Shown here: positions 1-64,000 of the stretch, one piece after another
Position numbering within the stretch: the stretch's first letter is position 1
Layout: each line of letters opens with the position of its first letter
From: a virus
IMG/VR virus record: IMGVR_UViG_3300024520_000063
Coordinates: 1 to 64,000 of that record
DNA length: 64,000 nucleotides
Strand: one strand, 5' to 3'
The notes under the pieces: generated by a model
Seen by the model: the letters and a program-made list of their open reading frames with translations, nothing else
The model's database searches: none
Told to the model about the DNA's origin: nothing
Made by a program: the position numbers and the translations under genes

Positions 1-10
1 GATACTGCCA

Positions 11-3000
11 TTATATAATTTTCCCCATATTGCCAAAGTTGGCATTCAGCTGTCCCATTCCAGTGTTAATCAGATTAAGAATCCTGTTGCCCTCCACGGC
101 AGCGTCAAGTTGCTTATCGCCCTTCAGTGAGGTCTGAATCTGACTGTGCAAACTTCCGACATCAGTCAATCCGACAGGAGCGTCCGTAAGTGACGCCTCT
201 TTGACTCCCGCGATCGCCGCCTCTTCTGCGATCTTCTTCTCAGCATTAGCCACAGACTCGTCATTTCCTGGATCGACATCAGCTTGGATTTGCGCAATCT
301 TGGCTTCAAGGTCACGTCTAATCTTGGCCCTCTGCTCGTCAATGTCGACTTCTCCGTCAGCAGCATCAAGGCGACTCTGGAAATCCGCATTCTCTCCAAT
401 CTTTCTCGCCTGATCCTGACGGCCAGCCTTCAACATATCATCGAACAATTGTGAATCAGCCTCTTCTGTCGCTTTCTGTTTCTCTGCTGGGGTTAGCCTT
501 CCGGCTGCGTCCTCTTCCTCGATTCTTTTTCGTCTGGCAATATCCGCTTCCTGTATCTGGTCCTGCTCTCGGTCCAGTCTTGTGCTGTCTGATTTCAGAG
601 AGTCGATCTCGCTGCCGAACTTCAGTCTTGCCGACTCGTCATTTAGGTATGCGATTCTCTTCTGAGCTGCAAGGAAGTTATTCAGGGCAGCCGTGGCGGC
701 AGCTAACTCAGCAGGCGTCTTGCTAAGAGTGTTCGCCCACTCTTCCAATTGAGCATCAGCACTGAAAGCCTGTGATTTTATATTATATAGGGACTTGGAA
801 AGAGCATCGAGACCTGGCCTGTCAGCTTCCAGCTTGAATGTCTCTGCTAATGCGCTATTAACTCCAATATTCTCCCTTCGCCTAATATCCTTAGCTGACC
901 CCGGGAGCCTGCCTGCGGCTTCAGCACTCTCGCTGCTGATGCGGTTACGGAAATCCGCCATAGTCTCACCAGACTGTCTTTTGAACCTGGATGATTTAAT
1001 GCTCTCCTCTTTGGCCAATTCTTCCTGTCTTGTAAACTCGTCTTTGAATGCCTTCTTGCGACGTATATCGTCTGGGGTCGTGCCTTTAATGCTCTCGTCA
1101 ACACCCTGCCTTCTCTTATCGAAATCAGATTCAATCTTGTCGAGCTTTTGGGTATTTACATCATTTATTCCACCTCCAACACCAGAAAGAAACTTGTCGA
1201 TCGAATCATCGTACAGCTTGATCATGCCCTGTAGTTGATTTCTGTTTTCAGTCAGTGACGCTATTTGTGTTTCGCTGAGCCCACCTTTATCCAGTGTGTC
1301 GTCAATACTCTTTAGTTGTGTTCTGGCACCAAAGGACGCATGTGCCATCGACTCGGCATCCTTAAGGTTGGATACCGATGATCCAAACGCTATCTGGCTT
1401 GTCTTGCCAGACATAAAATCATTCATTCTCTGGGTAAGCTGAACAATGGAGTCCGCGAACGCTTTTGACGCCGCTTCCGCTTCCGCTGTAACTCTGGAAA
1501 TTTCCTCCAAAGTCTCTTTGAATTTTACTAATTCTGGACTGTCCCCGTCGATCTCTTTCAGGCTGTGCAGCAAGCGAGCAATCTCTGCTTTTCCAGCAAG
1601 CGAGCTTTTGTCTATATTAGCTATATCTGTAAGAGATTGCTTATTCTCTGGATTCATTGTAGAACCCAGTCTTTCAGCCGTCTTCATCGCCTTTGCCTTA
1701 CCGCTTACAAGTAATTCATTTAAGACGTGCATCTTAAACGTGTCAAGGCCTTCGTTTGCCCTGTCCGCCAACCCCGGAATATTATCAAAGTCACTTATTT
1801 GATCTTGCGCAGTATCTGCGATTACAGCAGTAAAGTGCATTATCTTGGAGAACGTCTCGTTAAGGCCAGCGGCCCAACCACTACTGGATACATCCAAAAT
1901 AATAGAATCGAGTTGTCCCTCTGCCTTGCTCTTCAGGCCCTCTTTGTCGAAAGCCTTTTGGGTTACTTTCTCTGCCTGAGATACGGAAAATTCTTCAGAC
2001 AGGCCCCGTGATGAGAGAATATCGAGACTGTCAGACCTTCCCTGCTCTCTTAACTTGACCAGTGTTTCAAGCTTGCGTATCAGAATCTCCAAGTCCTTGG
2101 ATGTGTCTTTCGCCGACTTACCCATAAGGGTTATTGCCTCTGCGATCCCGATCATTAGAAGCGTCACACCGCCACTTAAGAGAGCCCCCTTGACCGTGCC
2201 CATCGTTGCGAACAACTGAGCTACGTTATTTGCAGATGCGCGGAGAGCACCGCTCAGGCCAGTTTGTCCGATAACTTGGACAAAGTCCTGTACGGCATAC
2301 GACCCCTGCTGCATCATGAACGTGACTTTGCGCTGCCCTTGAGACGCAGCGTGCGCAGCTTCGTTAAAGCCTCCAGTCGCAGCACTTAGTCTCTGCATGT
2401 TGTTATCGTTATCCTGCAACTCCTTTTGAAGTTCTTTGAATTCCTTAGTGTTACCCCTTCCAGTAGTCTTTAGGTTGTTCATTCGCGTTGTAAGTTTTTT
2501 AGATGCCAGATCAAGCCTTTGCATGTTTTGAAGCATTGGAAGCTGTGATTTTCTAAACTCAATCTGTGCATCGATATTGTCCTGAATGGCTGCGTTTCCG
2601 GAGCCTCTCTCCTTTTTAAGCCTCTCCAGAACACTAATCTCATCTTCCAGATCATTGACCCGGGTAGATCCTCCGCCCTCCACAGCGTCTAGCTCTGACT
2701 GAAATGAGTCTGAAAGTGCGGCCTTTCTTCTCTCGCGGCTCTCATCTCGGTCAACCCTGCTCAAATCCTGTTTCAGTTTTTGTTGTTGTTTTGGGTCAAG
2801 CTTTCTACCCTGGTTGTCGGCTATCTCTGCTGAACTCTCTAGTAATTTTTGCCTCTGCTTATCAAATGGCCCAGTAAGAGCATCTTCAAGCTGCTGTTCC
2901 AGAACGGCATAGGTCTGCTGTCCCAGAATGGCGAACTGAGAAAAGAACTCGTCAGGTGACAGGCCTGCGCCGCTGATTTTATCTGCGCCCTCTGACAACA

Positions 3001-4147
3001 TCCCCCCGACATTCTCGCGGGATAGTTGACGACCGATACGGCCACTGGTTCGCTCTTGATCTCGCCCTCTCCTGGCCTCTTGTCTGGCCACGCCAACTTC
3101 GAACTGTGCATCTCCAATTCTTCCGCTCGCAAGCCCCTCCTGGAGGCCAGCTTCGACCCTGTCATAATATTCGTTTGCAGCCTGCTTGGTTTGTGCGGCA
3201 ATATGCTCAGCCGCATCGCGAGCAGCCTGAGCCAATTCCGGACGGGCATCGTCAGGATCGGCCCCTATACCTCCAACCTGGCTGACTATCTGCTTGCGCT
3301 GCAGTTTGGCAAAGTCCTGTCCGGATACTCCCAACATGTCACGGTTAGCCTGACGCTCCTGCCGCACTCCCGACTCACCCTGGAATCTTTGTGCAAGCCG
3401 GACTGCTCCGAAGTTGCCAGCGGCGTCTGTCATCTGCCTCTCTGCTGTTGAGGCAACCCGAGTGATCGCTTCCGAGTCTCCTTCAGATACTTGAGTCTGT
3501 GCCCTTATTGCCGTTAGGTATCTCTCATGTTCGGATCCTGCATCAATATCGCCAGAGGCACGTCCCGACTTCAACATCTGATCCATGAAGGCGACTGGAT
3601 TGCGATGAATGTCCTTTTTGCCTTCTGTGGTGAACCGACCTCTTGTTTCCTCAAAGGACTCCCTCTGGTTGAGTAGGGATTCCCGCATCGGAAGTGTTCC
3701 GCCAGCACCAAGGAAGGCAGAGGACTTCTGAGCAGCATCTCTAACTTGCTTCTTGAGGCCTAGCTGTCGATCGAGTGCTCGTTCGATCGCCTTCTCGTCC
3801 TGAAGTCGACGAGCTGTGATTGCGTTGCCTTTGTCTTCCTGAGACTGATACCTCTTCAGTGATTCGAGAGCCTGTTTGTCTCGGATGGCCCCTTTCATCT
3901 GAGGGCTCAACTTGAACTCTGTTTGCCCTCCCCTGATTGCACTCTGGAGCCTTTTAATTTCGGCTCCGCCGTTCTTCATGCCTTTGATCCACTGCTCCAG
4001 TCCTTTCACTTGACCAGCAGTGATCATGTCCGGCATTTTGAACTTGTTCAGTTCATTGGCAGCTTCTCGCACGCCCTTCAGAAGCTCAGGTAGACCCTCA
4101 GCCGAGAAGTCTACATGAGCACTGCCGATTGATGTGCCTCTGGCCAT
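11..4147 (-). CDS. tail tape measure protein
   Basis: 1378-aa ORF, extended coiled-coil-rich sequence with central hydrophobic segment (GALLSGGVTLLMIGIAEAITLMG), located at distal end of structural module; typical TMP size/position. Confidence 0.8.
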   Translation of the reverse strand: MARGTSIGSAHVDFSAEGLPELLKGVREAANELNKFKMPDMITAGQVKGLEQWIKGMKNGGAEIKRLQSAIRGGQTEFKLSPQMKGAIRDKQALESLKRYQSQEDKGNAITARRLQDEKAIERALDRQLGLKKQVRDAAQKSSAFLGAGGTLPMRESLLNQRESFEETRGRFTTEGKKDIHRNPVAFMDQMLKSGRASGDIDAGSEHERYLTAIRAQTQVSEGDSEAITRVASTAERQMTDAAGNFGAVRLAQRFQGESGVRQERQANRDMLGVSGQDFAKLQRKQIVSQVGGIGADPDDARPELAQAARDAAEHIAAQTKQAANEYYDRVEAGLQEGLASGRIGDAQFEVGVARQEARRGRDQERTSGRIGRQLSRENVGGMLSEGADKISGAGLSPDEFFSQFAILGQQTYAVLEQQLEDALTGPFDKQRQKLLESSAEIADNQGRKLDPKQQQKLKQDLSRVDRDESRERRKAALSDSFQSELDAVEGGGSTRVNDLEDEISVLERLKKERGSGNAAIQDNIDAQIEFRKSQLPMLQNMQRLDLASKKLTTRMNNLKTTGRGNTKEFKELQKELQDNDNNMQRLSAATGGFNEAAHAASQGQRKVTFMMQQGSYAVQDFVQVIGQTGLSGALRASANNVAQLFATMGTVKGALLSGGVTLLMIGIAEAITLMGKSAKDTSKDLEILIRKLETLVKLREQGRSDSLDILSSRGLSEEFSVSQAEKVTQKAFDKEGLKSKAEGQLDSIILDVSSSGWAAGLNETFSKIMHFTAVIADTAQDQISDFDNIPGLADRANEGLDTFKMHVLNELLVSGKAKAMKTAERLGSTMNPENKQSLTDIANIDKSSLAGKAEIARLLHSLKEIDGDSPELVKFKETLEEISRVTAEAEAASKAFADSIVQLTQRMNDFMSGKTSQIAFGSSVSNLKDAESMAHASFGARTQLKSIDDTLDKGGLSETQIASLTENRNQLQGMIKLYDDSIDKFLSGVGGGINDVNTQKLDKIESDFDKRRQGVDESIKGTTPDDIRRKKAFKDEFTRQEELAKEESIKSSRFKRQSGETMADFRNRISSESAEAAGRLPGSAKDIRRRENIGVNSALAETFKLEADRPGLDALSKSLYNIKSQAFSADAQLEEWANTLSKTPAELAAATAALNNFLAAQKRIAYLNDESARLKFGSEIDSLKSDSTRLDREQDQIQEADIARRKRIEEEDAAGRLTPAEKQKATEEADSQLFDDMLKAGRQDQARKIGENADFQSRLDAADGEVDIDEQRAKIRRDLEAKIAQIQADVDPGNDESVANAEKKIAEEAAIAGVKEASLTDAPVGLTDVGSLHSQIQTSLKGDKQLDAAVEGNRILNLINTGMGQLNANFGNMGKII

Positions 4148-4149
4148 TA

Positions 4150-4647
4150 TCAGTCTCCAGCGCCGGATCCGGCGCTCTCGTCAGAGTCCTTATCATCTTC
4201 CTTCAGACTGTCCGTAATTGTACTCAATGCGTGTTCCATCAGGTCAGTCCAGACTGAACCTTGAAGTGCGGTCATCCAGAAGTCTCGCAGCTGACGCATC
4301 CCGTCCCGGTCCAGGTTATCGAACGTCTCGTCGATATCTTCCTGCTTGATATCAGAGTTTGCCTTCTTCGATGATTGGCAGAATGCGAAGTACAGCCCTT
4401 CCGGGGTACTGGTCCACCTGTTGACGTCCTCATCGCTGATGATGATTCCGTTCATATAGGTATCCAGGGCGACATTGGTCTGTGAGATCATCGCAGCTGG
4501 GTCGTTGGGCAGGCTGCCCACGAAATCCTTGAAAGCGGCCCCGCGAACCTTCCTGATCTCCTCGGCAGCCTGCATCCGGAAACGGTGTCCCAGATTCCCA
4601 AACTTGAAGTTCTTACGGTTGATTTTCAGTGTGAAATCTTTACTCAT
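4150..4647 (-). CDS. hypothetical protein (tail assembly chaperone position)
   Basis: 165-aa ORF immediately upstream of tape-measure gene, 2-nt spacing to neighbours. Confidence 0.5.
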   Translation of the reverse strand: MSKDFTLKINRKNFKFGNLGHRFRMQAAEEIRKVRGAAFKDFVGSLPNDPAAMISQTNVALDTYMNGIIISDEDVNRWTSTPEGLYFAFCQSSKKANSDIKQEDIDETFDNLDRDGMRQLRDFWMTALQGSVWTDLMEHALSTITDSLKEDDKDSDESAGSGAGD

Positions 4648-4649
4648 GT

Positions 4650-5423
4650 CTATCCCTTTGTTAATCCAGCCAGTGCGGGTCGTCCACTGGCAATGTTTTT
4701 GGCCATGACCCTGTATCGCTCAGTGTATTCTTTTCGCAGAATCCTGGTATGTTTCTTTGCCTGCATCTCCAGAACACTCTTCTCATTGGAGACGTCCTCG
4801 ATCTGGTCTTCAGTCTTCCTGATCATCAGAGATATCTGCCCGAGCGTGAGATTGGCGACATCGGCTGGAGAGATATTAAATGGCTCCTTGATTAGAGAGC
4901 CAAACAGGGATGAGCGTTCACGCATGAATCCCTCATCTCCGCCCCCTGACGATTCAGCCAGGACAAGAATTTCGTAGATGTAGCAGATATCAGCGTCACC
5001 AGTCGCAACGTCAATACTCCACTCAATCTTGTGTGACCACTCGTAGCCCTGATCCTCAATTTCGCGACAGTAGCTCTCCTGAGCCTCAAGGAAGTCCATT
5101 CCCGACGAATCCCTTGTAGCCTGCCAGTAGGACAGCACGCGGCCCTCTGGAGACCTGTAATAGCGATTCAGGTCTGAGCCCCGACAACCAATCCACTTGT
5201 GCCGGATAGGCGGGAGAATACCCTCAAGGAACGCTACGCGGTCGTCGTAGTCCTTTATGCGCATAGCAAAGTACCTGGCGTGGAAAAGCGGATCGTTTCG
5301 CAGATACATGATCTGCGCTTCCACTTCTGCCAGGTGCTTGAGGGTTCGACCCCGAATTTGTACCGGCTTTCCCTGAACAATAATCAGCGGGCCGACACCA
5401 CAGAGTGTTGAGAGCCCACTCAT
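4650..5423 (-). CDS. hypothetical structural/assembly protein
   Basis: 257-aa ORF, contiguous with neighbours in structural operon. Confidence 0.5.
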   Translation of the reverse strand: MSGLSTLCGVGPLIIVQGKPVQIRGRTLKHLAEVEAQIMYLRNDPLFHARYFAMRIKDYDDRVAFLEGILPPIRHKWIGCRGSDLNRYYRSPEGRVLSYWQATRDSSGMDFLEAQESYCREIEDQGYEWSHKIEWSIDVATGDADICYIYEILVLAESSGGGDEGFMRERSSLFGSLIKEPFNISPADVANLTLGQISLMIRKTEDQIEDVSNEKSVLEMQAKKHTRILRKEYTERYRVMAKNIASGRPALAGLTKG

Positions 5424-5426
5424 AGA

Positions 5427-5813
5427 TTACGTCCTTAGGCCAGCTCCAGTCCAAACGCCATCAGTCATGAATGGCACAGATGCACGCTGGACAGTACCTT
5501 CCCGGTTTCCCGTGAAGTTGAACTGGCCCAGTCGAGCAGTTCCTGTTGCCAGCGTGAGGCCAGTCTGACCCAGAAGAGTCAGCGTGACAAGGTCACCTGT
5601 CTCAGCCAGATCGGCGGCGAGGGCGTCAGCATCAACGACCATATTCATGGTCCCGCTGCCACGTTCTGCCGTGCAGACTGTTTCGGAAGCACCGTCGCCG
5701 CTCACGGCGAAGTACTCTTCGTTCGGGGAGCCGTACGTCAGATCCCAGTCGGTCACGGCAACCATTGTGCAACTGCCGATGGTCATGTAGCCTTGCTTAC
5801 CAGAAAGGGCCAT
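5427..5813 (-). CDS. putative tail component (possible small major tail protein)
   Basis: 128-aa ORF, position upstream of chaperone-like ORFs and TMP. Confidence 0.4.
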   Translation of the reverse strand: MALSGKQGYMTIGSCTMVAVTDWDLTYGSPNEEYFAVSGDGASETVCTAERGSGTMNMVVDADALAADLAETGDLVTLTLLGQTGLTLATGTARLGQFNFTGNREGTVQRASVPFMTDGVWTGAGLRT

Positions 5814-5834
5814 GTTTCTCTCTCCTTGAGATTA

Positions 5835-6284
5835 CTAAGCCGGAGTCGTCCGGGCTTTCTTCCACATTAGGGTAAAGTCAACGTACCCAGCATAGACATT
5901 CTTGTCTGGAAGCTTGTACGCCTCACGTCCTTCGAACCGAACATCAATCACATCACCTTCTGAAATGACCAATGGATTGGTTCCGGCCCGGTCAGAATCG
6001 TTGATATTTGACTCAATAGTATCGAGGAATCCTTCCAGCGCAACTAGATCAGTATGCCAGACTTTGAAGCGGACCTCGGTTATTCTGATGCTGTACTCGA
6101 CTGCATCTTCATAGACGGTGTCAGGCCCCAGTCCATACTCGGCTCGGGGCATGTCTTTGTTGGCATCTGATTCTGGCGTGGAGTCCGCCCCCATCAGGCC
6201 CCAGTTTCCCCGATAGAGCTTAGCTATCGAAGTGTCCAGGCTGGCGTCATTCCATCGGTCGTAGATGCCCTTGCCGAGTGGCAT
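5835..6284 (-). CDS. hypothetical virion protein
   Basis: 149-aa ORF in structural operon. Confidence 0.5.
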   Translation of the reverse strand: MPLGKGIYDRWNDASLDTSIAKLYRGNWGLMGADSTPESDANKDMPRAEYGLGPDTVYEDAVEYSIRITEVRFKVWHTDLVALEGFLDTIESNINDSDRAGTNPLVISEGDVIDVRFEGREAYKLPDKNVYAGYVDFTLMWKKARTTPA

Positions 6285-6904
6285 TAGTTGATATTCCCCC
6301 TAAAGAGAAGTCTGCGGACAATCCACTCTGTCTCTTCGAAGACCGCGTCGTCGATACCTTTGCGAGCCGGAATCTCAAACGACTTACTTGTGAGGATGTA
6401 GTGAAGCTCGCTTTCGTTTTCGCCAGTTCCGAGAAAGATCCCAAATGGAGCACTGTACTTCTTCCCGCCCCCATCCTTCTGGTTCATCCTTCGTATGATT
6501 CGAACCCCAGGAAAACTCCGAGCCGAGTTACCGTCACTAGACCACTGCTTGGCAGCCCAGCTGTATGGAATTGCCAGGTATTTTCCATTCTTCGGACTGA
6601 TTCGCCTCACATTTGAAACTAGCTTTTCCCGAGCCGCAAATGGCCCGGTCGTAGAGATTCTGATCGCAAAGGGGTTAATTCTTTTGACTTGAACAGACTC
6701 TCTCAGGTGTCCCTGGACTCGGGTGGGATGCTCTCCGCCCACGCTGTAGCGCGTCCGAGCAGATTTGCTCCACTTCTTTCGAATGCGGTGTTGCAGTCCC
6801 TTCCGGATTTCCTCGATCCGACTCTTGAGCACATTCTCCAACCTGAGCGAAAACTCTCCGCCCGTGTTTTTGATTGTGACAGTTTGTCGGCCTCTCTTAG
6901 CCAT
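6284..6904 (-). CDS. hypothetical virion protein
   Basis: ORF 6284..6955; likely start at internal Met (MAKRGRQ). Confidence 0.45.
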   Translation of the reverse strand: MAKRGRQTVTIKNTGGEFSLRLENVLKSRIEEIRKGLQHRIRKKWSKSARTRYSVGGEHPTRVQGHLRESVQVKRINPFAIRISTTGPFAAREKLVSNVRRISPKNGKYLAIPYSWAAKQWSSDGNSARSFPGVRIIRRMNQKDGGGKKYSAPFGIFLGTGENESELHYILTSKSFEIPARKGIDDAVFEETEWIVRRLLFRGNIN

Positions 6905-7229
6905 CGATTCTCCCAGAGCGTATCTCAAGATCCTTATCAGCCAGAGTGTCCTCAAGGGACTCTCGGATTGTCAGATACTCATCAGTCCCGTCAGTGACAT
7001 ACTGATCGTTCCGGCCACAGTGGACCAGAAGCTCATAAACGTCGTCTCCAGTCACGAAGGTGCTGCTCAGATAGACGTCTGTGGACGTCTCGTCGATCGC
7101 TTCCAGTAATCCAATCCTGACGACCCCGCCCAAGACAAGGCTTTTTCCATCAGGGGGGTCGTTGATTCGGTCCAGTTCGTCAATGAATTCTTCCGTGCTG
7201 TTGAATGAGATGTTCATCGTTTGATCCAT
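6897..7229 (-). CDS. hypothetical head-tail joining protein
   Basis: 110-aa ORF, operon context. Confidence 0.45.
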   Translation of the reverse strand: MDQTMNISFNSTEEFIDELDRINDPPDGKSLVLGGVVRIGLLEAIDETSTDVYLSSTFVTGDDVYELLVHCGRNDQYVTDGTDEYLTIRESLEDTLADKDLEIRSGRIDG

Positions 7230-7624
7230 AAAGCGGCGATTCCCAGCCTCTCCCGGTGCTCTACACTGAGCTTTTTTGGGTTGTAGGCTGCGAGATATTT
7301 TTCTGCTTTTTCGAACTCTGTCTTGTCCTTGATTCTGATTAACGCTCCTTTCGGAGATAGATGCATCTCCCTTAGAACCTTCTCTTCCAGAACAGGAAGG
7401 CTTCCCAGTTCTGGGATCTGGTCTGGGATCTCAGATGCCGATTGTGGAAGTTCGTCATCCCGAACCTTTGGAAACTCGTCACCAGTAATTGTTGGAGCAA
7501 CAGGCTTCTTCAGTTTCTTAGCGCCCGAGTCGGCGCTCAGTTCCAGTTTTCCTTCTCCTGAACCACTGTTCTCCAGATGCTGTTTCTTCCTGCCATGTCG
7601 AACGACGGATTTTTTACGCGGCAT
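7214..7624 (-). CDS. hypothetical protein, basic N-terminus
   Basis: 136-aa ORF; overlaps next ORF by 88 nt so start uncertain. Confidence 0.4.
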   Translation of the reverse strand: MPRKKSVVRHGRKKQHLENSGSGEGKLELSADSGAKKLKKPVAPTITGDEFPKVRDDELPQSASEIPDQIPELGSLPVLEEKVLREMHLSPKGALIRIKDKTEFEKAEKYLAAYNPKKLSVEHRERLGIAALWIKR

Positions 7625-7905
7625 GTTCTTGCGATTCCTGTGTTATCAGTCCAAGTGACTCGGTCTTCGGTCTGAAGCTGAGGATCAGATGCGGTATACA
7701 TACACCATGCAATTGCAGTTTCCCGAATTCCATATTCAATTCGCTCATCGGCTGTTGCGGTCTGCATATCAGCCTGGACAGTCGTAGGTAAGGCACCTCG
7801 ATTTCCAGTGCTCCACGCTAACGAGACTCCGCCATGAGCGTCTGTCGTGTCGGCTTCCCTCTCCATTGTGATGGCAAACCGATCGCACATACTGGAGATG
7901 CTCAT
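7537..7905 (-). CDS. hypothetical head-tail connector protein
   Basis: 122-aa ORF, 4-nt overlap with upstream gene. Confidence 0.45.
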   Translation of the reverse strand: MSISSMCDRFAITMEREADTTDAHGGVSLAWSTGNRGALPTTVQADMQTATADERIEYGIRETAIAWCMYTASDPQLQTEDRVTWTDNTGIARTCRVKNPSFDMAGRNSIWRTVVQEKENWN

Positions 7906-8591
7906 ATGAACTCCCCGTAGTAAACAATCGGATCGAGATTAGCCATGGTTCTTCCCAGGAGCCCGCTTGGTGCGTTCCACTCTGCCTGCATTGTGGATGT
8001 GTCCGCGTACTTCACTGTGTAGTCCTTGAGTCTCTCCATTGTGACTGGCCCAGCCCCAGCCGTGACATTCTGCTGCTGTTTTGCGAAGTTGTACCTGGCC
8101 AATGTCTCGTTAAAGACAGCCTCTCGCACAAAGTGAAATTCATCGTCCAGCTGGGTTGATGTGAACCCGGCAAGATAGACCACTTTGACTGTACGAGGAC
8201 TGATCGGCCAGTTCTTCTGGTATCGTCTCAAGATGCCCGCATGGCTCAGTGTACTGATTTCGGTGTCTAACCAGAAATCTGTATCTATGGTCAGTGCTGT
8301 ATCTGAGTCGAAATCCGCTGCGTTCTGTCCACCGCGAGAGTTGTAATCCTCGTGAACAGTGGTCACAGAGGCGACGAACGGCTCCGGCAATTGAAGCTCG
8401 TTACTGTCCTGTCTCCAGCGTGGCAGGATGTGAGTATGCGTGGCCCGAGTAATTGTCCAGCGGACGTACTGGCGGATCTGAGCCTCAACACGCAGCCTGA
8501 TAGCATCAAGCATCGCAGTGTCAGCGGCAGCCAAAGCTGTTCCGAGCTGCAACTCTATGTTTGCCGTTGTGGCAATGTCTGTCAGTGCCAT
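7902..8591 (-). CDS. hypothetical virion protein (head-tail adaptor size class)
   Basis: 229-aa ORF in structural operon. Confidence 0.5.
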   Translation of the reverse strand: MALTDIATTANIELQLGTALAAADTAMLDAIRLRVEAQIRQYVRWTITRATHTHILPRWRQDSNELQLPEPFVASVTTVHEDYNSRGGQNAADFDSDTALTIDTDFWLDTEISTLSHAGILRRYQKNWPISPRTVKVVYLAGFTSTQLDDEFHFVREAVFNETLARYNFAKQQQNVTAGAGPVTMERLKDYTVKYADTSTMQAEWNAPSGLLGRTMANLDPIVYYGEFI

Positions 8592-8686
8592 TGTGCGTTA
8601 CCCAAAGAAAAGAGGCGAGGACCGCAATTCGATCCTCGCCTTTATAGGCTTGCCTATGCGGCAGTCTGGACTCTCAGATTACTGGC

Positions 8687-9091
8687 TTACCAGGAAGTCT
8701 TCCGCGACATCAGAGTGATGCCAACCAGAAAACTCGGGCTGGTTCCGGCGATCGTCAGGACAGCTCGCACGTATCGCTCTTTGCGATTATGGAACTGAGC
8801 CGTGAAGACCGTGTTGTCATCCGTGCCTGTGATCTGTGTCAGGGTGGCACCTGTAATGTCCGCCCAGGCGTCAGCAGCTTCAGGATCAGCCGAGTTTTCG
8901 TTTCGGCTTTCCTGCAGCTTAATGTCCAGAGTCGGGCTGGTTCCAGTTGCAGCACCCAAATTGACGATCACGAAGACGTCTGGACCGCAGTCCTGACAGT
9001 CGTGTGAGCTGCTGTTTGCAGTCGCCGTGGTTGCAGCAGGATCCAGAACCTGCGTGGTATTGAAGTAATTAACCATATCAATCGAACTCAT
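8687..9091 (-). CDS. hypothetical virion protein
   Basis: 134-aa ORF downstream of capsid gene. Confidence 0.45.
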   Translation of the reverse strand: MSSIDMVNYFNTTQVLDPAATTATANSSSHDCQDCGPDVFVIVNLGAATGTSPTLDIKLQESRNENSADPEAADAWADITGATLTQITGTDDNTVFTAQFHNRKERYVRAVLTIAGTSPSFLVGITLMSRKTSW

Positions 9092-9106
9092 CTCGGTTCT
9101 CCTCGA

Positions 9107-9589
9107 TTACTTCCCAGAGCGGGAAGAGGGTTTTTGGCTTTCCGCGACAATCCCTCGGACGATTGATTCGATCAAGTGAACGGAAACCATTCCATTCGTG
9201 ATCGCATTCTGGTGCCTCTTGGGAACTTTGTCAGTCTTCCTGACATCAAGGACGAGAAACTGATAGTCAACCTGACCCAGCTGTTCTCGTGCCTTGTATT
9301 TCTTAAGCCACTCGTTGTGCGTGGACAAAAGGCCGTTCACGATTGTCCCCGTGAAGGACTCCGATGGAGTCACAACATTGGGCTGATGAACGTGTTCGAA
9401 ATCACCATTCCCCAGAGCAACAACCTTCCGCTTTCTGCCCTGGTACATCCGATCTTCAGGCGACCAGCTCGAATGCTGACCCAGTTGAAGTGTGACTTCG
9501 TAAAAGCCGCTCTCTTCGCTCTCAGGCAGAAACTCGTGTGGCTTGACTTGCTCCGCACTAAGGGCTTCGATTTTCTCTGCAACAGCCAT
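9107..9589 (-). CDS. hypothetical virion protein
   Basis: 160-aa ORF downstream of capsid gene. Confidence 0.45.
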   Translation of the reverse strand: MAVAEKIEALSAEQVKPHEFLPESEESGFYEVTLQLGQHSSWSPEDRMYQGRKRKVVALGNGDFEHVHQPNVVTPSESFTGTIVNGLLSTHNEWLKKYKAREQLGQVDYQFLVLDVRKTDKVPKRHQNAITNGMVSVHLIESIVRGIVAESQKPSSRSGK

Positions 9590-9656
9590 TCTTGACTCCG
9601 GTTTTGAGGGTGGAACACAGGGCGGATCAGGTCCGATCCGCCCCTAGTCCTTATTT

Positions 9657-11081
9657 TTAGCCATTCACCAGCTGGTCGATAAGACCAAAACTGTTTTCGT
9701 GGCGAGGAACCGCATCGATGTAGTGCGTACCACGCATCGTGAAGATGCCAGAAGCAAAGTTGCTTCCATGGCTGTCCGTGACCTTAACCTCCATCATCGG
9801 AGACCGGCCAATGAACAACTCAGAGGGGACGCCACCCAGAACGTAAGTCAGGTCCGTGCCTGAACTCTTCGCTCGGATGTTGTTAACCTGCGTACCGGTG
9901 AACACTGGGTGTCCGCCGATCGATTCCCGAACTCCGCCGTCGCCATAAGCGAGAGCAGCAGCACGGAACTTCGGCTGACCCTGGGAATCTTCGCGATACT
10001 TCAGGGCTGCCCAGATCAGATTCCGCATCGTGAGGAACGTGCCCGTGCCGACAGGAGCGTTGTTGTCCGCGATCTTCGCGAGCAGCAACTCAGGATCCTT
10101 GGGCTCAAGCGTGTCGCCATTGGCACCAGTTGTGCTGGCGGTATGGGTCTGGATTCCGGAGTACCGGATCAGGCCCTGGATGTATGCTCCACCCGGACCA
10201 TCACAAATGTCCTGATCGACGTTCAGGGCGATGTCCTTGGTGATTTCATCTCGAACAAAAGCGTCTGCAGACACGGTCGTCGAGAATCGCATGAACTCTT
10301 CGGTCATCTCAACCAGGCCGTTGTACTTTTTGGCCTGCAGCAAGACGTCCGCAGTTGTCGGAGTACTTTCACTCACAGCTTCCGATTCCGCGTGAGCCGT
10401 AATCGTGACAGCGCCGGTCACTTTCGGGTAGCGAATCTGGCCCTGTTGCGGCATCGGGACTTCCCGAACGCCCGGAATCCGACCCCAGAGGGAGCTGGCT
10501 CGCAGGAATTCAATCAGTTCACCCTGCTGCGGGAAATCAACAAACGTCCCACCAGTCGTGGCGGTACGATATGTCAAATCCTTGCTCAGTCGCTTGGACA
10601 GCCAGGCCGCTTCATCCGGGTCGAAACTGCCCAGATTCGTGTTCATCTGACGCCACTCTTTGGTCAGCTCGGAGCCATCCTGCTCCATATAAGCTGAGCC
10701 GATCGGAACCATGAAGGCACCGCCGACCGTCTGGCCTTTGCTCTTGGATTCCTTGGCCAGCTTCTGGCAGAAGTCCATTTCGAGCTTGCAGTCTTCAGTA
10801 TACTCCTGCTTCGTGGCGTGAAGGACAAGTCCCTTGGCCAGGCGGGAGAAGCTGAATGCTCGGCTCGTGTTGACAGATTCGCCAACCGACATCCCTGGAG
10901 CACCTTGCATCCACGGAGCCTGTGCTTTCGAGTGCTCATCGACGGTCTTCGCAAGCGACTCCACATTGGCAGTCATCTTCTCGAAGCCATCAGCCAGATC
11001 TTCGATGCTCTTCGCGATGAACTCAGCAGGATCAGTCGCGCTTTCTTCGGTCGCATTGGCAGCGGTATTGGTGTCAGCCAT
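9657..11081 (-). CDS. major capsid protein (HK97-fold class inferred)
   Basis: approx 475-aa ORF directly after an acidic scaffold-like gene and followed by small head completion genes; size and position typical of MCP; start probably MADTNTAAN. Confidence 0.65.
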   Translation of the reverse strand: MADTNTAANATEESATDPAEFIAKSIEDLADGFEKMTANVESLAKTVDEHSKAQAPWMQGAPGMSVGESVNTSRAFSFSRLAKGLVLHATKQEYTEDCKLEMDFCQKLAKESKSKGQTVGGAFMVPIGSAYMEQDGSELTKEWRQMNTNLGSFDPDEAAWLSKRLSKDLTYRTATTGGTFVDFPQQGELIEFLRASSLWGRIPGVREVPMPQQGQIRYPKVTGAVTITAHAESEAVSESTPTTADVLLQAKKYNGLVEMTEEFMRFSTTVSADAFVRDEITKDIALNVDQDICDGPGGAYIQGLIRYSGIQTHTASTTGANGDTLEPKDPELLLAKIADNNAPVGTGTFLTMRNLIWAALKYREDSQGQPKFRAAALAYGDGGVRESIGGHPVFTGTQVNNIRAKSSGTDLTYVLGGVPSELFIGRSPMMEVKVTDSHGSNFASGIFTMRGTHYIDAVPRHENSFGLIDQLVNG

Positions 11082-11098
11082 GACAGTTTCTCTCCAGT

Positions 11099-11790
11099 TT
11101 AGGTGTCCTGGCCGCACGCGCGGGCCATAGAGCAGTTGATTTCGTCCAGTCGTTCCGCCAGACCAGACATCGAAGATGTGACCGTAGTCAGACTCTTAAC
11201 AACCTCAGTTGTTGAGTCCGCCTTACGGAGCTTCTTGCGTTCCCGCATAATTTCGACTGCTTTTGCAAGCGGGTCGATCTTCTTCTCTTCCGTCTTCGTC
11301 TCAACATCGTCGTTTTTAACGATGGTATCCGAGGTCTCGTCATCCCCATCCTTGGGTTCAGTCGCAGGCTCTTCCTGCTTGACGAGACTTTTGATCTCTT
11401 CGAAGCTCTTCTCGATTTCTTCCTTCTCGACCTTCATGGTGGACGCAACAATGTTGACTGCGCTTTCCAAGTCGGACATTCTCTCGCCGAGCTTGTCCAT
11501 TGTGGTTCTCAGTCGAATTCCAACCTCAGGCTCGGCGTCTTCATCCCAGTCAGAATGATGGATATCAATTCCGACATGCTCTTTGAGAAGTTCAATCAAC
11601 GGCTGAGCCTGGTCAGCAGTCAGGCCTTCGATGCTCTTCAGGATCTCGACAGCCTGGCTGATTTCATCCATGGACGTGTCCTCTTTTGTCAGTACAACAA
11701 AATCCGAACCTGGCACAGCGCCTTTTCGGACGAGGCTGACCTCTCCGATTGAGACATCGCTCAGGCGTCGTCGTTTGTTTGTTTCAGACA
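11099..11790 (-). CDS. scaffolding protein (acidic coiled-coil)
   Basis: highly acidic E/D/K-rich alpha-helical sequence immediately upstream of capsid gene; start at MSETNKRRR. Confidence 0.5.
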
Positions 11791-11988
11791 TTAAAACCAT
11801 CCATGTGTTAGAATCTGATAGACAAGTATCGCATAAAGGCACTACCAGGTGTCAAGATCAACTCACAGCTTTGATCCGATCTCAAAAACTACCGGCTTAG
11901 TGCTCCAGAAAGAGCCAGGAAATGTCAGCTGAACCTGCTCTGTGGCAATTCCGGCGTTCTGCCATATAGAGATTCGAAGCCATCATCA

Positions 11989-12426
11989 TTATTCGGTTCC
12001 TTGTTCAGTTTCCGAAACAACTTCCTCAATCTCGGTATGTCCAGCGTTTCCGCCAATAGAGAATCCATTGAACGTGCCGTCACGGACGGACTTTTGAAGC
12101 TCTTCAGATTCTGGGGGAATTCGATACTCTGTAACCATCGACCCCTTTACGATCTCTGACCCTTCGATCTCAAAATCACATGGGGCGATGAAACACTGAG
12201 TCAGTTGAACGTCCTGCTTGGAAAGCATGGTGCGATGCCCGACTCCCGACACCTGGCTGCGAATCATGTAATCTCTGGATGCCTTCCTGATCTCATCGGA
12301 ACTGATAATGTCCCCCTGGTGATCAGTCACTTCAGGAACCAAAGGCGATCCATAGATGTAGATGCTTCCGTCCTCCCCTTCGGACGACTTAAAGACAGAA
12401 TTCGACAGTTTGACATTTTCAGACAT
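11989..12426 (-). CDS. head morphogenesis protein (possibly protease-like fragment)
   Basis: ORF between portal and scaffold; DxxGDII segment reminiscent of HK97 prohead protease but too short to assign. Confidence 0.35.
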   Translation of the reverse strand: MSENVKLSNSVFKSSEGEDGSIYIYGSPLVPEVTDHQGDIISSDEIRKASRDYMIRSQVSGVGHRTMLSKQDVQLTQCFIAPCDFEIEGSEIVKGSMVTEYRIPPESEELQKSVRDGTFNGFSIGGNAGHTEIEEVVSETEQGTE

Positions 12427-12437
12427 GGAGAAACCTA

Positions 12438-13181
12438 ATGAGTGAAAGGTTAGATTCGGTCGCAATCAAGTTCCGCGTATCGAACGAACTGTCAGTCCTG
12501 CTTCAGGACGCTGCTGGAAACAGACACCTTGATAAGGCAGAAATGATAAGGCAGGTACTGGCCTCGTGGCTAGGTCGTCCCGATACAGCACAGCTCACAA
12601 ACTCACTGAATATTACGTCTCGAAAGGCTATGGCCAGGGTAGATATCGGGTTAGAGAAACTCAGGCAGGGTATGAAATCTGGCTGGAAAGATCTGTCTTC
12701 CGGAATTATTGATCTTCTGAACTGTGGCTATGTCCGGATGGCGGACAGATACTGGAGATTCGCCAACAACCTCAACTTGAAGAGTCGGCATCTTGAGGGT
12801 ACTAAACCTCTTGCCGACATGAAGCTCATGATTAAAGAGCGAGCGCTCTATCTGGAGGAGAGCCTGTTCCCCCAATGGATCTCAGGCGAACCAAGGACTG
12901 TTGGACTCTTCGTGATCAACAGAAAGCTCAAGAAGGGAACTCGCGAGGAGCTTCTTCGTGTGAAGTCTCCCCACGATCTCCCGCTGCTTGACGACAAAAT
13001 ACTGGCCCATCACCGAGTTCCGGTTACTCCGAAAATCAGTTCGCGTTATTCAGGGCCATTCGACCAACCTGAACTGGCTTTGCCTGAGGCTGAGCAGATC
13101 CATTCTGGTCAGGTTTCTCCGGGGTTTTGCCTGCAGGATCCTGCCCTGGCTCAATCGGAATCCCAGTGTTCGGGTCAATGA
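12438..13181 (+). CDS. hypothetical protein, possible RHH-like N-terminus
   Basis: 247-aa plus-strand ORF filling gap in minus-strand head module, overlaps portal 3' end; N-terminus KAEMIRQVLASWL resembles ribbon-helix-helix. Confidence 0.3.
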   Translation: MSERLDSVAIKFRVSNELSVLLQDAAGNRHLDKAEMIRQVLASWLGRPDTAQLTNSLNITSRKAMARVDIGLEKLRQGMKSGWKDLSSGIIDLLNCGYVRMADRYWRFANNLNLKSRHLEGTKPLADMKLMIKERALYLEESLFPQWISGEPRTVGLFVINRKLKKGTREELLRVKSPHDLPLLDDKILAHHRVPVTPKISSRYSGPFDQPELALPEAEQIHSGQVSPGFCLQDPALAQSESQCSGQ

Positions 13182-14466
13182 CCTGGAAGCCAGAGATCAT
13201 GACTGGCCGGTCGCCCAGCTCGCCACCGAACGGCTTCAGGTTCATAAGAAGCTCACGAACCTCGTCCGGAGTGATGGCACCGCACTTCAGGCAAGTCAGA
13301 ATGTTATCTCTCAAGCTTTGCTGAGAGTCGACATTGCAAGGCCCCAGTTTAATGAACAGGTTGCCAGGGAAGTCCGAGGCAAGCTTCTGGGTCAGATGCT
13401 GGGAAATGTGCTCAAGGATCGGATCCACAGTCATCTTGCAGAACTGAGTGAGCGACCCTTCCATTGAGGCACTGGTCATTCCCTCTCCGAGGCCGACCAC
13501 AGACTTAGGAACACCATGAGTGGCCAAAGTGATAGACAGTGTTCTGTCCAGGCTGGAAGAGTAATCCAGTTCCTTCACGCTTCCGGAGTTGTATTGCCCG
13601 GAAAGCTTCAGGCCCGAGTGTGAGATCATCGGAGCACCCGTCTGATCCGCCATGCTGTGCTGGGCGAACAAATTGGCCCAGAGCTGGTGGACCTGATGTG
13701 GCTGGAGCCGATTCGTGCACTCGAAAACCATGCCTGGCGCGGCAAAATTCTTGAACTGGTAGTACAGACGCCTGTGCATCTCATCTTCCAGGTCAATAGT
13801 CGTTGCAGCCGCCTTAATCGAGGGAGTTCCGTAGTATCGGCCAGAATCACTCCAGTCCAGGCTGGGATTCTTGATATGGATCATCCACTCTGGCGGAACG
13901 ACGAAGTTTTCGCCCACGGCTCCAGAGTCGATCTGGTAACCGCCGACCATCTCTGTCTCACCCGACAGGACTTTCACCCACTGAGTCGGCATTGGCCAGA
14001 TTTCTCTGGGGATTCCAAACCCGTTGCGAGCCTTGTAGAGGAAAGAGTCGCCCGTCAGGAGTCTCCACCCAACCATGTAAAACCAGAGGTCCCATTCGGT
14101 ATCTACCGGGTTCACATCGCGGAGAAGCTCGACCAGCGGGTGCGTTGGGGAGACTTCTTCGGTCTTCCATGTGCCCTTCTGCTTGAATTTGCGGAAAACC
14201 TTGGCCTTTTGCATTGCGGCCATCCGAGCAATTGCTCCAATGGCGATATAGGTTGAGCCCTTGTACTGCTGGGCGTACTTGTTCCGATCTTCAACCCAGC
14301 GAGCGGGAGTTCCTGACTGGCCCAGTCGATTAGCCATTACCGGGAACTGCTGCTCAGCCGGAAACGTACGGATGTCTCGACCACGAGTCGGACCTTGAGA
14401 GAATTCAACCTCTCGGAACGAACTACCAGCGTTCTGAAGAATCGATTCCAGGTTCGTCAGGGCCAT
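13036..14466 (-). CDS. portal protein
   Basis: 476-aa ORF at head-module start with WDLWFYMVGW and other portal-like blocks; size typical. Confidence 0.7.
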   Translation of the reverse strand: MALTNLESILQNAGSSFREVEFSQGPTRGRDIRTFPAEQQFPVMANRLGQSGTPARWVEDRNKYAQQYKGSTYIAIGAIARMAAMQKAKVFRKFKQKGTWKTEEVSPTHPLVELLRDVNPVDTEWDLWFYMVGWRLLTGDSFLYKARNGFGIPREIWPMPTQWVKVLSGETEMVGGYQIDSGAVGENFVVPPEWMIHIKNPSLDWSDSGRYYGTPSIKAAATTIDLEDEMHRRLYYQFKNFAAPGMVFECTNRLQPHQVHQLWANLFAQHSMADQTGAPMISHSGLKLSGQYNSGSVKELDYSSSLDRTLSITLATHGVPKSVVGLGEGMTSASMEGSLTQFCKMTVDPILEHISQHLTQKLASDFPGNLFIKLGPCNVDSQQSLRDNILTCLKCGAITPDEVRELLMNLKPFGGELGDRPVMISGFQVIDPNTGIPIEPGQDPAGKTPEKPDQNGSAQPQAKPVQVGRMALNNAN

Positions 14467-14800
14467 TCTTTACTCCGTTCTGCAGAACGCTTTGGGCAGC
14501 ATTCATTGCTAGTGTTTCATTCCTTCGGGTCTCGATGTACCCAGCGATAATGTGGGCCTGAAGCTCCACATTCTGCTCTGAAAGCTGAAAGGCGTTCAAG
14601 TTCCTCTCGGACTCCAGACGAAGGTCAGACTCAATCTGCTCAAGTTCCCTGACTCTGATTTCAAGATCTTCAACCTTAGCGCCAAGGCTGGCGCTGATAT
14701 TGTCTCTCTCCGCCTCCGCCTGCTTCTTTTCCCTGCGAAGCTGGGAACAGGCAGCCTTTAGCTCAGCAATCTTCTTGTCACGCTTGGGGAACAGCTGCAT
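14423..14800 (-). CDS. coiled-coil protein
   Basis: 125-aa ORF, heptad-rich (LKAACSQLRREKKQAEAERD...). Confidence 0.4.
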   Translation of the reverse strand: MQLFPKRDKKIAELKAACSQLRREKKQAEAERDNISASLGAKVEDLEIRVRELEQIESDLRLESERNLNAFQLSEQNVELQAHIIAGYIETRRNETLAMNAAQSVLQNGVKNGPDEPGIDSSERW

Positions 14801-15327
14801 TTCTGGCTCCGTTAAATTTGTTCATCGAGACCGGAAGATCGCAGAAAAAACCGATGAATAAAAGAGCAGCCCATCCACGGAGCCTGAGAATGGACTGCTC
14901 TCGTCAGAGAAAACGTCAACAATGGTATCTGTATGTCCATTTCCATTTCTACTGCTAGATTTCTTGACGCCATGAGATTTGCTGGTAGATTGCCCAGTCA
15001 TATTCATTTCTCAAACCCAGAAAGCATCCATGGACAAATCCAACTGCCAGATCATGGAAGACGCCGCCCGATCCAGAATGGAAGACTTATACCCGGAACT
15101 TCTTGAGGACTGGCACCCTGCTGAGATTCAGCTCGAAAACGTGCAGGTCATTGGAGATCCGGGAGGAAACGACGCCAGTATTACCGTGTTTTCCGATGCT
15201 GCCCCCGGCTCAGAGTTTGTTCCCCTGCTGATCTTTACAGAGATGACAGAGTCGGGAGAATGCATCTTCCCAGGCTATCTTCAGAGTTCGAATCCACATT
15301 TTAAGACTCTCATAGGACACGCACTCA

Positions 15328-16245
15328 ATGACCGACCTCAAATCGATCCCAGAGGGGAAGATTGAGACAGTTGAGATTTCCCTCTTGCGGAACAACCCGC
15401 TCAATGAGGAAATCTACGGCACCGAGGATGTCGACCCTGATCTTTTAAGGTCGATTCAAGATCACGGTGTCGATACGCCGATTGAAGTTCTTCCGGACGG
15501 AACTATCATCAAGGGCCACCGCAGAAAGCTGCACGCAGAAGAGGCTGGGCTTACAGAGGTCCCAGTTATTGTCCGCCACGAGCTGAACTCTCCGGAAGAG
15601 GTTGGCTTCGCTCTGATCGAAGACAATCGCCACCAGAGAAACAGGACGAATATACAGAAGGTGCGTGAAATCATGTACCTGACAGGGATGCTCCAGACCC
15701 AGAACAGAATCCGCAAGGCTACGGGGCTTCCTGTTTATGAGGCTGATGCCCATACGGACGAAGAACTTATGGAGCTTTCCGGGATGAGCCGGGAGAGCTA
15801 CGAGCAGGTTGCCAGTCTCACCGAAAGCTATGCAGCCAGGTTTGGATCGTCAGCATCTCCCCAGGATGTGGCCTGTGATCACATCGGAGTCAGCAAAAAG
15901 ACGTTCATGCAGGGACAGAATGCCCTAAAGACAGCAGAGGCCTGGCGGAGTGCTGGAAACGACAAAAAGGCCGACCAGATCGAAGAGGCTCTCCATAAGG
16001 GTATCTCAACTGGATATCAGGTCGCCAAGAAGATCGGTCAGCCCGGCAAGAGGAGTGAGAAGAAAGTAATCAAGGCTAAGGCCAGCATAGAGTCGGTCAT
16101 TCTCACTCTTAAGAGTATGACGGCGGCACTTCACAAGGCTCGCGTCGCCATTCCAGAATCACTGCGTGATCAGCTCGACACCATCATCAATAAAATCAAT
16201 AGCATGAGGGAAGAACTTGAAAAGTCCGAACTCGACAATACTTGA
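15328..16245 (+). CDS. ParB-like nuclease domain protein
   Basis: N-terminal ParB/Sulfiredoxin-type block (DTPIEVLPDGTIIKGHRRKLHAEEAGLTEVPVIVRHE). Confidence 0.65.
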   Translation: MTDLKSIPEGKIETVEISLLRNNPLNEEIYGTEDVDPDLLRSIQDHGVDTPIEVLPDGTIIKGHRRKLHAEEAGLTEVPVIVRHELNSPEEVGFALIEDNRHQRNRTNIQKVREIMYLTGMLQTQNRIRKATGLPVYEADAHTDEELMELSGMSRESYEQVASLTESYAARFGSSASPQDVACDHIGVSKKTFMQGQNALKTAEAWRSAGNDKKADQIEEALHKGISTGYQVAKKIGQPGKRSEKKVIKAKASIESVILTLKSMTAALHKARVAIPESLRDQLDTIINKINSMREELEKSELDNT

Positions 16246-18496
16246 GGGCGACAGCCTGCAAGTACTCAAAGGCCTGCCTGATAACTCATTCCAGTGCTCC
16301 GTAAGCTCGCCTCCTTACTGGAATTTGCGCAACTATCAAGTCGATGGACAGATAGGGCTTGAGCCAACCGCACGCGAATTCATCCAGAATCTCGTATCTG
16401 TTTACTCAGAACTAAAGAGGGTTCTCCATCCGTCTGGTATTGCCTGGATTAACATAGGCGACAACTACGCCGGTGGAGGAAACAAGCGAGGCAAGGGTAG
16501 TCCGATATCCAGCAAACAGTCCAGTAATGCCGGATGCACTGGCCAGCTTGCGGATGTGCCAATAGTAGAAGATCTTCCACGGAAGAACATGAATGGAATG
16601 CCATGGAGATTTGCCTTTGCAATGCAGGATGACGGCTGGGTCCTCCGAGATGCGATAATTTGGCAGAAAAAGAATCCGATGCCTACGAGCCAAAAAGATA
16701 GATGTACGAACTGTTACGAGTACATCTTTCAGTTCACGAAGGGTCCAAAGTACTTCTTTGATATGGAGTCTGTGAGAGAGCCTGCCAGATATGGAGCTGG
16801 GGAGAACTTTCGGAGTTCGTCATATCTCAATGATAAGTCTCACAACAACAGCCAAGACCGGTCAGGATCGACCGAAGGAGGGATTCCGGGCAAGGGTGGA
16901 ACGCGAGTGCCTAGGAACATCAGAAGCTGGGCAACCCAAGGCTATAAAGGTGCTCACTTTGCTTGTGTTGACGAGGAAACCCAGTGCTTGACCAAAGAAG
17001 GATGGAAGTCTCAAGATCAAATTAAGCCGGGTGATGTCGCCGCCCAGTACAACATGGAGAGCGGCCTCTTGTCCTGGGCTGAAGTTGAAGACGTAGCGAG
17101 ATACGATGTTTCTGACCAAGACATGGTTTCTGCCGAATGCCGTGACTTGTCAATGCTTTTGACTCCTAACCACAGAACGATAATCTCCAGAAGAAGATCG
17201 AGAGGAAAAGGCCATCACCCTCCGACCATAATCGAAGCTGAGAATCTTAGTGATGGCCACAGAATACCAGTCTCTGCCGACTGGGATGATGGCGATCATG
17301 ATCAAACCATGGGAGGGGTAGAGTGGGCAGAACTGATAGGATGGTACGTTGCGGAAGGGTACGAAAACAAGAAATCGTGGTCTGTGGATATATATCAAAG
17401 CAGATCAGCAAATCCGGAAAAGGTCGAGAGGATTCGGCATCTTCTGGATTACGTGGATGCCGAGTACGAAGAGACTCAATCTGAGAGGAAATACAAAAAT
17501 CGCACATGCAGCATGTCTTCATTCAGAATAACTGGTCACGCGGCCATAAAAATAAGAAGCATGGTCCCAGGGAAAAGGCTTTCTTGGTCTTATATGGGGC
17601 TGTCAGCAGAAGAGATGAGGGCTCTTGTTGCTGGACTTATTGCTGGAGATGGACACATTCGGCCAGATGATGGCCGGGTGTGCTTTATCCAGAAGTCGGA
17701 CCACTGTATCGACTTGGTTCAAGCAATGGCTGTTAGGCTGGGATATGCTGTAAAGATCACAAAATCCCCTTCAACATGGAGAATGTACCTGACTGAAAAA
17801 AGATACATTTCTCTTCGTGGTACGAATGGAAGTGGCAGGAATATATCAACAAAGAAATATTCCGGAGTTGTGTGGTGTCCAAAACTACCCCATGGAACCT
17901 GGGTTGCTAGGAGGAATGGACGAGCATTCATAACTGGGAATACTTTTCCAATTTCGCTCCCTCTATGGTGTATTACGGCCAGTGCTCCGAAAGCAGGCGT
18001 CTGTGCTAAATGCTTCACGCCATACAAGCGAGTAGTCGAAAGCATCCGCAGGGCGACCCGTCCGGGAGAAAACACCAAGATCAAGATGCCGGACGGATGG
18101 GACACAGGAGAGGGCGGGCACGGCAGTTTTCATCGGGAAGGCAGAGAGAAAGGCCAGTACCGTGACACAGCAGAGATTGGAAACAGAGATCCGCAACGTC
18201 ACGTCACAGAAACAACCACCGTTGGGTGGGAACCTGGATGCACTTGCGATTGCGGAACTGATTTCCCAGCAATTCTGGATCCCTTCTCAGGGGTCGCCAC
18301 TACAGGACTGGCCTGTTCGCGCCTCCGATGCCACTACGTGGGAATCGAACTTAATCCAGAGTATGCACAGATGTCGCGGGACAGAATCAAGGACGATCTG
18401 ATCAAGGGATTCGATCCGAACCCACATGCCGTGAACCTTAATCTGGGAACTGGTATCGACTTATGTCAGGAAAACGTGTCACAATTTAATTACTAA
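16217..18496 (+). CDS. beta-class amino-DNA methyltransferase (N6A/N4C), intein-containing
   Basis: motif IV SPPYWNLRNY near N-terminus and motif I DPFSGVATTG near C-terminus (beta-class order); central insertion with intein/LAGLIDADG blocks. Confidence 0.75.
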   Translation: MKSPNSTILEGDSLQVLKGLPDNSFQCSVSSPPYWNLRNYQVDGQIGLEPTAREFIQNLVSVYSELKRVLHPSGIAWINIGDNYAGGGNKRGKGSPISSKQSSNAGCTGQLADVPIVEDLPRKNMNGMPWRFAFAMQDDGWVLRDAIIWQKKNPMPTSQKDRCTNCYEYIFQFTKGPKYFFDMESVREPARYGAGENFRSSSYLNDKSHNNSQDRSGSTEGGIPGKGGTRVPRNIRSWATQGYKGAHFACVDEETQCLTKEGWKSQDQIKPGDVAAQYNMESGLLSWAEVEDVARYDVSDQDMVSAECRDLSMLLTPNHRTIISRRRSRGKGHHPPTIIEAENLSDGHRIPVSADWDDGDHDQTMGGVEWAELIGWYVAEGYENKKSWSVDIYQSRSANPEKVERIRHLLDYVDAEYEETQSERKYKNRTCSMSSFRITGHAAIKIRSMVPGKRLSWSYMGLSAEEMRALVAGLIAGDGHIRPDDGRVCFIQKSDHCIDLVQAMAVRLGYAVKITKSPSTWRMYLTEKRYISLRGTNGSGRNISTKKYSGVVWCPKLPHGTWVARRNGRAFITGNTFPISLPLWCITASAPKAGVCAKCFTPYKRVVESIRRATRPGENTKIKMPDGWDTGEGGHGSFHREGREKGQYRDTAEIGNRDPQRHVTETTTVGWEPGCTCDCGTDFPAILDPFSGVATTGLACSRLRCHYVGIELNPEYAQMSRDRIKDDLIKGFDPNPHAVNLNLGTGIDLCQENVSQFNY
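16985..17941 (+). mobile_element. intein with LAGLIDADG homing-endonuclease domain inside the methyltransferase gene
   Basis: starts Cys (CLTKEGW), contains LIGWYVAEGY and LVAGLIAGDGHI (two LAGLIDADG blocks), ends ...ITGN followed by Thr; splicing would restore HFATFP, matching HPAVFP of the paralogous MTase at 26922. Confidence 0.65.
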
Positions 18497-18526
18497 ACAT
18501 TCACCTGCAAGAAAGGAGCGTGCGGT

Positions 18527-18742
18527 ATGAGTCGTTTCTCCATTCGTCAGTTTCCTTCCACAAGCAGGGTCAGCACCTTTGTGACGGCTTGCCCTGAGAC
18601 CCAGAACTACACTGGCCATATCGCCATTGGGGCCGATGGCGACTTCCGTGTAGTCTATTCCGGTTCAGAGCAATTGTCCGGAAATGACGCGATTAATCAT
18701 GTGAAGAGCGTCCTCACGGAATCAATGCGAGACGATGGTTAA
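18527..18742 (+). CDS. hypothetical protein
   Basis: 71-aa ORF with GGAG-type RBS (aaaggagcgtgcggtATG). Confidence 0.4.
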   Translation: MSRFSIRQFPSTSRVSTFVTACPETQNYTGHIAIGADGDFRVVYSGSEQLSGNDAINHVKSVLTESMRDDG

Positions 18743-18965
18743 GATCAGGCACGAGGCCCACTTAGGCATTAATGACAGGGGCCAGCTCCATTACAGGAAA
18801 TGGGCTGGCAACCTGCCCACAAAATCAGGTCGCGTTATTCTGTCCAACCGGGAAATAACTTCCGAGGGCAGCACGTTCACCGACTACGACGATACGGTCC
18901 ATCAGATTCAGCCGGGCGACACTCTTCAGTTTGAAGACGGAACCTGGAAGCTGTTCCATAATTAA
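18735..18965 (+). CDS. hypothetical protein
   Basis: 76-aa ORF overlapping previous stop. Confidence 0.4.
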   Translation: MVKIRHEAHLGINDRGQLHYRKWAGNLPTKSGRVILSNREITSEGSTFTDYDDTVHQIQPGDTLQFEDGTWKLFHN

Positions 18966-18977
18966 AGGGAGGCGGCA

Positions 18978-19367
18978 ATGTTGCCATGCCCGTTCTGTGC
19001 GTCGGACAATTGCCATGTAATGGAGAAGCCGGGGCATCCTCGCCTGTGGGTGGAGTGCCTGGACTGTGGCTCTTCAGGCCCAGATGTTTTCTCTTGGGAT
19101 GGGGCAGAGGAGTCCTGGAATATTCGCGGCTGTGATTGCATGTCGGAGCAGTTCGAAAACCACACGGAGATCGATGAGGTCACGCTTCGCCCGGAAATTA
19201 ATTGTGGAGAGAGGCAACTTGGCCGCTGGACGATAGTTGCCCATCACGAGCGGAACGGCAGGAAATACAAGGCTTATGAGTTTCCTGCGGTGGATGATGA
19301 TCTGATCGGGGATATCCTGAAAAGCCTATTCGCATCAGGAGCCAGATCGACAGACGCTACTCAGTAA
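18978..19367 (+). CDS. Lar-family restriction alleviation protein homolog
   Basis: N-terminal CPFCASDNCH...CLDCGSSGP...AEESWNIRG matches Lar family zinc-ribbon pattern (CPFCG...C..CG...A...WN.R). Confidence 0.55.
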   Translation: MLPCPFCASDNCHVMEKPGHPRLWVECLDCGSSGPDVFSWDGAEESWNIRGCDCMSEQFENHTEIDEVTLRPEINCGERQLGRWTIVAHHERNGRKYKAYEFPAVDDDLIGDILKSLFASGARSTDATQ

Positions 19368-19385
19368 TCATATTCAGGAACACGC

Positions 19386-20000
19386 ATGACTCAGAAAGTA
19401 ATCTCTCTGTGTGATCGCACAGGGAACATGGTTAAGCCATGGGCAGAGGCTGGATACGAATGCATCTGTGTTGATATCCAGCATTCCATCCGAAGGACAA
19501 AAGTCAAAGGCAACATCACCTATCAGTGGGGCGACGTCCGGTCGTGGTGGCCTTTTCCGGATTGGGATATTGCCATGGTGTTTGCAGCGCCACTTTGCAC
19601 GGACCTCTCGGTTTCAGGTGCTCAAGACTGGCCCAAGAAGGGCCTGACTCGCTTAATTGACGCCCTGACTATGGTTGAATGCTGTCGTCGCATCGGAGAG
19701 TTCAGCCGAGCACCATGGATGATCGAGAACCCGGTCGGAAGACTCTCGTCCTTGTGGAGCAAGCCGGACTACACGTTCCAGCCATGGAACTACGGAGATA
19801 TGTATCAGAAGAAGACCTGCCTCTGGACGAACGAGAAGTTTGTGATGCCAGAGTTTCAGATCACAGAAAAACCAGAGGAAGTCACTCAGGATATCTGGAC
19901 TATGTCCCCATCTGCTAACCGGGCCGATCTTCGGTCGGTCACTCCGATGGGATTCTCAAAAGCAGTATTCGAGGCCAATCATCGTATTAAGGCCTCGTGA
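19386..20000 (+). CDS. C5-cytosine DNA methyltransferase-like protein, N-terminal catalytic half only
   Basis: motif I-like ISLCDRTGNM, motif IV-like FAAPLCTDLSVSGA (cf GGPPCQGFSxAG), motif VI-like ENPVGRL; lacks TRD and motifs IX-X. Confidence 0.4.
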   Translation: MTQKVISLCDRTGNMVKPWAEAGYECICVDIQHSIRRTKVKGNITYQWGDVRSWWPFPDWDIAMVFAAPLCTDLSVSGAQDWPKKGLTRLIDALTMVECCRRIGEFSRAPWMIENPVGRLSSLWSKPDYTFQPWNYGDMYQKKTCLWTNEKFVMPEFQITEKPEEVTQDIWTMSPSANRADLRSVTPMGFSKAVFEANHRIKAS

Positions 20001-20038
20001 AGTATTGGCCCCCCAATAATCGCACAAGGAAACCAAAA

Positions 20039-20311
20039 ATGCTTGAAGCCGTCACTAAAGAAATCACCAATGAGGTTATGCGTAAAAGGCTAGAGTTCAC
20101 CAGGAAAGTCATTGAGTTTGCAAGACAGCATTGTCATATTCTGCACCCACATGACTTTTACGGGGTTTATGGATTCGGTACTAAGAGTGCCGACCTTGAA
20201 AAATACAAGTTCTTGGAAATCGGATCGTTTGTTCCAGTCTTGGCCGAAAAGGAAACGCGAGCCATTGTCTCGAAGATGCGAGAGCAGCTTAAACAGAAGG
20301 ACAGCGAATGA
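20039..20311 (+). CDS. hypothetical protein
   Basis: ORF 19997..20311, probable start MLEAVTKE. Confidence 0.4.
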   Translation: MLEAVTKEITNEVMRKRLEFTRKVIEFARQHCHILHPHDFYGVYGFGTKSADLEKYKFLEIGSFVPVLAEKETRAIVSKMREQLKQKDSE

Positions 20312-20481
20312 GCCTTGCCGTGATCATCGTGAGCGCGATTGCCGGACTCGCCATGACCGGCGGTCTGCGGCTGTTTGTGTGTGAGCTTGGGTATCACAAA
20401 TGGAAGCGTTTCAAGTACGGAAAAGAATGTTGCGTGTGCGCCAGGCGGAAATGGGACGAAATGGGAGAGATTTATGAATAA
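20308..20481 (+). CDS. small membrane protein
   Basis: 57-aa ORF (MSLAVIIVSAIAGLAMTGGLRLF...), ATGA overlap with upstream gene. Confidence 0.3.
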   Translation: MSLAVIIVSAIAGLAMTGGLRLFVCELGYHKWKRFKYGKECCVCARRKWDEMGEIYE

Positions 20482-20797
20482 ATGGCACTGGGCACGACAC
20501 GGGCGCGAGTGGCGACTGGAAGATCAGGACGGAAAGACCATCCTCAGATCAACCGGGCATGAAGTTCACATGGAGTGCTATTCGTGTCAGGAAGAAGTTC
20601 GGGGTGGACATCCAGAGACCTGGCTCTTAAATAGTGATGGAGACTTGGACCCTGAGTCGTCTGACGCCAAGCTGTTAGCACTGGCTCCAGAGATGCTTGC
20701 TCATCTGGAACTCTTGCTGTGCAGTGAAGCCGACGATGACGACCTACGCAATTCAATCCGTCGCATCACGGAGCGTGCCCATGGAAGGGCTACTTGA
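20474..20797 (+). CDS. hypothetical protein
   Basis: ORF 20375..20797; probable start MNKWHWARHG with RBS gggagag. Confidence 0.35.
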   Translation: MNKWHWARHGREWRLEDQDGKTILRSTGHEVHMECYSCQEEVRGGHPETWLLNSDGDLDPESSDAKLLALAPEMLAHLELLLCSEADDDDLRNSIRRITERAHGRAT

Positions 20798-20970
20798 CAC
20801 AATCGCCCGAAGGCTCGGACTGGACGACTGGGGCAAGACTGTCCGGTATGTCAACAGCACTGGGCACAAGGACGACGATCTCTATGACGCTGGCGAAATA
20901 CTCAAGGACCTTCGGGTCGTAATCAACGAACTCGATAAGCACTCACAAGACATAATGGATTGGTAACCAC

Positions 20971-21279
20971 ATGGATGTCATTAGAGAGAGCGAAGGAAAG
21001 CTCTTGTGTCCCACCTGCTCAAGCGATCAGGTACATCTTGGATTTGTCCAGGGAGAACAGCAGAAGTTCTCAACCAGAATCACAGGCAATCGGGTCGTGA
21101 CGCTCCCAATCCGGCTCCACGACAAGGATGGGTCCACCGTAGAGCTTAAGATGTGGTGCGAGAACGAGCATGAGTTCTCCTACTTTCTGGAGTGGGAGCA
21201 AGGCTCTGTTTATGTCGAGTGCAGCCAGGGTCGCCTCAGCAAAGAGAAGCCCGCACCGGAAATGTGGATCAGGCAGTAA
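20971..21279 (+). CDS. zinc-ribbon protein
   Basis: CPTCSSDQ ... C..NEHEF, 102 aa. Confidence 0.4.
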   Translation: MDVIRESEGKLLCPTCSSDQVHLGFVQGEQQKFSTRITGNRVVTLPIRLHDKDGSTVELKMWCENEHEFSYFLEWEQGSVYVECSQGRLSKEKPAPEMWIRQ

Positions 21280-21363
21280 TCAATTATCAGAATATTCATG
21301 TTTTTCTTAGCTGGGCGCTGGACTTATTCAAATTCAGTGGAATAATCATCGCACAAGAGGCGC

Positions 21364-22242
21364 ATGTCGCACCTCAACCCATCATCACAAGCAGGGATTA
21401 TCAGAATGACGATCACGTACTCTACGGAACAGGTTACACCAGAAATGGCCGCACGGTGGCTATCCGTCAACACAGGAAACCGCCCAGTATCGAAAGGGTC
21501 CGTGGCCAGGTTTGCCGCAGACATTAAAAACGATCGCTGGATGGAAACCGCCGACCCAATTAAGCTGGCTGAGGGGGAATCCCGTCTTGTTGATGGGCAG
21601 CATCGATGCCTTGCGATCGTAAGTGCCAAGAAGGCAATTACAACTGCTGTCGCTCGCGGAGTGTCTCCTGACACGTTCGTTGTTCAGGACTGCGGCAAGA
21701 AGCGAACCCCCGGAGACACGTTTCACGTTGCTGGGTTTGTAGACACGAACATACTTTCGTCTGCTGTACGAAAAGCCCTCATGCTTATGAGCGGCCTCGC
21801 CCCGAGACACAGCCACAGAAACATAATCTCGACCCATGAGCTTCTGGACTATATGGAAGAAAACAAGGATGCGTTCGAAGCCGCCATGCGAACCAAGCAT
21901 CGCATGGTTGGGATTATGCCTGCCAGCCTTTGTGTGGCCATGCGGTTTGTTCTCGGTATAATCGACGACGAGCGGGCCAGTATTTTCTTCGACACTCTGT
22001 CGACCGGCATTGGTCTTCAGGAAGGAAATTCTGTTTACACGCTTCGTGAGCGACTCCGGAAAATCATGTCCGAGCGAGGCACCCGTAAGCACGGAGACGA
22101 AACCTTGATTGCGCATATCACCATCAAGGCGTGGAACCACTTCGTTGCCGGGAATCGGTGTATGGTGCTGGGCGTTCGCCAGACAGAGCCGTTCCCGAGT
22201 CTTCTCGACCAGATTCCAGAGGAATTTCATCGCGTTGTATAG
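21364..22242 (+). CDS. DGQHR/ParB-like domain protein
   Basis: contains DGQHR motif (RLVDGQHRCLAIV) characteristic of ParB-like/DndB-like nuclease superfamily. Confidence 0.55.
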   Translation: MSHLNPSSQAGIIRMTITYSTEQVTPEMAARWLSVNTGNRPVSKGSVARFAADIKNDRWMETADPIKLAEGESRLVDGQHRCLAIVSAKKAITTAVARGVSPDTFVVQDCGKKRTPGDTFHVAGFVDTNILSSAVRKALMLMSGLAPRHSHRNIISTHELLDYMEENKDAFEAAMRTKHRMVGIMPASLCVAMRFVLGIIDDERASIFFDTLSTGIGLQEGNSVYTLRERLRKIMSERGTRKHGDETLIAHITIKAWNHFVAGNRCMVLGVRQTEPFPSLLDQIPEEFHRVV

Positions 22243-22449
22243 CAGTTGGTTTCGGTTCCGTGATGGTGCCTTCTGAGTGGCACAGCTCACTGGCACAATC
22301 TAAAACCGACGACATCCGGGAGAGACCGGTCGGTGAGTGCAGAGTGCCGGGTCCGTAGACGCCAAACCTGCACATGCCTGATAACCTCCTACAGGCCCCG
22401 TCCCGTGGCGGGATATCCACGGGACTTTTCGACACACAAAGGGATAATC

Positions 22450-22656
22450 ATGCCAGGAATCAGCGAGCTATGGACGATTGGGAAAGCCGCACGAGAGCTT
22501 AAAACGTCCTACGGAAGGATCGAGGCCCACGTCAAGTCTGGAAGGATTCCTCATGTTGTATTGGGATCTGGACAGGTACTGGTGACGCTTCAGGGCGTGC
22601 AGGACTACCTGGACAATCCAGTTTCTCGGGGAAGAAAAACTCAAACACAAGGATAG
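22450..22656 (+). CDS. excisionase/MerR-like helix-turn-helix protein
   Basis: MPGISELWTIGKAARELKTSYGRIEAHVKSGRIPHVVLG resembles Xis/HTH_17 DNA-binding domain; followed by conserved terminator hairpin. Confidence 0.5.
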   Translation: MPGISELWTIGKAARELKTSYGRIEAHVKSGRIPHVVLGSGQVLVTLQGVQDYLDNPVSRGRKTQTQG

Positions 22657-22664
22657 CGCCAGCC

Positions 22665-22682
22665 TTGGCGCTGATCAGAGAG
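22665..22682 (+). terminator. conserved hairpin AGCGCCA-GCCT-TGGCGCT
   Basis: direct reading just after stop of 22450 gene. Confidence 0.5.
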
Positions 22683-22691
22683 GAGAAATAA

Positions 22692-23309
22692 ATGGCGTCA
22701 AACTACCCGTACAGTTCTAAGACTTATTATTTCGAAGAAGGATACATGTCCAATCCGTCCTATTGGACTGGGGACTGGGCCGTGGGCGATACAGGCGGGA
22801 ACCAGGCCGAGTCTACTCCGCCACCCTATGCGAGTGTGCCCACAAGCCCCAAAGAACGGCCTGTTGTTCTGCCTCCAATGATCCGGGACAGGCTGATCTC
22901 GGGCGAAACTCCCAACCTTCTGTCACTCCCGACATCCCTGTGTACGGGTTGGAAAAAGGGCGATTTCGTCTTTCTCTGTGAGCCCATGATCTTCATTGAT
23001 GATGAACTCTGTTATGCCTCAGACAAAAGCATAGTTCCGGAACACGACATCCTTCGAGGTGAATCCGCATGGGTTGGTGCTGGCGTGATGAACAGGAAGT
23101 CAGCCCGATACTGGTTCAGAACAGAGTCGGCAGAGGATTGCGAGTTAAGTTCAATGTCCGAGACTCAGTTCCGTGAACAAGGCTTCGCAGACAGGCAGGA
23201 GTTCGTTAAGTTCTTCATGGATCTGCGAGAGCTTAATCTCAGGTCGTATTCCAGAATCAAGACATTCGAACTCGTTCCGTGTGAAAAGCCAGAGGTGTCC
23301 ACATGCTAA
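22692..23309 (+). CDS. hypothetical protein
   Basis: 205-aa ORF with RBS gagaggag. Confidence 0.5.
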   Translation: MASNYPYSSKTYYFEEGYMSNPSYWTGDWAVGDTGGNQAESTPPPYASVPTSPKERPVVLPPMIRDRLISGETPNLLSLPTSLCTGWKKGDFVFLCEPMIFIDDELCYASDKSIVPEHDILRGESAWVGAGVMNRKSARYWFRTESAEDCELSSMSETQFREQGFADRQEFVKFFMDLRELNLRSYSRIKTFELVPCEKPEVSTC

Positions 23310-23899
23310 TGGGCTTGGGAACGGGACGCTGTGGGACCAAGAGCCTGGCTGTTCAGCTCGGCGGACTACATGAGCCAAAGCCTTGGCTTAAAGAAGAGCC
23401 TGTCCAATACAAGTGCGACAGGAATATGGACGTTCGAGATTCCCTACTGGAAAACCTGAAGGCAAGGTCCGAGTTACCAGTTCCAATCATCGTTGATCTG
23501 AAGCACAGCTATGTGATCGACCTTATCTGTGAAGTTGATCCGGAAGCAGAGTTTATCTGGATGCTCAGAGACCCTGTTGATTGTATCTCTTCGCTGTTGA
23601 ATGGCGGGGCATGGACTAAAACAGACTGGCATGGAGCCAGAAAGTGGAGGCCGTTCGGAGGATGGAAAGATGACGTGCCACGAGAGATGCGAGTCGTTCG
23701 CTATTGGATTGAGATAAACAAGATGATTGAGAAGTCTCTCATGGAAGCTGGTAAGGGTATCGAGATTTACCCGACTGAGTCACTCACAGCCAAAGAGAAC
23801 GTGTACTCCAAAAGAGACCGTATCGGGGGCGATCTGCTGAAGATTGTTCACGAAATGTGCGGCCCACTCTACAAGCAATGGATCAGAGACTACGTATGA
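23303..23899 (+). CDS. hypothetical P-loop/sulfotransferase-like protein
   Basis: N-terminal GLGTGRCGTKSLA resembles PAPS-binding 5'-PSB loop; weak. Confidence 0.35.
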   Translation: MLMGLGTGRCGTKSLAVQLGGLHEPKPWLKEEPVQYKCDRNMDVRDSLLENLKARSELPVPIIVDLKHSYVIDLICEVDPEAEFIWMLRDPVDCISSLLNGGAWTKTDWHGARKWRPFGGWKDDVPREMRVVRYWIEINKMIEKSLMEAGKGIEIYPTESLTAKENVYSKRDRIGGDLLKIVHEMCGPLYKQWIRDYV

Positions 23900-24138
23900 G
23901 AAAGCCAAAAGACGAGCGGCCCATAAGTGAAACTGCCCAGGGAGTCATGGTGCATCTGGGAGAGCATGGGCCAACTCCGCTTAGCGTGCTGTGTAGCACA
24001 TTCAATGTGGCGACCGGCAAAATGGTAATACTGTTGGACGAAGAGCTTAATCTCTGTAAGAGGGGCAGGGTTATTACAGAGGGGACGACCGAATCCGTTT
24101 ACGCCCTGCAAAAGGCCCCGCCCAATCCATTCAGATGA
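23896..24138 (+). CDS. hypothetical (possible winged-helix) protein
   Basis: ATGA overlap with upstream gene; 80 aa. Confidence 0.4.
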   Translation: MRKPKDERPISETAQGVMVHLGEHGPTPLSVLCSTFNVATGKMVILLDEELNLCKRGRVITEGTTESVYALQKAPPNPFR

Positions 24139-24317
24139 ACAAGAATCAGTACAACAACTTCCTTACTGTTGTGGCCAGGCCGCTTCTAGCTGTCGGCTTA
24201 GTAGTCCTGATGGCGTCGTACTGGAATGAACCAACCCCGATACACTGGGGTATGCTGCTTCTGGCCGTCAGCTTAATCGCAACTGTCTTGTTTACGGGGT
24301 GTCTGAATGAAGATTGA
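24135..24317 (+). CDS. small membrane protein
   Basis: 60 aa, two hydrophobic helices. Confidence 0.4.
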   Translation: MNKNQYNNFLTVVARPLLAVGLVVLMASYWNEPTPIHWGMLLLAVSLIATVLFTGCLNED

Positions 24318-24612
24318 AAGGGAGCTTAAGCTTCACGAAATACGATCAATGCTGGAAACGTACATCTACGCCGAGCTGTACCAGTATTTCGATCACGGAA
24401 TGGACCTCGAACAGTGTGCCGCAGAGGGTGCGGACATTCCAGAACTCACTGATGACAATATCTACTCAGAGATTAAAGAACGGATCGAATACACACTTGA
24501 CGAGTTCTTCGACGAAGGGTGGCCCAATGGGGGAATTCCGCACGGACTATCCAGGCAAGTGATCGACTGGGTCGACAAAGCAATGAAACTGTATATCAGG
24601 AACTCTAAATAA
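24307..24612 (+). CDS. hypothetical protein
   Basis: 101-aa acidic ORF. Confidence 0.45.
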   Translation: MKIERELKLHEIRSMLETYIYAELYQYFDHGMDLEQCAAEGADIPELTDDNIYSEIKERIEYTLDEFFDEGWPNGGIPHGLSRQVIDWVDKAMKLYIRNSK

Positions 24613-24624
24613 TCAGGACCGCAC

Positions 24625-24855
24625 ATGCCCAACTACTGTACCGTCCCAAGCCACGAGAGGTTCCGTGGTGTATCCAACGCAATCGGCACATGCTTGGCTT
24701 GCGAGCTGGAGAAAACGTCCAGACTCTTGAAGCTTCATCAGGAGCTTCTCCGCAGAACGCATCTCTGCTGCGAAGATCTCCATCACGAGAAGAGTGAGTA
24801 TCACACCGGACTCGACTGCCCCGTAATAAAGAAGTTCGAGGAGATTGTCCCGTGA
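24625..24855 (+). CDS. Cys-containing small protein
   Basis: 76 aa; CxxxE...C pairs. Confidence 0.4.
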   Translation: MPNYCTVPSHERFRGVSNAIGTCLACELEKTSRLLKLHQELLRRTHLCCEDLHHEKSEYHTGLDCPVIKKFEEIVP

Positions 24856-25067
24856 GCAGTAAAGAGTTAATGGTCGTGTGTTGTCACAGCAATCAATCAG
24901 ACATATGTAAATGTCATGTTTGTGACAGTCCATACACGGTGTCATGCAATCCAATAATCAATCATTTCGGGCAGAGACTCAAGATTTCTGTCTGTGAGGC
25001 GTGTATTAGGGCTGCAGTGGCCAATATAGACTCCCTTAAAGAAGGCAAATGGGAGACTGTCCCGTGA
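24852..25067 (+). CDS. Cys-rich zinc-binding small protein
   Basis: 71 aa, CC..C.C.VC...C...CEAC. Confidence 0.4.
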   Translation: MSSKELMVVCCHSNQSDICKCHVCDSPYTVSCNPIINHFGQRLKISVCEACIRAAVANIDSLKEGKWETVP

Positions 25068-25291
25068 GCATGAACGAGAAAGCACTTAGGGAGCGAGAGA
25101 CAGAACACTTTCTCTGTCTAGGGCTCACCATTGGAATGGCGATTGGAGGGTTGCTGGGAGCATGGGCAGCAACCAGCATCACAAATCACCGCTGGGAGAA
25201 AATGCTCTCAACAAATGTTCCGGAAGACGAAGCAGGGGGCGAAATCACTCATGAACGCCTCAATCACTTTGGCACCATGAGGGTGAAGTGA
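25049..25291 (+). CDS. membrane protein
   Basis: 80 aa with hydrophobic helix LGLTIGMAIGGLLGAWAA. Confidence 0.4.
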   Translation: MGDCPVSMNEKALRERETEHFLCLGLTIGMAIGGLLGAWAATSITNHRWEKMLSTNVPEDEAGGEITHERLNHFGTMRVK

Positions 25292-25726
25292 CTTTCGGAC
25301 AGCAGACTTGAGCAATTTGTCGATTTTGTCCTGATTTCCCTTCAATTCGTCGTAATTATGGCTCAAAACGACTGTTTTTACCCCTAATTGAGCCACATCT
25401 GATACTGTTTCTTCCAGATCGAAGGTCTCTACGAGTGCTTTTTCTATGTCTGATACCTCGTAAACCACTGTTACAGACACAGTTACAGTCCTGCCATCGT
25501 CCGTGGTCAATACCTGAGGCGACAGATCAAGCGTCTGTCTCTTGATGGGATATCGAACTGGCTCCGACCAGATGGGCCAGTAGATATGCATTCCGGGCTC
25601 CAGAACCTTAGTTTTTCCTCTCTTGAAGAGTACACAGCCCAGATTGAACTGAACATGCAGCAATCTGGGCAAAACAAGGCCCATATTGTGGATAATGCTG
25701 GAAATCCAGCCAAATGCACCTTCCAT
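25208..25726 (-). CDS. SPFH/band-7 domain protein
   Basis: LTTDDGRTVTVSVTVVYEVSDIEKALVETFDLEE... pattern typical of SPFH (HflC/stomatin-like) domain. Confidence 0.5.
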   Translation of the reverse strand: MEGAFGWISSIIHNMGLVLPRLLHVQFNLGCVLFKRGKTKVLEPGMHIYWPIWSEPVRYPIKRQTLDLSPQVLTTDDGRTVTVSVTVVYEVSDIEKALVETFDLEETVSDVAQLGVKTVVLSHNYDELKGNQDKIDKLLKSAVRKSLHPHGAKVIEAFMSDFAPCFVFRNIC

Positions 25727-25928
25727 AGTGATCTCCTTTCAGGAGCCAGAATATCAGGCCCAAGAGTAACGAGAATCACAGATAATGTCCCTGCCTGTAT
25801 CTGGGAAGGACTCACATTACGAACGACCGAATTCAGCAGGCGGCGAAAAAAGATATCCCTAAGTAGCTCGGCGTAGTTTCGCCGCTCTGCTGCAATGCCT
25901 TGTTGGGTTGCCTTCCTGGTTTACATGG

Positions 25929-26324
25929 CTACTTCCTATGAAGATATTTAAGCACTTTCTTGGCCGCTTTTTGAACTTCTGTGGGATCGTCGCAGACAAT
26001 TCCGCCATGGCCATCTTCGTGACAGGGTGCCTGGGCTTCTGCCTGGTAGTATTTCTTTATGGCATGCCGGAATGCCCTGCATGCCAAAGTGCCCATTCTT
26101 TCGCTGATTCGATCGATAGCGGCGTCAGATGGTCCGAGTCCGATAGGATTGTGGCTTCTAATAATGGCCTGGAAGGTCGCCCGCAGGGGATCGGCGAGTT
26201 CATTGAATTCGTTGCGCCTGTCACGAACGACCGAGAATTTATGGTCGATAAAGGCCCCAGCCAAAGCGCCCACAACAAGCGAGCCAGCACTGGTCGCAAT
26301 CAAGTGCAGGATAGTGATTGTCAC
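25929..26324 (-). CDS. hypothetical protein
   Basis: 131-aa minus ORF preferred over overlapping 198-aa plus ORF on sequence plausibility. Confidence 0.3.
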   Translation of the reverse strand: MTITILHLIATSAGSLVVGALAGAFIDHKFSVVRDRRNEFNELADPLRATFQAIIRSHNPIGLGPSDAAIDRISERMGTLACRAFRHAIKKYYQAEAQAPCHEDGHGGIVCDDPTEVQKAAKKVLKYLHRK

Positions 26325-26921
26325 TACTGGTGCCGCCTCGCGATTTTATGTTTATGTTCAGCTTATATTAGCACTGTTGTCAGAACAGAGCTGCGGTTTC
26401 GAAGAGAGCGGATGCATATGCCAGGACTGTCCATGTCGCCGCAACCTAACAACCAAGCTAACGGGGCGGCGACTGGCGATTCGGAAGAACAGAAACAGCC
26501 TTAATCCGCCGCTCGCGTTGGGCGGTTTGTTGGTGAGGACTCGCATGACAATAGAATTTGACACGGTGACGCGCAGCCACTGCCAGCTCGTTCACTGCCA
26601 CTGTGGCGGGTGCGGATTTCCAATCGGCATGGACGGCTCATGTGGTTGTGTAGAATTAAACCACCCCATCGGCCAAATTCAGACAAGCAACCTGAGCATG
26701 GCCCGGCTGGCGTCCAACTATGCCATGATGAGGCTGGCTGATTACGGACATATGGACTCTGTAAGTGCTGTCAGGGCAATTCTGGACGGCGAACCTTTCA
26801 TGACTGGAGTTGCTAGAGGACGAGAAGGTTTATTTCTTTGAGCCTTTGGAAAAGGAAATATCTATTGAGGATATGCAGAAGATTGTGGACGCAAACGAGA
26901 AATTAGTTAAGGAGTTGAAAG

Positions 26922-27671
26922 ATGGAGATAAATAAAATTTACAACGAAAATTGTCTTGATACGATGGCAAAAATGCCTGATTGCTTTGTGGATTTAACGG
27001 TTACTTCACCGCCTTATGATAATTTGAGAGATTACAAAGGGTTTGATTTTGATTGGAAAACTATAATAAAAGAACTTTATAGGGTAACAAAAGAGGGTGG
27101 TGTAGTAGTTTGGGTTGTTGGTGATGCAACAATTAAAGGAAGTGAAACGGGAACATCTTTTAAGCAAGCATTACACGCTATTGATTGTGGTTTTCGTTTG
27201 CACGATACAATGATTTACTCAAAAGCAAGTCAGCCAAGACAAAACGGGCATAGGTATGAACAGCAATTTGAATATATGTTTGTGTTTAGTAAAGGGAAAG
27301 TTAAAATAAAAAACATTATAAAAGAACCATCTAAAAATGCAGGAAAGGTTGTCAAAAGGACTTGTAGAGATAGTGGAAAAGATGAACTAAAAAGTAGTAA
27401 AAATATTGTTTCAGACTTAAAAACAAAAGGGAATGTGTGGTTTTACGGAACTAAAAAAAACGACACAAAACACCCTGCTGTATTTCCTAAACAATTAGCA
27501 AACGACCATATCATAAGTTGGAGCAATGAAAACGATTTAATCTACGACCCATTTTTGGGAAGTGGAACAACGGCTAAAATGGCGTTACTAAACAATCGAA
27601 AATTTGTCGGGAGTGAAATATCAAAAGAGTATTGCGAAATTGCAGAGAAGCGAATCAATGAAAATCTATAA
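26922..27671 (+). CDS. beta-class amino-DNA methyltransferase (orphan), AT-rich codon usage
   Basis: SPPYDNLRDY (motif IV) then DPFLGSGTT (motif I); paralog of 16217 MTase but with strongly AT-biased codons. Confidence 0.8.
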   Translation: MEINKIYNENCLDTMAKMPDCFVDLTVTSPPYDNLRDYKGFDFDWKTIIKELYRVTKEGGVVVWVVGDATIKGSETGTSFKQALHAIDCGFRLHDTMIYSKASQPRQNGHRYEQQFEYMFVFSKGKVKIKNIIKEPSKNAGKVVKRTCRDSGKDELKSSKNIVSDLKTKGNVWFYGTKKNDTKHPAVFPKQLANDHIISWSNENDLIYDPFLGSGTTAKMALLNNRKFVGSEISKEYCEIAEKRINENL

Positions 27672-27930
27672 AATCACAGACGCAAGCGATTATCTTGGAG
27701 TGTCTATAAACACCCTCAAGACGCTTGCCAACAACGGAAAGATAAAATCTTTCAAGACTACTGGTGAGCATAGGCGTTTTCGTCAGGAAGATTTAGACGC
27801 TTATATGGGAGTCGAGAAAGAGAAGAAAGAAAAGCTGACTGTGATTTATGCCCGTTGCTCTACTGCTCGAGAGACCAGCTCTTCCATTTCCATGACTGAC
27901 TGGGTTTGGGCACCTCTGTCAGCGTTCTGA
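27658..27930 (+). pseudogene. truncated IS607-like serine recombinase (MerR-like HTH + start of catalytic domain)
   Basis: HTH (YLGVSINTLKTLANNGKIKSFKTTGEHRRFRQEDL) followed by VIYARCST (cf serine recombinase IYARVS catalytic motif) then divergence and stop. Confidence 0.45.
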
Positions 27931-28459
27931 TTTCGCTCGGGTCCCATATATGGGATGCATCAAACCCTTCGTATTCGTAGTCGTACCATGTGGATTGCGC
28001 CGCCCAAAGTCTGATATTCAGCTTTTTGCGGCGCTCTTCCATTTGCTCGGCGTAGAATTCATCAGCGATATCTTCCAGTAGTTCAGTCCACGCCGGGGAC
28101 TCTCTCATTGCCTCATTCTGGGGGAGCGTCTGCCATACATCCCGGCCCAGCCGGTACTGAGGGTAAGCTCCGAGGCGAGTACTCTGGTAATCGTGCCATC
28201 TGACCCGGAAGAATGACAGAATCCGGAGTCTCCTGGCCTCCAGCTCGCAGCATTTCAGGAGCACGTCAGGATTCAGCCTGTGCTTACGGGGAATCCTGCG
28301 GAACCACGAGATGGACAACTCGCGATACAGGACCATCGAAGAAACATCTCGTTCGTCGACAGCGATATGCAGCTCGCGGCGTCTCTCTGGAACTGGACGG
28401 AACGGTTGCTCGTAGAAAGTCTCAACCGTCATCCACATTGTGAGGCAATAGACAAGCAT
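27860..28459 (-). CDS. hypothetical protein
   Basis: 199-aa ORF. Confidence 0.45.
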   Translation of the reverse strand: MLVYCLTMWMTVETFYEQPFRPVPERRRELHIAVDERDVSSMVLYRELSISWFRRIPRKHRLNPDVLLKCCELEARRLRILSFFRVRWHDYQSTRLGAYPQYRLGRDVWQTLPQNEAMRESPAWTELLEDIADEFYAEQMEERRKKLNIRLWAAQSTWYDYEYEGFDASHIWDPSEIRTLTEVPKPSQSWKWKSWSLEQ

Positions 28460-28494
28460 CCAGATATTATATGCGACACCGGCCAGTCCGAGCG

Positions 28495-28665
28495 CTAATT
28501 CTGGATAGTTTTGTCCATCACTCCGAACGCATCCCTGATCATCTCGATCGTAATATCGTCATTCGAGAGCTTGGCGTTCGCGTAAGCAAACTGAATCGCT
28601 TCCTCCAGAGCCTCTTCTGGGGTAATGCCCCTCATCTCTGCCAATTGCTTAAACAGCTCACTCAT
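28495..28665 (-). CDS. hypothetical small protein
   Basis: start MSELFKQLAEMRG inside ORF 28495..28779. Confidence 0.35.
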   Translation of the reverse strand: MSELFKQLAEMRGITPEEALEEAIQFAYANAKLSNDDITIEMIRDAFGVMDKTIQN

Positions 28666-28879
28666 CAGGGGCCTCCACGGCAGAGAGATCAGAGAGCATT
28701 CCCATCTGCCTGCCCTTGCTGTTAATGAGGGCCGTGTCGGCGCTTGTGAGCTGCACCATGCTGTCGTCAACGACCTCAACAGAGATGAGGTGAGTGTTGA
28801 GGGTGTAGGGATTTCCCATTACGACATCAGCGCCAGCCTTGGCACCCTTAAGGATGTGCATCAGCTCAAATACTTTCAT
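28658..28879 (-). CDS. hypothetical small protein
   Basis: 73-aa ORF. Confidence 0.35.
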   Translation of the reverse strand: MKVFELMHILKGAKAGADVVMGNPYTLNTHLISVEVVDDSMVQLTSADTALINSKGRQMGMLSDLSAVEAPDE

Positions 28880-29106
28880 TTATTGTCCTGTTTGTTTTCA
28901 CTGGCAGTTATGCGGTACTGAGCAATCATCATCTGCACATTAGCCATAGCTAATTCGTGGCCAGTTGTCGTCTCGTGCCTTGATTGCAGAAAACCGGCAA
29001 ACAGACACGCACCTCCGATCGAGGTCGTGACGTACCCAGGATCGAAGAATACCCCGACATGAGTGAGGACTGCCCCGATAAGAAACAGCATCGTGCTCTT
29101 GTTCAT
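28876..29106 (-). CDS. membrane protein
   Basis: 76 aa, two TM helices. Confidence 0.45.
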   Translation of the reverse strand: MNKSTMLFLIGAVLTHVGVFFDPGYVTTSIGGACLFAGFLQSRHETTTGHELAMANVQMMIAQYRITASENKQDNK

Positions 29107-29384
29107 GCCATATCCTTTTCATGGAGTCGGTCAAACAACTCTTGTCCGCGAGCCTTGATTTTAGCGATCACAGCATCAGTCCACTCTGGCCATGTCTCAG
29201 GCCGGGCGTTCCATCTATTGATAGCGGCTTCCCTGGATTCCCATTTCCCCTGCAGCGCGCAACCGCATTCGCATTGTATCAGGCACGCCGACATCACGGC
29301 AGGAACGTAGTATTCACTGTCTGCGTCGAGAACCTCAACCTGGTCATTGCCGCAGAACGGGCACGGGAGCATTTCATTCATCTT
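29103..29384 (-). CDS. Lar-family restriction alleviation protein homolog (second copy)
   Basis: MKKMNEMLPCPFCGNDQVEV...CECGCALQG...AAINRWNARP matches Lar family pattern. Confidence 0.55.
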   Translation of the reverse strand, partial: KMNEMLPCPFCGNDQVEVLDADSEYYVPAVMSACLIQCECGCALQGKWESREAAINRWNARPETWPEWTDAVIAKIKARGQELFDRLHEKDMA

Positions 29385-29586
29385 CTTCATCCTGATTAAC
29401 CATCGCAGCGCGAGCGTCACGGACGCTGTTCAGTTGCTGCATACTCTCTCTCATCTGTTCCAGAAGATGCACCTGAGAGACCAGCGCACCAATGTGCTGC
29501 TGACGGGATTTGATCTCAAGTTCGATGTCGGCCAGTGTCGTTTCGCTCATCTCATCTCTCCTTGAAAAGTGGTCATGTAACAACAT
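29374..29586 (-). CDS. coiled-coil small protein
   Basis: 70 aa. Confidence 0.4.
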   Translation of the reverse strand: MLLHDHFSRRDEMSETTLADIELEIKSRQQHIGALVSQVHLLEQMRESMQQLNSVRDARAAMVNQDEEDE

Positions 29587-29629
29587 TTTCGCACGGTAAC
29601 ACAGCGCATGTTATCGTGCGAAAATAGTG

Positions 29630-29953
29630 TTACGTTCTATGAGTCCCCTCGACGTCTCTCTTTTCTCGGTCGTCAGTCCGCTTTCTCAGGGCGTCAACAG
29701 CCATGGCGAGATAACCCAGTGCGGCGGAGTTGTCGTCACACTTGAACTTGCTCGACTGGTAGTGCTTAATCCGATCAGCAACAGCCAGAATCACATCCTC
29801 GACGAAAGCTCCGTTCGGTTCCTTCCGGTCATTCCCGCGACCCAGAGGCCCATTCTGCCAGCTGATCGTAAATCCTCGACCACTGACACACCCTCCATTC
29901 GGATTTCCATCTTCGTCTGTCCAGTTCTCAGAAAAGAATCCCTGGGCTGCCAT
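29630..29953 (-). CDS. hypothetical protein
   Basis: 107 aa. Confidence 0.45.
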   Translation of the reverse strand: MAAQGFFSENWTDEDGNPNGGCVSGRGFTISWQNGPLGRGNDRKEPNGAFVEDVILAVADRIKHYQSSKFKCDDNSAALGYLAMAVDALRKRTDDREKRDVEGTHRT

Positions 29954-29983
29954 TGTTATTCTCCTGTGGTTTGAGGCTCGGAC

Positions 29984-30352
29984 TTATTCATCGAACAGAA
30001 CGGTTCCAATGATCTTATCTGGACTAAGTTCTCCACACTCTGAATGGGCGTGCGGAGCGATTATTGCGAAGGGGCTTTTGCTCTTATGGAATTCATCCAG
30101 CGTCATCCAGTCGTGACCCTTCAGGGGCGAATACCACTTGGCCGCGTGATCACAGACCTCAGGCTCTCCGTGATACAGAACACAAGTTCCATAGAAGTAA
30201 TCTGGATTCTTTGAGTGAGTCCGGAAAACCAGAACGTCTGAGCATAGCCCTCTCCGCATGATCAGAACTGGGCGAGAGTCTCCATAGAGGTACGAGAACC
30301 CCTCGAAGAATGTCCTTATCGTAACTGGCGGAATTTCCGTGCTCCAAGGCAT
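29984..30352 (-). CDS. hypothetical protein
   Basis: 122 aa. Confidence 0.45.
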   Translation of the reverse strand: MPWSTEIPPVTIRTFFEGFSYLYGDSRPVLIMRRGLCSDVLVFRTHSKNPDYFYGTCVLYHGEPEVCDHAAKWYSPLKGHDWMTLDEFHKSKSPFAIIAPHAHSECGELSPDKIIGTVLFDE

Positions 30353-30591
30353 TATGTCAGCTCCTCATATGAATGGGGGATTCCACCGACAAGAGCGACA
30401 GCGAGTTCGTCAACCATAGACTCCAGTCTCTGGGACTCCTCTCTTGTTCTGAGGCAGATGCCGCCACTGTGGCTCGCGGCTATATATAGCATCTCCAAAG
30501 CTTCCTTCTGGAAATGGATGTTATCTCTGTGCAGCCATCTCTCGTCAGCCCTGGAGTAAGTCCAGTCATCGCACACTGGATGCGTCATCAA
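30352..30591 (-). CDS. hypothetical protein
   Basis: 79 aa. Confidence 0.4.
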   Translation of the reverse strand: MMTHPVCDDWTYSRADERWLHRDNIHFQKEALEMLYIAASHSGGICLRTREESQRLESMVDELAVALVGGIPHSYEELT

Positions 30592-30762
30592 ACTCTCCCG
30601 TCTTAAGTTTGAGTTCGTCCTGCAGGCTGTCTATTTCGCGAGAAGCTCTTCGGGCCGCTTCGGCAATCATATCCGGATATGGCAGCGATTCATCACAAAA
30701 CTCAACAAGCCACAGATGAGCAACCCTTGCCGCTTCCGGATAGTCAAGAGGCCTTGCCATTC

Positions 30763-30948
30763 TCACCTCCCATATTTCTGAGCACATCGAGAACAAACAC
30801 AGATCTGGTCGCCCGGAGTCATATCTCCAGAGTGAGGCAGCTCGACGATATAGACCTTGGAAGCAAACTGGCCGCACTCGTCACAGGCGAGCCGATGCTC
30901 AATCTGAACAAAAAGAGTCTCAGGCTCACCCCGTGGATACCTGGCCAT
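30763..30948 (-). CDS. zinc-ribbon protein
   Basis: CDECGQF...CVCSRCAQ. Confidence 0.4.
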   Translation of the reverse strand: MARYPRGEPETLFVQIEHRLACDECGQFASKVYIVELPHSGDMTPGDQICVCSRCAQKYGR

Positions 30949-30997
30949 TTACAATCTACTCCTTATGCTATGCAGTGTAGACCGAGAACAGACAGGG

Positions 30998-31465
30998 TCA
31001 AGAATCTGGAAGCCTGCCTTTGATTAATTCCTCGTACTGGGACTCCGGAACCTGATTATTCTTCAGGATCGCGACCAGCGACTTAATGCGCTCGCTGTCT
31101 TCGCGATACGCCTTCCGTGCCTTGATAAGTCTCCGCTCCATAGCAGACGGGGCATCTTCCTCATATTCCTCCAGCACCTTAGCAGCCCGCGAGGCAGAGA
31201 TATCCGCCGCAGCATGTAGCCTCTCGACCAGGACATCATCATCCGAGGTCGCCATAGCCCGTCCCACAGAGACGCACATCATGACGTGCCGAGGGGAATA
31301 CCCCAGGGCAGCCGCCAATCGATCCTTAGTCTGGCCCCCTCCGAACTTCCATAGTTCATTCAGCCGATAAGCTTCCAGACACGTCTCGCTCCCGGACATC
31401 GACCCCCGGTTCACGCAGACACAATCAAACTTGCCGCATCCGCGACAGCCCACATTAACGCTCAT
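30998..31465 (-). CDS. hypothetical DNA-binding protein
   Basis: 155 aa; N-terminal Cys cluster CRGCGKFDCVC; first gene of minus-strand block next to divergent control region. Confidence 0.45.
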   Translation of the reverse strand: MSVNVGCRGCGKFDCVCVNRGSMSGSETCLEAYRLNELWKFGGGQTKDRLAAALGYSPRHVMMCVSVGRAMATSDDDVLVERLHAAADISASRAAKVLEEYEEDAPSAMERRLIKARKAYREDSERIKSLVAILKNNQVPESQYEELIKGRLPDS

Positions 31466-32007
31466 ATCAGCTCTCCTTTTTCCCGACGTCAGGAAGATGG
31501 CCTATTTGTTGCCCTCAACAAAATGGTCCGCCCTTAACTACTCCCCCGCCGTCATTCCCACGTGCGAGACCATCACACAACAGATGCAGCGAAGTGTATC
31601 AGGCGATTACCACGGGTGCAACCACGGGGTTCAGATCGAGGAAAACCCGGTCAGGATCAGGGCAGCGAAGCTCTCTTTCCGGGTGTAGAGAACACTCAGT
31701 ATGAGCATGTGCGACACGTGCATAGAGGTGGTGCATCAAAGTGCTCCATGAACCGGATTGAGGGAAAAATGAGGACTGATGTCTGAGGCATCAATACCTG
31801 CCTGGCGGGCATGAGAGCGCACTATTGTTCACCCCCGCCTATGTCAATCTGCGCCTATGTTAAGGTCACCTACAGGCACATGCTGAGTGTTCACACAGAG
31901 ATCGTCTGCGAAGTCTACGCGGCGTCACGTACCGTTCACGCGATACGTTGACGTGATGGCAGATTCACGCAGGGTAGCTGCTGGCATGAGCGTGTGGTCG
32001 GATCTAT

Positions 32008-32046
32008 CTCGTCTTCATCTTCGTCTTCGTCTTCGTCTTCGTCTTC
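32008..32046. repeat. (TCTTCG)n hexanucleotide microsatellite, about 6 units
   Basis: direct reading: tcgtcttcatcttcgtcttcgtcttcgtcttcgtcttc. Confidence 0.9.
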
Positions 32047-32460
32047 TAGTTCTTCGCTCGCGGCCTCTGCGTTCATCTCCTGCGTCTGCCGAGTCTGGCC
32101 AGCGTATCGGTCAACTCGGCAATGACGGCCCACGTGGAGCATCTGAGCGACTAACAGCAAGCGCTGGCGGTATTTCGGATAAACTTAGATAATTAGTACA
32201 GATTAGACCCTTGACCGATAATCGATTCCGGAATCCATCAAAGAACAATCCAAACGACCACAACGAAATTTAGCCATATCATGACAGATTCAGGGATCTG
32301 TACGTGTTTATATAAACTAAGTGTCCTATAAAATTTGAAGTTTATTCTCGTTTATTCGCGTCCAGATTATCGGCTGAATTCACGATCCTGGATTTCCCTA
32401 TCTTTGTACCGAATACTTGGATCCTTCGATTCTCAATTCTCACAACACAAGGAGACCAAC

Positions 32461-32589
32461 TATGACCCAGCGACAGAAGCTAATGGTAGCGATTCGCGAT
32501 TACTCTCAAGCTAGCGTCGATGTCGCGTCGATTATTGGCGACGACGAAGCAGAGATGCTCGAACTTTACGCTGATCACCTCGACGACTA
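32461..32589 (+). CDS. small acidic protein (42 aa)
   Basis: strong RBS caaggagaccaactATG; first plus-strand gene after control region. Confidence 0.35.
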
Positions 32590-32812
32590 ACGCAGACGCC
32601 GCGCGGCGGCCTACCGATCGTCGCGCGGAATCGGCTACCCCGGATTGTTGAACGGCATTCACGCCTGACAATCGGGAGGCCTTACAACCTGACTCGCTCA
32701 ACGATATCGACTACCGGCAATTACATAGTTGCCGGTTGCCGGTATCGTGGGGTTTCGATGCCCGCCCTGGCGACTACCTTATCAACCGGGCATCACATCA
32801 GGAGATTTTGAG

Positions 32813-33343
32813 ATGAGTTTGCGAAACCTAGTTGAACGCGACGAGGCGAACGGCGACATTCAGTATTCGGGTCGCCAGGTGTCGTATCGGAATCGGGACG
32901 ATAAGGCCGATTTCGCAATTCGACGATTAGATCTTGGCGCGGGGAAAACGACCCCGTCCGTTGAGTCAGTTTGCGAATCAATCGCAACTGGCCAGATCTC
33001 TGAGGTTACTCTGTCTGCAGCACTCGCGGACGCATCAGGCGCAGTCTCAGACCGGTTGACGTCTTCGCAGACGGTTACCGGCAAGCGCAACCTGTCCCGC
33101 CTGGGTCATTCCCTCGCGGAGGAATTGGGCGTGACGATTGAGGCGGAGGTGCCTGAACCTCCCCGCAATCCGACACCCGAACCCCGCCAGGCCACCAACG
33201 GCGACATCACGCCGGAAATGATCAGTCAGGCTACCAAACCGGAATTGCTCAAAGCGCTCCGCGAGCGCGGAATCCCGGTTGACGGTAAATCTAAGGTGGA
33301 CGATGTCCGCGCCCTGGCAACCTCCGAACTGGTGACAGTCTGA
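32813..33343 (+). CDS. hypothetical protein with C-terminal SAP/Rho-N-like HeH motif
   Basis: RBS aggaga; C-terminus ELLKALRERGIPVDGKSKVDDVRAL resembles SAP/Rho_N DNA-binding motif. Confidence 0.45.
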   Translation: MSLRNLVERDEANGDIQYSGRQVSYRNRDDKADFAIRRLDLGAGKTTPSVESVCESIATGQISEVTLSAALADASGAVSDRLTSSQTVTGKRNLSRLGHSLAEELGVTIEAEVPEPPRNPTPEPRQATNGDITPEMISQATKPELLKALRERGIPVDGKSKVDDVRALATSELVTV

Positions 33344-33478
33344 ACCAGTTCAGCGGGCGCGAGGGTTTTCCCGCGCTAGCGTCCCGAATCCCGCCAGGGT
33401 AACACCTGGCGGGGTTTTCTCATGCGCCAAGGCGATTGGCGTACGGGAAAACCTACCTCAAACCCAGGAGACAAAACC

Positions 33479-34276
33479 ATGCAACGTATGCCGAAAGACC
33501 GGCGCAGACAGTCTACAAAACAGGGAGGCCGCAAACCCGATGCGGGCATTGTCCCCGCAATTGCGGTCAAGATTGAGGCGGACGGAAACGGTAAACATGT
33601 CCGCCGGTATCGCGAGGGATCCCGCGTCCTAACATCAACCGGAATTATCCCGCCAGCCGTTGGGCGCAGATTGTTGTTGGAGGCTGGATCTGGCGATTCT
33701 GACGCCAGCCTAACGGCGCGGGAAGACGCGCAGACATCAAACCGCAATGAACTGCGCGTTGAGGTGAACGGACATCGGCGCAGAACTGCGATTGCGATTC
33801 AACGCAAACTATCGGATATGGGGATCCCGCATTCAATCACCAGTCATCCAGACGATTGCCGCGCGGATTGTTTCGGTTGGGTTGTTCGGGGATCCGATAA
33901 TGCCCGCCAGGCTTTTCTATTCTGGTGTCAACGTTCGCGGAAAACTCGCGGGCAATTCCAGGCCGATACCGAGCTTGCGACACCACATGGAACCGGCACG
34001 GACGGACATCAAACCCCAGTTGGCAAGATGCAAGCGCGGGATCCCAACCGGCCGCGAGTGACTACGGACGGAAATGCCATCGCGGCAAATGCCCGCCAGG
34101 CCGCAAGATCTCAAACAATGCGGATTGAGGCTGAACGCAGAGCGAACAACCGGCGCAAAGCGGACGGATTGCGCGAGGCGGAGAAAACCGCGAGGCGCGA
34201 GGCGAAGCGTACGGAAATCACAATCCAGGCTATCCGCAACGGAGGTTTGCCGGATTGCTTGATCTTCCAGGGATGA
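33479..34276 (+). CDS. Arg-rich hypothetical protein in GC-rich segment
   Basis: RBS aggagacaaaaccATG; coding assignment uncertain because all frames are open in this GC-rich stretch. Confidence 0.3.
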   Translation: MQRMPKDRRRQSTKQGGRKPDAGIVPAIAVKIEADGNGKHVRRYREGSRVLTSTGIIPPAVGRRLLLEAGSGDSDASLTAREDAQTSNRNELRVEVNGHRRRTAIAIQRKLSDMGIPHSITSHPDDCRADCFGWVVRGSDNARQAFLFWCQRSRKTRGQFQADTELATPHGTGTDGHQTPVGKMQARDPNRPRVTTDGNAIAANARQAARSQTMRIEAERRANNRRKADGLREAEKTARREAKRTEITIQAIRNGGLPDCLIFQG

Positions 34277-34576
34277 TACTCGCGACAATTCAACACGTCC
34301 TGCCCGCGCTGGCATGTGATCAGCGCGGGCATTTTTCGTATCGGGACACAATGCCCAACCGGCAACCTGGACAGCGTACGCAATCCACCTGGACAACACG
34401 CAACCGGCAACAATCCACACTCGCGACCTGGATCCCGTTCGTTCATGTGAACGGCACAATTACTGAACGCGCGATCGTTCGTATCAACAATGGACCTGAA
34501 CATACGTCAGGTTGTGGACACGCGGAGAGCGCCGGCTCCGGCGCAGATAAGATAGATCCAGATTCCTATGAGATAA

Positions 34577-34610
34577 CCCCTCATGGGAACGAAACCCCCT
34601 CATGGGAACC
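34577..34610 (+). promoter_or_regulatory. two tandem copies of CCCTCATGGGAAC motif immediately upstream of a start codon
   Basis: direct reading. Confidence 0.6.
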
Positions 34611-34615
34611 AGGTC

Positions 34616-34786
34616 ATGAATCTCACCGCAGTTCAGTACGAATCAATCTGTGCTCTGATCGCGTGTCGTGGGAAAGAATCTGCCATCAAACAGGTATCAC
34701 ACTTCCTGGATGGAGAAGATCTGGATGCGGCTAAGGCCTTTATCGACAAGGCTGATGTCGATGAAGATACCAGGCATATCAAATAG
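34616..34786 (+). CDS. small protein (56 aa)
   Basis: start directly after motif. Confidence 0.4.
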   Translation: MNLTAVQYESICALIACRGKESAIKQVSHFLDGEDLDAAKAFIDKADVDEDTRHIK

Positions 34787-34800
34787 TCCCTCATGGGAAC
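34787..34800 (+). promoter_or_regulatory. CCCTCATGGGAAC motif
   Basis: direct reading; ATG follows 6 nt later. Confidence 0.6.
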
Positions 34801-34806
34801 GAAACC

Positions 34807-34941
34807 ATGCTTACAGCAGAACAGATCAGCTTGATCATCGACTCTGAGGCAGACAGGATTAATCCTGTCCATCACCCTGAGTGTGAATGCTATGAATGCG
34901 TCTGCGAGTACGAATCTATGGCGCAGTTTGAAGAGAACAAC
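34807..34941 (+). CDS. small Cys-rich protein (44 aa)
   Basis: HPECECYECVCEY. Confidence 0.35.
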
Positions 34942-34945
34942 TAGA

Positions 34946-35036
34946 CCCCTCGTGGGAACCGATGCTCCCGGTGCGACCGACGATATGACTCATGGGAACC
35001 AGGCGATGGGTTCCCTTCCTGTTCCCTCATGGGAAC
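34946..35036 (+). promoter_or_regulatory. motif variant CCCTCGTGGGAACC, then CTCATGGGAACC-aggcgat-GGGTTCCC hairpin, then third motif copy
   Basis: direct reading; stem GGGAACC/GGTTCCC. Confidence 0.6.
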
Positions 35037-35058
35037 GTAATTTTCAGGAGACGTAGCG

Positions 35059-35592
35059 ATGTTTCGCAAGATTCTGACTCTCGGCTTAGGGGCAGCGTGG
35101 TCCTTCCTTCAGGCTAATCAGGACAATCTGTCCTCCTTCGCCAAAGGTTACACGGCTGCAATGCTTCGCGTGGCATGTGGCCAAGTCACAGTGAAAGATG
35201 CACAGGAAGCGGTCAATGACCGGTACACGTGGATCACAGTAGTGATGAATGGGGAAATGGTCGCGTTCCTGCCTGTCCCTCATGGGACTCCGGCGGAAGA
35301 TGCCGTGCAGTTCGCTTGGGAGAATACCCAGCATGGGAACCGATGGTATTGGGACACCAGGCCAGGCGTAAAGGTTGCTCCGACTCACGTGGGGACAATC
35401 CGATCGACAATGGTCGGGGACTCATTCATCTATGACGGAAAACGGTATCTCGTCGCCCCTGCAAGCTTCCCGTGTGTCGATAGCATTCCACTGGTCGGGA
35501 TGACTCCGGAATTGCTGGGTGCAGACTCCAGCGGGTCGCTCGTTCGCGATCGTAATGGTGTCGAATGCTTCGCCTGTCTGGGTGAAGACTAG
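35059..35592 (+). CDS. hypothetical protein
   Basis: 177 aa, RBS caggagacgtagcgATG. Confidence 0.5.
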   Translation: MFRKILTLGLGAAWSFLQANQDNLSSFAKGYTAAMLRVACGQVTVKDAQEAVNDRYTWITVVMNGEMVAFLPVPHGTPAEDAVQFAWENTQHGNRWYWDTRPGVKVAPTHVGTIRSTMVGDSFIYDGKRYLVAPASFPCVDSIPLVGMTPELLGADSSGSLVRDRNGVECFACLGED

Positions 35593-35794
35593 AAGCACGA
35601 GGTGTGACCGAAAATCATGTTTGTGGGAACAGAGTGCCGGTCGTCCCTGTCATTGAGGGAACGCAAACGCAATGTTCGCAGGTCAATAACAGACCGCATT
35701 GCTGCGACCGGCACGGATCCGCAGGTTTGCCGGACCCCTGCGGTGTCAGCTTGATACTCTCATTTGAGAGGGATCCAATTCCGGCTCATTTTAA

Positions 35795-35870
35795 CCCTCA
35801 TGGGAACGGAGGCGATGCCGTTCCCCTTAATCCCTCATGGGAACCAGGCGATGGTTCCCCAATCAGGAGA
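35795..35870 (+). promoter_or_regulatory. two motif copies each followed by hairpin (GGGAACGG/CCGTTCCC and GGGAACC/GGTTCCC) plus RBS
   Basis: direct reading. Confidence 0.6.
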
Positions 35871-35879
35871 CGATGCAGT

Positions 35880-36260
35880 ATGAGAATCGACGGTATTGCC
35901 ATAGGGCGCGAATCGGCTGACAAGATCAGCTTGCATCTGGATCGAGTCCACCAAATAGGTGAGGAACTCTCTGTCGAGGAATTCATCGAAGCGATTCGTG
36001 GGAACCTGAGTGTTGAACTTCTGGTTTCAGGGGAACGAGTATTCGTCAATTGTGCAGACACTCCGTGCATGACAACGAATGCCGACCTGAATCGGGAATT
36101 CGGGGACAGAAACCTCTTCTTTGCCGTGCTGCAGGAATCCCCGAGATCGTATCTCTTCTGTGACGATCCAGAGGATGGGATGCACTGTCACTTGATTTTC
36201 CCGGATTACGATGCGGCGGCTGAGGCGGCGGCTGGATTGTTGAATCCGATCATCTACTAG
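35880..36260 (+). CDS. hypothetical protein (126 aa)
   Basis: in-frame ATG after motif/RBS inside ORF 35604..36260. Confidence 0.45.
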   Translation: MRIDGIAIGRESADKISLHLDRVHQIGEELSVEEFIEAIRGNLSVELLVSGERVFVNCADTPCMTTNADLNREFGDRNLFFAVLQESPRSYLFCDDPEDGMHCHLIFPDYDAAAEAAAGLLNPIIY

Positions 36261-36411
36261 CGCCTCGCGAGAACCCGATCAATCCCTGGCTGACGACACA
36301 GTTGGAAGATCGGTGGCGTCGGGAAACCATCGGACAAGAACCTAAAGCAGTCCCTCGCCTGACTCCCGCTGACTGAACCGAGACGAAGATTGTTACCGAC
36401 GTATGACATAA

Positions 36412-36425
36412 CCCCTCATAGGAAC
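36412..36425 (+). promoter_or_regulatory. motif variant CCCCTCATAGGAAC
   Basis: direct reading. Confidence 0.5.
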
Positions 36426-36539
36426 AGGATCCAATCCCTTTCCCCCCGGCTCTCACCAGATGGCACTGTGAGCCTAACACTGCCGATGATAAAGCGGCCT
36501 GGTGGGAGAGTGATCTGGATTCCTGTTCCCTTTCTTTAA

Positions 36540-36591
36540 CCCCTCATGGGAACCTGGCGATGGGTTCCTTCCCTTCATGAGAACCAGGAGA
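36540..36591 (+). promoter_or_regulatory. motif + hairpin (GGGAACC tggcgat GGGTTCC) + partial motif + RBS aggaga
   Basis: direct reading. Confidence 0.6.
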
Positions 36592-36598
36592 CGATGCG

Positions 36599-37066
36599 AT
36601 GACTGAGACCAAAACCCGTGAATGGGCACTCGGTGATGAAATCTGCGACATGCACTACGGGTTGCCAGATCACACCTGGGATCGCGGGTCGCAAATTCCG
36701 ATCACAACGCGGAATCACGTTCGTTTGCAGTACCTGAACGACGCGCACGATCTGGTCGAAAAAGCTTTGGAGTCTTCTGGGTCACTGTCTTGTTTTTACA
36801 CAAACAAGATGGCCGTTGTCGTCGGTGTTCCAGTTTCGGATGCTTGGTACAAAGTGGCGTACTCTTATGACTGCCACACGTTCGGGATGTTTGAGTTTCA
36901 GCCCATTCCCGTTCAGGAGCCTGAGCCGGAACCCGAGAAGCCCAGGAAGACGATCTTTACCACTGCCGAGATCGCCAAGCTTCTCAAGGTTGCGCCTCGA
37001 ACCGTGTCAAAATGGGAAGAGTATGTATATCGATGCACGATTGAAGAACTGGAAGACAACGCATAA
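36599..37066 (+). CDS. hypothetical protein (155 aa)
   Basis: ORF with RBS, follows motif. Confidence 0.5.
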   Translation: MTETKTREWALGDEICDMHYGLPDHTWDRGSQIPITTRNHVRLQYLNDAHDLVEKALESSGSLSCFYTNKMAVVVGVPVSDAWYKVAYSYDCHTFGMFEFQPIPVQEPEPEPEKPRKTIFTTAEIAKLLKVAPRTVSKWEEYVYRCTIEELEDNA

Positions 37067-37260
37067 TCCCCTCATGGGTCGGGATTCCCCTGTCTGACAT
37101 AGTCCCTGCGGTCATCACCCGCAATGCTGCCCTACGAAGCCTGCAATCGCTTTCTGTCTCTGCTCGCATCCGAGACAGGGCTACGCTGTGCATACCGGGC
37201 CGTGCATAAAGATGGCAACGCATACTATTCAGACAGGGAGATCTCGACCCATGAACTAAG

Positions 37261-37275
37261 ACCCTCATAGGAACC
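37261..37275 (+). promoter_or_regulatory. motif variant ACCCTCATAGGAACC directly upstream of ATG
   Basis: direct reading. Confidence 0.55.
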
Positions 37276-37281
37276 CGAGCG

Positions 37282-37527
37282 ATGCACGATTATGAGATAT
37301 CAGTGCCGACAGACTCCACAGAATCAGAGTGGATGGTTTCTCAGGTCACACACGCCAGAAGCCTCCATGATGCATCAGTCTATATGGCCCGGTATCTAAC
37401 CAGATTCCGGGTTCGGAGTGTCTCTCACAATGAGACATTTGACTACGGAGTCATTCATCATCCGAATCATGGGTATGCGTACCCTTCACTCAAGGCAGTC
37501 ATATGTCCAGAGAAAACAACGCTATGA
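37282..37527 (+). CDS. hypothetical protein (81 aa)
   Basis: ORF after motif. Confidence 0.45.
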   Translation: MHDYEISVPTDSTESEWMVSQVTHARSLHDASVYMARYLTRFRVRSVSHNETFDYGVIHHPNHGYAYPSLKAVICPEKTTL

Positions 37528-37709
37528 AAACCTTTGAGATCCAAGTTCCCATCTCTGATGGCGAGTGGGTAACGTGGGATACGTGTGAATCGAAGACTAC
37601 AAATGGGCCTAAGGGGTTGGCGGGCCGATTCTGCCTCAAGAAATTCCGCATCATTGATGTTGAGACTGGGGAATCTGAAGAATACGAAATGAAGACTCTT
37701 CCGTGGTAG
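37503..37709 (+). CDS. hypothetical protein (68 aa)
   Basis: ORF overlapping previous stop region. Confidence 0.35.
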   Translation: MSRENNAMKTFEIQVPISDGEWVTWDTCESKTTNGPKGLAGRFCLKKFRIIDVETGESEEYEMKTLPW

Positions 37710-37723
37710 GCCCAATCCCTCAT

Positions 37724-37739
37724 AAGAACCAGGGCGTGA
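37724..37739 (+). promoter_or_regulatory. motif variant TCCCTCATAAGAACC
   Basis: direct reading. Confidence 0.45.
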
Positions 37740-37870
37740 CGGAACAGTCGACGTCCTTCGCGAGAGCATGTGTAGGATAGGTGGGAGGTGAAGATGCCAG
37801 GCCGCAAGACCTGTCTGAACCGTCCTTGAAATACCACCCGTGCTCTTTCCCTTAAATCAGGAAAACAGTC

Positions 37871-38140
37871 ATGGAAAATCAGTACCACGCCAAAATGACA
37901 GAACTCAGACATCAGGTTTTCGAACTGGCTAATGAAATGGCACTGGATGATCTGGGTCACGTTGCCACAACTCTACACCACGCATCCAACACCATCACAA
38001 GAGCCATAAACTCTCTCGAATCGGGAAGTGTCGATCTTCAATGCCTCATAGAAGATGGACTTCGCGGACTAGGTGGAATTATTGCGCTGGAACACTCACA
38101 GGAACACGACCATGTCCAGAATCATCGGCAAAGTGATTGA
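37871..38140 (+). CDS. hypothetical protein
   Basis: 89-aa ORF. Confidence 0.4.
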   Translation: MENQYHAKMTELRHQVFELANEMALDDLGHVATTLHHASNTITRAINSLESGSVDLQCLIEDGLRGLGGIIALEHSQEHDHVQNHRQSD

Positions 38141-38270
38141 CAGTGGATCCGACAATGCCTGGCCCACGACAGCCGCCAGTGACATTGTCTTCGGTGTTAT
38201 CTTCGGATCAGCCCTTGTGATGATCCTGGGTTTCGGGATCGCGAGTCTGATCCTCAGGCTTCCCTTGTAG
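38113..38270 (+). CDS. small membrane protein (paralog A)
   Basis: MSRIIGKVIDSGSDNAW...hydrophobic C-terminus; paralog of 38680 gene. Confidence 0.4.
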
Positions 38271-38282
38271 GAAATAGTGGGT

Positions 38283-38495
38283 AGTTTTTCTCACAACACA
38301 GGAGACAATCCAATGCCCGAATTCGAATTTGTGGCCCACGAGACCCGCAGGCAGAAAGTCAGGTACTGGGTTGTTGCTGACAGCCTGGAAGAGGCGACCG
38401 AGCTTGCTGAAAGGGGCGAAACGGACAACGAAGAGGACGTGGAATGCCTAGCCGTCTACAGCAGAAGCGTGAAGCACATCAAGCCTTGGAAATAA
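38283..38495 (+). CDS. hypothetical acidic protein
   Basis: ORF 38277..38495. Confidence 0.4.
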   Translation, partial: SFSHNTGDNPMPEFEFVAHETRRQKVRYWVVADSLEEATELAERGETDNEEDVECLAVYSRSVKHIKPWK

Positions 38496-38679
38496 AACAC
38501 ACTGGGTTAGATTTGGCCATCCGGCTCAGTGATGACGACACGATCGACGAAGTTGACCTGTTGGAGATGGTCGCCGTCCTTGCGGTTGACTAGCCGATGT
38601 CCGCGCTGGAACCGATGTCCAATCTTGGAAGACAGACCATGCCGTTGACCTCTCGCACACCGATTAGGAGACAGACCAT

Positions 38680-38860
38680 GATCGGAAAAGTCATCAAGAG
38701 CGGTGGCGGTCCATACCGCGAACGTAACAGATTCGCCGCAGATGTAGTCATAGGAACGACTTGCGGCGTATTCCTCCTCATGGCTCTCACTGCCGCCACG
38801 ATCTGGATTAGCGCCAGCCTTGGCGCTGGAGGAAGCTTTACTACTGTACGTGTTCAGTAG
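38680..38860 (+). CDS. small membrane protein (paralog B)
   Basis: MIGKVIKSGGGPY... hydrophobic C-terminus; RBS ggagacagaccATG. Confidence 0.4.
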
Positions 38861-39017
38861 TAAAGTGCCCAATACGGAACCAGAGGTCCCACTCGGTAAC
38901 GAGTATATCTGTGTAAACTAAAGGCCAATTGTTCCAAAAAGCTGAGTTAGATCTGGCCATCCGGCTCAGCCCCGTGGCGGGCAGGCAGTGTGTTGCTGTC
39001 CTGTCCGCCACAATTTT

Positions 39018-39079
39018 ACCCTCATGAGAACCAGGCGATGGTTCTCTTTACCCCTCGTCAGAAACCAAGGAGACACGCG
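39018..39079 (+). promoter_or_regulatory. motif + covarying hairpin (GAGAACC aggcgat GGTTCTC) + partial motif + RBS aaggaga
   Basis: direct reading; compensatory G>A / C>T changes preserve stem. Confidence 0.6.
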
Positions 39080-39325
39080 ATGAATGCTGCACTCAGAACA
39101 ATCGATGCGATCGACGAACAGCTCGGAATTGCCTCTGTGGGGATCGAGTCCCTGCACGAAGGCAAATACCGGGACAAGATGCTCAGGGATGTCGTTCTGC
39201 TCCGCGAAACCCTGGCTGCTGCGAGGTGCTTTGAGCACTCTGTGGCCAGCAAGAGCACGAACATCGACTGGAAGTTCCTGCGACAGCAGCAGGCCGAGGC
39301 TCGGGAACTCTGTCACGCTGGATAG
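39080..39325 (+). CDS. hypothetical protein (81 aa)
   Basis: MNAALRTIDAIDEQ... Confidence 0.45.
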   Translation: MNAALRTIDAIDEQLGIASVGIESLHEGKYRDKMLRDVVLLRETLAAARCFEHSVASKSTNIDWKFLRQQQAEARELCHAG

Positions 39326-39363
39326 GGCGTGATCACTTCCAAAACCTCAAAAGGAGACAAGTC

Positions 39364-40461
39364 ATGGATAAGATTCAAGAAATGACACCTGAGCAAGAAC
39401 AGCAAATGGTTGAGTTCAGGGAAGAGTACCTTCAGATTGGACTGTCTACCGAACCCGCCAACAGAGAACTGGCAGAACAGGCCATTCAGTCAATCAGATC
39501 CAAGGCCCACAAGGAGTGCTCATCCTTCATGTGGTTCGACGGGATAGCGACAGCAGAATTATTCTTAAATATCGGGGCCAATCTCTGGGACAATCTCGGG
39601 GACAATCTCTGGGCCAATCTTAGTGACAATCTCGGGGCCAATCTCGGGGACAATCTCTGGGCCAATCTCAGGGCCAATCTCAGGGCCAATCTCTGGGCCA
39701 ATCTCGGGGACACTCTCTGGGCCAATCTTAGTGACAATCTCGGGGACAATCTCTGGGACAATCTCGGGTCCAATCTCGGGGCCAATCTCAGGGACAATCT
39801 CAGGGACAATCTCGGGTCCAATCTCGGGGCCAATCTCAGATTACACAGTCAGCTCGAAGGGCAAATGGAGTATTGGATTGCGTGGTACATGTTTCCTCAT
39901 AAATTCCTGAGGAACATTCATTCGGATTCCGACATGGAACATTTGAATGAGTGGGACTCAGTATTCCGATCGTGCTGCTGGTGGTGGCCATACGAAAACA
40001 CCACAATTGTTGCCGAAAGGCCCGCCTCGATCGTCAGAAACGAAGAGGGATTGCTGCATAATGAATCTGGACCTGCAATCTCGTGGCGAGATGGTTGGGA
40101 ACACTTTGCCTTGGAAGGCGTTAATCTGGATCGTCAAATCGTCATGGCTCCTGAGTCTCAATCGGTACAACAATTGGAATCAGAAGAAAACGAAGAGGTG
40201 CGTAGAATCAGAATCGAGCGATTTGGGGTTCTGCGGTATCTGGAAGAGTCTAACTCATCAGTCGTAGATACTCGTCGCAACGACATCGAAGCCACTTTTG
40301 AAATACTGGCCAATACGCCAAATGGCCAGCGATTAGTCACACACTGTCCCTCTACGGGAAGGCGTTATTTCCTTTCTATCCCAGAGCAGGTCGAAACCTG
40401 CGAACAGGCACAAGCTGTCCTGTGGGATGATCACGACATGAGAATTATAGGGAGAACGTAA
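39364..40461 (+). CDS. tetrapeptide-repeat protein (about 22 x [AD]NL[WGRS])
   Basis: 365-aa ORF with RBS aaaggagacaagtcATG; central 12-bp tandem repeats translate to ANLWDNLGDNLWANLS... Confidence 0.6.
   Translation: MDKIQEMTPEQEQQMVEFREEYLQIGLSTEPANRELAEQAIQSIRSKAHKECSSFMWFDGIATAELFLNIGANLWDNLGDNLWANLSDNLGANLGDNLWANLRANLRANLWANLGDTLWANLSDNLGDNLWDNLGSNLGANLRDNLRDNLGSNLGANLRLHSQLEGQMEYWIAWYMFPHKFLRNIHSDSDMEHLNEWDSVFRSCCWWWPYENTTIVAERPASIVRNEEGLLHNESGPAISWRDGWEHFALEGVNLDRQIVMAPESQSVQQLESEENEEVRRIRIERFGVLRYLEESNSSVVDTRRNDIEATFEILANTPNGQRLVTHCPSTGRRYFLSIPEQVETCEQAQAVLWDDHDMRIIGRT
39577..39839 (+). repeat. 12-bp tandem repeat array (consensus GMCAATCTCKGG), about 22 units
   Basis: direct reading. 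Confidence 0.9.
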
Positions 40462-40880
40462 TGCTAATCTCAGAAGCCGTCTCAGAACTTCGCAAATCAT
40501 CCGAATCGATCGACAGCAGTCAGCCAGTTCAGATTCCGGAAGTCATGTCTCCCGGAGAGGGATATCCGCAAGGGGATATCGTCCTGAAGATGATCGAGGC
40601 GCTCCCAAGTAGTGCGGTACAAGTGCCATGGGAACACGGAGATAGGCAAATTGCCCCCGGCACGTCTCGCGGTTCACGTCACTGTATTCCAAGCAGGTTC
40701 CAGGGATACGTGCGATTCTTCTCCATCAATGACGGAAATCCACTCTCCGATCTTGTAATCACAGCAGAAGTGCCCTTCGATCTGGTTCATCCGGAACACG
40801 CCGACCATGTTGGGTATCCGCCAGGAATTTACCGGGTCAAGCATCAGCAGAACGCTCAGCGGGAACGAGTACTGGATTAA
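40461..40880 (+). CDS. hypothetical protein
   Basis: 139 aa, ATGA-type overlap with upstream stop. Confidence 0.45.
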   Translation: MLISEAVSELRKSSESIDSSQPVQIPEVMSPGEGYPQGDIVLKMIEALPSSAVQVPWEHGDRQIAPGTSRGSRHCIPSRFQGYVRFFSINDGNPLSDLVITAEVPFDLVHPEHADHVGYPPGIYRVKHQQNAQRERVLD

Positions 40881-41208
40881 TCCGAAAGTTCGCTTAACAC
40901 TGATCAATACCATTCATGGAACCAGACTCGTGGTTATCAAGATCAAGAAGCGTATCTGGTATTCACTGGGCGGATTCAAGAACCCATCCCTCTTCCGCCG
41001 CAAGCGCCGAGATGGCAGTAAGTGGTGGTGGGAGTACTTTCAGGAGATCAGGTGACCTGTCCCCACTACTGCGACAACCAAGGGCTGTGCCATCAGTGCG
41101 GCATCCTCATGGAGCCGGAGTGGTGGGTTGCATACGCTGGGTATCCCCACCCAGACGACGACAGAACCCCGTCAGTTGAGTTCATTTCCGCAAACAAGGA
41201 ACAATGCG

Positions 41209-41358
41209 ATGTTTAACGTCTACATTCTGAATGCAGGACAATGGGAACCCGTCAGCAATAACCCGCAGGGCACAAACCGCAAAGCCCTGATGGACAAATA
41301 CCAAGGCTCTCATGGGCAAGACAATTGCGGCAAAGTCAAGATTCGGAAAGCCGGGTAG
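41209..41358 (+). CDS. small protein (49 aa)
   Basis: RBS aaggaacaatgcgATG. Confidence 0.3.
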   Translation: MFNVYILNAGQWEPVSNNPQGTNRKALMDKYQGSHGQDNCGKVKIRKAG

Positions 41359-41496
41359 CGGACTGTCCGTCCGGCATGTGCCAGCCCGTGACCGGTATTC
41401 GCCTGAGGCGAGATCGCGGCTCAACGTCCGCGTGAACTTGAGTCAGGATTCACGTCATGCGGAGCGGGCTGGCTTTTCATACACAAGGAGACATGT

Positions 41497-41722
41497 CATG
41501 AAAGTAAAAGAACTTCCACTGGATACAGATCTGTATTCTGTCAAGGTTCGAATCCCGGATGATCTGTGGGAAGATGCACAAATGGCAGGGATGACACAGC
41601 AAGAAGCCTACCTGCACTCTGGATGGTTCAGTGGAGTCTGGCTGAAAGAGGACCTAAGTTCCGGCAGAGTGTTTCCGCTAAACGCATCCAACACGGCAGA
41701 CTGGACCGTCGTCGAGAAATAA
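41497..41722 (+). CDS. hypothetical protein (75 aa)
   Basis: RBS acaaggagacatgtcATG. Confidence 0.45.
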
Positions 41723-42136
41723 TCGCCACCCGTCACGTATCCTGAGATTGTCTCCCTTGTGGTGCGTGGCGGGATTTTAATACCTCGCGTCAGCAATACG
41801 GTTGCCATGCACCGGTAAATGTGTGGCCGTCAAGCAGAAGGAGAGCGATATGACCTGTTATCACAATCACAATCTCTAACACAGGCAGAACGCCGCGTGT
41901 GGGAAAGCCCCACGGTCCCTGCCGGGTACTGTCATACTCGGAGAGCGGAGCACTACTTCACCGGACAGGGTGCGAGTAGGAGTCCAAGCGACTCAGTGAA
42001 AGCTGCTGGTGCAATTCCAGCCATGGGACTTCAGCCCGGATCAGTAGTTGCAGATTCAACGAAGCACAACACGCAAGCGTGAATCCACTACTGATTCGGG
42101 CTGTTTTTGTTTCTTCACCTCAGAAAGGAGTCTGTG

Positions 42137-42316
42137 ATGCTCGTACTCAGTAGAAAGCCAAATGAACAGATCGTGATTGCGGATGGCGAAATCGTGATCA
42201 CGCTACTTGAAATCAGAAAAGGATCAGTCAGACTGGGGATCGAAGCACCTCGTGATATCCCGGTTCACAGGCGAGAGGTGCAGACAATCATTGAATCTGA
42301 GGAGAAGGTGGCATGA
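42137..42316 (+). CDS. csrA: carbon storage regulator CsrA/RsmA homolog
   Basis: MLVLSRKPNEQIVIADGEIVITLLEIRKGSVRLGIEAPRDIPVHRREV aligns residue-by-residue with CsrA ([47 protein letters not shown]); RBS aaaggag. Confidence 0.85.
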   Translation: MLVLSRKPNEQIVIADGEIVITLLEIRKGSVRLGIEAPRDIPVHRREVQTIIESEEKVA

Positions 42317-42421
42317 ACTTCTACACAACTCCCGAGTTCGTCGAGAACGTGCTCCTCGGCGTACTATCCCTCATTGGAATCTTTCTGGTTCTCTCAACCC
42401 CATGGAACCCAAGACCGTGAG
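42314..42421 (+). CDS. small membrane protein (35 aa)
   Basis: ATGA overlap with csrA stop; followed by conserved terminator hairpin. Confidence 0.3.
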
Positions 42422-42437
42422 CGCCAGCCTTGGCGCT
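42420..42437 (+). terminator. conserved hairpin AGCGCCA-GCCT-TGGCGCT
   Basis: direct reading after csrA-adjacent small ORF. Confidence 0.5.
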
Positions 42438-42642
42438 GGTCGCACCACAGGATAAATCCAACTAACGGGGCGGGACCTCTCAATCCACCCTATGGTCTGC
42501 CTCTTCGGAACCTGTGGTGCGGCTCTTTTCGATTAAGTCCATAGCATAACATGACTTATTTGAAATAGATCCCACATAATGCCTGTCAGTTCTACTGAAC
42601 ACGTACACTAGAAAAACCCCAATTAAGGAAGCAGAGGTCCCT

Positions 42643-42825
42643 ATGAGTAAGTTCAAAGCAGAGGAAAGTTTCGGTCTCACAACCAGCACTGGGCGATACA
42701 TCGTCGTCTTCGGAGTGGATAAGAAAGCCGCTCTCCGAAGGTTCGATTCTGCCTACCGCCACACTGACGAAGAGGAGATCGTGAACTACAAGCAGATCAC
42801 AGACAACGGTCGCCTGATCGGATAA
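42643..42825 (+). CDS. hypothetical protein
   Basis: RBS aaggaag. Confidence 0.45.
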   Translation: MSKFKAEESFGLTTSTGRYIVVFGVDKKAALRRFDSAYRHTDEEEIVNYKQITDNGRLIG

Positions 42826-42928
42826 TCGGCCACGGTGAAGGAACCTGGGACCTGCACATCGGAGATTTCTCATGAATTATCACCACAATCTCTGTAAATC
42901 CTTGCATTTTACTTCTGGCATCAGTTCA

Positions 42929-43240
42929 ATGCGTGAGAAGAAAGATGCGTTCTGGCTGGTCGACGCGATCGCCAGCTACTACCACGAAGGTGGACCAATC
43001 CAGCGAGCCGCAGATCAGTTCTTCAGAGACTTACACTTCTGGAGACTGACCCCTGATGGGAACGGAGGGGCCACGCTGACGTCTGATGCCGACACCGGGC
43101 AGCCCAAAGTAATAACTCAGGAAATCGAATTCACGGACTTCAAGTTTGACTCGGACGATCCATATGTCCTGTTCTCCGGGCGAGACTTAACCCCTGATGG
43201 GAAAGAAGTCTGGGTCCTGCACCTTCCATCGGAGTACTAG
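42929..43240 (+). CDS. hypothetical protein with internal TPDG(N/K) repeat
   Basis: ORF 42872..43240, start probably MREKKDAFW. Confidence 0.4.
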   Translation: MREKKDAFWLVDAIASYYHEGGPIQRAADQFFRDLHFWRLTPDGNGGATLTSDADTGQPKVITQEIEFTDFKFDSDDPYVLFSGRDLTPDGKEVWVLHLPSEY

Positions 43241-43241
43241 C

Positions 43242-43766
43242 ATGGCCAAAAAGAAGTGGAAAGACCTGACACGTGCCGAAAGGCGAGTCCAGATCGCAAA
43301 GGATGCTTTGAAGACAGTCCAATCCAATACCTACAGAGGGTATAACGGAGGGTACCTGGCTGGGTTCGCCCCTAATAAAATCATGGATCATAGTTTTGTT
43401 CCAAGTCCCGAGGACTGTGATCTGATCGCCCAGGAATGCTCTGTGTGCGCCAGAGGAGCACTCTTGCTTTCTCGGGCATCCAGGTTCAACACACTGACTA
43501 TGGCCGACCTGGGTCTTGACGCTTGGAGCTTAACCTTATCAGCGTCTTCTGAGGCCACGACAGAAGGCCTGTCTGGTGCATTCACAGAGAAGCAACTCGA
43601 AGAGATCGAGAATGCCTTCGAGTCAGACTGGGCTAACAGCTGGGAACCTGCAGCAGAGAAGTTCGGAGCCAGCTTTCCAGACAGACAGGATCGCCTGATC
43701 GCAATCCTGCAGAACATCATCGACCACGGCACATTCAAGCCGACCGTCGAGTACGAAATGGTCTGA
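43242..43766 (+). CDS. hypothetical protein
   Basis: start MAKKKWKDL within ORF 43197..43766. Confidence 0.45.
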   Translation: MAKKKWKDLTRAERRVQIAKDALKTVQSNTYRGYNGGYLAGFAPNKIMDHSFVPSPEDCDLIAQECSVCARGALLLSRASRFNTLTMADLGLDAWSLTLSASSEATTEGLSGAFTEKQLEEIENAFESDWANSWEPAAEKFGASFPDRQDRLIAILQNIIDHGTFKPTVEYEMV

Positions 43767-44069
43767 TTCAGCAAGTCGGGCACCACAATTTCCATTGGCC
43801 CGTACACGCTGAATCCACCTCCGCCAGACCTCAAGGATCGATTAGCGCCCCTTCCTTGGGGTCTGGTCTTACATACACTCTGCGGTTCCTGAGACTGCAA
43901 ATCTCAGGTTGGCGGTGACGCGATACATGCAACCAGGCATCAAGGTCTGGCGCTTAGCCCGCTCGACAAGGCCCATGGGACACAATTAGGCCTTAGAGGT
44001 CCATTAACTGTGCGAGATAGTGCCTCGCACCCGCAGATTGTTTCTTTTGTGATCTGACAGGAGACAACG

Positions 44070-44300
44070 ATGAAACCGTACGGAATGAGCCGAATGGAAC
44101 ATGGCGACACAGACGTTGCTGGCTGTATCTACAACGCTCGCTCAACTGCTGTCTACTCGCTATCTGGACGAGCATATCGCTCACTGCGTAACGGGAAAAA
44201 GGCCCGCCTTCGCAGAGTGGAAAAAAGGGCCGCTCGTACGGCGGGAGATAGAGAAGCACAAAAACAATTCAGAGAGATGCAAGACGAAACGGGAGAATAA
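44070..44300 (+). CDS. hypothetical basic protein
   Basis: RBS caggagacaacgATG. Confidence 0.45.
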   Translation: MKPYGMSRMEHGDTDVAGCIYNARSTAVYSLSGRAYRSLRNGKKARLRRVEKRAARTAGDREAQKQFREMQDETGE

Positions 44301-44302
44301 CC

Positions 44303-44692
44303 ATGCTCTCAGACCAACTGATGATGACGGTGATGAATGATCGTCACGCCTACCAGTCATTCAAGACCGGTATGGGAATCCTGCGGTGCATCGTCTCGCG
44401 GGCAGCCGCACAGACGGCTCATTACTACGAGTGTGATGAACATACCGGCAAGACAACACTCGAACACTTTCCACAAAACGTGCGAGATGAGGCGATTGTC
44501 GACCTCGTCCGCTATTTCCTGGGTGAAATCTCTGAGGAGAAGTCCAATGAAGAGAGAGAAAGAAGAGCGGCGTCAAGAAGCGGAGGAGCGGAACCAGGAC
44601 TGGAGGAGTCGCCATCCCGAGGATCAGATCAGATCCCTCATGGGTCGGAGGGGCAACTCCAGGAAGCAGATCAACCGAATTCTTTCGGCTGA
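44303..44692 (+). CDS. hypothetical protein
   Basis: 129-aa ORF; C-terminal part low complexity, possible frameshift into 44546..44759 frame. Confidence 0.35.
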   Translation: MLSDQLMMTVMNDRHAYQSFKTGMGILRCIVSRAAAQTAHYYECDEHTGKTTLEHFPQNVRDEAIVDLVRYFLGEISEEKSNEERERRAASRSGGAEPGLEESPSRGSDQIPHGSEGQLQEADQPNSFG

Positions 44693-44759
44693 TGCGGAAC
44701 TCGCCTCTCCAGTCATATCGCCAGAATTCCGTCAGTTTGTGCTGGAGAACAGTCCATGA
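44546..44759 (+). CDS. hypothetical protein (alternative frame)
   Basis: RBS gaggagaagtccaATG; plausible C-terminal region. Confidence 0.3.
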
Positions 44760-45022
44760 AAGACAGCATTTCAGTAGTTGTCGGTTGCATCGACCCTGAT
44801 GGGAACCCAGACTTCTACGCAGTAAACATCATCTGCACACCAGATCAGGAACACGCCAGTGCCCATCGCCAGGCGGCTGAAAAGCTCGTGCGGGACATGG
44901 GTGGAGATCCCTGCTTTACTATCGATGAATTTGATCCCGCTTTCCTGTGGATCAGCGTCCTGAAAATCAATGATCTCGCAGGCACGAAACCCTACGACAT
45001 CAGAACAAAGGAGCCAGCATGA
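44756..45022 (+). CDS. hypothetical protein
   Basis: 88-aa ORF. Confidence 0.45.
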   Translation: MKDSISVVVGCIDPDGNPDFYAVNIICTPDQEHASAHRQAAEKLVRDMGGDPCFTIDEFDPAFLWISVLKINDLAGTKPYDIRTKEPA

Positions 45023-45198
45023 TTGCGTGCATGTGCTTCGGCTCGCTTGAAATCATATACGGACTGTTCCTGGCTGTTACCGGTGGGTTTGCAGCACTGG
45101 CAAAGTGGAGGAACAGCAAGAACTGCAAGTGTCATGGGAAACAAGAGGGCATGTTGCCCTCTCAAGGAGCCACCAACGGAGGTGGGCTTCACATGTGA
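45019..45198 (+). CDS. small membrane protein
   Basis: RBS aaggagccagcATG; hydrophobic N-terminus. Confidence 0.3.
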   Translation: MIACMCFGSLEIIYGLFLAVTGGFAALAKWRNSKNCKCHGKQEGMLPSQGATNGGGLHM

Positions 45199-45261
45199 TT
45201 GGGGCACTTCGCCCCAGGGTGCGACACACCCTTATCTTCCTTTTCGCGAAAGGGGAACATT

Positions 45262-45582
45262 ATGTCAACGCAGGATTTCGGCACTCCGGAAGTAGTCACG
45301 GAAACCGTCACCGTGGAGAACGTCAAGATCCTTGTGATCAACAACGCCGGAAACGGCTTTGCTGACTTCAAGACGTTCCCGGCTGGGACCAAGTACGTGG
45401 ACATCTTCAAGCAGATCATGCCTGAAGGTGCGAAGCCGGAGGATTACTCCATCCGGGTCAACAAGAACCTGGTTTCCACTGAGGACGGTGCCACTCATGG
45501 TGACAACCTGTCCATCACCAGTGCCGTCGCCAACCCGAACGATCGCCTGACGGTCGCTCCGAAGAAGGTCGCTGGAGCGTAG
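45262..45582 (+). CDS. beta-grasp ubiquitin-like (ThiS/MoaD-like) protein candidate
   Basis: 106 aa; pattern I.V.N...V....DGATH.GDNL.I resembles ThiS/MoaD core (I.VNGE.V....L.DGDEV.I); sits first in E2-JAB-E1 cluster; ends ...KKVAGA rather than GG. Confidence 0.4.
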   Translation: MSTQDFGTPEVVTETVTVENVKILVINNAGNGFADFKTFPAGTKYVDIFKQIMPEGAKPEDYSIRVNKNLVSTEDGATHGDNLSITSAVANPNDRLTVAPKKVAGA

Positions 45583-45699
45583 TCGCTGCTTCTGGGGGCT
45601 GGAATTTCCGGCCCCCAGACTTTGGAGCTTCCTGGGGATACCAGAGAGGTTCGATTCCTCCGGCTCCACTTCACGTACCTCTAATCAGGAGACCTAATT

Positions 45700-46890
45700 G
45701 TGCTACACGAAATTATTCCTGCGACCCCGCGATTAGTCGAAAAGCTTGTAGCGAGAGAGAGGGATCCCGCAAGAACAGATCCACTACTGTGGGAAAAATC
45801 AGAAGACACTGAGATGTATATAGAAATAGCATCTCGCGAGACGGCCAAGCTGGTTTCCAGCGTAGATGTCATGCAGAGGAAAATCAGGGCGTTAAACGCA
45901 ACACAGAAGCCATCTTTCGGGAAAGCTCTAAGAGATTCTGCATATACTGCCTATAACGACGCAAAGCATCAATTGGATGAGGCTTACTACAACCTAACCT
46001 CGTTCAATATACCCGAACGTCGCAGCAGCCCGGTCGCTCGGACCAACAACACCAAGAAGATTTCGTATCTGAGCAACTCCGACTTCATAGAGCAGGAAAA
46101 GGTGATGATACACCGCTCATATAAGACGGTGTTCATCACAACAGAACCAATCGTAATCGAAAACATCAACCTTGGTGCTTTTGAGATTCATGTCAGGCCA
46201 CGTGTTGACTCGACAGCAGAGGCATACGCACTCAACCCCAACCCGGCAATCAGCAATCCAGTCGTTACCCACCCGAATGTGAAGAATAACACTGTCTGCC
46301 TGGGCGAAGGTAAAGATGCATACAACAAGGCCGTTATGGAAGGGCGTCTTTGCGATGCACTGCAAATTGCCTTATCCGTCGTGAGAAATTACGGGTGGAG
46401 AAATCCCTACCTGTCTATTAGCGAATGGTTTGGAGTCAACTGTGGATTCTGTGGCCACTTGAATACACCAAATAGAACATTTCAGTGCATCGACTGCAAA
46501 GTAAAGGGATGCAAAACCTGCGCTTACACAGGGACTGCTCGAAGATGCTACGAGTGCCATGAGTACAGGCTGGCCAATCCTCCAGACGAGTGCTACAGGT
46601 GCAGTCGAGAGGCTCATAATGAATGCCCGGACTGCAAGAAGAAAGTCTGCGGGAGATGCTGGATCGAAGATTCCTGCAATCTCTGCTATCGCAGAAACAA
46701 TCAAGCCTGCAACAGGTGCGAGCGTGTCACCCGGATAGACACGTGGCCAGATCCGTGTGCTGGATGTGAGGTACGTTTATGTGCTCTATGTATGGAGCAC
46801 GGAGTTTTGTGTCCTACGTGCTATCAGGGTCACCTCAATGAGAACCCGGATGTGGCACGACTTATTGGGAGTCTGCGAGATGACGACTAA
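45700..46890 (+). CDS. E2 (UBC)-like ubiquitin-conjugating domain protein with C-terminal Cys-rich zinc-ribbon array
   Basis: GTG start after RBS aggagac; VTHPNVKNNTVCLGEG matches E2 HPN(I/V)xxxGx(I/V)C active-site signature; C-terminal half has >20 Cys in CxxC pairs. Confidence 0.55.
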   Translation: MLHEIIPATPRLVEKLVARERDPARTDPLLWEKSEDTEMYIEIASRETAKLVSSVDVMQRKIRALNATQKPSFGKALRDSAYTAYNDAKHQLDEAYYNLTSFNIPERRSSPVARTNNTKKISYLSNSDFIEQEKVMIHRSYKTVFITTEPIVIENINLGAFEIHVRPRVDSTAEAYALNPNPAISNPVVTHPNVKNNTVCLGEGKDAYNKAVMEGRLCDALQIALSVVRNYGWRNPYLSISEWFGVNCGFCGHLNTPNRTFQCIDCKVKGCKTCAYTGTARRCYECHEYRLANPPDECYRCSREAHNECPDCKKKVCGRCWIEDSCNLCYRRNNQACNRCERVTRIDTWPDPCAGCEVRLCALCMEHGVLCPTCYQGHLNENPDVARLIGSLRDDD

Positions 46891-48013
46891 CAACAAACCT
46901 GTGTTCTCTCCGTCTGCATGGCAGAAATACATTCTGCTTCGAGACATGGGGGGCACTGAGATTTCCGCGATGGCGATCTGCTTTGACCCCGACGAACCGC
47001 TGAAAATCAACGATCTCTACGTGCCCGAGCAAACATGCAGCTCGGCCTACACTGAGTTCGATGACGACGCCTTGAGTGAGCTGTACGAGATGTATGGCCC
47101 GCAGATCGACCCGGATGACGACACCAAGCTCACCGGTCTGCATCCTTATCAGTTCAGCCGCATCTGGCTGCACACTCACCCAGGTCAGAGCGCAAAGCCT
47201 TCAGGGACCGACCACACCACATTCAAGGAGCGGTTCGGGCCTCCAGACTGGGCAGTTATGTTCATTCTGGCACGTGGGGGACAAACCCATTGCGAGCTTA
47301 AGGTTCGCAGTGAATCCGGTCTTGTTAACGCTCATGTCAGGCACGATTCCAGTGAGTGGGTCGACTGGAGCATGCCGTGCGTTCCGGTGAATCATGATGA
47401 ATTGAAGGAAATCTACAAGAAGAAAGTAAAAACCAGCCACGCGGCGGTGTCTTACGGCGGTGCGTGGAATGGCGGACACTCCTACACCACTCGTGGGGGC
47501 AAGCCAGGATACTACGCCAATGGAAAGTGGACCGAGTATGGGACTCAAGGGAAGTCCAACCAGACCGGCACAAAGAAGATTGAAGTTAACCAAAGAAACC
47601 AGAGAGAGCCACTCGACTTTGGCGACCTGGAATGGAGATACAAGCGTGAAGACCACTTCATGAAGCAGTATCTCCAGGATGTTTACGTGGACATCAAGAC
47701 ATGGGGAAATGCTGCCGACGTCATGAAGAGAGATGACTTTGAAGAAGTTTGGGCTCCGGACGACCAGGACTTCGCAATGTGGATGGACCAGAAGTGGCTC
47801 ATGGGTCGAGATTGCAAAATCGAATTCATCGACGAGAGCGAAGATGGAGAAGAGACCATATGGGAATGCTCTGCCCAGGAAGCGCAGATGCTTGTCCAGA
47901 AGAAAGTCATCGAGGACACGGACTTCGGAGAGTTTTTCGGTGCAGACAAAAAGGATGACGAAGACGATGAGGAATTGGATTTCTCTTTCCCTGGTCTGCA
48001 CATGTGGCAGTAA
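46880..48013 (+). CDS. JAB/MPN+ (JAMM) metallopeptidase domain protein
   Basis: IWLHTHPGQSAKPSGTDHTTF = HxHx7Sx2D JAMM motif with upstream Glu; overlaps upstream stop by 11 nt. Confidence 0.65.
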   Translation: MTTNNKPVFSPSAWQKYILLRDMGGTEISAMAICFDPDEPLKINDLYVPEQTCSSAYTEFDDDALSELYEMYGPQIDPDDDTKLTGLHPYQFSRIWLHTHPGQSAKPSGTDHTTFKERFGPPDWAVMFILARGGQTHCELKVRSESGLVNAHVRHDSSEWVDWSMPCVPVNHDELKEIYKKKVKTSHAAVSYGGAWNGGHSYTTRGGKPGYYANGKWTEYGTQGKSNQTGTKKIEVNQRNQREPLDFGDLEWRYKREDHFMKQYLQDVYVDIKTWGNAADVMKRDDFEEVWAPDDQDFAMWMDQKWLMGRDCKIEFIDESEDGEETIWECSAQEAQMLVQKKVIEDTDFGEFFGADKKDDEDDEELDFSFPGLHMWQ

Positions 48014-48058
48014 GGCTGGCTGTAACCGCTTAATGTTTCTCTAACGGAGGTGGAAGGT

Positions 48059-48913
48059 ATGCCGTCACTTAACAGGTTTTCTCGACAGGAGAGTATTGTC
48101 CCGGTTGAGAAGAAGACTCCGGTGACAATCATCGGGGTCGGAGCTATTGGACTTCAGCTCGCGAAGTTCATGGCCTCAATGGGAATCCCTCAAATCAGGT
48201 TGATCGACTTTGATGTAGTCGAAGATACCAACATCACTACGCAGGGATACACCGGATCGCAGCTGGGATTGCCCAAGGTGGAAGCCGCAAGGGATTCCAT
48301 CCATGCCATCGACGCGGACATCAAGGTCATCGCAGAAAATGACCGATGGAGACCGAAAACCAAGATTGATGGGGTCGTGTTCTGCTGCGTCGACTCGATC
48401 AAGGCTCGCGAGTGCATCTGGAAAGGCATCAAGAATAAGGTGGATTTCTTCTGTGATGCCAGAATGCTCGGTGAGGTCTTCCATGTGTACGCATGGATCA
48501 AAGGTGCCCCTCACGAAGACTACGAGCAGACGCTGTTCGCAGAAGAAGAGACGATCGCAGGCCAGTGTACCGCAGCAGGTACGATCTACTGTGCTGGCAT
48601 GGCCGCAGGTGCCATGTGTCACCAGTACACGCGATGGATCAGGGGTGTTCTGCCTCCCGATGTGAGCTGGTCCTGTGCTTTGCTGTCCAGCGAGCTTTCA
48701 GTCATCTCACGGGACTTCGTTGCTCCGCCAGAGGATACTGGAATGCTGGTCAAGGAAGTAATCGTCGAGAAGCCAGAAGAGGTTGCGACTCCTGTGGAAG
48801 AAGAGGCAGAAGAAGCCTCAGCTGAACCAGAACCGGTGCCCGCTCTGGCGGACCCTGTGGACGACTATGACGATGATGACTGGGACAGAGAACGAGAAGA
48901 GGACCGCTGGTAA
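48059..48913 (+). CDS. E1-like (ThiF/MoeB family) activating enzyme
   Basis: VTIIGVGAIGLQLAKFMASMGIPQIRLIDFDVVEDTNITTQ matches ThiF/MoeB Rossmann GxGxxG ... D.D.VE.SNL.RQ block; RBS ggaggtgg; followed by terminator. Confidence 0.7.
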   Translation: MPSLNRFSRQESIVPVEKKTPVTIIGVGAIGLQLAKFMASMGIPQIRLIDFDVVEDTNITTQGYTGSQLGLPKVEAARDSIHAIDADIKVIAENDRWRPKTKIDGVVFCCVDSIKARECIWKGIKNKVDFFCDARMLGEVFHVYAWIKGAPHEDYEQTLFAEEETIAGQCTAAGTIYCAGMAAGAMCHQYTRWIRGVLPPDVSWSCALLSSELSVISRDFVAPPEDTGMLVKEVIVEKPEEVATPVEEEAEEASAEPEPVPALADPVDDYDDDDWDREREEDRW

Positions 48914-48924
48914 CAATTCCCAAT

Positions 48925-48960
48925 ACGGAGCGCCAACCTTGGCGCTCCGTATTTCCTTTT
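48925..48960 (+). terminator. rho-independent terminator (ACGGAGCGCCAA/TTGGCGCTCCGT stem + T-tract)
   Basis: direct reading: acggagcgccaaccttggcgctccgtatttcctttt. Confidence 0.7.
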
Positions 48961-48971
48961 AAGGACTAGCC

Positions 48972-50321
48972 ATGAATAGAAAGAGAGTTAAGCAGATCCT
49001 GAAGGCTTGTGGGAACTGGTCTCAGAGTCAGGAATTCGACATCCGCCCCGTCCGACAACAGTTGGCCCGTGCCACGGGCCAACTGAACACCTCAAGGCGG
49101 ATAATTACGCAATCCGCCATAAGGGGCTCTATTACTCGCGAAGAACACCTGGCCCTTCAGAGGGCAGTAGAAGAAACAAGATCCAACTTGTCTACTCTTA
49201 CCCGCTGGGTCAGAGATCTCCCGTTCGACACCCAAACCAGAGAGTCAGCCGCACCGAATCTGGACTATGTCGATCGGGACGAGTACGTCATTGACCGGAA
49301 GACAATCAGTTTCACCACAGAACCCATCACATTTGATGATGTTGAGCTGGGCAGATTCAAAGTCTCACTGAATACAGAAAATGGCACTCTCATAGCCGAG
49401 GCCCTTGAGCCTAACCACCCACAAGAGGACTCAAGAGTTACCCATCCGAACATCAAGAATGACGCTATCTGCATGGGAGAAGGAGCTGGACCGTTCTCGG
49501 CCTGCATCAGACAAGGCTTGTTCTTCCACGCACTGGATATCGCAGTATCCGTCGTAAGAACCAATGGGGACGACAGCCCTTACGTTTCAATTGAAAACTG
49601 GGACGGGTACGAATGCGGCGCGTGTGGCGACAGTACCACGGATATATGCCGCGAGTGTGAAGAGGCGTTTTGCTCAGAGTGCCAGATCGCGGACACGGAT
49701 GGATATTCACGCTGCGATGATTGCTCTCCGCCAACCTGCTGCATCTGTGAAGCTGTCAGGTTCGGAGAAACCTGTTCCGCCTATGGGTGCTATGAATCTA
49801 TCTGTGGAGCGTGCTTGGATAATAATCACGTATGTCCGGAACACAGGCCTGTATGTGCAATCTGCGAAGAAAAGCATTCCGGAGATACCCCTTGTCCTGG
49901 CTGTGGCGATAGCGTCTGCGATGAATGCGGCTGGGAGCGATGCCACCTGTGCGATGAGTACAAATGCTCAAATTGCATTGATCAGTGCCATGCCTGCGAG
50001 GAAAAATCCTGTAACGGATGCTCTGCCATTAAGTGCGAGGAGTGCCCAGAGCATATTTGCGGAGCATGTATGCAATCCTGTGAGTGTGGAGAAGATGTCT
50101 GTGCGACATGCTTTTCCGATAACGGAGATTGTTGTTCCAACTGTAAGGAGCCTGAGGAATGTTCGGAGACAACAGAGACGACCCCGACGAATTCATCAGA
50201 AGGGCCGCAACAACCACAGTCACCAGAAGGTTCCGGTCAAGACGAACCGAACTCTACCAGGTCAAGCGAAGAAGTATCGCAGGATGTGGTCGTATGCGAG
50301 GTGATCCTCTCGAACGACTGA
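48972..50321 (+). CDS. second E2 (UBC)-like protein with extended Cys-rich zinc-ribbon array (paralog of 45700)
   Basis: VTHPNIKNDAICMGEG E2 signature; about 60 Cys in CxxC arrangements in C-terminal 250 aa. Confidence 0.55.
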   Translation: MNRKRVKQILKACGNWSQSQEFDIRPVRQQLARATGQLNTSRRIITQSAIRGSITREEHLALQRAVEETRSNLSTLTRWVRDLPFDTQTRESAAPNLDYVDRDEYVIDRKTISFTTEPITFDDVELGRFKVSLNTENGTLIAEALEPNHPQEDSRVTHPNIKNDAICMGEGAGPFSACIRQGLFFHALDIAVSVVRTNGDDSPYVSIENWDGYECGACGDSTTDICRECEEAFCSECQIADTDGYSRCDDCSPPTCCICEAVRFGETCSAYGCYESICGACLDNNHVCPEHRPVCAICEEKHSGDTPCPGCGDSVCDECGWERCHLCDEYKCSNCIDQCHACEEKSCNGCSAIKCEECPEHICGACMQSCECGEDVCATCFSDNGDCCSNCKEPEECSETTETTPTNSSEGPQQPQSPEGSGQDEPNSTRSSEEVSQDVVVCEVILSND

Positions 50322-50430
50322 AGCTTCTGGATCAATGGGAAATGACCGGAGATATTTCATTCCTGTCAGAATTCCGTAAGCAGCTTTCTGACGTGTGTAA
50401 CAACACCCCACGAGTCTCATTGGAGAACCT

Positions 50431-50919
50431 ATGCCTGTTATCAGCAGACAGCAACTGGCCGAACGCCTCGGAGAAATCTCCGGAGTAACACACATCACGA
50501 TCAGTGCGACGACACGTCCCCGGCTGGTGGGCGGTAAGAAGTGCCCACTACACGGAGTGGAAAAGCACGTTCGAATCAACGGGCCAATTGGAACCCGCTT
50601 CCAGTCGGATGTCGAACGCAGACAGGCCAAGGAAGGTCTTGAGATCGGGTATAGCCCCGGAGAGACATACGCTGATTACGAGGGCGGACTGGTCACCCAC
50701 AAGGGCAAGCATTACCTCCGACTCCGAATCGACAACATACTGGACGAGTCCTATACCTTTGATGGGAACGAGGTATCCAAGGAAGAGGTCGACCAATTCA
50801 CTCGCAAGGATCGTGAGAACCGACAAGAGGTCGACGACCCAGCAGTTATGCGGCGATTTAATCTGGACAACATCACGGCCATTACGATGCAGGGTCAATC
50901 ATTCACTCTTAAGGACTAG
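50431..50919 (+). CDS. hypothetical protein
   Basis: 162 aa. Confidence 0.45.
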   Translation: MPVISRQQLAERLGEISGVTHITISATTRPRLVGGKKCPLHGVEKHVRINGPIGTRFQSDVERRQAKEGLEIGYSPGETYADYEGGLVTHKGKHYLRLRIDNILDESYTFDGNEVSKEEVDQFTRKDRENRQEVDDPAVMRRFNLDNITAITMQGQSFTLKD

Positions 50920-51073
50920 CCATGCCAGTGACATATGAAGACGTGGTCCTGTTCATTAGCGAAAGATGCCGTGCGTCCGAAGACCTCGATGATATTGATA
51001 GGGAAATCGCCTGCTACATGGAAAATCTGGGCAGGGACGTGATGGAAGACATACTCATCGACAAAGTCATAAA

Positions 51074-51676
51074 TCACTTCGGCAGAGCCCCGGAATCCTG
51101 AAGCTCATCAATAAGCAGTGAAATCTTGTTGATCTGCTCATCAGTCATCTCGTCAACACTTATGTTCAGTTGTGGATCTTCAGTTCCAGTAGGCCCAGTG
51201 AGCGATTGTGCTTTCGGGGCATTTGCACCCGGCCACATGTCCCGCTGATCAGCCAAGGCACGGATAGCACCCATCAAGTATCTGGGATCGCCTTCCTTTT
51301 CCGTTTCCGTGATCTCTTCCTCGTCACCACGGGGAGTGGTCTTGTTCCGCTTCTTTATCTTCTTACCGGAGGAATTACGCCATGCCGTGACAAACTCTTT
51401 GTAGATCAGGTCGAGACGGAGATGGTTCTGCATCTTCAGTGACGCAACATCAACTGCGACACCAGATGCCATAAATCTTTCAACTTCTCGACATGCTCGC
51501 TTGACTGTGGCTACTTCACAGTCAACATGTTGTGCAACCTCAGTCGCAAGCAGACCCGACTCGCAGAGTTGCCAGATCTCGATATCCCGTTGCGAAGGGG
51601 TGGACGCTGTGGACTTAACTTTGACGGTCCCGCTTAAGAGGGCGGGCACGTCAACCTTCGCAAGGTCATTAGACAT
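51074..51676 (-). CDS. HTH DNA-binding protein (regulator or terminase small subunit-like)
   Basis: segment IWQLCESGLLATEVAQHVDCEVATVKRACREVERF resembles sigma70 region-4/TerS-type HTH. Confidence 0.4.
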   Translation of the reverse strand: MSNDLAKVDVPALLSGTVKVKSTASTPSQRDIEIWQLCESGLLATEVAQHVDCEVATVKRACREVERFMASGVAVDVASLKMQNHLRLDLIYKEFVTAWRNSSGKKIKKRNKTTPRGDEEEITETEKEGDPRYLMGAIRALADQRDMWPGANAPKAQSLTGPTGTEDPQLNISVDEMTDEQINKISLLIDELQDSGALPK

Positions 51677-51989
51677 GATCGAAGTCCTTGTTTTAGTAGC
51701 CGTATTCTGTCTTGGGACCGCAATGGGAATGCAGTACACGCGATCCAAGGTGGAAGATATCCTGACACGCTTACACAATCGCATGCACTACCAGAGAGTC
51801 ATGCACACTGTCCAGAGGGATCAGGATCATATCACGACAGTCCTGATTACGGCAGATTACATCAACACCCAGATCGAAGGGAAGCGTTTTGACTGGGAAG
51901 GATGGTCATACGAACTGCCTGTCCTGCATCCCACCACTTGGGTTTTTCCTGACGATACACGCAAATTTGAGCAAGAGGTCCCGCTATGC
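51675..51989 (+). CDS. membrane protein
   Basis: MIEVLVLVAVFCLGTAMGM N-terminal TM helix. Confidence 0.4.
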
Positions 51990-52378
51990 TGACTGGAATA
52001 TTCCAAGACTTCTGCACTCTCCTTAAGCAGGCCAAAACCATCCAGGATGCCATGAAGCTGGAGCAGATGGCCAAGGAGAGGCGGGAAAAGCTCATCCGTG
52101 CCGAGAGGAGCGAATGGGCCATTCAGAAGATATGGCTCACCAAGCAGGCATCTAACCACTGGACAGCCAAGAAGGGGGCCACGAAGTATGTCGAGAAGCA
52201 CGGGGAGCACCAGTACAGCATGAGCCCGACAAAGATGGACGATCCTCGGGTTCGGTGGTTCCAGTGTAAGCTGCATGCTGAGGAGTTCATGGCCCATATG
52301 CGGGCGGACCAACCAGAATCATTTGAATCCAGGTTTGCCGAGATCGGCTTGGTGAGCCGCAAGAAACAAAGGCATTAG
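51986..52378 (+). CDS. hypothetical protein
   Basis: 130 aa. Confidence 0.45.
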   Translation: MLTGIFQDFCTLLKQAKTIQDAMKLEQMAKERREKLIRAERSEWAIQKIWLTKQASNHWTAKKGATKYVEKHGEHQYSMSPTKMDDPRVRWFQCKLHAEEFMAHMRADQPESFESRFAEIGLVSRKKQRH

Positions 52379-52380
52379 CC

Positions 52381-52764
52381 GTGCCATTACCCAGCGTCCG
52401 AGTCGTCGTGGGAACCGAATGTGAGGACACGATTCCTCGCAGATACATCCCAGATCCAGAGACGCAACTAGACATCCTCAGAGCGGAGATCAACCGCAGA
52501 AATCCAGATGAAGATATGGTGTTCTTCTGCTCTGACCACCAGGAAGTGGTGGGCTTTATGACGCTCCACAAGCTAAGGGAGTGCGAAACCGTTCTCGTCA
52601 GAAGCCACGAAGGGGAACGACAGGTTTTCGACTTGGACATAGATGGGATCACAATACTTCCTTGGCCGGACCATTTCTTGGAAGTCTGCTTCTATCTAAT
52701 CTTTATGCCCCGTTCCGGAGAGGAGGTCCTGCATGAACGGATGGGTAAGAGTCACCAGGAATAA
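52381..52764 (+). CDS. hypothetical protein
   Basis: GTG start, 127 aa. Confidence 0.4.
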   Translation: MPLPSVRVVVGTECEDTIPRRYIPDPETQLDILRAEINRRNPDEDMVFFCSDHQEVVGFMTLHKLRECETVLVRSHEGERQVFDLDIDGITILPWPDHFLEVCFYLIFMPRSGEEVLHERMGKSHQE

Positions 52765-53632
52765 TCCCTGCCCAGTCTGTGGCAAGTACGACAACTGCTG
52801 CGTCACAGAGGATGGCGGAGCGGCATGGTGCGGTAGAGTATCGTCAGAAACAGTCAATAACGGTGGGCAGAGCCTGCACATCCTGAAGGAGCGGGAGCGG
52901 CCAGAGCAGTTAGCGCCAAGGCTGGCGCAAAAGCCTGTGTACTTCACTAAGGAAGCCCAGAAACTCTCAAAATCAGCAGAGGCAGCAGATCTTGAAAGAC
53001 TGGCAAAGCAGCTCCTGCATGGAACTCCCCATTCTCCAGCAAGGATGTTCAAGGGCATCAGTGTTGGATACGACTCAGACAAGAGGTATTGGACAATTCC
53101 GGAACGGGACGACTTGGGAAATGTGATTGGAATCTGCAGGAGATACGAAGACGGATCCAAGTTCATGATCGAGGGAGGAAAGCGAGGACTGATCTACCAG
53201 AAGGATTGGTATTGCCAGCTAGGTCCCGTCTACTGCCCTGAAGGATTCACGGACGTGGCAGCCCTGCAGAACTGTGGCTTCTGTACTATCGGAAGACCAT
53301 CGTGCTCTGGAGGAATCGAAATGCTCGGCAACCTACTGCTCAGAGCACCGTCCGGAAAGAGGATCATCATACTGGGTGAGAACGACAGGAAGACTCACGA
53401 GAGCCTAAGCGAAAAGGTCAAGGAAACACACGATCCTGACTGTCCTGATTGCATGCAATGCTGGCCTGGAAAGTGGGGAGCAAGACGCACCGCATCAGCC
53501 CTGGCGAAGAAGCTGGGCATTCCAGTCTCATGGACCATGCCTCCAGATGATTGCAAGGACGCGCGGGAATGGGTTGTGCGCCACCCGGAATGGTTTGTTG
53601 ACACGCCTAATCTGAATTGGGAGATACCATGA
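52733..53632 (+). CDS. DNA primase (zinc-ribbon + Toprim)
   Basis: N-terminal CPVCGKYDNCC...WCGR zinc ribbon; later IIILGENDRKTHE Toprim-like acidic motif. Confidence 0.5.
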   Translation: MNGWVRVTRNNPCPVCGKYDNCCVTEDGGAAWCGRVSSETVNNGGQSLHILKERERPEQLAPRLAQKPVYFTKEAQKLSKSAEAADLERLAKQLLHGTPHSPARMFKGISVGYDSDKRYWTIPERDDLGNVIGICRRYEDGSKFMIEGGKRGLIYQKDWYCQLGPVYCPEGFTDVAALQNCGFCTIGRPSCSGGIEMLGNLLLRAPSGKRIIILGENDRKTHESLSEKVKETHDPDCPDCMQCWPGKWGARRTASALAKKLGIPVSWTMPPDDCKDAREWVVRHPEWFVDTPNLNWEIP

Positions 53633-53811
53633 TCATCACAGATGAGCAGGAAGACGCGCTAGATGGCCTTCGCCATGCCATCAACTACGCTGATGAAACA
53701 GGACTTCTTAACGAGCTGAGATACATCGAATTTGGACAGATGGACACACTCGTCGAGGAAGTTGATGACCTGTGTCGTCGCGTCAGAAAAGACAGGGAAT
53801 CGAGCAGTTAA
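53629..53811 (+). CDS. small acidic protein
   Basis: ATGA overlap with primase stop. Confidence 0.4.
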   Translation: MIITDEQEDALDGLRHAINYADETGLLNELRYIEFGQMDTLVEEVDDLCRRVRKDRESSS

Positions 53812-53949
53812 ATGCTGCCGAAAAGGACGTTTGCCGATTGGCAATGTGCCACCGAACAGCCCCCCCCCGAAACAGAGATTGCGACCGTGGAGATACATAG
53901 CCGATTCCGTCCGTGTAACCGAGCAAGTTCCTGAACACAGAAAGAAACT

Positions 53950-54454
53950 CATGTCTGACTACCCACAAGAAGTAGTAGATGTCGCCAAACAGTGCGACCT
54001 GAACAACACATCCGATATCAACGAAGCTGTCGAAGAGTGGTATCGGAAAGTCCAGGCCATGCAAGGCTTCGGTGACTGGGTCGAGTCGTTCATTAAATCC
54101 GCTGGGCGGTCCATCATTCAAGACTGTCGCCACCGCAGGAATACCCAGATGAAGCGGGAGGCGGGAGCCTATGGCGGTCCAGCTAAAGTCGTCGCAGGAA
54201 TGAACACGGCTTCCACTTACGTAGCCTCACTCTTCGACTACGCAATTGACGGTCGCAGGTTGGGCGACATTAGATGGGAGGAGCTGGAATCCATTGCAGC
54301 CGAACAACAGATGAAGGCAATGGGATACACCTACAACTTCGACCTCTGCGTACTACTCAGGAGCAAGAAGCCCCAAAGAGCAAGTATCGAAGCAACTATC
54401 GAAGAATCCTTCGGAGAGAGCTCTCTCAAGAAGGTGTTCAATTCGCTCGCGTAA
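53950..54454 (+). CDS. hypothetical protein
   Basis: start MSDYPQEV in ORF 53732..54454. Confidence 0.4.
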
Positions 54455-54601
54455 ACACTGGATAACGACTTGCTACCGATGCTAGCCATTTCCGAGACTC
54501 ATTCTGAAGCCGAAAACCTCAGATACTTAATTCAATGACCGAGATGATCGCTGCAACCGAAAACTGGAGCTGTTACCCTAACCCATTGAGGAGATTTTGA
54601 G

Positions 54602-55498
54602 ATGTCGCAGACTGACCAGACAGAACTTTGTAACGTGATCATGGAGCACTGCCGAGTCAGGAATGCTTTCCTGAAGAGCAAGAATGCCATCATCAACAGA
54701 ACAGCATCCAGCATTGCAACGGTGATTGGATATCACTCCGGCATGGAAGAGGTCGATCGGAAAAAGCAATACAACGCGGCCCGAGATTTCGTAGTGAAGC
54801 GTATCGCTGGCAAGGAAGCCCAGATGGATGGCGAACTCAGCGATCGACAGCGACTCGCAATCGAGGCTCTTGTTGGTGGTGTCATGGGAAGTGCCCAGGC
54901 CTTCACCGAACAGGAGAACGTCTATAAGAAAGAGCTGACGAAGCTGGGCAGGCAGCTGGAAATCTGGGAGAGATGGGCCAAGGATGTCCGAGGTATCTCT
55001 GAGTTCGGACTGTCTGTCGTCGTAGGGGAAATCGGAAATCTGGACAACTATCCGAACCCAGCCAAGGTCTGGAAGCGGATGGGATGTGCCCCCTATGAGA
55101 AGAACGGGGAAACCAAGGCCCCGAGTACGTGGCGGTCCAAGGGCGGACTTAAGAGCGAAGACTGGGAAATCCTTGGATACAGCCCGAGACGCCGCAGCGT
55201 GATCTACAACCTGGCAGCGTCCATCATTAAGGCGAATCCCAAGGACTCAGGGTCGGAGTTCAGGGCAAGATACGACGAAGCCAAAGAGCTGGGCTTGGAG
55301 AAACACCCTGATTGGAGCTTGGGCCACGCACACAACCACGGGATGCTGCTGTGTGGGAAGAGGTTCCTGAGGGAATTGTGGATCAACTGGACAGAACCGG
55401 ATTCCGAATTGTCACCGATATCCGAAGTTTCAGAACCGGTTGTCACCACAACAGAGAGGGTTCCATTTGCGATCACCGAAGAGTTGAGCTTGAAGTAG
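54602..55498 (+). CDS. HhH protein resembling C-terminal domain of IS110-family transposases (no DEDD domain)
   Basis: ISEFGLSVVVGEIGNLDNYPNPAKVWKRMGCAPYEKNGETKAPSTWRSKGGLKSEDWEILGYSPRRRSVIYNLAASIIK resembles Transposase_20 helix-hairpin-helix region. Confidence 0.35.
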   Translation: MSQTDQTELCNVIMEHCRVRNAFLKSKNAIINRTASSIATVIGYHSGMEEVDRKKQYNAARDFVVKRIAGKEAQMDGELSDRQRLAIEALVGGVMGSAQAFTEQENVYKKELTKLGRQLEIWERWAKDVRGISEFGLSVVVGEIGNLDNYPNPAKVWKRMGCAPYEKNGETKAPSTWRSKGGLKSEDWEILGYSPRRRSVIYNLAASIIKANPKDSGSEFRARYDEAKELGLEKHPDWSLGHAHNHGMLLCGKRFLRELWINWTEPDSELSPISEVSEPVVTTTERVPFAITEELSLK

Positions 55499-55657
55499 CC
55501 GAATGAACCTTTGATACCGATACCAGTTGTTAGCACAGAATATACACATGCAGCCGAACCCAGATTTGCTCGATGGAAGTCATGTAACCGATTGAACCAG
55601 TGAGAACATTAACGGCTTCGCCCGTGTACCCGAAAAAAGCCCTGCCTTGGAGGTTTT

Positions 55658-56302
55658 ATGCAATTCTGGAACCAGGATCCCATCGTGGGAATGGTTACTT
55701 GTCCTCGCGAAGTGAACTATGCCCGCGACACTCTCACGAACATATCTCATTGCGGACTGCCAGCACCAACCATATACCACGACGACCAGAAGGAAGGCCC
55801 GGTTCCAGGGTGGTTTAATTGCCTCAAGCTCTTAAGAAGAAGAGCCTCAAAGATGGCGAGCAACCCACCCATTCTTATTCTTCAGGACGATCTGATATTC
55901 AAGCAGAATCCCGGATTCTTCTTCCCCTTGCCGCCAAGGAACGACGCCCTCCTGAGCCTGTTTACAGTCAATAGGCCAGAGACAGTCAGAGAAGGCTGGC
56001 AAATAGCAGACACGAGCAGTCAGCGAAGAAAGATCGAGTGTGATGGCGGATTGGCGTTTGTCATGGATAGCTCAGTCGCACACGACTTGTTGGCTTGGTA
56101 CTCAATAGACAGGAAGGACGGAAAGAACCCAAGAACAAATCTTCCGGAGCTTCTCGGCGAATACTGCCAACTGTCCGATATCGCTTATTACATATCTCCA
56201 AAGAATTGCGTCCAGCACACCGGAGAGGTACCAGCACGGGACGGATACCCGGAAGGCTTTAGGTGGAATGTCAAACAAACCAGACCAAAGGACAGAAAAT
56301 GA
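55658..56302 (+). CDS. putative glycosyltransferase-like protein
   Basis: RBS ggagg; IVGMVTCPRE and ILILQDDLIF GT-A-like segments; weak. Confidence 0.3.
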   Translation: MQFWNQDPIVGMVTCPREVNYARDTLTNISHCGLPAPTIYHDDQKEGPVPGWFNCLKLLRRRASKMASNPPILILQDDLIFKQNPGFFFPLPPRNDALLSLFTVNRPETVREGWQIADTSSQRRKIECDGGLAFVMDSSVAHDLLAWYSIDRKDGKNPRTNLPELLGEYCQLSDIAYYISPKNCVQHTGEVPARDGYPEGFRWNVKQTRPKDRK

Positions 56303-57384
56303 TCACCGTTCCTGCTGACTGGCTGAAATCCTGCGTAAAAGTCATCTCCCCAACCATTCCTCAGAAGCCCCCGAATGCGGCATTGCTGTGCATGAGAATC
56401 AGGTGGCTGGACGGCTCTGTGGTGTTCTCGTCACATAACCTGTCCGCTGGATCAAGCGTTAAGTTCGGGGAGTGCGACGAGCCGGACGTCAAGGATATGA
56501 TCGTCAGGTTCGATGCGGTGAAGGGATTTTCCGAGACGCTCGATAAGCGTGACCCTGACGTAACCGTGTCGTGGACAGATAAGCTCTTCACGATCATCTG
56601 CGGAAGCTCTGAAGTAGCCCTGCCTGTGTCGGACATCAGCATCTACCCGAACATGGACGCGACCGCACTCGAAGCACTCGACCCAATTCCAGTTGGGCTT
56701 TTGCAGGATACGTTCAAGTTCCTGCTGGGTATCCCCGACACAGACGTCAACACAAGCATGTTCTACGACCTGAACAAAGGCATCATGGGAACCACGGACA
56801 ACTGCGAGGCGAGATTCGTCCGGGGATTCCAGACCGGAGAAGGAAAGCTGTGCATAGGAAACGGAAACTCTCGCATCCTGAAGGCGTTCCTGGCCCAGTG
56901 CGAGGATACTGATGAGCTGATCCCAGCCTTCTCTGATTCCCACTTCAGCCTCAGGTCAACACAGACCAACAGAGCCGCCACAGTACGGCTGGTCGACCCT
57001 GCTCTTGTCCGGACTATTCCTGATCGGTTCATGCATTATTCGCAGCCAAACAGGGCAATGACAGGCAGAGTCAATCTTGCTAAGCTCGCCAGACAGACAA
57101 TGCTGGTTTCCGATCCCGAGTCGGACGTGATTCTCCTGAGTATGAACAACGGAGAAATCAGCGTGGCGACCTCCAAAGGATCAGCCAGATCATTCAGTGG
57201 AAAGTTAGCAGTTAACGAAGGAGCAGAAGGCGAGTTTCTTGTCTTCCTGAGATCGACAAGGCTCTTCTACGCGGTCCACAATATGAGCGAGATTGAAATC
57301 GGAATCGCAGCTGGCGGCAGCGACGAGCCTCTGCTTCTGAACTCAGGCACACAAACAGCAATCATCGCACCGTCAGAGGCTTGA
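56299..57384 (+). CDS. DNA polymerase sliding clamp-like protein
   Basis: 361 aa, size and N-terminal pattern (ITVPADWLKSCVKVISP...PNAALLCMRIRWLDGSVVFSSHNLSAGSS) reminiscent of beta clamp; located among replication genes. Confidence 0.4.
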   Translation: MITVPADWLKSCVKVISPTIPQKPPNAALLCMRIRWLDGSVVFSSHNLSAGSSVKFGECDEPDVKDMIVRFDAVKGFSETLDKRDPDVTVSWTDKLFTIICGSSEVALPVSDISIYPNMDATALEALDPIPVGLLQDTFKFLLGIPDTDVNTSMFYDLNKGIMGTTDNCEARFVRGFQTGEGKLCIGNGNSRILKAFLAQCEDTDELIPAFSDSHFSLRSTQTNRAATVRLVDPALVRTIPDRFMHYSQPNRAMTGRVNLAKLARQTMLVSDPESDVILLSMNNGEISVATSKGSARSFSGKLAVNEGAEGEFLVFLRSTRLFYAVHNMSEIEIGIAAGGSDEPLLLNSGTQTAIIAPSEA

Positions 57385-57385
57385 C

Positions 57386-57598
57386 ATGGCATTCTCAACA
57401 TACTGGACTCAATTGCAGATGAAGAACCCAGGACTGAATGCAGAGGACACCAAGATGACAATCTCGGTTGGGTCCTTCAAATCCGCTCTCAGGAGAGCGT
57501 ACGACTCTGGAGGAGAGAACACAGCCAAGGCCCTCAGGGACTTGGAGATGACCGGAAAACCAGACTATAAAGATCTCTTTGGAGGCATGTTCGGTTGA
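57386..57598 (+). CDS. hypothetical protein
   Basis: 70 aa, ATGA-type junctions both sides. Confidence 0.4.
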   Translation: MAFSTYWTQLQMKNPGLNAEDTKMTISVGSFKSALRRAYDSGGENTAKALRDLEMTGKPDYKDLFGGMFG

Positions 57599-58326
57599 TT
57601 TCCTTCAAGGATGTAACGGTCGTTGTGCTCAACTACAAACGGCCATGGAACGTAATGCGAATCTGTGATCATCTCCTGAAAACTGGATTTGATGACATCA
57701 TCGTGAGGGACCAATCTCCCCCGCTTGAGCATTTCGCATACCCTCTTGAACAGGTAATCCCGCCATCTGTGCGACTTGTACGTGAGGAAAACCTGCTCAA
57801 TATGAGAACCTTGGGAAGGATGCTTGAGCTGGGGAAAACCAACAGAAAGTGGATTGCTACCCAGGATGATGACTATCAGGTCACTGATCTGGGCTGGCAC
57901 AGACTCATGCACCAGAGATATGACGGAATTTGCTGTCAGCTACCCCGGACAAACATGAAGTTTGATCAGGCATACGAACTGCCTTTCGTGAACATCGGGT
58001 ACGGCTCCATATTCCCTCGAAGCCTGGCTGCCAGATTCATTAAAGAGTGGTCAGAAAGCTACGGGGCAGCCGACCCATCCCTGATGCTTAAGGGAGATCG
58101 ATGTTTCACTGCGTGGGCTGGAAAATGGCTTGCGATCCCGGCATATGACGATACCCTGAAGAAGCTCTGGAACCCGGACGGAGAGCTTAGCGAAAACGAC
58201 CCCAGTTCAATCAGCCTGACGGAAGAGCATTGGCCGGACACATGGAGAGCAGTGCTAAAAGCGAGGGAACTATCCGCATCGAAGATCCCTGCGGGGCGAG
58301 AGTTCCCTACCTGTTCCAACAACTGA
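57595..58326 (+). CDS. family-2-like glycosyltransferase
   Basis: VTVVVLNYKRPW resembles GT2 N-terminal V.V.IP.YN motif. Confidence 0.45.
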   Translation: MISFKDVTVVVLNYKRPWNVMRICDHLLKTGFDDIIVRDQSPPLEHFAYPLEQVIPPSVRLVREENLLNMRTLGRMLELGKTNRKWIATQDDDYQVTDLGWHRLMHQRYDGICCQLPRTNMKFDQAYELPFVNIGYGSIFPRSLAARFIKEWSESYGAADPSLMLKGDRCFTAWAGKWLAIPAYDDTLKKLWNPDGELSENDPSSISLTEEHWPDTWRAVLKARELSASKIPAGREFPTCSNN

Positions 58327-58346
58327 GCCACAGAGAGTTCTGGCTC

Positions 58347-58487
58347 ATGAACCGGTACAGCAAAGAGACGTACGACATCGACATTATTTCAAGGACTTGC
58401 ACATGCGGTAATTTCGTCTGGGTACGGGACGGAGAAGATCCGCATGGTTGTAAGCACGTAAGAGCTTTAAGAAAGGCATTCAAGTGA
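58347..58487 (+). CDS. SWIM-type zinc finger small protein
   Basis: CTCGNFVW...HGCKHVRAL (CxCx...CxH). Confidence 0.35.
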   Translation: MNRYSKETYDIDIISRTCTCGNFVWVRDGEDPHGCKHVRALRKAFK

Positions 58488-58858
58488 TTGGATCAGACAC
58501 AAGTTTGTTCGTTGTAACTGGAGTTATCTGTCAGGCCACAGAGACCTACGACACGAACTCCGGAAAGCCCAAATCGAAGATCTTTGTGAAGGCAAAGAAG
58601 GAGTGGAACGGTGGCGGGTTTGAATCTGTGATTCCGATCACAGTGGATGACAAGGTGGTCTCTCAGCAGACACTGGCCAATATCCGACTCGGAACCAGGA
58701 TTCAGGCGTCCGGATATCTGTCCTCGTTCGAGAAAGAGGGCACCAATGGCACGTTCTACAACTTGGCCCTGAGCGGTCAGAACGTGGCAGTTCTCAATGA
58801 TGAGCCAGAGCAGGTTCCAGTCGGTGCAGCTGCTGGCGGGGATGACGTGCCATTTTGA
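58484..58858 (+). CDS. single-stranded DNA-binding protein-like (OB fold)
   Basis: LFVVTGVICQATETYDTNSGKPKSKIFVKA ... IRLGTRIQASGYLSSF pattern typical of SSB. Confidence 0.45.
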   Translation: MIGSDTSLFVVTGVICQATETYDTNSGKPKSKIFVKAKKEWNGGGFESVIPITVDDKVVSQQTLANIRLGTRIQASGYLSSFEKEGTNGTFYNLALSGQNVAVLNDEPEQVPVGAAAGGDDVPF

Positions 58859-59094
58859 GAACCACAACCGAGACGACAACAAAGATACACCTCGGGCGAG
58901 AAGAGATTGCCGATATGCTTTCTAAGTACCTTATCGGTAACAACTTCGGAACAATTCAGCCCGAGGACATCGTTGGTGCATCCTACGACCTGTTAGGGGA
59001 ACTTGATTGCCTCACAGTGACGGTCAAGGGGGAGCCATGGAAACACCCGAACGGAGGAATATTGAGTGGAGAACCTACACCTGACTCCGGTTGA
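58855..59094 (+). CDS. hypothetical protein
   Basis: 79 aa. Confidence 0.4.
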   Translation: MRTTTETTTKIHLGREEIADMLSKYLIGNNFGTIQPEDIVGASYDLLGELDCLTVTVKGEPWKHPNGGILSGEPTPDSG

Positions 59095-59545
59095 CGAGAA
59101 TGGGATACCTCAATCTGTTTTTGATGAGTTCAGCACAGGCGCCTCACAGCACATGCTGGACTTAGACCTGACTAGACCGATCTTCTTCGATGCTCCGTGC
59201 TGTGCTGTCGTCATGGAGTTCGAGGACCCAGAGATGACAGATAACATCTGTGCGGGTGAGTTTCCGGTCTACTGCAACACCGAGCGGGGATTTGCCCTGT
59301 GGTACATGAACTTCAAATCTGCGAAGGACTTGCTCATGAACCACATCCCCGCTGGGATCGTACTGAACATCAAGGGGCAGATGCGAGCCAGGGTCACAAG
59401 CTCCGGAAAAGTGCCGTTCCCGCCCGATTTCGGGTTTGACTGGCTTGTCGAGAAGGCAATCCCGTACTTCACGGCTGCCGAACTGATGGCAAAAACTGCC
59501 ATATTCGGAGAGCACAGAATTGCCCTGAACCTCAAAAGACAATGA
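59066..59545 (+). CDS. hypothetical protein
   Basis: GTG start after RBS ggagg. Confidence 0.4.
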   Translation: MENLHLTPVDENGIPQSVFDEFSTGASQHMLDLDLTRPIFFDAPCCAVVMEFEDPEMTDNICAGEFPVYCNTERGFALWYMNFKSAKDLLMNHIPAGIVLNIKGQMRARVTSSGKVPFPPDFGFDWLVEKAIPYFTAAELMAKTAIFGEHRIALNLKRQ

Positions 59546-59889
59546 CGGTAGAATTGTGGGAAAAGGAGACCGCAATGAACGCCGTCATGGTAACACCCGA
59601 GACGCTAGAGCCGATCTGCCAAGCCGCACTGGTAATCCTGAAGAATGAGGACGACCGTCGACTTCAGGCTCTCAAGAAGGATCACGCACTGCGTAAGGTC
59701 TGGTGGTTCCAAGGGAAACCGAAATTCAGCTACTGCGACCTGAGCAGTACAGAGAAGTGCTGGCTGGAAGAGAATGCCGATCTTGCCAATGAAATCGAGT
59801 CCCTGCTTTCATCCTGTTCCGATGCAGAGAAGATCCTCGTGGATTCTGAGCTGTGGCGGAAAATGCAACAAATGATCACTGGAGAATAA
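59542..59889 (+). CDS. hypothetical protein
   Basis: 115 aa. Confidence 0.45.
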   Translation: MTVELWEKETAMNAVMVTPETLEPICQAALVILKNEDDRRLQALKKDHALRKVWWFQGKPKFSYCDLSSTEKCWLEENADLANEIESLLSSCSDAEKILVDSELWRKMQQMITGE

Positions 59890-59891
59890 AC

Positions 59892-60224
59892 ATGACCACG
59901 CTGATTCCCGACACGTAGGTACAACACCTTTACATCCTGGTTCGGACGGACCTGTCCAAGTCTCAGCAGGCCGTCCAGGCAGCCCATGCCGGAATGGAGT
60001 CTGCCCGCAAATTCAGAACAGAAGAACATCCACACCTTGTATTGTGTGGCGTGAAATCAGAATCAGAACTGCTCTCAGCCGCCTCTCGTCTGCAGTCCAT
60101 GGGAATCGATTATGTCGAATTCCGCGAACCGGACATCGGAAACCAGCTAACTGCTGTGGGAACGAAACCGATTCATGGGAACAGAAGGAAATATCTTCGT
60201 AAATTCAAACTATTGGACCTCTGA
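59892..60224 (+). CDS. PTH2-like peptidyl-tRNA hydrolase domain protein interrupted by in-frame TAG (59916-59918)
   Basis: ATG 59892, [11 protein letters not shown], then in frame [32 protein letters not shown]... resembling PTH2 N-terminal core; no canonical start between TAG and Met at 59994. Confidence 0.35.
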
Positions 60225-60289
60225 CAACACACAGAGCAACGCAGTGAGACCGAAAGGGACATTTCCTAACAATACAGAAAGGCCAAATT

Positions 60290-60793
60290 ATGAGCACTGC
60301 AACACCAACTACCGACCAGTCCGTTGTAACCGAGAGCAGAAGTCCCACAGACCATCTCCAGTCTCGATGGGGCCACCACCCTTGCAGCTACGAGACCTAC
60401 AAGAAGCTGAAGGACCTGAATAAGGTCTACATCAGGGAGCGGAATTACTTCCATGCCCTGTGTCGCCAGCTTGTGAAGGCACCCAGACACAGGACTGTGG
60501 CAGCAAACTGCGTGTCCACGGCAATGAATCTGCCCGGACCATTCATCACGCAATACAGAGAGAACGAGCGGGGCACTAATGGATGGGGTGGGCACTGGTG
60601 GTACAGGTCTATGCCTTCAACCATCAGATACGAGAACGGGTACACAAAGAGGTATCCCGCCAAGTTTGACAACCAGGGCATTCCGATGCTTTACAGGCTG
60701 GCCAAGTACCCTAAAGCTGTCCCGTTTCCCATTCCCTTCAATCAGTCGATCTTGGATAAGATCGACTCTCTTCACAGAAAGCTCTGTAATTAA
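60290..60793 (+). CDS. hypothetical protein
   Basis: 167 aa. Confidence 0.45.
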   Translation: MSTATPTTDQSVVTESRSPTDHLQSRWGHHPCSYETYKKLKDLNKVYIRERNYFHALCRQLVKAPRHRTVAANCVSTAMNLPGPFITQYRENERGTNGWGGHWWYRSMPSTIRYENGYTKRYPAKFDNQGIPMLYRLAKYPKAVPFPIPFNQSILDKIDSLHRKLCN

Positions 60794-60808
60794 GCAACAG
60801 GAGAACAC

Positions 60809-61096
60809 ATGACACAAACGCAGCAGGCTCGTGGCGTCAAAACCAGCATCAGAACTGACGACAGTGGCAGGACTTACGTGAATTATCGCGGTACGGATTT
60901 TGTCTCGTTTGACGCAAACACGATCACATTGAGATCTGGAGGATGGCTGACGGCAACTACGAAGACCCGGATGAACCAGGCGTCAAACCAGTTCGATCTG
61001 GGCTATTCCGTGTTCCAGAAGAACTTCGAGTGGTTCGTAAGGCTTGAGGGGAGGAACCTGGAGTTCGTTGACGGGATGACCATAGTCCGCCCGTAA
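60809..61096 (+). CDS. hypothetical protein
   Basis: RBS caggagaacacATG. Confidence 0.45.
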   Translation: MTQTQQARGVKTSIRTDDSGRTYVNYRGTDFVSFDANTITLRSGGWLTATTKTRMNQASNQFDLGYSVFQKNFEWFVRLEGRNLEFVDGMTIVRP

Positions 61097-61423
61097 CGAA
61101 AGGCCCGCGTAGTGTTAATCAACACGCAAGTCTCTAAAACTTGAAATCTGGGTTAAAGTCCCAGCGCGGGCAATCAATTACCGACCCGGACCCTGTTGCC
61201 GAATAATGCCGTGTCTCGACCGACTGCGCCCGTGTAACCGAAAAAAGCCCTTACCTTCCGCGTAGAAGAATGCCACCGAGGGAACACTTACCGGAAAGCT
61301 CACCGTAACCGATCGCTACTGTTTTTCTCTTGACTAATCAGGATTCTCAAATAGGCTTTCATCTGCCGACCCTCAGGGGAACTTGGACTGGCCCGGTCTT
61401 GTGACTCTGGGGTGTCGGCTTTT

Positions 61424-61502
61424 CACCGGGTACGCCAATCGATCAGAGCGGCTCAGATTAAAATGAGTGGAAATGGGGGTTCAAATCCCTCCCCGGTGTC
61501 CA
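61424..61502 (+). tRNA. tRNA-like gene (anticodon not resolved)
   Basis: perfect 7-bp acceptor pairing CACCGGG...CCCGGTG, T-arm GGGGG-TTCAAAT-CCCTC, discriminator T and encoded CCA; D/anticodon arms could not be folded canonically by eye. Confidence 0.4.
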
Positions 61503-61578
61503 GAAGAGGTGGTGTAGCGGAAACACGCCGTCGTGATCGATCAGGGCGGAACCCGAGGTTCAAATCCTCGTCCCTTCA
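61503..61578 (+). tRNA. second tRNA-like element
   Basis: acceptor GAAGAGG/TCCCTTC (one mismatch), D-arm GTGT-AGCGGAA-ACAC, T-arm CGAGG-TTCAAAT-CCTCG; anticodon region has 12-nt loop so noncanonical. Confidence 0.3.
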
Positions 61579-61600
61579 TTAGCGCCAGCCTTGGCGCTAA
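61579..61600 (+). terminator. conserved hairpin TTAGCGCCA-GCCT-TGGCGCTAA
   Basis: direct reading after tRNA-like pair. Confidence 0.5.
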
Positions 61601-61712
61601 TCAGAAACTTTGAGTTTGAGTGCCGTGCTGGTACTCACCCGGCCCTGTCGTGCGGAATCTCGGCCTCATCACCCGGAATTCCGACGCAGGGCCTTACTTT
61701 CAGGAGATAATC

Positions 61713-61883
61713 ATGTCAGGAAAAGAAACAAAGTTCCCGGTTTACTTCGACCCGGAAAGGCGACAGTTGTACTTCATCGAGTGGGATGAGACCGGAAATA
61801 GCGACATTCCCCATCGGATTTACATCCAGACGGAGAGGCCGGTGGTCAGCTCAGCATTGATGCCACCACCGGACGAGAAGTAA
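61713..61883 (+). CDS. small protein (56 aa)
   Basis: RBS caggagataatcATG. Confidence 0.4.
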   Translation: MSGKETKFPVYFDPERRQLYFIEWDETGNSDIPHRIYIQTERPVVSSALMPPPDEK

Positions 61884-62014
61884 GATGGTTGCCTCGTTCC
61901 TCGTAAGACCGGAGGTGATGTTATCTACGCCGGAAGAATCAAAGAAAAGGGTTGTTGAACCAGAGGCCAAGCCTCATCTGGGGCTTGGTTTTTTCAAACT
62001 CAGAGGGCAAAACT

Positions 62015-62392
62015 ATGACCAGACAGGAAACATTCAACAGAGTGGCGAAACACCTACTCACCCAAGGTAAGAGGTCCCTTGCCGTGTACCCCGGATCAGA
62101 GGATTATGGCCAGAAAGACTGTGCCTACCGAGGAGAGGGCGGTCTTTCGTGTGCTGTGGGATGCCTGATTCCGGATGAAAGGTACAGACGGTCATGGGAG
62201 GGCCAAGGCGTGGAAAACGAAGATATCAAGGGGCTTTTGTGTGGCGAACTAGGCCACGACCTTAGATTGCTCCAAGATCTTCAGGGCGTTCACGATGAAA
62301 CCAATCCGCTTGAGTGGCCGGAACACCTTGAAATAGTTGCGGAAGATAATGATTTAGAGTTCTCTGAAGAACTGGCTAGACTGCCAGCCTGA
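62015..62392 (+). CDS. hypothetical Cys-containing protein
   Basis: RBS gagggcaaaactATG. Confidence 0.45.
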   Translation: MTRQETFNRVAKHLLTQGKRSLAVYPGSEDYGQKDCAYRGEGGLSCAVGCLIPDERYRRSWEGQGVENEDIKGLLCGELGHDLRLLQDLQGVHDETNPLEWPEHLEIVAEDNDLEFSEELARLPA

Positions 62393-63474
62393 CTGTCCAT
62401 TACTATCGTATGGCCGGAATGGAGTAAGAGCCATTCAGGGGCCTTCCTAAAGTTGGTTGAACTTGGCACACAAACATGTATGATTCAAACAGCTCACAAG
62501 AGGGATGGCTCTTACCCATTACGGCTACTCATCTCGGGGAGATGAAGCCTGCTCGACAAAGACTGGCGTGCCAAGCAGTCCAAGTCAGCCCTCGAATTCC
62601 CCGGCCCATAAACCCAAGTTCTTCTCTTCGGAGAGGCGCTTGGGTTTTTTCGTGCGCCAAGATTGGCGCTATCAGAACAGGAAGCCCACTTGGAAGTGGG
62701 AGCTACGGTCTCCAGATTTGCGACAGGACAAGGGCCATGAATGCTGAACTGCCACACCAAAGGCACATTCAGACTACAAGGGTAAACGTCCGAGGCACTC
62801 TGGCATGCAGGTTCGAATCCTGCCCTGTTCAATTTAGCCCGATGAGAGGCTTGTAACCGATAGGATGCTTTGAGTATTCATTGAGCCGAAATGACCTGTG
62901 AGTCCGAACAACCGCCTTTGAGTACGGGACCGCAGCAGTTCCAGAATCGATCTGAGATCGAACACGCTGCCTGAGCATTCAGCCGATCGCTCGAATGATA
63001 CCGAAAGGAAGCATTTAATCTGGGCGTGTCTAGATCCTTAAGTCGCCAAAGATGGCGAAATGGGACCGCAGAAGTTCCACAAATCGTCAAGATTGACGAA
63101 TACTCTGCTTGAGCATTGAGTCGACAGCAGGTCCCCAAGATGGGACAGACCTGGCCGTGCAGGGATGCGAGGTTTGAGAATCCGCAGGACGCACACGGCG
63201 GAGGCATTAAGTTCACTTAATCCGAATGCATACACCACTGCATCACGGACGTGGGTAGGACTCCTTGCGGGGAGCGGTAGGATACCACGTTAAAAACACG
63301 GAGGGTGACTAAGTGATGCCCGGCTCCGCGAGCGGTGGTCAGGTTGCCCATACATTCACCTGTATGGGTTCCTTGCGCTCAACCACTCTCCCTAAGCGGT
63401 AGCTGCTCTGAGTCAGTGTAGTGGACTCTGGGGAGTCCGGATGACACAGTTATGAGCCTGGAGAGAGAAATCTG

Positions 63475-63708
63475 ATGACGCAGGACAGTGATCTGACAGG
63501 TGACGATCTGCTTGATCGGATAAGAGAATTGGAACTTGAAGGCCCAGGGCAGGGATGGAGGCACCTTCTGTCGGCCTGTCGTGCGGAAATTGCCCAGCTC
63601 AGAGAGGCTCTTGCTGAATCGATCGAGGAATCTGATGCATGGGAGCGCAAAGCCAAGTCCATGGCGACTGAATGGGAAAACACAGATTTCATGAGGCCAG
63701 ATCAATAA
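63475..63708 (+). CDS. hypothetical coiled-coil protein
   Basis: 77-aa ORF. Confidence 0.4.
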   Translation: MTQDSDLTGDDLLDRIRELELEGPGQGWRHLLSACRAEIAQLREALAESIEESDAWERKAKSMATEWENTDFMRPDQ

Positions 63709-63767
63709 TCGTCCTTGCCGGACCTTTCTCAGAGGTGTGGCGGACGATTATGGGAGTACGATTAACA

Positions 63768-64000
63768 TGAATGTATGGGATGACGCAGATACACAGCTGA
63801 TGGTTACGGCTGCACACCGGTACTGCCTGCATCGAAAAACCTACATAACCCACGCTGGACATAAATGGCTGGAGGAGAATCGAGCCAACTTCAATCGGCA
63901 GACCATCTTTATGATTGTAAGAGATACGATCCGGGCAATCATGGGTGGGAATGCCGGGTCAGAAACAATCGACGCTCCAGGCTGGCGGAGACTTGCTCTG
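63768..64000 (+). CDS. hypothetical protein (3' end outside window)
   Basis: ORF open to window end. Confidence 0.35.

Follow-up and report, generated by a model that had tools for sequence, protein, structure and literature searches.

A probable full-length LAGLIDADG intein, a member of a large phage intein family, in the near-invariant H-F-A-T-F-P motif of a metagenomic phage DNA methyltransferase

The stretch of viral DNA analysed here (64,000 nucleotides, referred to as the window) very probably contains, at positions 16964..17941, a full-length class-1-type intein with a nested LAGLIDADG endonuclease, which lies in the near-invariant H-F-A-T-F-P motif of a phage methyltransferase. The intein is a new member of an already described, large phage intein family. 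We infer that the window copy splices and homes; its splicing is indirectly supported by analogy with a family member, the Bethlehem gp51 intein, which splices (PMC5050341). In annotation, the gene should be entered as a methyltransferase of 433 aa that is interrupted by a mobile intein of 326 aa, and not as a 759-aa enzyme. The features of the locus are as follows.

15328..16245, plus strand: upstream gene with a ParB_N domain (Pfam PF02195), overlapping the methyltransferase start
16217..18496 (stop codon included), plus strand: precursor ORF of 759 aa with a TTG start, an intein-interrupted beta-class N6/N4 DNA methyltransferase (Pfam PF01555)
16217..16963, plus strand: N-extein, aa 1-249, with motif IV SPPY and the C-terminal end ...YKGAHFA, where alignments of intein-free homologs end
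16964..17941, plus strand: probable intein of 326 aa (precursor aa 250-575; 978 nt), in which a LAGLIDADG homing-endonuclease domain is nested within a Hint splicing domain
16964..17002, plus strand: intein block A (CVDEETQCLTKEG), in which Cys1 is the predicted step-1 nucleophile
17144..17185, plus strand: intein block B (DLSMLLTPNHRTII), with Thr B:7 at 17162..17164 and His B:10 at 17171..17173
17276..17827, plus strand: LAGLIDADG homing-endonuclease domain (Pfam LAGLIDADG_3), covering roughly intein aa 105-288
17867..17914, plus strand: intein block F (VVWCPKLPHGTWVARR), with the family-conserved Trp F:3 and Cys F:4
17921..17944, plus strand: intein block G (RAFITGN) and the C-extein +1 Thr (17942..17944); Asn326 is predicted to cyclise and the penultimate residue is Gly
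17942..18496, plus strand: C-extein, aa 576-759 and stop codon, which begins with TFPISL and includes motif I DPFSG and a Cys-rich insert (CAKC...CTCDC)
26922..27671, plus strand: intein-free N6/N4 methyltransferase paralog of 249 aa, which shows the motif in uninterrupted form (HPAVFP) and served as a reference from within the window

The 759-aa ORF matched the Pfam N6_N4_Mtase model (PF01555) with an E-value of 5e-32, and the match was split into two separated pieces. The motifs SPPY (motif IV, aa 31-34) and DPFSG (motif I, aa 688-692), which the first-pass annotation had already assigned to this 759-aa methyltransferase, were both found in the ORF, and their arrangement, with motif IV ((D/S)PP(Y/F)) N-terminal to motif I (DPF-G-G), is the beta-class order. 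In the PDB, the spliced extein sequence matched TTHA0409, CcrM, DpnA, N4C methyltransferases, RsrI and PvuII. An identical gene call for the ORF was present on the metagenome contig ERZ27250054 k141_2962676, and the exact precursor protein was found on only 5 contigs. Two further methyltransferases are encoded by the phage, at 19386..20000 and 26922..27671.

The precursor was compared with nine homologs and with the paralog in the window, all ten of them intein-free. The insert appeared as an exact gap at aa 250-575, and the insertion point fell exactly between ...GAHFA and TFP... (Ala249 / Thr576). In the methyltransferase family, H247, A249 and P578 are invariant and T576 is nearly so, and the exteins keep all residues that are invariant across this family. 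Removal of the insert rebuilds ...KGAHFA-TFPISL, the join that had been proposed from the sequence at first pass; at the DNA level, the joined exteins read ...GGTGCTCACTTTGCT|ACTTTTCCAATT... across the intein site. The paralog at 26922 is intein-free as had been described, and its HPAVFP could be seen aligned with the site. The start of the insert needed correction. It had been placed at 16985, giving a length of 319 aa, whereas this position is a second Cys codon (C-L-T-K-E-G-W) seven residues inside the insert. Since the junction HFA|...|TFP of the same annotation requires the first Cys codon (TGT, 16964..16966; precursor Cys250) and the gap covers aa 250-575, the insert begins at 16964 and is 326 aa long. 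The other features that had been read from it, including an initial Cys, two LAGLIDADG blocks (ELIGWYVAEGY and LVAGLIAGDGHI) and an end at ...FITGN (17941) followed by Thr, were recovered in the translation.

The 978-nt insert is an intact open reading frame, in frame with both exteins, and a 326-codon in-frame open stretch with intein profile and fold matches is far beyond random expectation. A group I or group II intron was rejected, since the insert is in frame, stop-free and without a match to any Rfam intron family; the Rfam scan of the region at E<=1 returned only one sub-threshold CRISPR-repeat match. The activity of the mature methyltransferase probably depends on splicing, given that an invariant motif of the core is broken by the insert. 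No literature match was found for strings of the methyltransferase motif (HPTQKP and similar).

Residue conservation was counted over 148 members of the intein family, and the window intein was found to keep every family-invariant residue, both LAGLIDADG acidic residues included. In block A, Cys1 and Gly13 are present in 148/148 members and Thr10 in 143/148. The T-P-N-H of block B occupies intein positions 67-70, with Thr67 in 146/148 and His70 in 148/148, and this stretch gave a weak single-sequence match to Pfam Hint_2 (E 0.015-0.25). Position B:12 varies over the family (C 68, T 24, W 17, N 15, V 10) and is Thr72 in the window intein. Block F contains Trp F:3 (146/148) and Cys F:4 (Cys305; 147/148), the latter lying 21 residues from the terminal Asn in the window intein. 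In block G, Thr G:5 (Thr324) was counted in 144/148 members and Gly G:6 (Gly325) and the Asn in 147/148 each. At +1, 102 relatives have Thr, 41 have Ser and 5 have Cys, so that all 148, and the window copy with its Thr, differ from bacterial intein-like (BIL) domains, in which the absence of a +1 nucleophile leads to cleavage instead of splicing.

The usual but non-obligatory penultimate His (G:6) is replaced by Gly325 in the window intein. This Gly had been noted at first pass as uncommon for inteins; the residue is indeed there, but it is the rule in this family and not an oddity of one copy. It forms part of a tight family signature (Cys1, Trp-Cys at F:3-F:4 and Thr-Gly-Asn at the C-terminus) that is common to the experimentally spliced Bethlehem gp51 intein. 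The family could provide His-independent splicing domains for protein engineering.

With regard to the endonuclease, the Pfam model LAGLIDADG_3 (PF14528) matched the insert with an E-value of 8e-10 and 39 bits, compared with a cut-off of 22.5. Motif 1 is located at 17330..17362 and motif 2 at 17624..17659, and the motif cores (ELIGWYVAEG and VAGLIAGDG) end in an acidic residue plus Gly. Position 131 is Glu or Asp in 147/148 members (E131 in the window), and D229 is conserved in 146/148. The endonuclease region is missing from a natural mini-intein relative (P0141). An AF2 model of the intein (pLDDT 93.5, pTM 0.91) has an order of helices and strands that fits the alpha-beta-beta-alpha-beta-beta-alpha LAGLIDADG fold.

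Profile and fold matches, together with absence of the insert from the closest homologs and the near-invariant flanks, support the first-pass reading of a LAGLIDADG-type intein in a phage DNA methyltransferase. When the AF2 model was searched with Foldseek, the top 16 matches were all full-length LAGLIDADG inteins (E 1.5e-15 to 9e-9); TliVMA, PI-SceI and PI-PfuI were among the matches, as were the endonucleases I-DmoI and I-SceI at E 1e-5. The family profile matched PDB inteins with E-values of 5e-6 to 7e-4, including AceL NrdHF (5e-6), PI-PkoII (6.5e-6) and PI-MtuI (5e-4), so that the intein profile matches proposed as a check at first pass were obtained. A phmmer search of PDB sequences with the single intein gave chance matches only, and in single-sequence Pfam and NCBIfam scans LAGLIDADG_3 was the only significant model, with no significant Hint or intein-terminus model and with weak sub-cut-off NCBIfam matches to the intein-bearing models PRK08332 (RNR) and rSAM_Tes_intein. 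For the intein splicing domain, significance was reached only with the family profile and the predicted fold. The best structural matches were the solved structures of PI-SceI, PI-PfuI and TliVMA/PhoVMA (TM ~0.6), which likewise consist of a Hint domain with a nested two-motif LAGLIDADG endonuclease. These inteins are only 10-15% identical to that in the window, are 360-540 aa long with extra DNA-recognition regions, have the penultimate His, and reside in archaeal or yeast housekeeping genes. They have Asp at F:4.

The distribution of the intein is sporadic. The insert is not shared by all homologs, and the 120 best extein homologs are all intein-free at the HFA|TFP site. In the nearest of them, P0001 on L006 (73% identical), ...GAHFATYP... 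is uninterrupted; 41/60 nt around the insertion site are identical to the window, and this allele gives a candidate target, ...GGTGCTCACTTCGCA|ACTTACCCGATC..., for the endonuclease. Direct BLASTP alignments with DLane-type methylases end at ...GAHFA and restart at the [TV]-[FY]-P tripeptide, and the apparent continuation of the tblastn matches past this junction, as far as query position 313, was rejected as a piece-joining artefact. Among deposited phages, megablast of the whole gene found no match, tblastn of the full protein found no record with at least 80% coverage, and a junction-spanning peptide found no methyltransferase with this intein at this site. Inteins heavily occupy the HFA|TFP site in metagenomic phages and in two bacterial genomes, but such occupancy was seen in none of 50,697 deposited phage genomes.

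A search with the window intein retrieved 7,823 cluster representatives at E<=1e-3, which is an upper bound that probably takes in more distant LAGLIDADG inteins, and 299 at E<=1e-30. A total of 116 of the 148 close family domains, from metagenomes, occupy the same methyltransferase site. The same-site inteins (metagenomic P0121-P0131 and P0143 onward, Streptomyces chiangmaiensis L009 and a Gemmatimonadales MAG, L010) belong to the clade of the window intein, being 45-54% identical with identical termini (C-V-D...I-T-G-N|T-F-P), and the source records examined neither annotate nor describe any of them as an intein. In the relatives L007 and L008, the methyltransferase is called as two ORFs, and L009 is without the Cys-rich C-extein insert. 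In GTDB genomes, a single-protein query returned no related loci, and loci were found with a tighter alignment as query. The closest inteins are 50-54% identical to the window intein, whereas the exteins of their hosts are only 37-45% identical to the window extein, which fits horizontal spread. No second copy of the intein family was found in the window when the family HMM was run against the six-frame translation.

Two previously described systems are most informative for comparison. The intein of mycobacteriophage Bethlehem gp51 (RDF / metallophosphoesterase) was characterised by Kelley et al. in 2016 (PMC5050341). It aligns end to end with the window intein (E 3e-12), placing both in one family, and the two have in common Cys1, T-x-x-H, a V-W-C block F, T-G-N followed by Ser/Thr, and a LAGLIDADG endonuclease. 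On the other hand, they are only 23% identical, the Bethlehem host protein is a phosphoesterase interrupted at HEGNHD|SRARDY, and A-R-R-N-G, which precedes block G in the window copy, is missing in Bethlehem; moreover, Bethlehem is an actinophage, whereas the window comes from an uncultured metagenomic phage. In E. coli, the Bethlehem intein spliced completely with its native penultimate Gly, splicing was slower in G316H, and the endonuclease, which was toxic, was inactivated for this work (PMC5050341). Penultimate Gly has been described for mycobacteriophage inteins, and known exceptions splice without His (PMC5050341 and references there).

The second system is the N6/N4 methylase intein of the actinophages Dorothy (gp75), ShiLan, Lilac and Bobi (Gosselin et al. 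2023, PMC9957025; DNMT-1/2 in PMC5050341). The Dorothy gp75 intein (327 aa) belongs to the family too, being 31% identical to the window intein over all 326 residues (E 2e-31), and its host is also a phage beta-class N6/N4 DNA methyltransferase. The intein has a patchy distribution and inferred horizontal transfer. However, it occupies another site (IAWLYG|SGFPKS, in the I-x-W-x-K...P region), in a methyltransferase of another family. In Dorothy gp75 the position corresponding to the insertion site of the window intein (AHNT-VKP) is uninterrupted, and the +1 residue is Ser instead of Thr.

In the proposed mechanism, the 759-aa precursor would be translated first, and Cys1 would undergo an N-to-S acyl shift, aided by Thr67 and His70 of block B. 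The +1 Thr could then attack the thioester to form a branched intermediate, cyclisation of Asn326 would release the intein, in this family without a penultimate His, and an O-to-N shift would yield the active 433-aa methyltransferase with ...GAHFA-TFPISL.... The endonuclease of the freed intein, with Glu131 and Asp229 as predicted catalytic residues, should cleave alleles that lack the intein where HFA|TFP is encoded, and during co-infection the cut allele would receive a copy of the intein (homing).

It is improbable that this copy is instead a splicing-dead or endonuclease-dead relic in an inactive methyltransferase, with the phage relying on the enzymes at 19386..20000 and 26922..27671. Having two more methyltransferases might make loss of the interrupted one tolerable, the window intein has no penultimate His, and inactive phage or prophage inteins are known, such as the Arth_1007 pseudogene (PMC3196547). 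However, the 978-nt frame is intact, the residues invariant over the 148 members, the acidic residues of both LAGLIDADG motifs among them, are kept, and so are the family-invariant residues of the exteins; Gly at G:6, being the family norm, is compatible with efficient splicing, as in the Bethlehem gp51 intein (PMC5050341).

Doubts about the route of splicing, in place of its occurrence, arise from the likeness to class 3 inteins (MP-Be DnaB, Msm/Mch DnaB1, Dra Snf2), which also have Cys F:4, Thr G:5 and Ser/Thr at +1, as well as a strong phage association. The spacing from Cys F:4 to the Asn is identical too, with 21 also between Cys124 and Asn145 in the MchDnaB1 and Mle DnaB inteins (PMC7664689, PMC5222942). 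Cys305 might then, instead of or besides Cys1, hold the N-extein as a thioester before its transfer to Thr+1, or form a regulatory disulfide with Cys1; either is a very improbable reading for the window intein. Three of the five class 3 signatures occur in nearly all family members (Cys F:4 in 147/148, Thr G:5 in 144/148, Ser/Thr +1 in 143/148), the 17/148 members with Trp B:12 complete the WCT triplet, and Tori et al. did not settle by which route WCT inteins with an initial Cys1 or Ser1 splice (PMC2807308). Nevertheless, class 3 inteins have lost Cys1, do not require an N-terminal Cys, Ser or Thr and usually have none, require Trp B:12 and have His at G:6 (T-H-N), whereas the window intein starts with Cys1 and has Thr and Gly at B:12 and G:6, and its family combines Cys1 in every member with an intact Thr and His in block B, as expected for a class 1 acyl shift. 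Cys is also the second commonest residue at F:4, the class 1 inteins that carry it there are a recognised group of polyphyletic origin (PMC4031507, PMC3196547), and Kelley et al. assigned these phage inteins to class 1 (PMC5050341).

The broader proposal that the very large, mostly uncharacterised phage clade with Cys1...Trp-Cys...Thr-Gly-Asn is mechanistically distinct from textbook class 1 is unlikely, if less so than the readings above. The clade has neither the G:6 nor the F:13 histidine, and has Cys F:4 and Thr G:5 alongside the invariant Cys1; it could use a thioester relay from Cys1 to Cys F:4 or a Cys1-Cys F:4 redox switch, and could be the class 1 stock that gave rise to class 3 inteins in phages. 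Questions about the evolution of class 3 inteins can be taken up with this family; overall, the gain for intein biology is modest.

That the insert is a permanent LAGLIDADG/Hint-like domain of the mature methyltransferase, neither spliced nor mobile, is extremely improbable despite in-frame LAGLIDADG inserts without Hint blocks in the related methyltransferases P0085 and L009 and in Taj_79 (PMC9957025), because the insert breaks an invariant catalytic-core motif and carries all four Hint blocks (A, B, F and G) as well as a nucleophile at either junction, and because related inteins with identical termini sit in unrelated hosts (phosphoesterase, NrdD, portal, TerL), which indicates a mobile splicing element and not a functional methyltransferase domain.

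Three further observations concern the surroundings and composition of the probable intein. Recoding of TAG via a phage suppressor tRNA was considered and rejected, as no ORF merges under TAG read-through and TAG ends 13/70 long ORFs. In favour of the intein reading, the GC3 of the insert is 0.46, compared with 0.52-0.53 in the exteins. Finally, the upstream ParB gene is 79% identical to that beside the intein-free P0001 on L006, and is a conserved neighbour of the intein-free methyltransferase allele too.

The methyltransferase gene that carries the insert was also found, as an identical gene call, on a 99-kb metagenomic contig (ENA ERZ27250054 k141_2962676). Because major capsid, portal and prohead-protease genes lie directly upstream of the call on this contig, the window is assigned to a tailed-phage genome. 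The features concerned are the following:

15328..16245, ParB_N-domain gene, overlapping the start of the methyltransferase ORF
16217..18496, + strand, precursor ORF of 759 aa (gene call)
16964..17941, + strand, insert of 326 aa within the precursor

Two separate pieces of the precursor are matched by Pfam N6_N4_Mtase (PF01555), with LAGLIDADG_3 (PF14528) between them, and the SPPY (aa 31-34) and DPFSG (aa 688-692) motifs noticed in the first-pass annotation are both present. By aligning the protein with eight homologs and the in-window paralog, a clean gap from window aa 250 to aa 575 was observed in all nine, flanked by AHFA before and T-[FY]-P after (the paralog has V-F-P); this alignment shows no variation at H247, A249 and P578 and almost none at T576. 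The BLASTP match to the gp61 methylase of the cultured mycobacteriophage DLane ends at GAHFA and restarts at V-Y-P, aligned with T-F-P. The in-frame codons at the N-junction (a slash marks the junction here and below) are GGT GCT CAC TTT GCT / TGT GTT GAC GAG GAA ACC CAG TGC, the first Cys codon being 16964..16966, and at the C-junction ATA ACT GGG AAT runs to 17941, with ACT (Thr) as the next codon. The alignment gap, the break in the DLane match and the first Cys codon thus define an insert of 326 aa at 16964..17941. The start previously placed at 16985 falls on the second Cys, seven residues inside, and the length of 319 aa is corrected by the exact gap and by block A (C-V-D-E-E-T-Q-C-L-T-K-E-G-W), which fits the intein consensus only with the first Cys as residue 1.

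With start and length corrected, the reading of the insert as an intein with a LAGLIDADG endonuclease is supported. Single-sequence models are weak: Pfam Hint_2 gave E 0.015-0.25, the NCBIfam intein-containing RNR and Tes models gave E 2.5e-5 to 3e-4 (far under curated cut-offs), and phmmer with the single intein against PDB returned chance-level matches only. By contrast, a profile of 18 family members matched PDB inteins (AceL NrdHF-1-1, 5.4e-6; PI-PkoII, 6.5e-6; PI-MtuI mini-inteins, ~6e-4). An AlphaFold2 model based on the 18-member alignment (mean pLDDT 93.5, pTM 0.91) has an alpha/beta core flanked by beta-rich N- and C-terminal parts, and its top 16 Foldseek matches in PDB are all full-length LAGLIDADG inteins, among them TliVMA, PhoVMA, PI-SceI, PI-PfuI and PI-PkoII (E 1.5e-15 to 9e-9, TM ~0.6), ranking ahead of the free-standing LAGLIDADG enzymes I-DmoI and I-SceI. 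The two LAGLIDADG blocks proposed earlier were recovered (ELIGWYVAEG and VAGLIAGDG), with the acidic residues Glu131 (conserved in 147/148 relatives) and Asp229 (146/148) kept in the window copy. One relative, P0141, is a natural mini-intein of 180 aa that is missing exactly the central domain. An intron reading was rejected, with no Rfam intron match and an open frame throughout the insert.

An exhaustive phmmer search with the intein across 1.84 billion cluster representatives yielded 7,823 matches at E<=1e-3, 3,093 at 1e-10 and 299 at 1e-30. Relatives occur at the same H-F-A/T-F-P site of other methyltransferases, and further ones in calcineurin-like phosphoesterase, other methylases and unannotated proteins. 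Residue conservation was scored over 148 full-length intein domains, which come from the 144 best-matching proteins.

Residues of the intein family among the 148 domains
Residue 1: Cys, 148/148
B:7: Thr, 146/148
B:10: His, 148/148
F:3: Trp, 146/148
F:4: Cys, 147/148
G:5: Thr, 144/148
G:6 (penultimate): Gly, 147/148
G:7 (C-terminal): Asn, 147/148
+1 (first C-extein residue): Thr 102, Ser 41, Cys 5

The penultimate Gly, which the first-pass annotation had described as uncommon for inteins, is indeed present, but as the norm of its family; it is thus characteristic of the clade and no defect of the window copy. No conserved His at F:13 was found in the 148 domains. The site H-[FY]-[AS]/[TS]-[FY]-P of N6/N4 methyltransferases accounts for 116 of them, and an A-R-R-x-G motif just upstream of block G is near-invariant in the close clade and missing in Bethlehem gp51.

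The standard class 1 pathway is the best-supported reading for the window intein, its first step being argued for by the invariant Cys1. In this pathway, a Cys1 acyl shift, aided by Thr67 and His70, would be followed by transesterification to Thr+1, Asn326 cyclisation and an O-to-N shift, after which the endonuclease would drive homing; we infer both splicing and homing of the window copy. Several features of class 3 inteins, whose signature was defined by Tori et al. (PMC2807308, PMC5222942), also appear in the family (Cys F:4, Thr G:5 and Ser/Thr at +1), and the F:4-to-Asn spacing of 21 residues equals that of the Mch and Mle DnaB inteins (PMC7664689, PMC5222942), whereas the class 3 Trp B:12 is replaced by Thr in the window copy (family: C 68, T 24, W 17). 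At F:4, Cys ranks second in frequency (PMC4031507), and the class 1 inteins that have it there form an acknowledged group of polyphyletic origin (PMC3196547); the probability that Cys305 has a hybrid or redox role is therefore low.

The spliced extein (433 aa) retrieved 7,695 relatives at E<=1e-10, and none of the best 120 carries an insert at the H-F-A/T-F-P site, so that the insertion is not shared by all homologs. The closest, P0001, is 73% identical over 431 residues and reads YKGAHFATYPIELP unbroken; since it adjoins a ParB gene 79% identical to that of the window, it represents the allele without the intein at this locus in a related phage. Around the junction, 41/60 nt are identical between the two alleles. 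In contrast to this intein-free 73%-identical extein, the exteins around the nearest inteins (50-54% identity) share just 37-45% identity with the window extein. GC and GC3 are 0.472 and 0.457 in the intein, 0.495 and 0.526 in the N-extein, and 0.526 and 0.524 in the C-extein (whole-window GC, 0.518). Both the identity mismatch and the lower GC3 are consistent with acquisition by homing, and neither amounts to proof.

Among 50,697 deposited phage genomes, tblastn identified 236 records with this intein family, mainly actinophages. In Dorothy, ShiLan, Lilac and Bobi, a methylase contains an intein that matches the window copy along its full 326 residues at 31% identity (E 2e-31) and shares its termini (WLYG/CLTADTEVLT ... 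VWC ... FITGN/SGFPKS). Gosselin et al. 2023 (PMC9957025) studied this intein, which has a length of 327 aa, and Kelley et al. 2016 (PMC5050341) had entered these methylase inteins as DNMT-1/2. The site of the Dorothy intein, however, is the I-x-W-x-K...P region, and the counterpart of the window site in Dorothy gp75 (AHNT-VKP) is uninterrupted. The intein of Bethlehem gp51 (RDF / metallophosphoesterase; 317 aa with Gly316 as extracted, agreeing with the published numbering) aligns end to end (E 3e-12). It spliced completely in an MBP-intein-GFP reporter, G316H slowed splicing, and, owing to toxicity, a mutation inactivating the endonuclease had to be recovered; across the class 1 inteins of mycobacteriophages, the penultimate His shows poor conservation (PMC5050341). 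It was thus already known from the Dorothy and gp51 work that phage N6/N4 methylases can carry inteins and that splicing in the family can do without the His, and the window intein is a new member of a known, very abundant phage intein family. Its insertion site was not seen among the deposited phage genomes: none of the 50,697 has a methyltransferase with this intein at H-F-A/T-F-P, tblastn with the full protein gave no record at >=80% coverage, and the matches to a junction-spanning peptide covered one half of it, extein or intein, with no methylase matching across the two. The allele was found in Streptomyces chiangmaiensis and a Gemmatimonadales MAG, and is common in metagenomes.

The C-extein also contains a Cys-rich segment of ~100 aa (window 18005..18280, C-extein aa 597-688; C-A-K-C ... 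KMPDGWDTGEGGHGSFHREGREKG ... GNRDPQRHVTET ... C-T-C-D-C) between H-F-A-T-F-P and motif I. It is strongly conserved in this methyltransferase subfamily, is missing in DLane gp61, the S. chiangmaiensis locus (L009) and the in-window paralog, and may be a zinc-binding DNA-recognition module. Besides the intein-bearing enzyme, the phage encodes a phrog_757 methyltransferase and a 249-aa N6/N4 enzyme (19386..20000 and 26922..27671); together with the ParB_N protein and a weak match to Lar-like restriction alleviation (18978..19367), this suggests heavy investment in evading host restriction. ARAGORN called an amber suppressor tRNA with anticodon CTA, labelled tRNA-Pyl (61103..61172, +), and a tRNA-Asp whose anticodon, ATC, is unusual (61503..61578, +). 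TAG recoding was not seen in the window, where TAG read-through merges no ORFs and 13/70 long ORFs end in TAG.

Other inserts were observed in related genes. Three members of the methyltransferase family (P0002, P0008, P0059) carry a different intein, detected by Pfam PF14890 and ending in T-H-N, at a second site (IWHK/CLAGSTR ... VTHN/SNPMPTS), so that inteins occupy two or more independent sites in this family, making it an intein hot spot. In P0085 and L009 (around 2051..4000), an in-frame LAGLIDADG-type insert (AAWLAALIDGEGT) without recognisable Hint blocks lies between the F-x-x-[TS]-K and [FY]-F-D motifs and resembles the "second homing endonuclease" of actinophage methylases (PMC9957025); L009 carries this insert as well as the H-F-A/T-F-P intein. 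On two phage contigs with the close intein relative P0122 (L007, 7246..9554; L008, 758..3111), gene calling divides the methyltransferase between two ORFs with a 4-nt overlap, an N-part of 252 or 267 aa (PF01555) and a 517-aa part starting ~50 residues before the intein, which a frameshift, a pseudogene or a genuinely split enzyme could explain; a similar starting point is seen in several further ~500-aa matches, which may have the same layout. Finally, ~30 genomes (Chromatiaceae and one Peregrinibacteria MAG; L011-L043) contain a 314-aa intein of the same family (match 4001..4942; CVDEETECLTENGW ... FITGN/T) at NVPSRWG[CT]Q/TPFTN of a protein that, by eye, looks like a putative anaerobic ribonucleotide reductase NrdD, and in Chromatium weissei (L011) another intein, which has an HNH-type motif (HHINGNKIDNRPENL ... 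VFVHN/CAGWSL), lies upstream in the same gene.

Follow-up and report, generated by a model that had tools for sequence, protein, structure and literature searches.

Insertion sequences with passenger genes, consisting of a minimal transposon and one or a few genes unrelated to transposition, are known as "transporter IS" in ISfinder usage. Small selfish DNA is also found lodged between phage genes in the form of free-standing homing-endonuclease genes, which act by double-strand-break homing, and phages carry orphan methyltransferases (Dam, Dcm-type) that are solitary, have no partner endonuclease, and are presumed to protect their own DNA from restriction. In the IS607 family, of which IS607 of Helicobacter pylori, IS1535, and ISC1926/ISC1904 are named members, TnpA consists of an N-terminal MerR-like helix-turn-helix (HTH) and a C-terminal serine-recombinase domain; tnpA comes first in IS607, and tnpB is usual in the family. 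These elements have GG termini, lack terminal inverted repeats, carry short direct repeats close to the left end, and insert at GG without target duplication; for IS607, tnpA alone suffices for transposition (PMC6188088). Hence, a missing tnpB does not exclude membership in the family.

Here we analyze an AT-rich islet in a 64,000-nt stretch of viral DNA (the window; positions 1 to 64,000 of IMG/VR record IMGVR_UViG_3300024520_000063). The islet is very probably what remains of a tnpB-less IS607-family phage transposon that has been truncated on both sides and immobilized, with an intact methyltransferase gene retained. Like the named IS607-family members, the phage element encodes a TnpA with the HTH and serine-recombinase domains in that order; it also resembles the family in having GG at its termini and target, no target duplication, no inverted repeats, and short left-end direct repeats, which are putative TnpA-binding sites. 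Unlike the family, it has no tnpB, has tnpA as its last gene, with a conserved 52-aa ORF and the cargo slot ahead of it, targets Shine-Dalgarno-like AGGAGG or AAGGA before genes and not just (G)GG, and is carried by phage genomes, the window copy being a non-autonomous fragment. As in a transporter IS, the passenger gene is unrelated to the element's own transposition, but here it sits in a fixed slot with exact bounds and is almost entirely concerned with DNA modification. The islet methyltransferase is solitary like the orphan phage enzymes, and its specificity is predicted at the class level. Phages rely on DNA modification to evade host restriction, and their routes to new methyltransferases have mostly had to be deduced from genome mosaicism, whereas here the route of acquisition, a dedicated transposon, is visible. 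In contrast to homing-endonuclease genes, which likewise lie between phage genes, the element uses a serine transposase acting at GG.

The islet and its genes

An earlier note on this DNA, made from the letters alone, had described a sharp GC drop between about 26830 and 27930. We confirm that the islet is real: GC content falls from 0.55 (26500–26799) to 0.32–0.35 (26800–27599) and is back at 0.54 by 27900. The block defined by homology, 26815–27866, has a GC content of 0.357 (z = −7.9 relative to other 1050-nt windows, with mean 0.521, SD 0.021, and minimum 0.45), which refutes uniform composition; it is the lowest-GC kilobase within the whole 64 kb. Homology places its exact edges between 26814 and 26815 and between 27866 and 27867; in alignments with about 70 other loci the start is always 26815, and the end lies at 27851–27867. 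When deposited phage genomes were searched with 25500–29500, no match at near identity was found, and a distant search returned generic methyltransferase similarity only. The features of the locus are as follows.

26545..26841, + strand: phage gene flanking the islet on the left; 98 aa, rich in Cys (ORF and frame)
26815..27866, + strand: whole remnant, very probably the interior of a cargo transposon of the IS607 family (blastn with the L017 element)
26815..26935, + strand: 3′ part of the element's small ORF, pseudogene, ~39 codons and stop (tblastn)
26908..26913, + strand: AAGGAG, predicted ribosome-binding site of the cargo gene (sequence conservation among elements)
26922..27671, + strand: intact cargo gene for a predicted methyltransferase, 249 aa (PF01555, phrog_67)
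27658..27866, + strand: tnpA pseudogene, codons 1–70 of a 205-aa IS607-family serine transposase (NF033518, phrog_6620, identity)
27867..27930, + strand: tail added to the truncated tnpA ORF by read-through, 20 codons and stop (host DNA, not element)
27860..28459, − strand: phage gene flanking the islet on the right; 199 aa (190 aa in another gene call; homologues P0241–P0243)

Alignment of the remnant with the element in another contig, L017, gave a single colinear 1070-nt match: 26815–27866 is equivalent to L017 5149–6210 (element positions 140–1201), inside an element that occupies L017 5010–6626. The three pieces of the islet match pieces of the element in identical order. Element positions 1–139, tnpA codons 71–205, and the right end are absent from the window copy, and no other element pieces (positions 1–139; 1202 to the end) were found across the whole window. 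With both ends and tnpA codons 71–205 missing, the copy is immobile, unable to make transposase or to be moved in trans; as judged from its sequence, it is a remnant that no longer counts as a functional IS607-family member.

The 3′ gene fragment reported at the islet start is present and ends in ...EKLVKELKDGDK followed by a stop at 26935. It is 92% identical to residues 17–52 of the L017 small ORF (tblastn) and lacks the start codon and the first ~13 codons of that ORF, which is 52 aa long in L017; the 26815..26935 stretch is 85–96% identical to other elements at the nucleotide level. The fragment represents the 3′ end of a conserved small ORF that belongs to the element itself. The AAGGAG site lies within it, 8 nt upstream of the methyltransferase ATG, and GTTAAGGAGTTGAAAGATG, up to the cargo ATG, is kept across elements with unrelated cargo and is unaltered in the window.

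The complete beta-class methyltransferase proposed earlier was borne out. The product of 26922–27671 matches PF01555 over its full length (6e-46, profile positions 1–221 of 221) and phrog_67 (4e-59), and carries SPPY (motif IV, residues 29–32) ahead of DPFLGSGTT (motif I, residues 209–217). By these matches it is a beta-class N6-adenine/N4-cytosine DNA methyltransferase, with activity and target predicted. Its nearest solved relatives include MboIIA and CcrM, and both N4-cytosine and N6-adenine enzymes are represented among them (E values of 1e-15 to 1e-11); scores against the NCBIfam CcrM and YhdJ models are far under the cut-offs. The deviant codon usage attributed to this gene was also found: its GC3 is 0.264, compared with 0.50 for an intein-containing methyltransferase elsewhere in the window (16217–18496) and 0.60–0.65 for neighboring and structural genes. 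The description of the two methyltransferases as paralogs was overstated, since BLASTP aligns them with only 22% identity over 184 residues and 35% over 43 residues, and they have a Pfam family in common and nothing more, not the high identity that a recent duplication within this genome would show.

Methyltransferases of the same type occupy the same slot in L012, L017, L041, and L054. At the nucleotide level the window gene is 75% identical to element-borne genes and 86–87% identical to genes of L004–L008, which are low-GC phage contigs without the element. The closer relation to element-free genes implies a mosaic history of the cassette. Comparison of the window gene with relatives gives dN/dS of 0.12–0.24, values that carry no information on selection after truncation since all islet copies are 100% identical. 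With the methyltransferase and its ribosome-binding site both intact, the gene has most likely been kept for anti-restriction, its candidate function.

The HTH ORF (27658–27930, 90 aa) matches HTH_17 (3.5e-12) and MerR_1 and contains VIYARCST. It had been taken for an IS607-like recombinase truncated after about 90 aa; family and truncation hold, and the length does not, as only residues 1–70 are transposase-derived and the other 20 are antisense read-through. What the stump retains is the HTH of MerR type, the linker, and beta-1, which holds the catalytic-serine motif YARCST; the remaining catalytic domain is missing. It aligns with positions 2–67 of 187 in NF033518 (41 bits, cut-off 110) and with positions 2–69 of 201 in the phrog_6620 transposase, and its residues 1–70 are 93–97% identical to the N termini of full-length 205-aa copies. 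The last residues homologous to L017 are ...TCAACTGCT. The tail, 27867..27930, is antisense to the gene at 27860–28459, has background GC, and shows no homology to element copies past 27866–27867.

Intact elements in phage genomes

At least 123 viral contigs, 80 of which were examined, contain a related discrete element of 1.3–2.5 kb, as do 20 loci in metagenome-assembled genomes. Among the 80 viral loci homology ends abruptly, at positions equivalent to L017 5010 and 6626–6628, and the flanks are unrelated; genes in them include terminase, portal/adaptor, DNA polymerase, and DnaB. The element has a GC content of 0.32–0.40 in flanks of 0.305–0.60. Of the earlier idea that the islet came from a low-GC donor, the low GC stands and the donor falls away: the element itself is AT-rich in whatever phage it resides.

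In intact copies all genes lie on one strand: the left end is followed by a conserved ~52-aa ORF, the cargo slot, and a 205-aa tnpA, behind which comes the right end. The left end contains four AAATC motifs at 10-bp spacing (offsets 22, 32, 42, and 52), and the right terminus reads ...TTTAAAAAGG. The full small ORF, beginning MKVIKVTKEYFQTEDEKVYFFEPLEKEISVEDMQKIVDANEKLVKE..., was recovered in 62 of the examined loci. Gene junctions inside the element consist of overlapping stop and start codons, and the window methyltransferase ORF likewise overlaps each of its two neighbors by 14 nt; the cargo appears to be translationally coupled to tnpA. A scan did not support a sigma-70 promoter in the left end, and a comparison of the end consensuses revealed only trivial A/T-rich 6- to 7-mers common to both in inverted orientation, i.e., no terminal inverted repeats. 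Nor is there a tnpB inside the element, the homology among copies ending 8–10 nt past the tnpA stop.

Full-length TnpA passes the NF033518 equivalog model with 188.4 bits (cut-off 110; model positions 2–186 of 187), which bears out the earlier assignment of the truncated window ORF to IS607-like recombinases. Its Pfam domains are HTH_17 (residues 4–50) and Resolvase (residues 62–194), and its best solved match is the catalytic domain of ISC1926 TnpA (6dgc, 4e-31). Identity to transposases in deposited phage genomes is at most 37%. The elements are discrete IS607-family transposons without tnpB that live in phage genomes. A literature search, incomplete in coverage and hence absence of evidence, returned no description of the family, its cargo slot, or its target preference; this family of IS607-type cargo transposons is apparently undescribed so far.

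Insertion sites and cargo

The left junction of intact copies is AGG/TT in all 56 distinct junctions (the slash marks the element boundary), and the right junction is GG/A in 70 of 71, with the GG itself invariant at all 71. Two occupied sites could be paired with empty ones. The empty site in L115 reads ...CCAA AGGAGG ATTT ATG, and in its occupied counterpart, L028, AGGAGG flanks the 1.4-kb insert on either side. The second empty site, present in five contigs (L124–L128), reads ...CATAGA A GG ACCTA AGTA ATG; the occupied L062 has ...AAGG/AGGTTGTAAC on the left and ...AAAAAGG/ACCTAAG on the right, and its flanks are 99.1–99.2% identical to those of L124–L128 over 1.1 and 5.7 kb. Target duplication is absent in both pairs. 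In 29 of 72 loci, a host ORF begins 7–10 nt past the GG of the right end. Exchange therefore takes place at one GG within a sequence of Shine-Dalgarno type (AGGAGG or AAGGA) shortly before a phage gene, whose ribosome-binding site is rebuilt. A 9-bp target, AGGAGGAGG, was considered and rejected, as empty sites hold a lone hexamer or AAGGA. Searches for the empty sites of L043, L022, L074, and L012 found nothing.

The cargo cassette is exactly bounded by two start codons, its own ATG and that of tnpA. In non-redundant elements the cargo is a DNA methyltransferase or Mom in 44 of 58 and a PAPS-reductase-like protein in 7 of 58; three elements carry NUMOD3/HNH endonucleases. The slot is thus nearly always filled by a DNA-modification enzyme, and a restriction endonuclease gene accompanies the cargo in none of the 58.

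We consider it an even chance that these elements form an undescribed, highly mobile IS607-type clade specialized for phages, landing at Shine-Dalgarno sites with a single swappable cassette whose enzymes come from at least eight unrelated DNA-modification families. If so, such landing would slip the element between genes, with operons unbroken and the ribosome-binding site rebuilt, and would do hardly any damage to a compact phage genome. The element would then be a "methylase shuttle" giving phages of differing GC, and presumably differing hosts, quick new anti-restriction specificities, and hence a mechanism for fast turnover of anti-restriction genes in phage populations. Its transposase would be a natural IS607-type enzyme with a short, defined, useful target preference. 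For annotation, "excisionase-like" short HTH ORFs beside orphan methyltransferases in viral contigs would often have to be read as transposase stumps.

Origin of the window copy

The window copy has altered the genes on both sides. The junction between 26814 and 26815 lies inside the left flanking gene, whose last ~8 codons and stop derive from the islet, and the last two codons and stop of the right flanking gene (27860–27866) are islet-derived as well. Homologues of the right-flank protein (P0241, P0242, and P0243, with 100%, 66%, and 54% identity) have 9–27 extra C-terminal residues, and in relatives L089–L094 the position of the islet is taken by other genes, HNH endonucleases among them. 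A search for relatives of the right-flank gene in IMG/VR found none, and the collections hold no close islet-free relative of the phage; with the best at 54–66% protein identity, the original insertion site and the order of decay are beyond reconstruction. No GG is present at the right junction (...ACTGCT/CGAGAG), and neither junction is at a clear GG exchange site, which argues that the truncation was not made by ordinary transposase chemistry.

In this phage the element may have transposed into place and then been trimmed by deletion, losing on one side its left end with some 13 initial codons of the small ORF and, on the other, tnpA codons 71–205 with the right end. The methyltransferase is probably transcribed by read-through from the left flanking gene; no terminator-like site was found between the two. 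The enzyme would modify the phage DNA and so shield it against host restriction, a benefit that may account for its survival amid the decay of the remainder. The earlier suggestion of a mobile-element scar that delivered a second methyltransferase is borne out by the 93–97% identity of the stump to IS607 TnpA and by the location of the methyltransferase in the cargo slot. Beyond that suggestion, the methyltransferase is seen to be the element's built-in cargo, and the left end to be cut as well as the right.

A tentative but sizeable possibility is that the piece never transposed here and was imported already truncated, by illegitimate or microhomology recombination with a co-infecting phage in which the element was present; this would be an everyday mosaic junction at a variable place. 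The missing GG signature at both junctions would fit this scenario, as would the loss of native 3′ ends from both flanking genes and the location between two convergent genes, where relatives are hypervariable. Recombination within the element at purine-rich microhomology did occur elsewhere, in L118, with the same small-ORF breakpoint as in the window, and L016 and L018 have a common right flank combined with different cargo and left flanks. Importation in this form is, however, indistinguishable from an insertion at this position with two later deletions; it is a variant of the main reading and leaves the identity of the islet unchanged. We regard it as unlikely that the 90-aa HTH ORF has been kept as a stand-alone DNA-binding protein, for instance a truncated-transposase inhibitor that binds AAATC repeats of incoming elements, or a small regulator. 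Its HTH domain is whole and is read in frame from a start codon, dN/dS for tnpA codons 1–70 relative to intact copies is 0.05–0.10, and numerous N-terminal fragments with differing tails occur in metagenomes. A recent truncation would give equally low dN/dS, however, and the 20-residue tail is accidental antisense sequence. As for the fragments, none of the 120 matches listed in a protein search with the 70-aa piece exceeds 122 aa, but many of the entries end at contig ends and the 205-aa proteins found by the DNA search are absent, so that the list gives no measure of abundance.

Two further explanations would do away with the transposon remnant altogether, and both are very improbable. The HTH ORF alone matches excisionase and MerR-type models (TIGR01764, 1e-10; HTH_17), as would a complete, unrelated regulator next to a methyltransferase that is a plain moron or the residue of a restriction-modification system. 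Against this stand the identity to 205-aa IS607 transposases described above, which extends through the catalytic-serine strand and contradicts what the earlier note had named as grounds for abandoning its reading; the sudden break of homology at 27866; the element-type gene order with overlapping stop and start codons; and the lack of a restriction endonuclease gene beside the cargo in the 58 elements. Equally hard to credit is an assembly chimera with reads of a low-GC organism in a phage contig. The element is multi-copy in communities and could mislead assemblers, and many contigs end in or beside it, but three further assemblies from different samples and two pipelines (ENA, JGI; L001–L003) contain the identical islet with both junctions exact, at 100% identity over 1.8–2.5 kb, so the islet is not a chimera; its protein is on record in eight contigs, four of them of 50–200 kb.

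Several other readings of the edges were discarded. Position 26815 is not the element's true left end, as intact copies reach 139 bp further left. A left flank derived from decayed tnpA, as in the L118 fusion, was rejected because 9% of shuffled sequences equalled its nucleotide score and 93% its protein score. Integration that split a recombinase gene, to be rebuilt by joining the islet ends, was dropped because full-length copies show the left fragment to be part of a separate 52-aa ORF.

By itself the window remnant is ordinary, and for the window alone the result is that a compositional anomaly is cleanly explained. If the wider reading is true, decayed copies like this islet would be domesticated end-products, whose HTH fragments might inhibit further insertion. 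In another decayed copy, P0160, an MT-A70 cargo is kept and tnpA is broken off at ...VIY.

An AT-rich islet at a convergent gene junction

The window is phage-like, with a GC content of about 0.52 throughout. Between approximately 26815 and 27866, the GC profile falls to 0.32–0.35; the islet as a whole has a GC content of 0.357, against 0.521 (SD 0.021) in other 1,050-nt windows (z = −7.9), bearing out the drop reported in an earlier note made from the sequence. The islet DNA methyltransferase (MTase) has a GC3 of 0.264, compared with 0.60–0.65 in neighboring and structural genes. All three reading frames described in that note, namely a gene fragment, a complete MTase, and an HTH ORF containing VIYARCST, were recovered at 26815–27930.

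Features of the window
9657–11117, major head protein
13036–14466, portal protein
16217–18496, intein-containing MTase
26545–26841, plus strand, left flanking phage gene, now ending in islet sequence
stop at 26935, short reading frame ending in ...EKLVKELKDGDK, 3' part of a small ORF
26922–27671, PF01555 MTase, 249 aa (full profile matched, 6e-46; SPPY and DPFLGSGTT present)
27658–27930, HTH_17/MerR-like ORF with VIYARCST inside
27860–28459, minus strand, right flanking phage gene, now ending in islet sequence

Neighboring islet genes overlap by 14 nt in each case. The islet and its junctions are 100% identical in three more contigs from other samples (L001–L003), showing that it is real and fixed in the phage population and contradicting an assembly chimera. 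The two MTases of the window, which the note had called paralogs, have only their Pfam family in common (22% identity). In the 759-aa PF01555 MTase at 16217–18496, N- and C-terminal halves are parted by an insert of about 430 residues, the intein of the note. A second, smaller AT-rich dip (32180–32460, GC about 0.41) is non-coding and lies where genes switch from minus to plus strand, and is therefore probably regulatory rather than foreign DNA. A (GTCTTC)n simple repeat (32010–32050) encodes an alternating Glu/Asp run in a minus-strand ORF (31936–32160).

A family of IS607-type cargo transposons in phages

When residues 1–70 of the HTH ORF were used as a protein query, many matches of 80–97% identity were obtained, all short and with differing tails. 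Among the 120 matches listed, none exceeded 122 aa, yet 205-aa proteins are abundant; the short lengths probably reflect contig-end truncation and the search prefilter and are not a census. A DNA-level search of viral contigs with a 121-residue N terminus read from these protein matches found 123 viral loci, 80 of which were retrieved. On contig L017, the block common to the loci runs from 5010 to 6626–6628; beyond these edges, no other locus matches L017.

Order of parts in the L017 element
left end, about 100 bp, with four AAATC motifs at an exact 10-bp spacing
small ORF, 52 aa, MKVIKVTKEYFQTEDEKVYFFEPLEKEISVEDMQKIVDANEKLVKEIKDGSK
cargo, PF01555 MTase, 252 aa (cassette region 5256–6014)
last gene, tnpA, encoding a 205-aa TnpA, followed by 8–10 nt

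The 205-aa protein has HTH_17 and Resolvase domains and scores 188 bits against the NCBIfam IS607-transposase equivalog, above its cut-off of 110. Its catalytic domain gives matches to four solved TnpA domains, those of ISC1926, MJ0014, ISC1904, and IS1535. The element lacks tnpB, and its ends carry no terminal inverted repeats. Element GC is 0.32–0.40, compared with 0.305–0.60 in the flanks, which encode terminase, portal/adaptor, DNA polymerase, and DnaB.

Element borders are nearly invariant (a slash marks the border): ...AGG/TTnTAACTGC on the left in 56/56 distinct junctions and ...TTTAAAAAGG/A on the right in 70/71, with AGGAGG at both borders in 29 of the 46 elements having both ends. 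At one empty site (L115), the sequence reads ...CCAA AGGAGG ATTT ATG...; in its occupied partner from the same sample (L028), a 1.4-kb element sits there with AGGAGG on both sides. The second empty site, ...CATAGA A GG ACCTA AGTA ATG..., was predicted from the junctions of an occupied locus, L062 (left, ...CATAGAAGG/AGGTTGTAAC; right, ...TTTAAAAAGG/ACCTAAGTAATG), ahead of the search, and was found in five contigs (L124–L128) whose flanks are 99.1–99.2% identical to those of L062 over 1.1 and 5.7 kb. Together, the two pairs show exchange at a single GG without target duplication, a reported IS607 signature (PMC6188088). Insertion falls within a Shine-Dalgarno-like sequence, AGGAGG or AAGGA, that precedes a host start codon by a few nucleotides and has the same orientation as the gene concerned. 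In 29/72 loci, a host ORF begins 7–10 nt past the right-end GG. The AAAAAGG of the right end rebuilds the ribosome-binding site.

The slot between small ORF and tnpA spans 440–1610 bp (1611 bp in one locus of the L016/L018 pair), always holds genes on the same strand, and was empty in none of 58 non-redundant elements.

Cargo of 58 non-redundant elements
MT-A70 MTase, 12
PF01555 N6/N4 MTase, 11, plus one divergent
C5-cytosine MTase, 9
phrog_757 MTase, 5
D12 Dam, 3
PF05869 Dam, 1
Mom, 2
PAPS-reductase-like protein, 7
unknown small ORFs only, 7
NUMOD3/HNH-type endonuclease, additionally in three

Homology across elements with different cargo breaks exactly at the cargo ATG and returns exactly at the tnpA ATG (L017 5256–6014; equivalents in L009–L088); in the window, the cassette boundaries fall at 26905–26924 and 27655–27672. 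A conserved GTTAAGGAGTTGAAAG precedes the cargo ATG inside the small ORF. Stop and start codons of cargo and tnpA overlap (ATGA or ATGAAAATCTATAA), and tnpA is not preceded by a conserved ribosome-binding site, which suggests that TnpA translation is coupled to that of the cargo, whatever its type.

The family thus has the transposase architecture, GG termini, GG target, lack of duplication and of inverted repeats, and left-end repeats of IS607. It differs from IS607 in the absence of tnpB, tnpA as last gene, a conserved leader ORF with a fixed cargo slot, a preference for ribosome-binding sites, and residence in phages. No description of this clade was found in the part of the literature covered. 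By itself the remnant is unremarkable; the family to which it belongs is an apparently undescribed variant of the IS607 kind.

The window copy as a remnant

Positions 26815–27867 align in one piece to element positions 140–1201 of L017. Hence the gene fragment is the end of the small ORF, the MTase is the cargo, and the HTH ORF is the start of tnpA, and the mobile-element scar proposed in the earlier note has its source. The HTH ORF comprises tnpA codons 1–70 followed by 20 read-through codons antisense to the host gene at 27860–28459; it covers positions 2–67 of 187 in the IS607-transposase model (41 bits; cut-off 110), which its full-length relatives pass. The note was therefore right to see a truncated IS607-like recombinase, and a complete unrelated regulator is contradicted. 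Missing from the window copy are the left end, including the four AAATC repeats, the first 13 or so small-ORF codons, tnpA codons 71–205, and the right end, and none of these missing parts occurs elsewhere in the 64-kb window. Such a copy cannot produce a transposase, nor can it be mobilized in trans; not being a complete element, it is a remnant.

The GG signature is present at neither window junction, and the truncations therefore did not arise by ordinary transposition. The islet lies at a convergent gene junction, and homologues of the 27860–28459 product have 9–27 additional residues. In the sole relatives available (54–66% protein identity), none of which offers a nucleotide-level empty site, the same junction is occupied by unrelated genes, HNH endonucleases among them; it is a plastic, hypervariable landing spot. 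The equivalent of 26840–27860 in L089–L094 holds an unrelated 100-aa gene or either of two different HNH-type endonucleases (L090 2255–2626, L094 707–1048).

The islet may have decayed in place or, somewhat less probably, have been imported already truncated by recombination; present data fit both routes, and import would leave the identity of the piece unchanged. It is unlikely that the HTH stump was kept for a function, for example as a transposition inhibitor: its dN/dS is low (0.05–0.10), but a recent truncation would give the same value.

The window MTase is full length and keeps an AAGGAG ribosome-binding site, no terminator-like site was found between it and the upstream gene, and its family is under purifying selection (dN/dS 0.12–0.24). 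The transposition module is 90–94% nucleotide-identical to other copies; the MTase is closer (86–87%) to MTase genes from element-free phage contigs of low GC (L004–L008) than to element-borne MTases (75%), indicating that cassettes have their own history. A restriction-modification remnant is contradicted by the data. The gene is best interpreted as domesticated cargo, predicted to protect phage DNA from restriction, and the small-ORF and tnpA stumps around it would be debris.

Distribution and rearranged copies

Among genome collections, the element occurs in metagenome-assembled genomes only, assigned to many phyla. The TnpA copies there (L095–L114, 86–95% identical) span over ten assigned phyla, Thermoplasmatota and Nanoarchaeota among them; isolate genomes yielded none. 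This spread may reflect a very broad host range of carrier phages or wrongly binned phage contigs. Deposited phage genomes contain no TnpA more than 37% identical.

Other copies are also broken or rearranged. P0160 derives from a decayed copy with MT-A70 cargo and tnpA cut at VIY. In L116/L117 (3001–3950), tnpA is interrupted after residue 95 or so by a 132-aa TnpB-like fragment (HTH_OrfB_IS605 and Cas12f1-like_TNB), with a 52-aa resolvase fragment behind it, apparently a second element nested in the transposon. A compound array in L118 (2200–4300; also L119 and L120) carries C5 and D12 MTases, a fusion of the tnpA N terminus to the small ORF from ...EKVYFFEP, a 135-aa partial N6/N4 MTase, and an ORF of 128 aa that is resolvase only. 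The fusion point is a 13-nt purine-rich microhomology at the same place in the small ORF as the left edge of the window copy, pointing to this tract as a possible hot spot of recombination. P0239 (85 aa) joins the transposase HTH N terminus to an apparent tyrosine recombinase C terminus (...ELLGHKDVSTTMIYTHV...).

L016 and L018 have their right flank and right end in common but differ in cargo (535 versus 1611 bp) and left flank; the element seems to serve as a movable stretch of homology through which phages recombine. In L057 (6720–9986), a split MTase similar to that of the window, with an HNH insert, lies directly downstream of an element copy. Finally, L085 and L086 are parts of one 58.6-kb viral contig (IMGVR_UViG_3300010429_001276) with two copies of a divergent element (TnpA 76% identical to the query), one towards each end; the distance from tnpA to the contig end is about 3.6 kb for one and 1.3 kb for the other.

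Follow-up and report, generated by a model that had tools for sequence, protein, structure and literature searches.

Comparison of sequences supports the view that the 13-mer CCCTCATGGGAAC is a selected, lineage-specific regulatory element heading expression units of this uncultured phage, since two further phages, with unrelated genes, have conserved it and it is not a generic host repeat. The sequence-only reading had offered a promoter, an RNA-processing or translation-initiation element, or a binding site; a regulatory element of some kind is supported, but the evidence narrows the choice only partly. Tentatively, and with rather less than an even chance of being right, we favour a portable transcription-start signal, from which RNAs would begin at GGGAAC and whose hairpin would serve both as a 5′ cap and as a weak terminator.

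Distribution and conservation of the motif

In the window, by which we mean the whole 64,000-nucleotide stretch analysed, CCCTCATGGGAAC is matched with no more than two mismatches 24 times, on every occasion on the + strand. The chance level is 1.95 ± 1.24, and none of 100 shuffles gave 24. The array 34578–39031 holds 16 of these matches, 14 of them intergenic (table 1), which bears out the earlier report of a conserved, clustered motif in at least 14 copies. The coordinates then given are right to within 1–7 nt (‘37724’ being 37717), but ‘37067’ matches the motif only in part (CCCCTCATGGGTCGG), and the copy at 36572 was not listed.

All copies point the same way as the genes. Most of the information content lies within the 13-mer, with weak TAA(C) upstream and weak CAGG downstream. 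It dips at bases 8 and 9, the sole variable core positions, where the changes exchange purine for purine only (G or A).

What do the copies precede? They head groups of genes, none being found between overlapping or tightly coupled genes, nor in front of genes 37503, 38112, 38313, 38444 and 38678. Two non-coding structured RNAs, the 109-nt hairpin and the L1-stalk-like domain, are also preceded by the motif. The array, which may be early as had been suggested, opens after a 250-nt non-coding leader that separates the first motif from the terminator-like hairpin 34301–34331. Its first small gene starts at ATG 34616, 6 nt past the copy 34597–34609; this gene and those at 34807 and 37282 begin 6–7 nt downstream of the motif, much as had been described. 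To say that they have no Shine–Dalgarno sequence was an overstatement, because GGGA or AGGA of the motif falls 8–9 nt upstream of the start codon. The ‘extra cassette’ noted at other genes, AGGAGAC...ATG, is simply the ordinary ribosome-binding site of the phage with its start codon.

Table 1. Motif copies and associated features, with the match of each copy to CCCTCATGGGAAC.
Position	Strand	Match	Feature
34301..34331	+		Intrinsic-terminator-like hairpin and T-run closing upstream gene 33422–34276
34578..34609	+	exact (both)	Two copies 19 nt apart (34578–34590, 34597–34609) at array start
34788..34800	+	exact	In 20-nt gap between TAG stop (34784–34786) and ATG 34807
34947..34959	+	one mismatch (CGTG)	CCCTCGTGGGAAC, 2 nt past stop of gene 34807–34944
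34987..35015	+	two mismatches	Degenerate motif GACTCATGGGAAC with hairpin GGGAACC-AGGCGATG-GGTTCCC (34994–35015)
35024..35036	+	exact	GTTCCC before; then AGGAGAC ribosome site, ATG 35059
35277, 35328	+	two mismatches (both)	Doubtful copies inside gene 35059–35592
35795..35825	+	exact	With hairpin GGGAACGG-AGGCGATG-CCGTTCCC (35802–35825)
35832..35859	+	exact	With hairpin GGGAACC-AGGCGAT-GGTTCCC (35839–35859); then AGGAGAC, ATG 35880
36413..36529	+	one mismatch (CATA)	CCCTCATAGGAAC heading 109-nt hairpin (ends GUUCC); then CUUUCUUU
36541..36569	+	exact	With hairpin GGGAACC-TGGCGATG-GGTTCCT (36548–36569), closing G-U pair
36572..36584	+	two mismatches	CCTTCATGAGAAC, 1 nt before AGGAGAC, 14 nt before ATG 36599
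37262..37274	+	one mismatch (CATA)	CCCTCATAGGAAC, 7 nt before ATG 37282
37717..37729	+	two mismatches	CCCTCATAAGAAC, 8 nt past stop codon, 34 nt before 23S L1-stalk-like RNA domain (37763–37846), which precedes ATG 37871
38974..39011	+		16-bp G+C-rich hairpin then AAUUUUA, a terminator-like insulator ending 7 nt before motif 39019; folding z of region 38940–39050, −5.8
39019..39046	+	one mismatch (CATGAG)	CCCTCATGAGAAC with hairpin GAGAACC-AGGCGAT-GGTTCTC (39026–39046); then degenerate copy (about 39049–39063), AGGAGAC, ATG 39080
61370..61382	+	one mismatch	CCCTCAGGGGAAC, possible outlying copy of uncertain membership, in spacer between two tRNA genes

The relatives are informative. Two other metagenomic phages, L122 and L123, resemble the window at the nucleotide level in motif and hairpin segments only, their genes being unrelated; four tandem copies spaced by 15–23 nt open the array of L122, where the window has two, 19 nt apart. 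In the relative L124, the paired copies 34578/34597 are identical whereas all upstream sequence has diverged, a different but equivalent terminator standing in place of 34301–34331. The near-identical strain L106 carries one extra cassette, a 117-aa gene, between copies 35795 and 35832, flanked by a 52-nt repeat of the motif–hairpin unit. No such repeat family occurs in the bacterial genomes or IMG/VR contigs searched, and the motif is not the generic host REP-like repeat that had been considered; no Rfam family matches it, nor did we find it in the published literature.

Hairpins fused to the motif

In five places bases 8–14 of the motif form the 5′ arm of a short hairpin with a stem of 7–8 bp (34994–35015, 35802–35825, 35839–35859, 36548–36569 and 39026–39046). 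The use of the motif's GGGAAC as a 5′ arm had been recognized correctly, but in six places rather than five. The loop, said to be constant, is AGGCGAT in four of the five and TGGCGAT in the other; only its core GGCGAT is invariant. A covariance model recovers exactly these five and nothing further in the window. The compensatory change GAGAACC/GGTTCTC in the hairpin at 39026, already reported, is confirmed, and a second, GGGAACGG/CCGTTCCC, was found besides; G-U changes also preserve the stems. Across an alignment of eight distinct hairpin sequences, 96.4% of cells are paired and two pairs are altered on both sides, with 2 of 500 shuffles as good. The hairpins of L123 bear clear U-tracts.

Every stem opens at motif base 8 or 9, and CCCTCAT is never drawn into it. 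This includes the 109-nt hairpin (36421–36529), which starts from base 9 of the copy at 36413 and has a minimum free energy of −52.9 kcal/mol (z −5.1; 0 of 200 shuffles as good). The motif at 35024, with GTTCCC just upstream, makes its own 6-bp inverted repeat and can fold on itself, as can a second copy in L123 that is likewise preceded by GTTCCC; this implies RNA, or else a palindrome in the DNA, that spans the entire motif.

Possible modes of action

If the motif heads expression units, at what level is it read? The build of the element, its conservation, the covarying stems and the indel of a cassette are matters of observation; that transcription starts at base 8, and which enzyme or factor would read the motif, we infer. 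The 13-mer would then be the core of a portable, lineage-specific signal heading each transcription unit in an array that is hypervariable and consists of small genes and small structured RNAs. It would most likely be recognized on the DNA, as a start signal that is compact and of promoter type. Within it, (T)AAC-CCCTCAT would provide the recognition and melting part, with the A/T-rich TCAT between the C run and the G run, and transcription would begin at the purine pair, bases 8–9, giving RNAs that start (G/A)(G/A)GAAC. Purine-only variation at these two bases is what is expected of initiating nucleotides. In the five short cases and the one long, the 5′ end of the RNA would be the first strand of the stem, and hence the RNA would carry a flush 5′-terminal stem-loop like that of the T7 phi10 transcript. 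The stem with its pyrimidine- or U-rich tail would double as a weak terminator or insulator against transcription from upstream. At those ATGs that follow the motif by 6–7 nt, GGGA or AGGA of the motif may act as an additional weak ribosome-binding site; elsewhere the ordinary AGGAGAC follows. As direct repeats of the same 13–40 nt, the copies would also be recombination points at which gene cassettes are added or deleted.

Three features of the sequence favour, to some extent, a start signal or some other element that defines 5′ ends: the stems that open at base 8 or 9, the non-coding RNAs behind the motif, and the strong terminator-like hairpin that abuts it. That hairpin and its AAUUUUA, 7 nt before motif 39019, leave no space for another promoter, and neither do the long hairpin and UUUCUUU before motif 36541. 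The tandem copies at the array start, two in the window and four in L122, also count in favour, as do the intergenic, gene-oriented placement at the heads of gene groups, the compensated stems, the restriction of the likeness with L122 and L123 to motif and hairpin, the U-tracts of L123 and the extra cassette of L106.

What might recognize such a signal? In about 99 kb (the window with flanks of 30.8 kb on the left and 4 kb on the right), Pfam, PHROGs and NCBIfam showed no recognizable RNA polymerase, whether single-subunit or multisubunit, and no recognizable sigma factor; the scan took in all ORFs of 400 aa or more and most of those of 100 aa or more. This argues against a promoter for a phage polymerase. 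The sigma-70 −35/−10 pattern is absent from the motif, and promoter-like sites in the region do not exceed chance. The missing polymerase or sigma gene and the missing −35/−10 pattern are the main weakness of the start-signal reading. It is odd, too, that a promoter should have its own terminator-like hairpin and a second copy directly behind, and the self-folding second copies count against this reading.

Could the motif act instead in the mRNA? A phage or host factor bound beside the ribosome-binding site would control translation or stability, the hairpins masking or presenting the GGGAAC part; we consider this possible but doubtful. The binder might be the ribosome or the phage's own CsrA, a bona fide member (gene 42137–42316; Pfam E 5e-21) that retains the RNA-binding residues L2, L4, R6, V42 and R44. 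CsrA recognizes GGA and its dimer has two binding surfaces, which paired copies 19–37 nt apart would suit. The motif is 13 nt long, asymmetric, in a single orientation and restricted to the non-structural portion of the genome; in each unit the final copy lies 6–22 nt ahead of the ATG; the three genes that have no other ribosome site have GGGA or AGGA 8–9 nt before theirs; the hairpins, with their G-U pairs and covariation, are RNA structures; and the placement closely parallels that of SAS/ESAS (PMC3203893). However, no ORF stands behind at least six copies, which are followed by a further copy, by a hairpin or by non-coding RNA; this argues against a pure translation element, and the distance from motif to ATG ranges from 6 to more than 140 nt. 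GGA is missing from four copies (GAGAAC, AAGAAC), and in the hairpin copies it is part of the stem, whereas good CsrA sites have it in the loop; the conserved CCCTCAT and AAC, too, are left unexplained by CsrA. Terminator-like hairpins just upstream would, moreover, starve the element of transcripts.

That the motif is an asymmetric DNA operator, at which a phage repressor or regulator shuts off or blocks transcription of the array in the manner of L5 stoperators or P1 C1 operators, is in our judgement unlikely. Such a mechanism requires no phage polymerase, and it suits a 13-bp asymmetric site lying along transcription in very short intergenic gaps, with tandem copies at the head of the array (15–23 nt apart in L122, 19 nt in the window) and the palindrome GTTCCC-N4-GGGAAC at 35024 and in L123. 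The candidate binder, a 155-aa helix-turn-helix protein encoded within the array (36599–37066), stands behind the most elaborate motif cluster, but its matches are weak (E 0.001–0.009 over about 20 residues). The copies are limited to 4.5 kb and are not genome-wide, no sigma-70-type promoters are detectable for an operator to control, and the spacing of the arms GGGAAC...GTTCCC varies between 9 and 12 nt, unlike a rigid dimer site. The start of the stem at base 8, the covariation, the tolerance of G-U pairs and the invariant loop would go unaccounted for.

Quite unlikely, too, is RNA processing, in which an endonuclease would cut long array RNAs between U7 and G8 and the stem from G8 would protect the new 5′ ends. 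Stems that open exactly at base 8 or 9, the invariant U at the −1 position, motifs lying directly past stop codons, and the presence of the motif in front of ORFs and non-coding RNAs alike would all be consistent with cleavage. But most copies lack a protecting stem, the hairpin-less tandem copies (34578/34597; four in L122) would be purposeless, upstream terminator-like hairpins speak against long polycistronic precursors, and no candidate processing nuclease is recognizable.

It is very improbable that the copies have no regulatory role, being mere scars or hitch-hikers left as cassettes duplicate and recombine, or a small selfish repeat homogenized by gene conversion: the cassette indel exactly between repeat copies and the clustering in one hypervariable region would fit, but not the sharp edges of conservation at 13 nt amid unrelated flanks, the persistence in phages otherwise without similarity at the nucleotide level, the strict positioning with respect to stop codons, ribosome sites and ATGs, or the covarying hairpin with its invariant loop.

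Comparison with known systems

How does this cassette compare with elements already described? The T3 promoter is AATTAACCCTCACTAAAGGGAGA, and the T7 phi10 transcript opens, from +1, with the stem-loop GGGAGACC-ACAAC-GGTTTCCC. TTAACCCTCA of the motif is identical to positions −14 to −5 of the T3 promoter, which TTAACCCTCA...GGGA resembles. Like promoters of the T7 group, the motif is compact, highly conserved and strand-specific, with GGGA at the presumed start and a stem-loop from +1. Unlike them, it has 4 nt fewer from the CCCTC block to GGG, lacks a TATA-like sequence at −4 to −1, and conserves about 17 nt against 23; nor is a T7-like polymerase gene detectable in the ~99 kb.

The stoperators of mycobacteriophage L5 and the C1 operators of P1 are genome-wide sites that a known repressor recognizes in double-stranded DNA. 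They too are asymmetric, of 13–17 bp, and numerous, in short intergenic gaps along transcription; the copies here, in contrast, occupy no more than 4.5 kb and are linked with RNA-type hairpins.

Stoperators are mentioned in the same paper as the SAS of Cluster K mycobacteriophages, which has the consensus GGGATAGGAGCCC, includes an AGGAG ribosome-site core, and lies 3–9 nt from the ATG almost without exception (PMC3203893). The accompanying ESAS repeats offer no support for pairing as RNA, and it now seems that they contain SigA promoters. The likeness to SAS/ESAS comprises a 13-nt asymmetric sequence, 11–19 copies, one orientation, the non-structural half of the genome, nearness to start codons, absence from the host, conservation ahead of unrelated genes and an adjacent inverted repeat at about half of the copies. 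Unlike SAS, our motif is of unrelated sequence, with only GGGA or AGGA, its ATG distance is not fixed, and some copies have no ORF; unlike ESAS, its repeat is an RNA-type hairpin with covariation.

The PeSL (promoter-early stem-loop) cassettes of T4-type phages combine a start signal and a stem-loop that attenuates upstream transcription, followed by a ribosome site and ATG; they populate a hyperplastic region of small orphan genes and are recombination points for the gain and loss of cassettes (PMC2839356, PMC4122927). They hold a textbook sigma-70 −35/−10 promoter with an A/T-rich upstream region, in a conserved block of about 100 nt (PMC2839356, PMC4122927). Our array shares with them a composite intergenic cassette that leads into a ribosome site and ATG, a hyperplastic region of small orphan genes and a recombination point, seen in the indel between L106 and the window. 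It differs in that the motif has no sigma-70 promoter, the conserved block is only 13–20 nt, and the stem-loop, whose loop core is invariant, shares bases with the motif. We conclude that the cassette is of a known general kind; its closest analogues are the PeSL cassettes of T4-type phages and the phi10 promoter of T7 together with the 5′ stem-loop of its transcript.

The motif and the gene array it heads

How often does the motif occur, and where? Its consensus, read from the conservation profile of the copies, is CCCTCATGGGAAC. At up to two mismatches the 64-kb window holds 24 matches, every one of them + strand, where dinucleotide-preserving shuffles lead one to expect 1.95 and gave 5 at most. 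The array (34578-39031) contains 16 of the 24, and 14 of these 16 are intergenic; those at 35277 and 35328, each with two mismatches and lying within the gene 35059-35592, are doubtful. The copies share one orientation and are restricted to the non-structural region between 34.5 and 39.1 kb, with none in the 30.8 kb of the left flank. The sequence-only reading had the motif coordinates essentially right; its copy at 37067 proves to be truncated, its 37724 is 37717, and it had overlooked 36572.

Information content is high over exactly 13 positions, with a dip at bases 8-9, where only G or A occurs. About seven further positions are weakly conserved, and outside the 13-mer the weak signal reads TAA(C) upstream and CAGG downstream. 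TCAT directly precedes GGG. Among the variants CCCTCAT alternates with GCCTCAT, and a CCCCTCTGCATTTGGAGA variant occurs in L122, one of two other metagenomic phages that share the motif. GGA is missing from copies 36572, 37717 and 39019, and from one further copy in L106, a near-identical strain contig.

With gene calls taken from contigs of the same sequence, the array resolves into eight units (see table). Three window copies sit 6-7 nt 5' of an ATG; the others are 14-41 nt away, or stand before another copy, a hairpin or a non-coding RNA. No motif is found at array genes that overlap or abut their upstream neighbour. The terminator-like hairpin of unit 8 is strong. An earlier claim that three genes start with no Shine-Dalgarno sequence needs qualifying: the motif's own GGGA or AGGA, 8-9 nt 5' of the ATG, is acceptably placed for a weak ribosome-binding site. 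What had been taken at other genes for an extra cassette is the phage's normal AGGAGAC ribosome site and start codon.

Copies of CCCTGATGGGAAC at 43051, 43192 and 44794 were not counted as members, being coding sequence (Pro-Asp-Gly-Asn/Lys). Within ORF 59994-60224, the segment 60158-60182 (+; GGGAACGAAACCGATTCATGGGAAC) agrees at 22 of 25 bases with the tandem unit 34585-34609, and is possibly what remains of a cassette after its uptake into coding sequence.

Units of the array and short hairpins fused to motif copies (window coordinates)
Feature	Motif copies or coordinates	What follows	Strand	Method
Unit 1	34578, 34597	ATG 34616	+	
Unit 2	34788 (motif occupies the 20-nt stop-start gap; stop-motif-ATG unit 34784-34809)	ATG 34807	+	
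Unit 3	34947, 34987 with hairpin, 35024	AGGAGAC, ATG 35059	+	
Unit 4	35795 with hairpin, 35832 with hairpin	AGGAGAC, ATG 35880	+	
Unit 5	36413 with long hairpin, 36541 with hairpin, 36572	AGGAGAC, ATG 36599	+	
Unit 6	37262	ATG 37282, then overlapping gene	+	
Unit 7	37717	23S L1-stalk-like RNA domain, then five tightly packed genes	+	
Unit 8	Terminator-like hairpin 38974-39011 and AAUUUUA, then 39019 with hairpin, degenerate copy	AGGAGAC, ATG 39080, further genes	+	
Short hairpin	34994-35015		+	Folding, covariance model
Short hairpin	35802-35825		+	Folding, covariance model
Short hairpin	35839-35859		+	Folding, covariance model
Short hairpin	36548-36569		+	Folding, covariance model
Short hairpin	39026-39046		+	Folding, covariance model

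Stems fused to the motif

Five copies carry a fused short hairpin in which motif bases 8-14 form the 5' arm. The stems (7-8 bp) are stable and G+C-rich; U-tracts are clear in L123, the second of the other phages, and weak in the window. Copy 36413 heads a 109-nt hairpin (36421-36529; z = -5.1) that starts at motif base 9, with CUUUCUUU after it. All stems have base 8 or 9 as their first base, and CCCTCAT is never part of any of them.

Do these hairpins exist as RNA? The covariance-model search that the sequence-only reading had proposed, with a model built from two of the five window hairpins, retrieves these five and no others in the window, the same five and two more in L106, and two in L123; 173 kb of related sequence gave no further match at E < 0.01. 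In the model-fitted alignment, which has eight distinct sequences, standard pairs fill 96.4% of the cells. Both sides have changed in two of the seven pairs (G-C to A-U; C-G to G-C), and three of the eight sequences have G-U as the closing pair. This result is equalled in only 2 of 500 shuffles, and shifting the partner by one column lowers pairing to 68-71%. We conclude, with moderate support, that the hairpin is probably an RNA-level stem; the support is moderate because the sample is small and the alignment model-fitted. The full loop is (A/T)GGCGAT, with the core GGCGAT invariant in 7 of 7 independent copies, those of L123 included. In all five hairpin copies the bases at the GGA position lie in the stem.

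The phage, its relatives and its other features

The window belongs to an uncultured tailed phage with an HK97-type capsid, portal and protease. Its portal is at best 26% identical to that of any deposited phage, and blastn of the array against phage records gave no match. Identical genes occur on contigs of several metagenome assemblies, the longest contig being 99.3 kb; the source environments are those of the samples behind SRR7615962/SRR7615700, of the ERZ272500xx assemblies and of JGI 3300024517/3300024520. We extended the sequence leftward through an IMG/VR contig encoding three flank proteins at 100% identity, and rightward through a JGI contig, so that the span inspected, which in window coordinates runs from about -30.8 to about +68 kb, is roughly the whole genome. 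A homologue search with a 1166-aa protein fragment, tried as a leftward route, was swamped by a widespread fibre domain. The left flank encodes tail proteins, a lipase, glycosyltransferases, exonucleases, a helicase, Rad52- and RuvC-like proteins, a NUDIX protein, methyltransferases and the large terminase.

Does the phage encode a polymerase or factor that might read the motif? Pfam, PHROGs and NCBIfam, applied over the ~99 kb to every ORF of 400 aa or more and to most of 100 aa or more, recognised no RNA polymerase or sigma factor. At the same ORF scope, single-subunit RNA polymerase (Pfam RNA_pol, PF00940) has no match in the window, the 30.8 kb to its left or the 4 kb to its right. Sigma-70-like sites number 6 between 32.5 and 46 kb against 8.6 expected; none falls at a motif, and the flanks have no hexamers in common.

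A JGI metagenome scan for two motif copies 4-34 nt apart yielded three contigs. One, L124, is the same phage with its upstream gene diverged. Its identity to the window begins 16 nt before the first motif; the sequence upstream, terminator included, differs, yet an equivalent terminator and palindromic hairpin are kept. The others, L122 and L123, are different phages: blastn finds only motif and hairpin segments in common with the window, and tblastx a single 20-residue stretch. In L122, four tandem copies (spacing 15, 23 and 23 nt) head a gene array behind a non-coding leader with 40-nt repeats, and a single copy precedes a second ATG by 8 nt. L123 contains two units, each made up of motif plus hairpin, U-tract, motif, ribosome site and ATG. 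Its hairpin keeps the loop on a stem GGGAACGG/CCGTTCC(U), with U-tracts UUUUAUUU and UUUUCU; the second copies are preceded by GTTCCC and are therefore able to fold on themselves. The strain contig L106, 99.8-100% identical to the window, has one additional ORF (117 aa), which comes with a motif and a ribosome site of its own. This insert lies between copies 35795 and 35832, and a 52-nt direct repeat of the motif-hairpin unit bounds it; at motif copies, therefore, cassettes are gained or lost.

Might the motif instead be a generic host repeat, as had been allowed? The paired motif turned up in 3 of 185,579 species genomes, in every case as an unrelated tandem or coding repeat, and a generic host repeat is rejected. 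Two IMG/VR scans gave isolated chance matches only. Neither motif nor hairpin matches Rfam at the gathering threshold or up to E = 5, and in the searchable literature the motif sequence appears only in unrelated PCR primers. L109 and L117, reached through distant relatives of two nearby proteins (the DUF6745 protein and the 155-aa protein, respectively), lack the motif family. We conclude that the motif cassette is specific to a small group of uncultured phages, and that it is portable, regulatory, selected and highly non-random.

The segment 36262-36377 (+), 3' of the TAG of gene 35880-36260 and in another frame, encodes ...NPINPWLTTQLEDRW...; its product is homologous to the C-terminal part of a continuous L123 protein (tblastx 55%/20 residues, E 8e-5). 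It may be a remnant that a frameshift has left behind, or else reflect programmed frameshifting.

Unit 7 contains a self-contained 84-nt RNA domain, 37763-37846 (+), matching bacterial 23S rRNA 2129-2212, the L1 stalk (57.6 bits against a gathering score of 50, E about 1e-14). It lies 34 nt 3' of motif copy 37717 and immediately 5' of ATG 37871, with its own closing helix AGAGCAUG...CGUGCUCU, whose departures from the consensus come in pairs. The domain looks more like a mimic, carried by the phage, of the site that ribosomal protein L1 binds than like a random rRNA fragment. A CsrA homologue (42137-42316, +; Pfam CsrA E 5e-21) keeps the key RNA-binding residues. The 390-nt ORF-free region 5' of its gene (41725-42112, +) is strongly structured (z -3.4), has several GGA motifs and ends with an intrinsic-terminator-like hairpin and UUUUU; it may be a small RNA partner or sponge. 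Two tRNAs, 61103-61172 and 61503-61578 (+), have the anticodons CTA (amber-suppressor type, ARAGORN label Pyl) and the unusual ATC. Between them, ~61423-61502 (+) has a T-arm-like GGGGGTTCAAATCCCTCC and a terminal CCA and is called a tRNA by no tool. There is no sign of genome-wide stop-codon recoding, the structural genes being intact ORFs in the standard code.

Other repeats are present. A palindromic hairpin, AGCGCCA-GCCT-TGGCGCT, recurs as five 21-mers at 28826, 38807, 42417, 48926 and 61578, one of them directly 3' of a tRNA; a compensated variant, GCGCCGG-CT-CCGGCGC, stands at 34523-34542, ~35 nt 5' of the first motif, and at this place L124 shows the canonical sequence. The 28-nt hairpin repeat CTGRGTTAGATYTGGCCATCCGGCTCAG has two copies (38502-38529, 38942-38969). 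The 31-mer CG.CT.CGCCCGTGTAACCGAAAAAAGCCCT has three, all on the + strand (53902, 55613, 61221) and at least two of them intergenic, and could be another signal class. In gene 39364-40461, ~30 tandem 12-nt repeats (39520-39879, +) lie within the N-terminal half of the DUF6745 protein as four-residue protein repeats; the distant homologue in L109, an A+T-rich IMG/VR phage, has the same period and a longer array. Just upstream of the array, 32729-33343 (+) encodes a 204-aa protein with very weak similarity (E 0.1) to a solved IF3 chain. A LAGLIDADG domain, which may be an intein or a homing endonuclease, interrupts a DNA methylase at 16217-18496 (+), and JAB-like and ThiF/E1-like genes adjoin each other at 46757-48913 (+).

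Candidate roles and known systems

Several identities were rejected. With the flanks of every copy inspected by eye, sigma-70, extended -10, ECF (GGAAC-N16-CGT), sigma-54, sigma-28 (TAAA-N15-GCCGATAA), sigma-32 and MotA-box-type promoters all fail: the copies have no second element in common at a constant distance, and start codons are too near the motif. The ATG of the motif or of the hairpin loop is not a start codon, reading frames being inconsistent between copies. Hammerhead and other small ribozymes have no Rfam match; neither do nut-like boxA/boxB, for which the copies are also too numerous. LexA-type GAAC/GTTC boxes are excluded by variable arm spacing.

What, then, might the motif do? 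We suggest that it would define the 5' end of RNAs, because stems start exactly at base 8 or 9, because variation within the core is confined to the purines at 8-9, because it precedes non-coding RNAs as well as ORFs, once per gene group and not per gene, and because terminator-like structures end a few bases from the next motif, leaving no room for another promoter. In its simplest form it would be a compact promoter whose transcripts begin (G/A)(G/A)GAAC. We hold this start-signal model tentatively, as possible and somewhat short of probable, since the phage has no recognisable polymerase or sigma factor and the motif no sigma-70 pattern. T7-like promoters are conserved over ~23 bp from -17 to +6, are A/T-rich from -4 to -1 and start at GGG. 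The T3 promoter reads AATTAACCCTCACTAAAGGGAGA and array copies read TTTTAACCCTCATGGGAAC; the resemblance to the T7 group is striking, but the spacing from CCCTC block to GGG is 4 nt shorter here than in T3. T7 phi10 RNA, too, begins with a flush stem-loop, GGGAGACC-ACAAC-GGTTTCCC.

The anatomy just described suits three rival readings as well. Could the motif instead act in RNA, as a start-associated element? We consider this rather unlikely. It has a close parallel in the still unexplained start-associated sequences (SAS/ESAS) of Cluster K mycobacteriophages: like these, the motif is 13 nt long and asymmetric, keeps one orientation, is found in the non-structural region only and is absent from hosts. 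The SAS consensus, GGGATAGGAGCCC with its AGGAG core (PMC3203893), is not matched, however, and SAS lie almost always 3-9 nt 5' of the start codon, a rule to which the motif distances do not conform. The phage encodes a genuine CsrA, but some copies have no ORF. CsrA/RsmA sites have a GGA core, best shown in a hairpin loop or single strand, whereas here GGA is missing in some copies and buried in stems in the hairpin copies. A DNA operator, bound as the stoperators of phage L5 are by a repressor, is quite improbable: a helix-turn-helix protein is encoded within the array, but the covarying, G-U-tolerant stems are left unexplained, and L5-type stoperators are dispersed in both genome arms with a cognate repressor, whereas the motif keeps to 34.5-39.1 kb. 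That the motif is a processing site is very improbable, for tandem copies do not fit it, although the stem boundaries do.

A reader that cannot yet be recognised in the phage, for example a new promoter-specificity factor or a new RNA-binding factor, is unlikely in our estimate. The former would be small and would redirect host polymerase to a single-element promoter, G+C-rich and 13-17 nt long; the latter would mark the 5' ends of messages as 'phage'. In both cases the fused hairpin, through its invariant GGCGAU loop, would offer a second recognition site. With CsrA, the 23S L1-stalk mimic and the suppressor-type tRNAs, the array would then join a dedicated phage takeover of host RNA and translation control.

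By short lineage-specific signals before orphan genes, many phages time their takeover genes and shuffle them between genomes. The present motif is unusually compact and G+C-rich, in a lineage without a cultured relative or a recognisable polymerase or sigma gene. As a promoter it would require a specificity factor beyond those recognised; as an element acting in RNA it would provide, after SAS, a second start-associated code, with candidate partners (the phage CsrA, the helix-turn-helix protein) in the same genome. In practice, metagenomes can readily be searched with the motif for this phage group and its gene cassettes.

How does the array compare with the promoter-early stem-loop (PeSL) cassettes of T4-type phages? 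The PeSL sigma-70 -35/-10 hexamers, 16-18 nt apart, are missing at the motif copies. For the adjacent PeSL stem-loop, which attenuates upstream transcription, the stable stems of the array are a candidate counterpart. Like PeSLs, the motif flanks orphan genes and marks indel boundaries (the 117-aa ORF of L106; the L122 and L123 cassettes with unrelated genes). The shuffling of cassettes by motif units parallels that of PeSLs, whatever the mechanism. The kind of element is thus already known, that of phage-specific repeated start or regulatory cassettes; new are the motif sequence, the fused hairpin with its invariant loop core and the lack of a recognisable reader.
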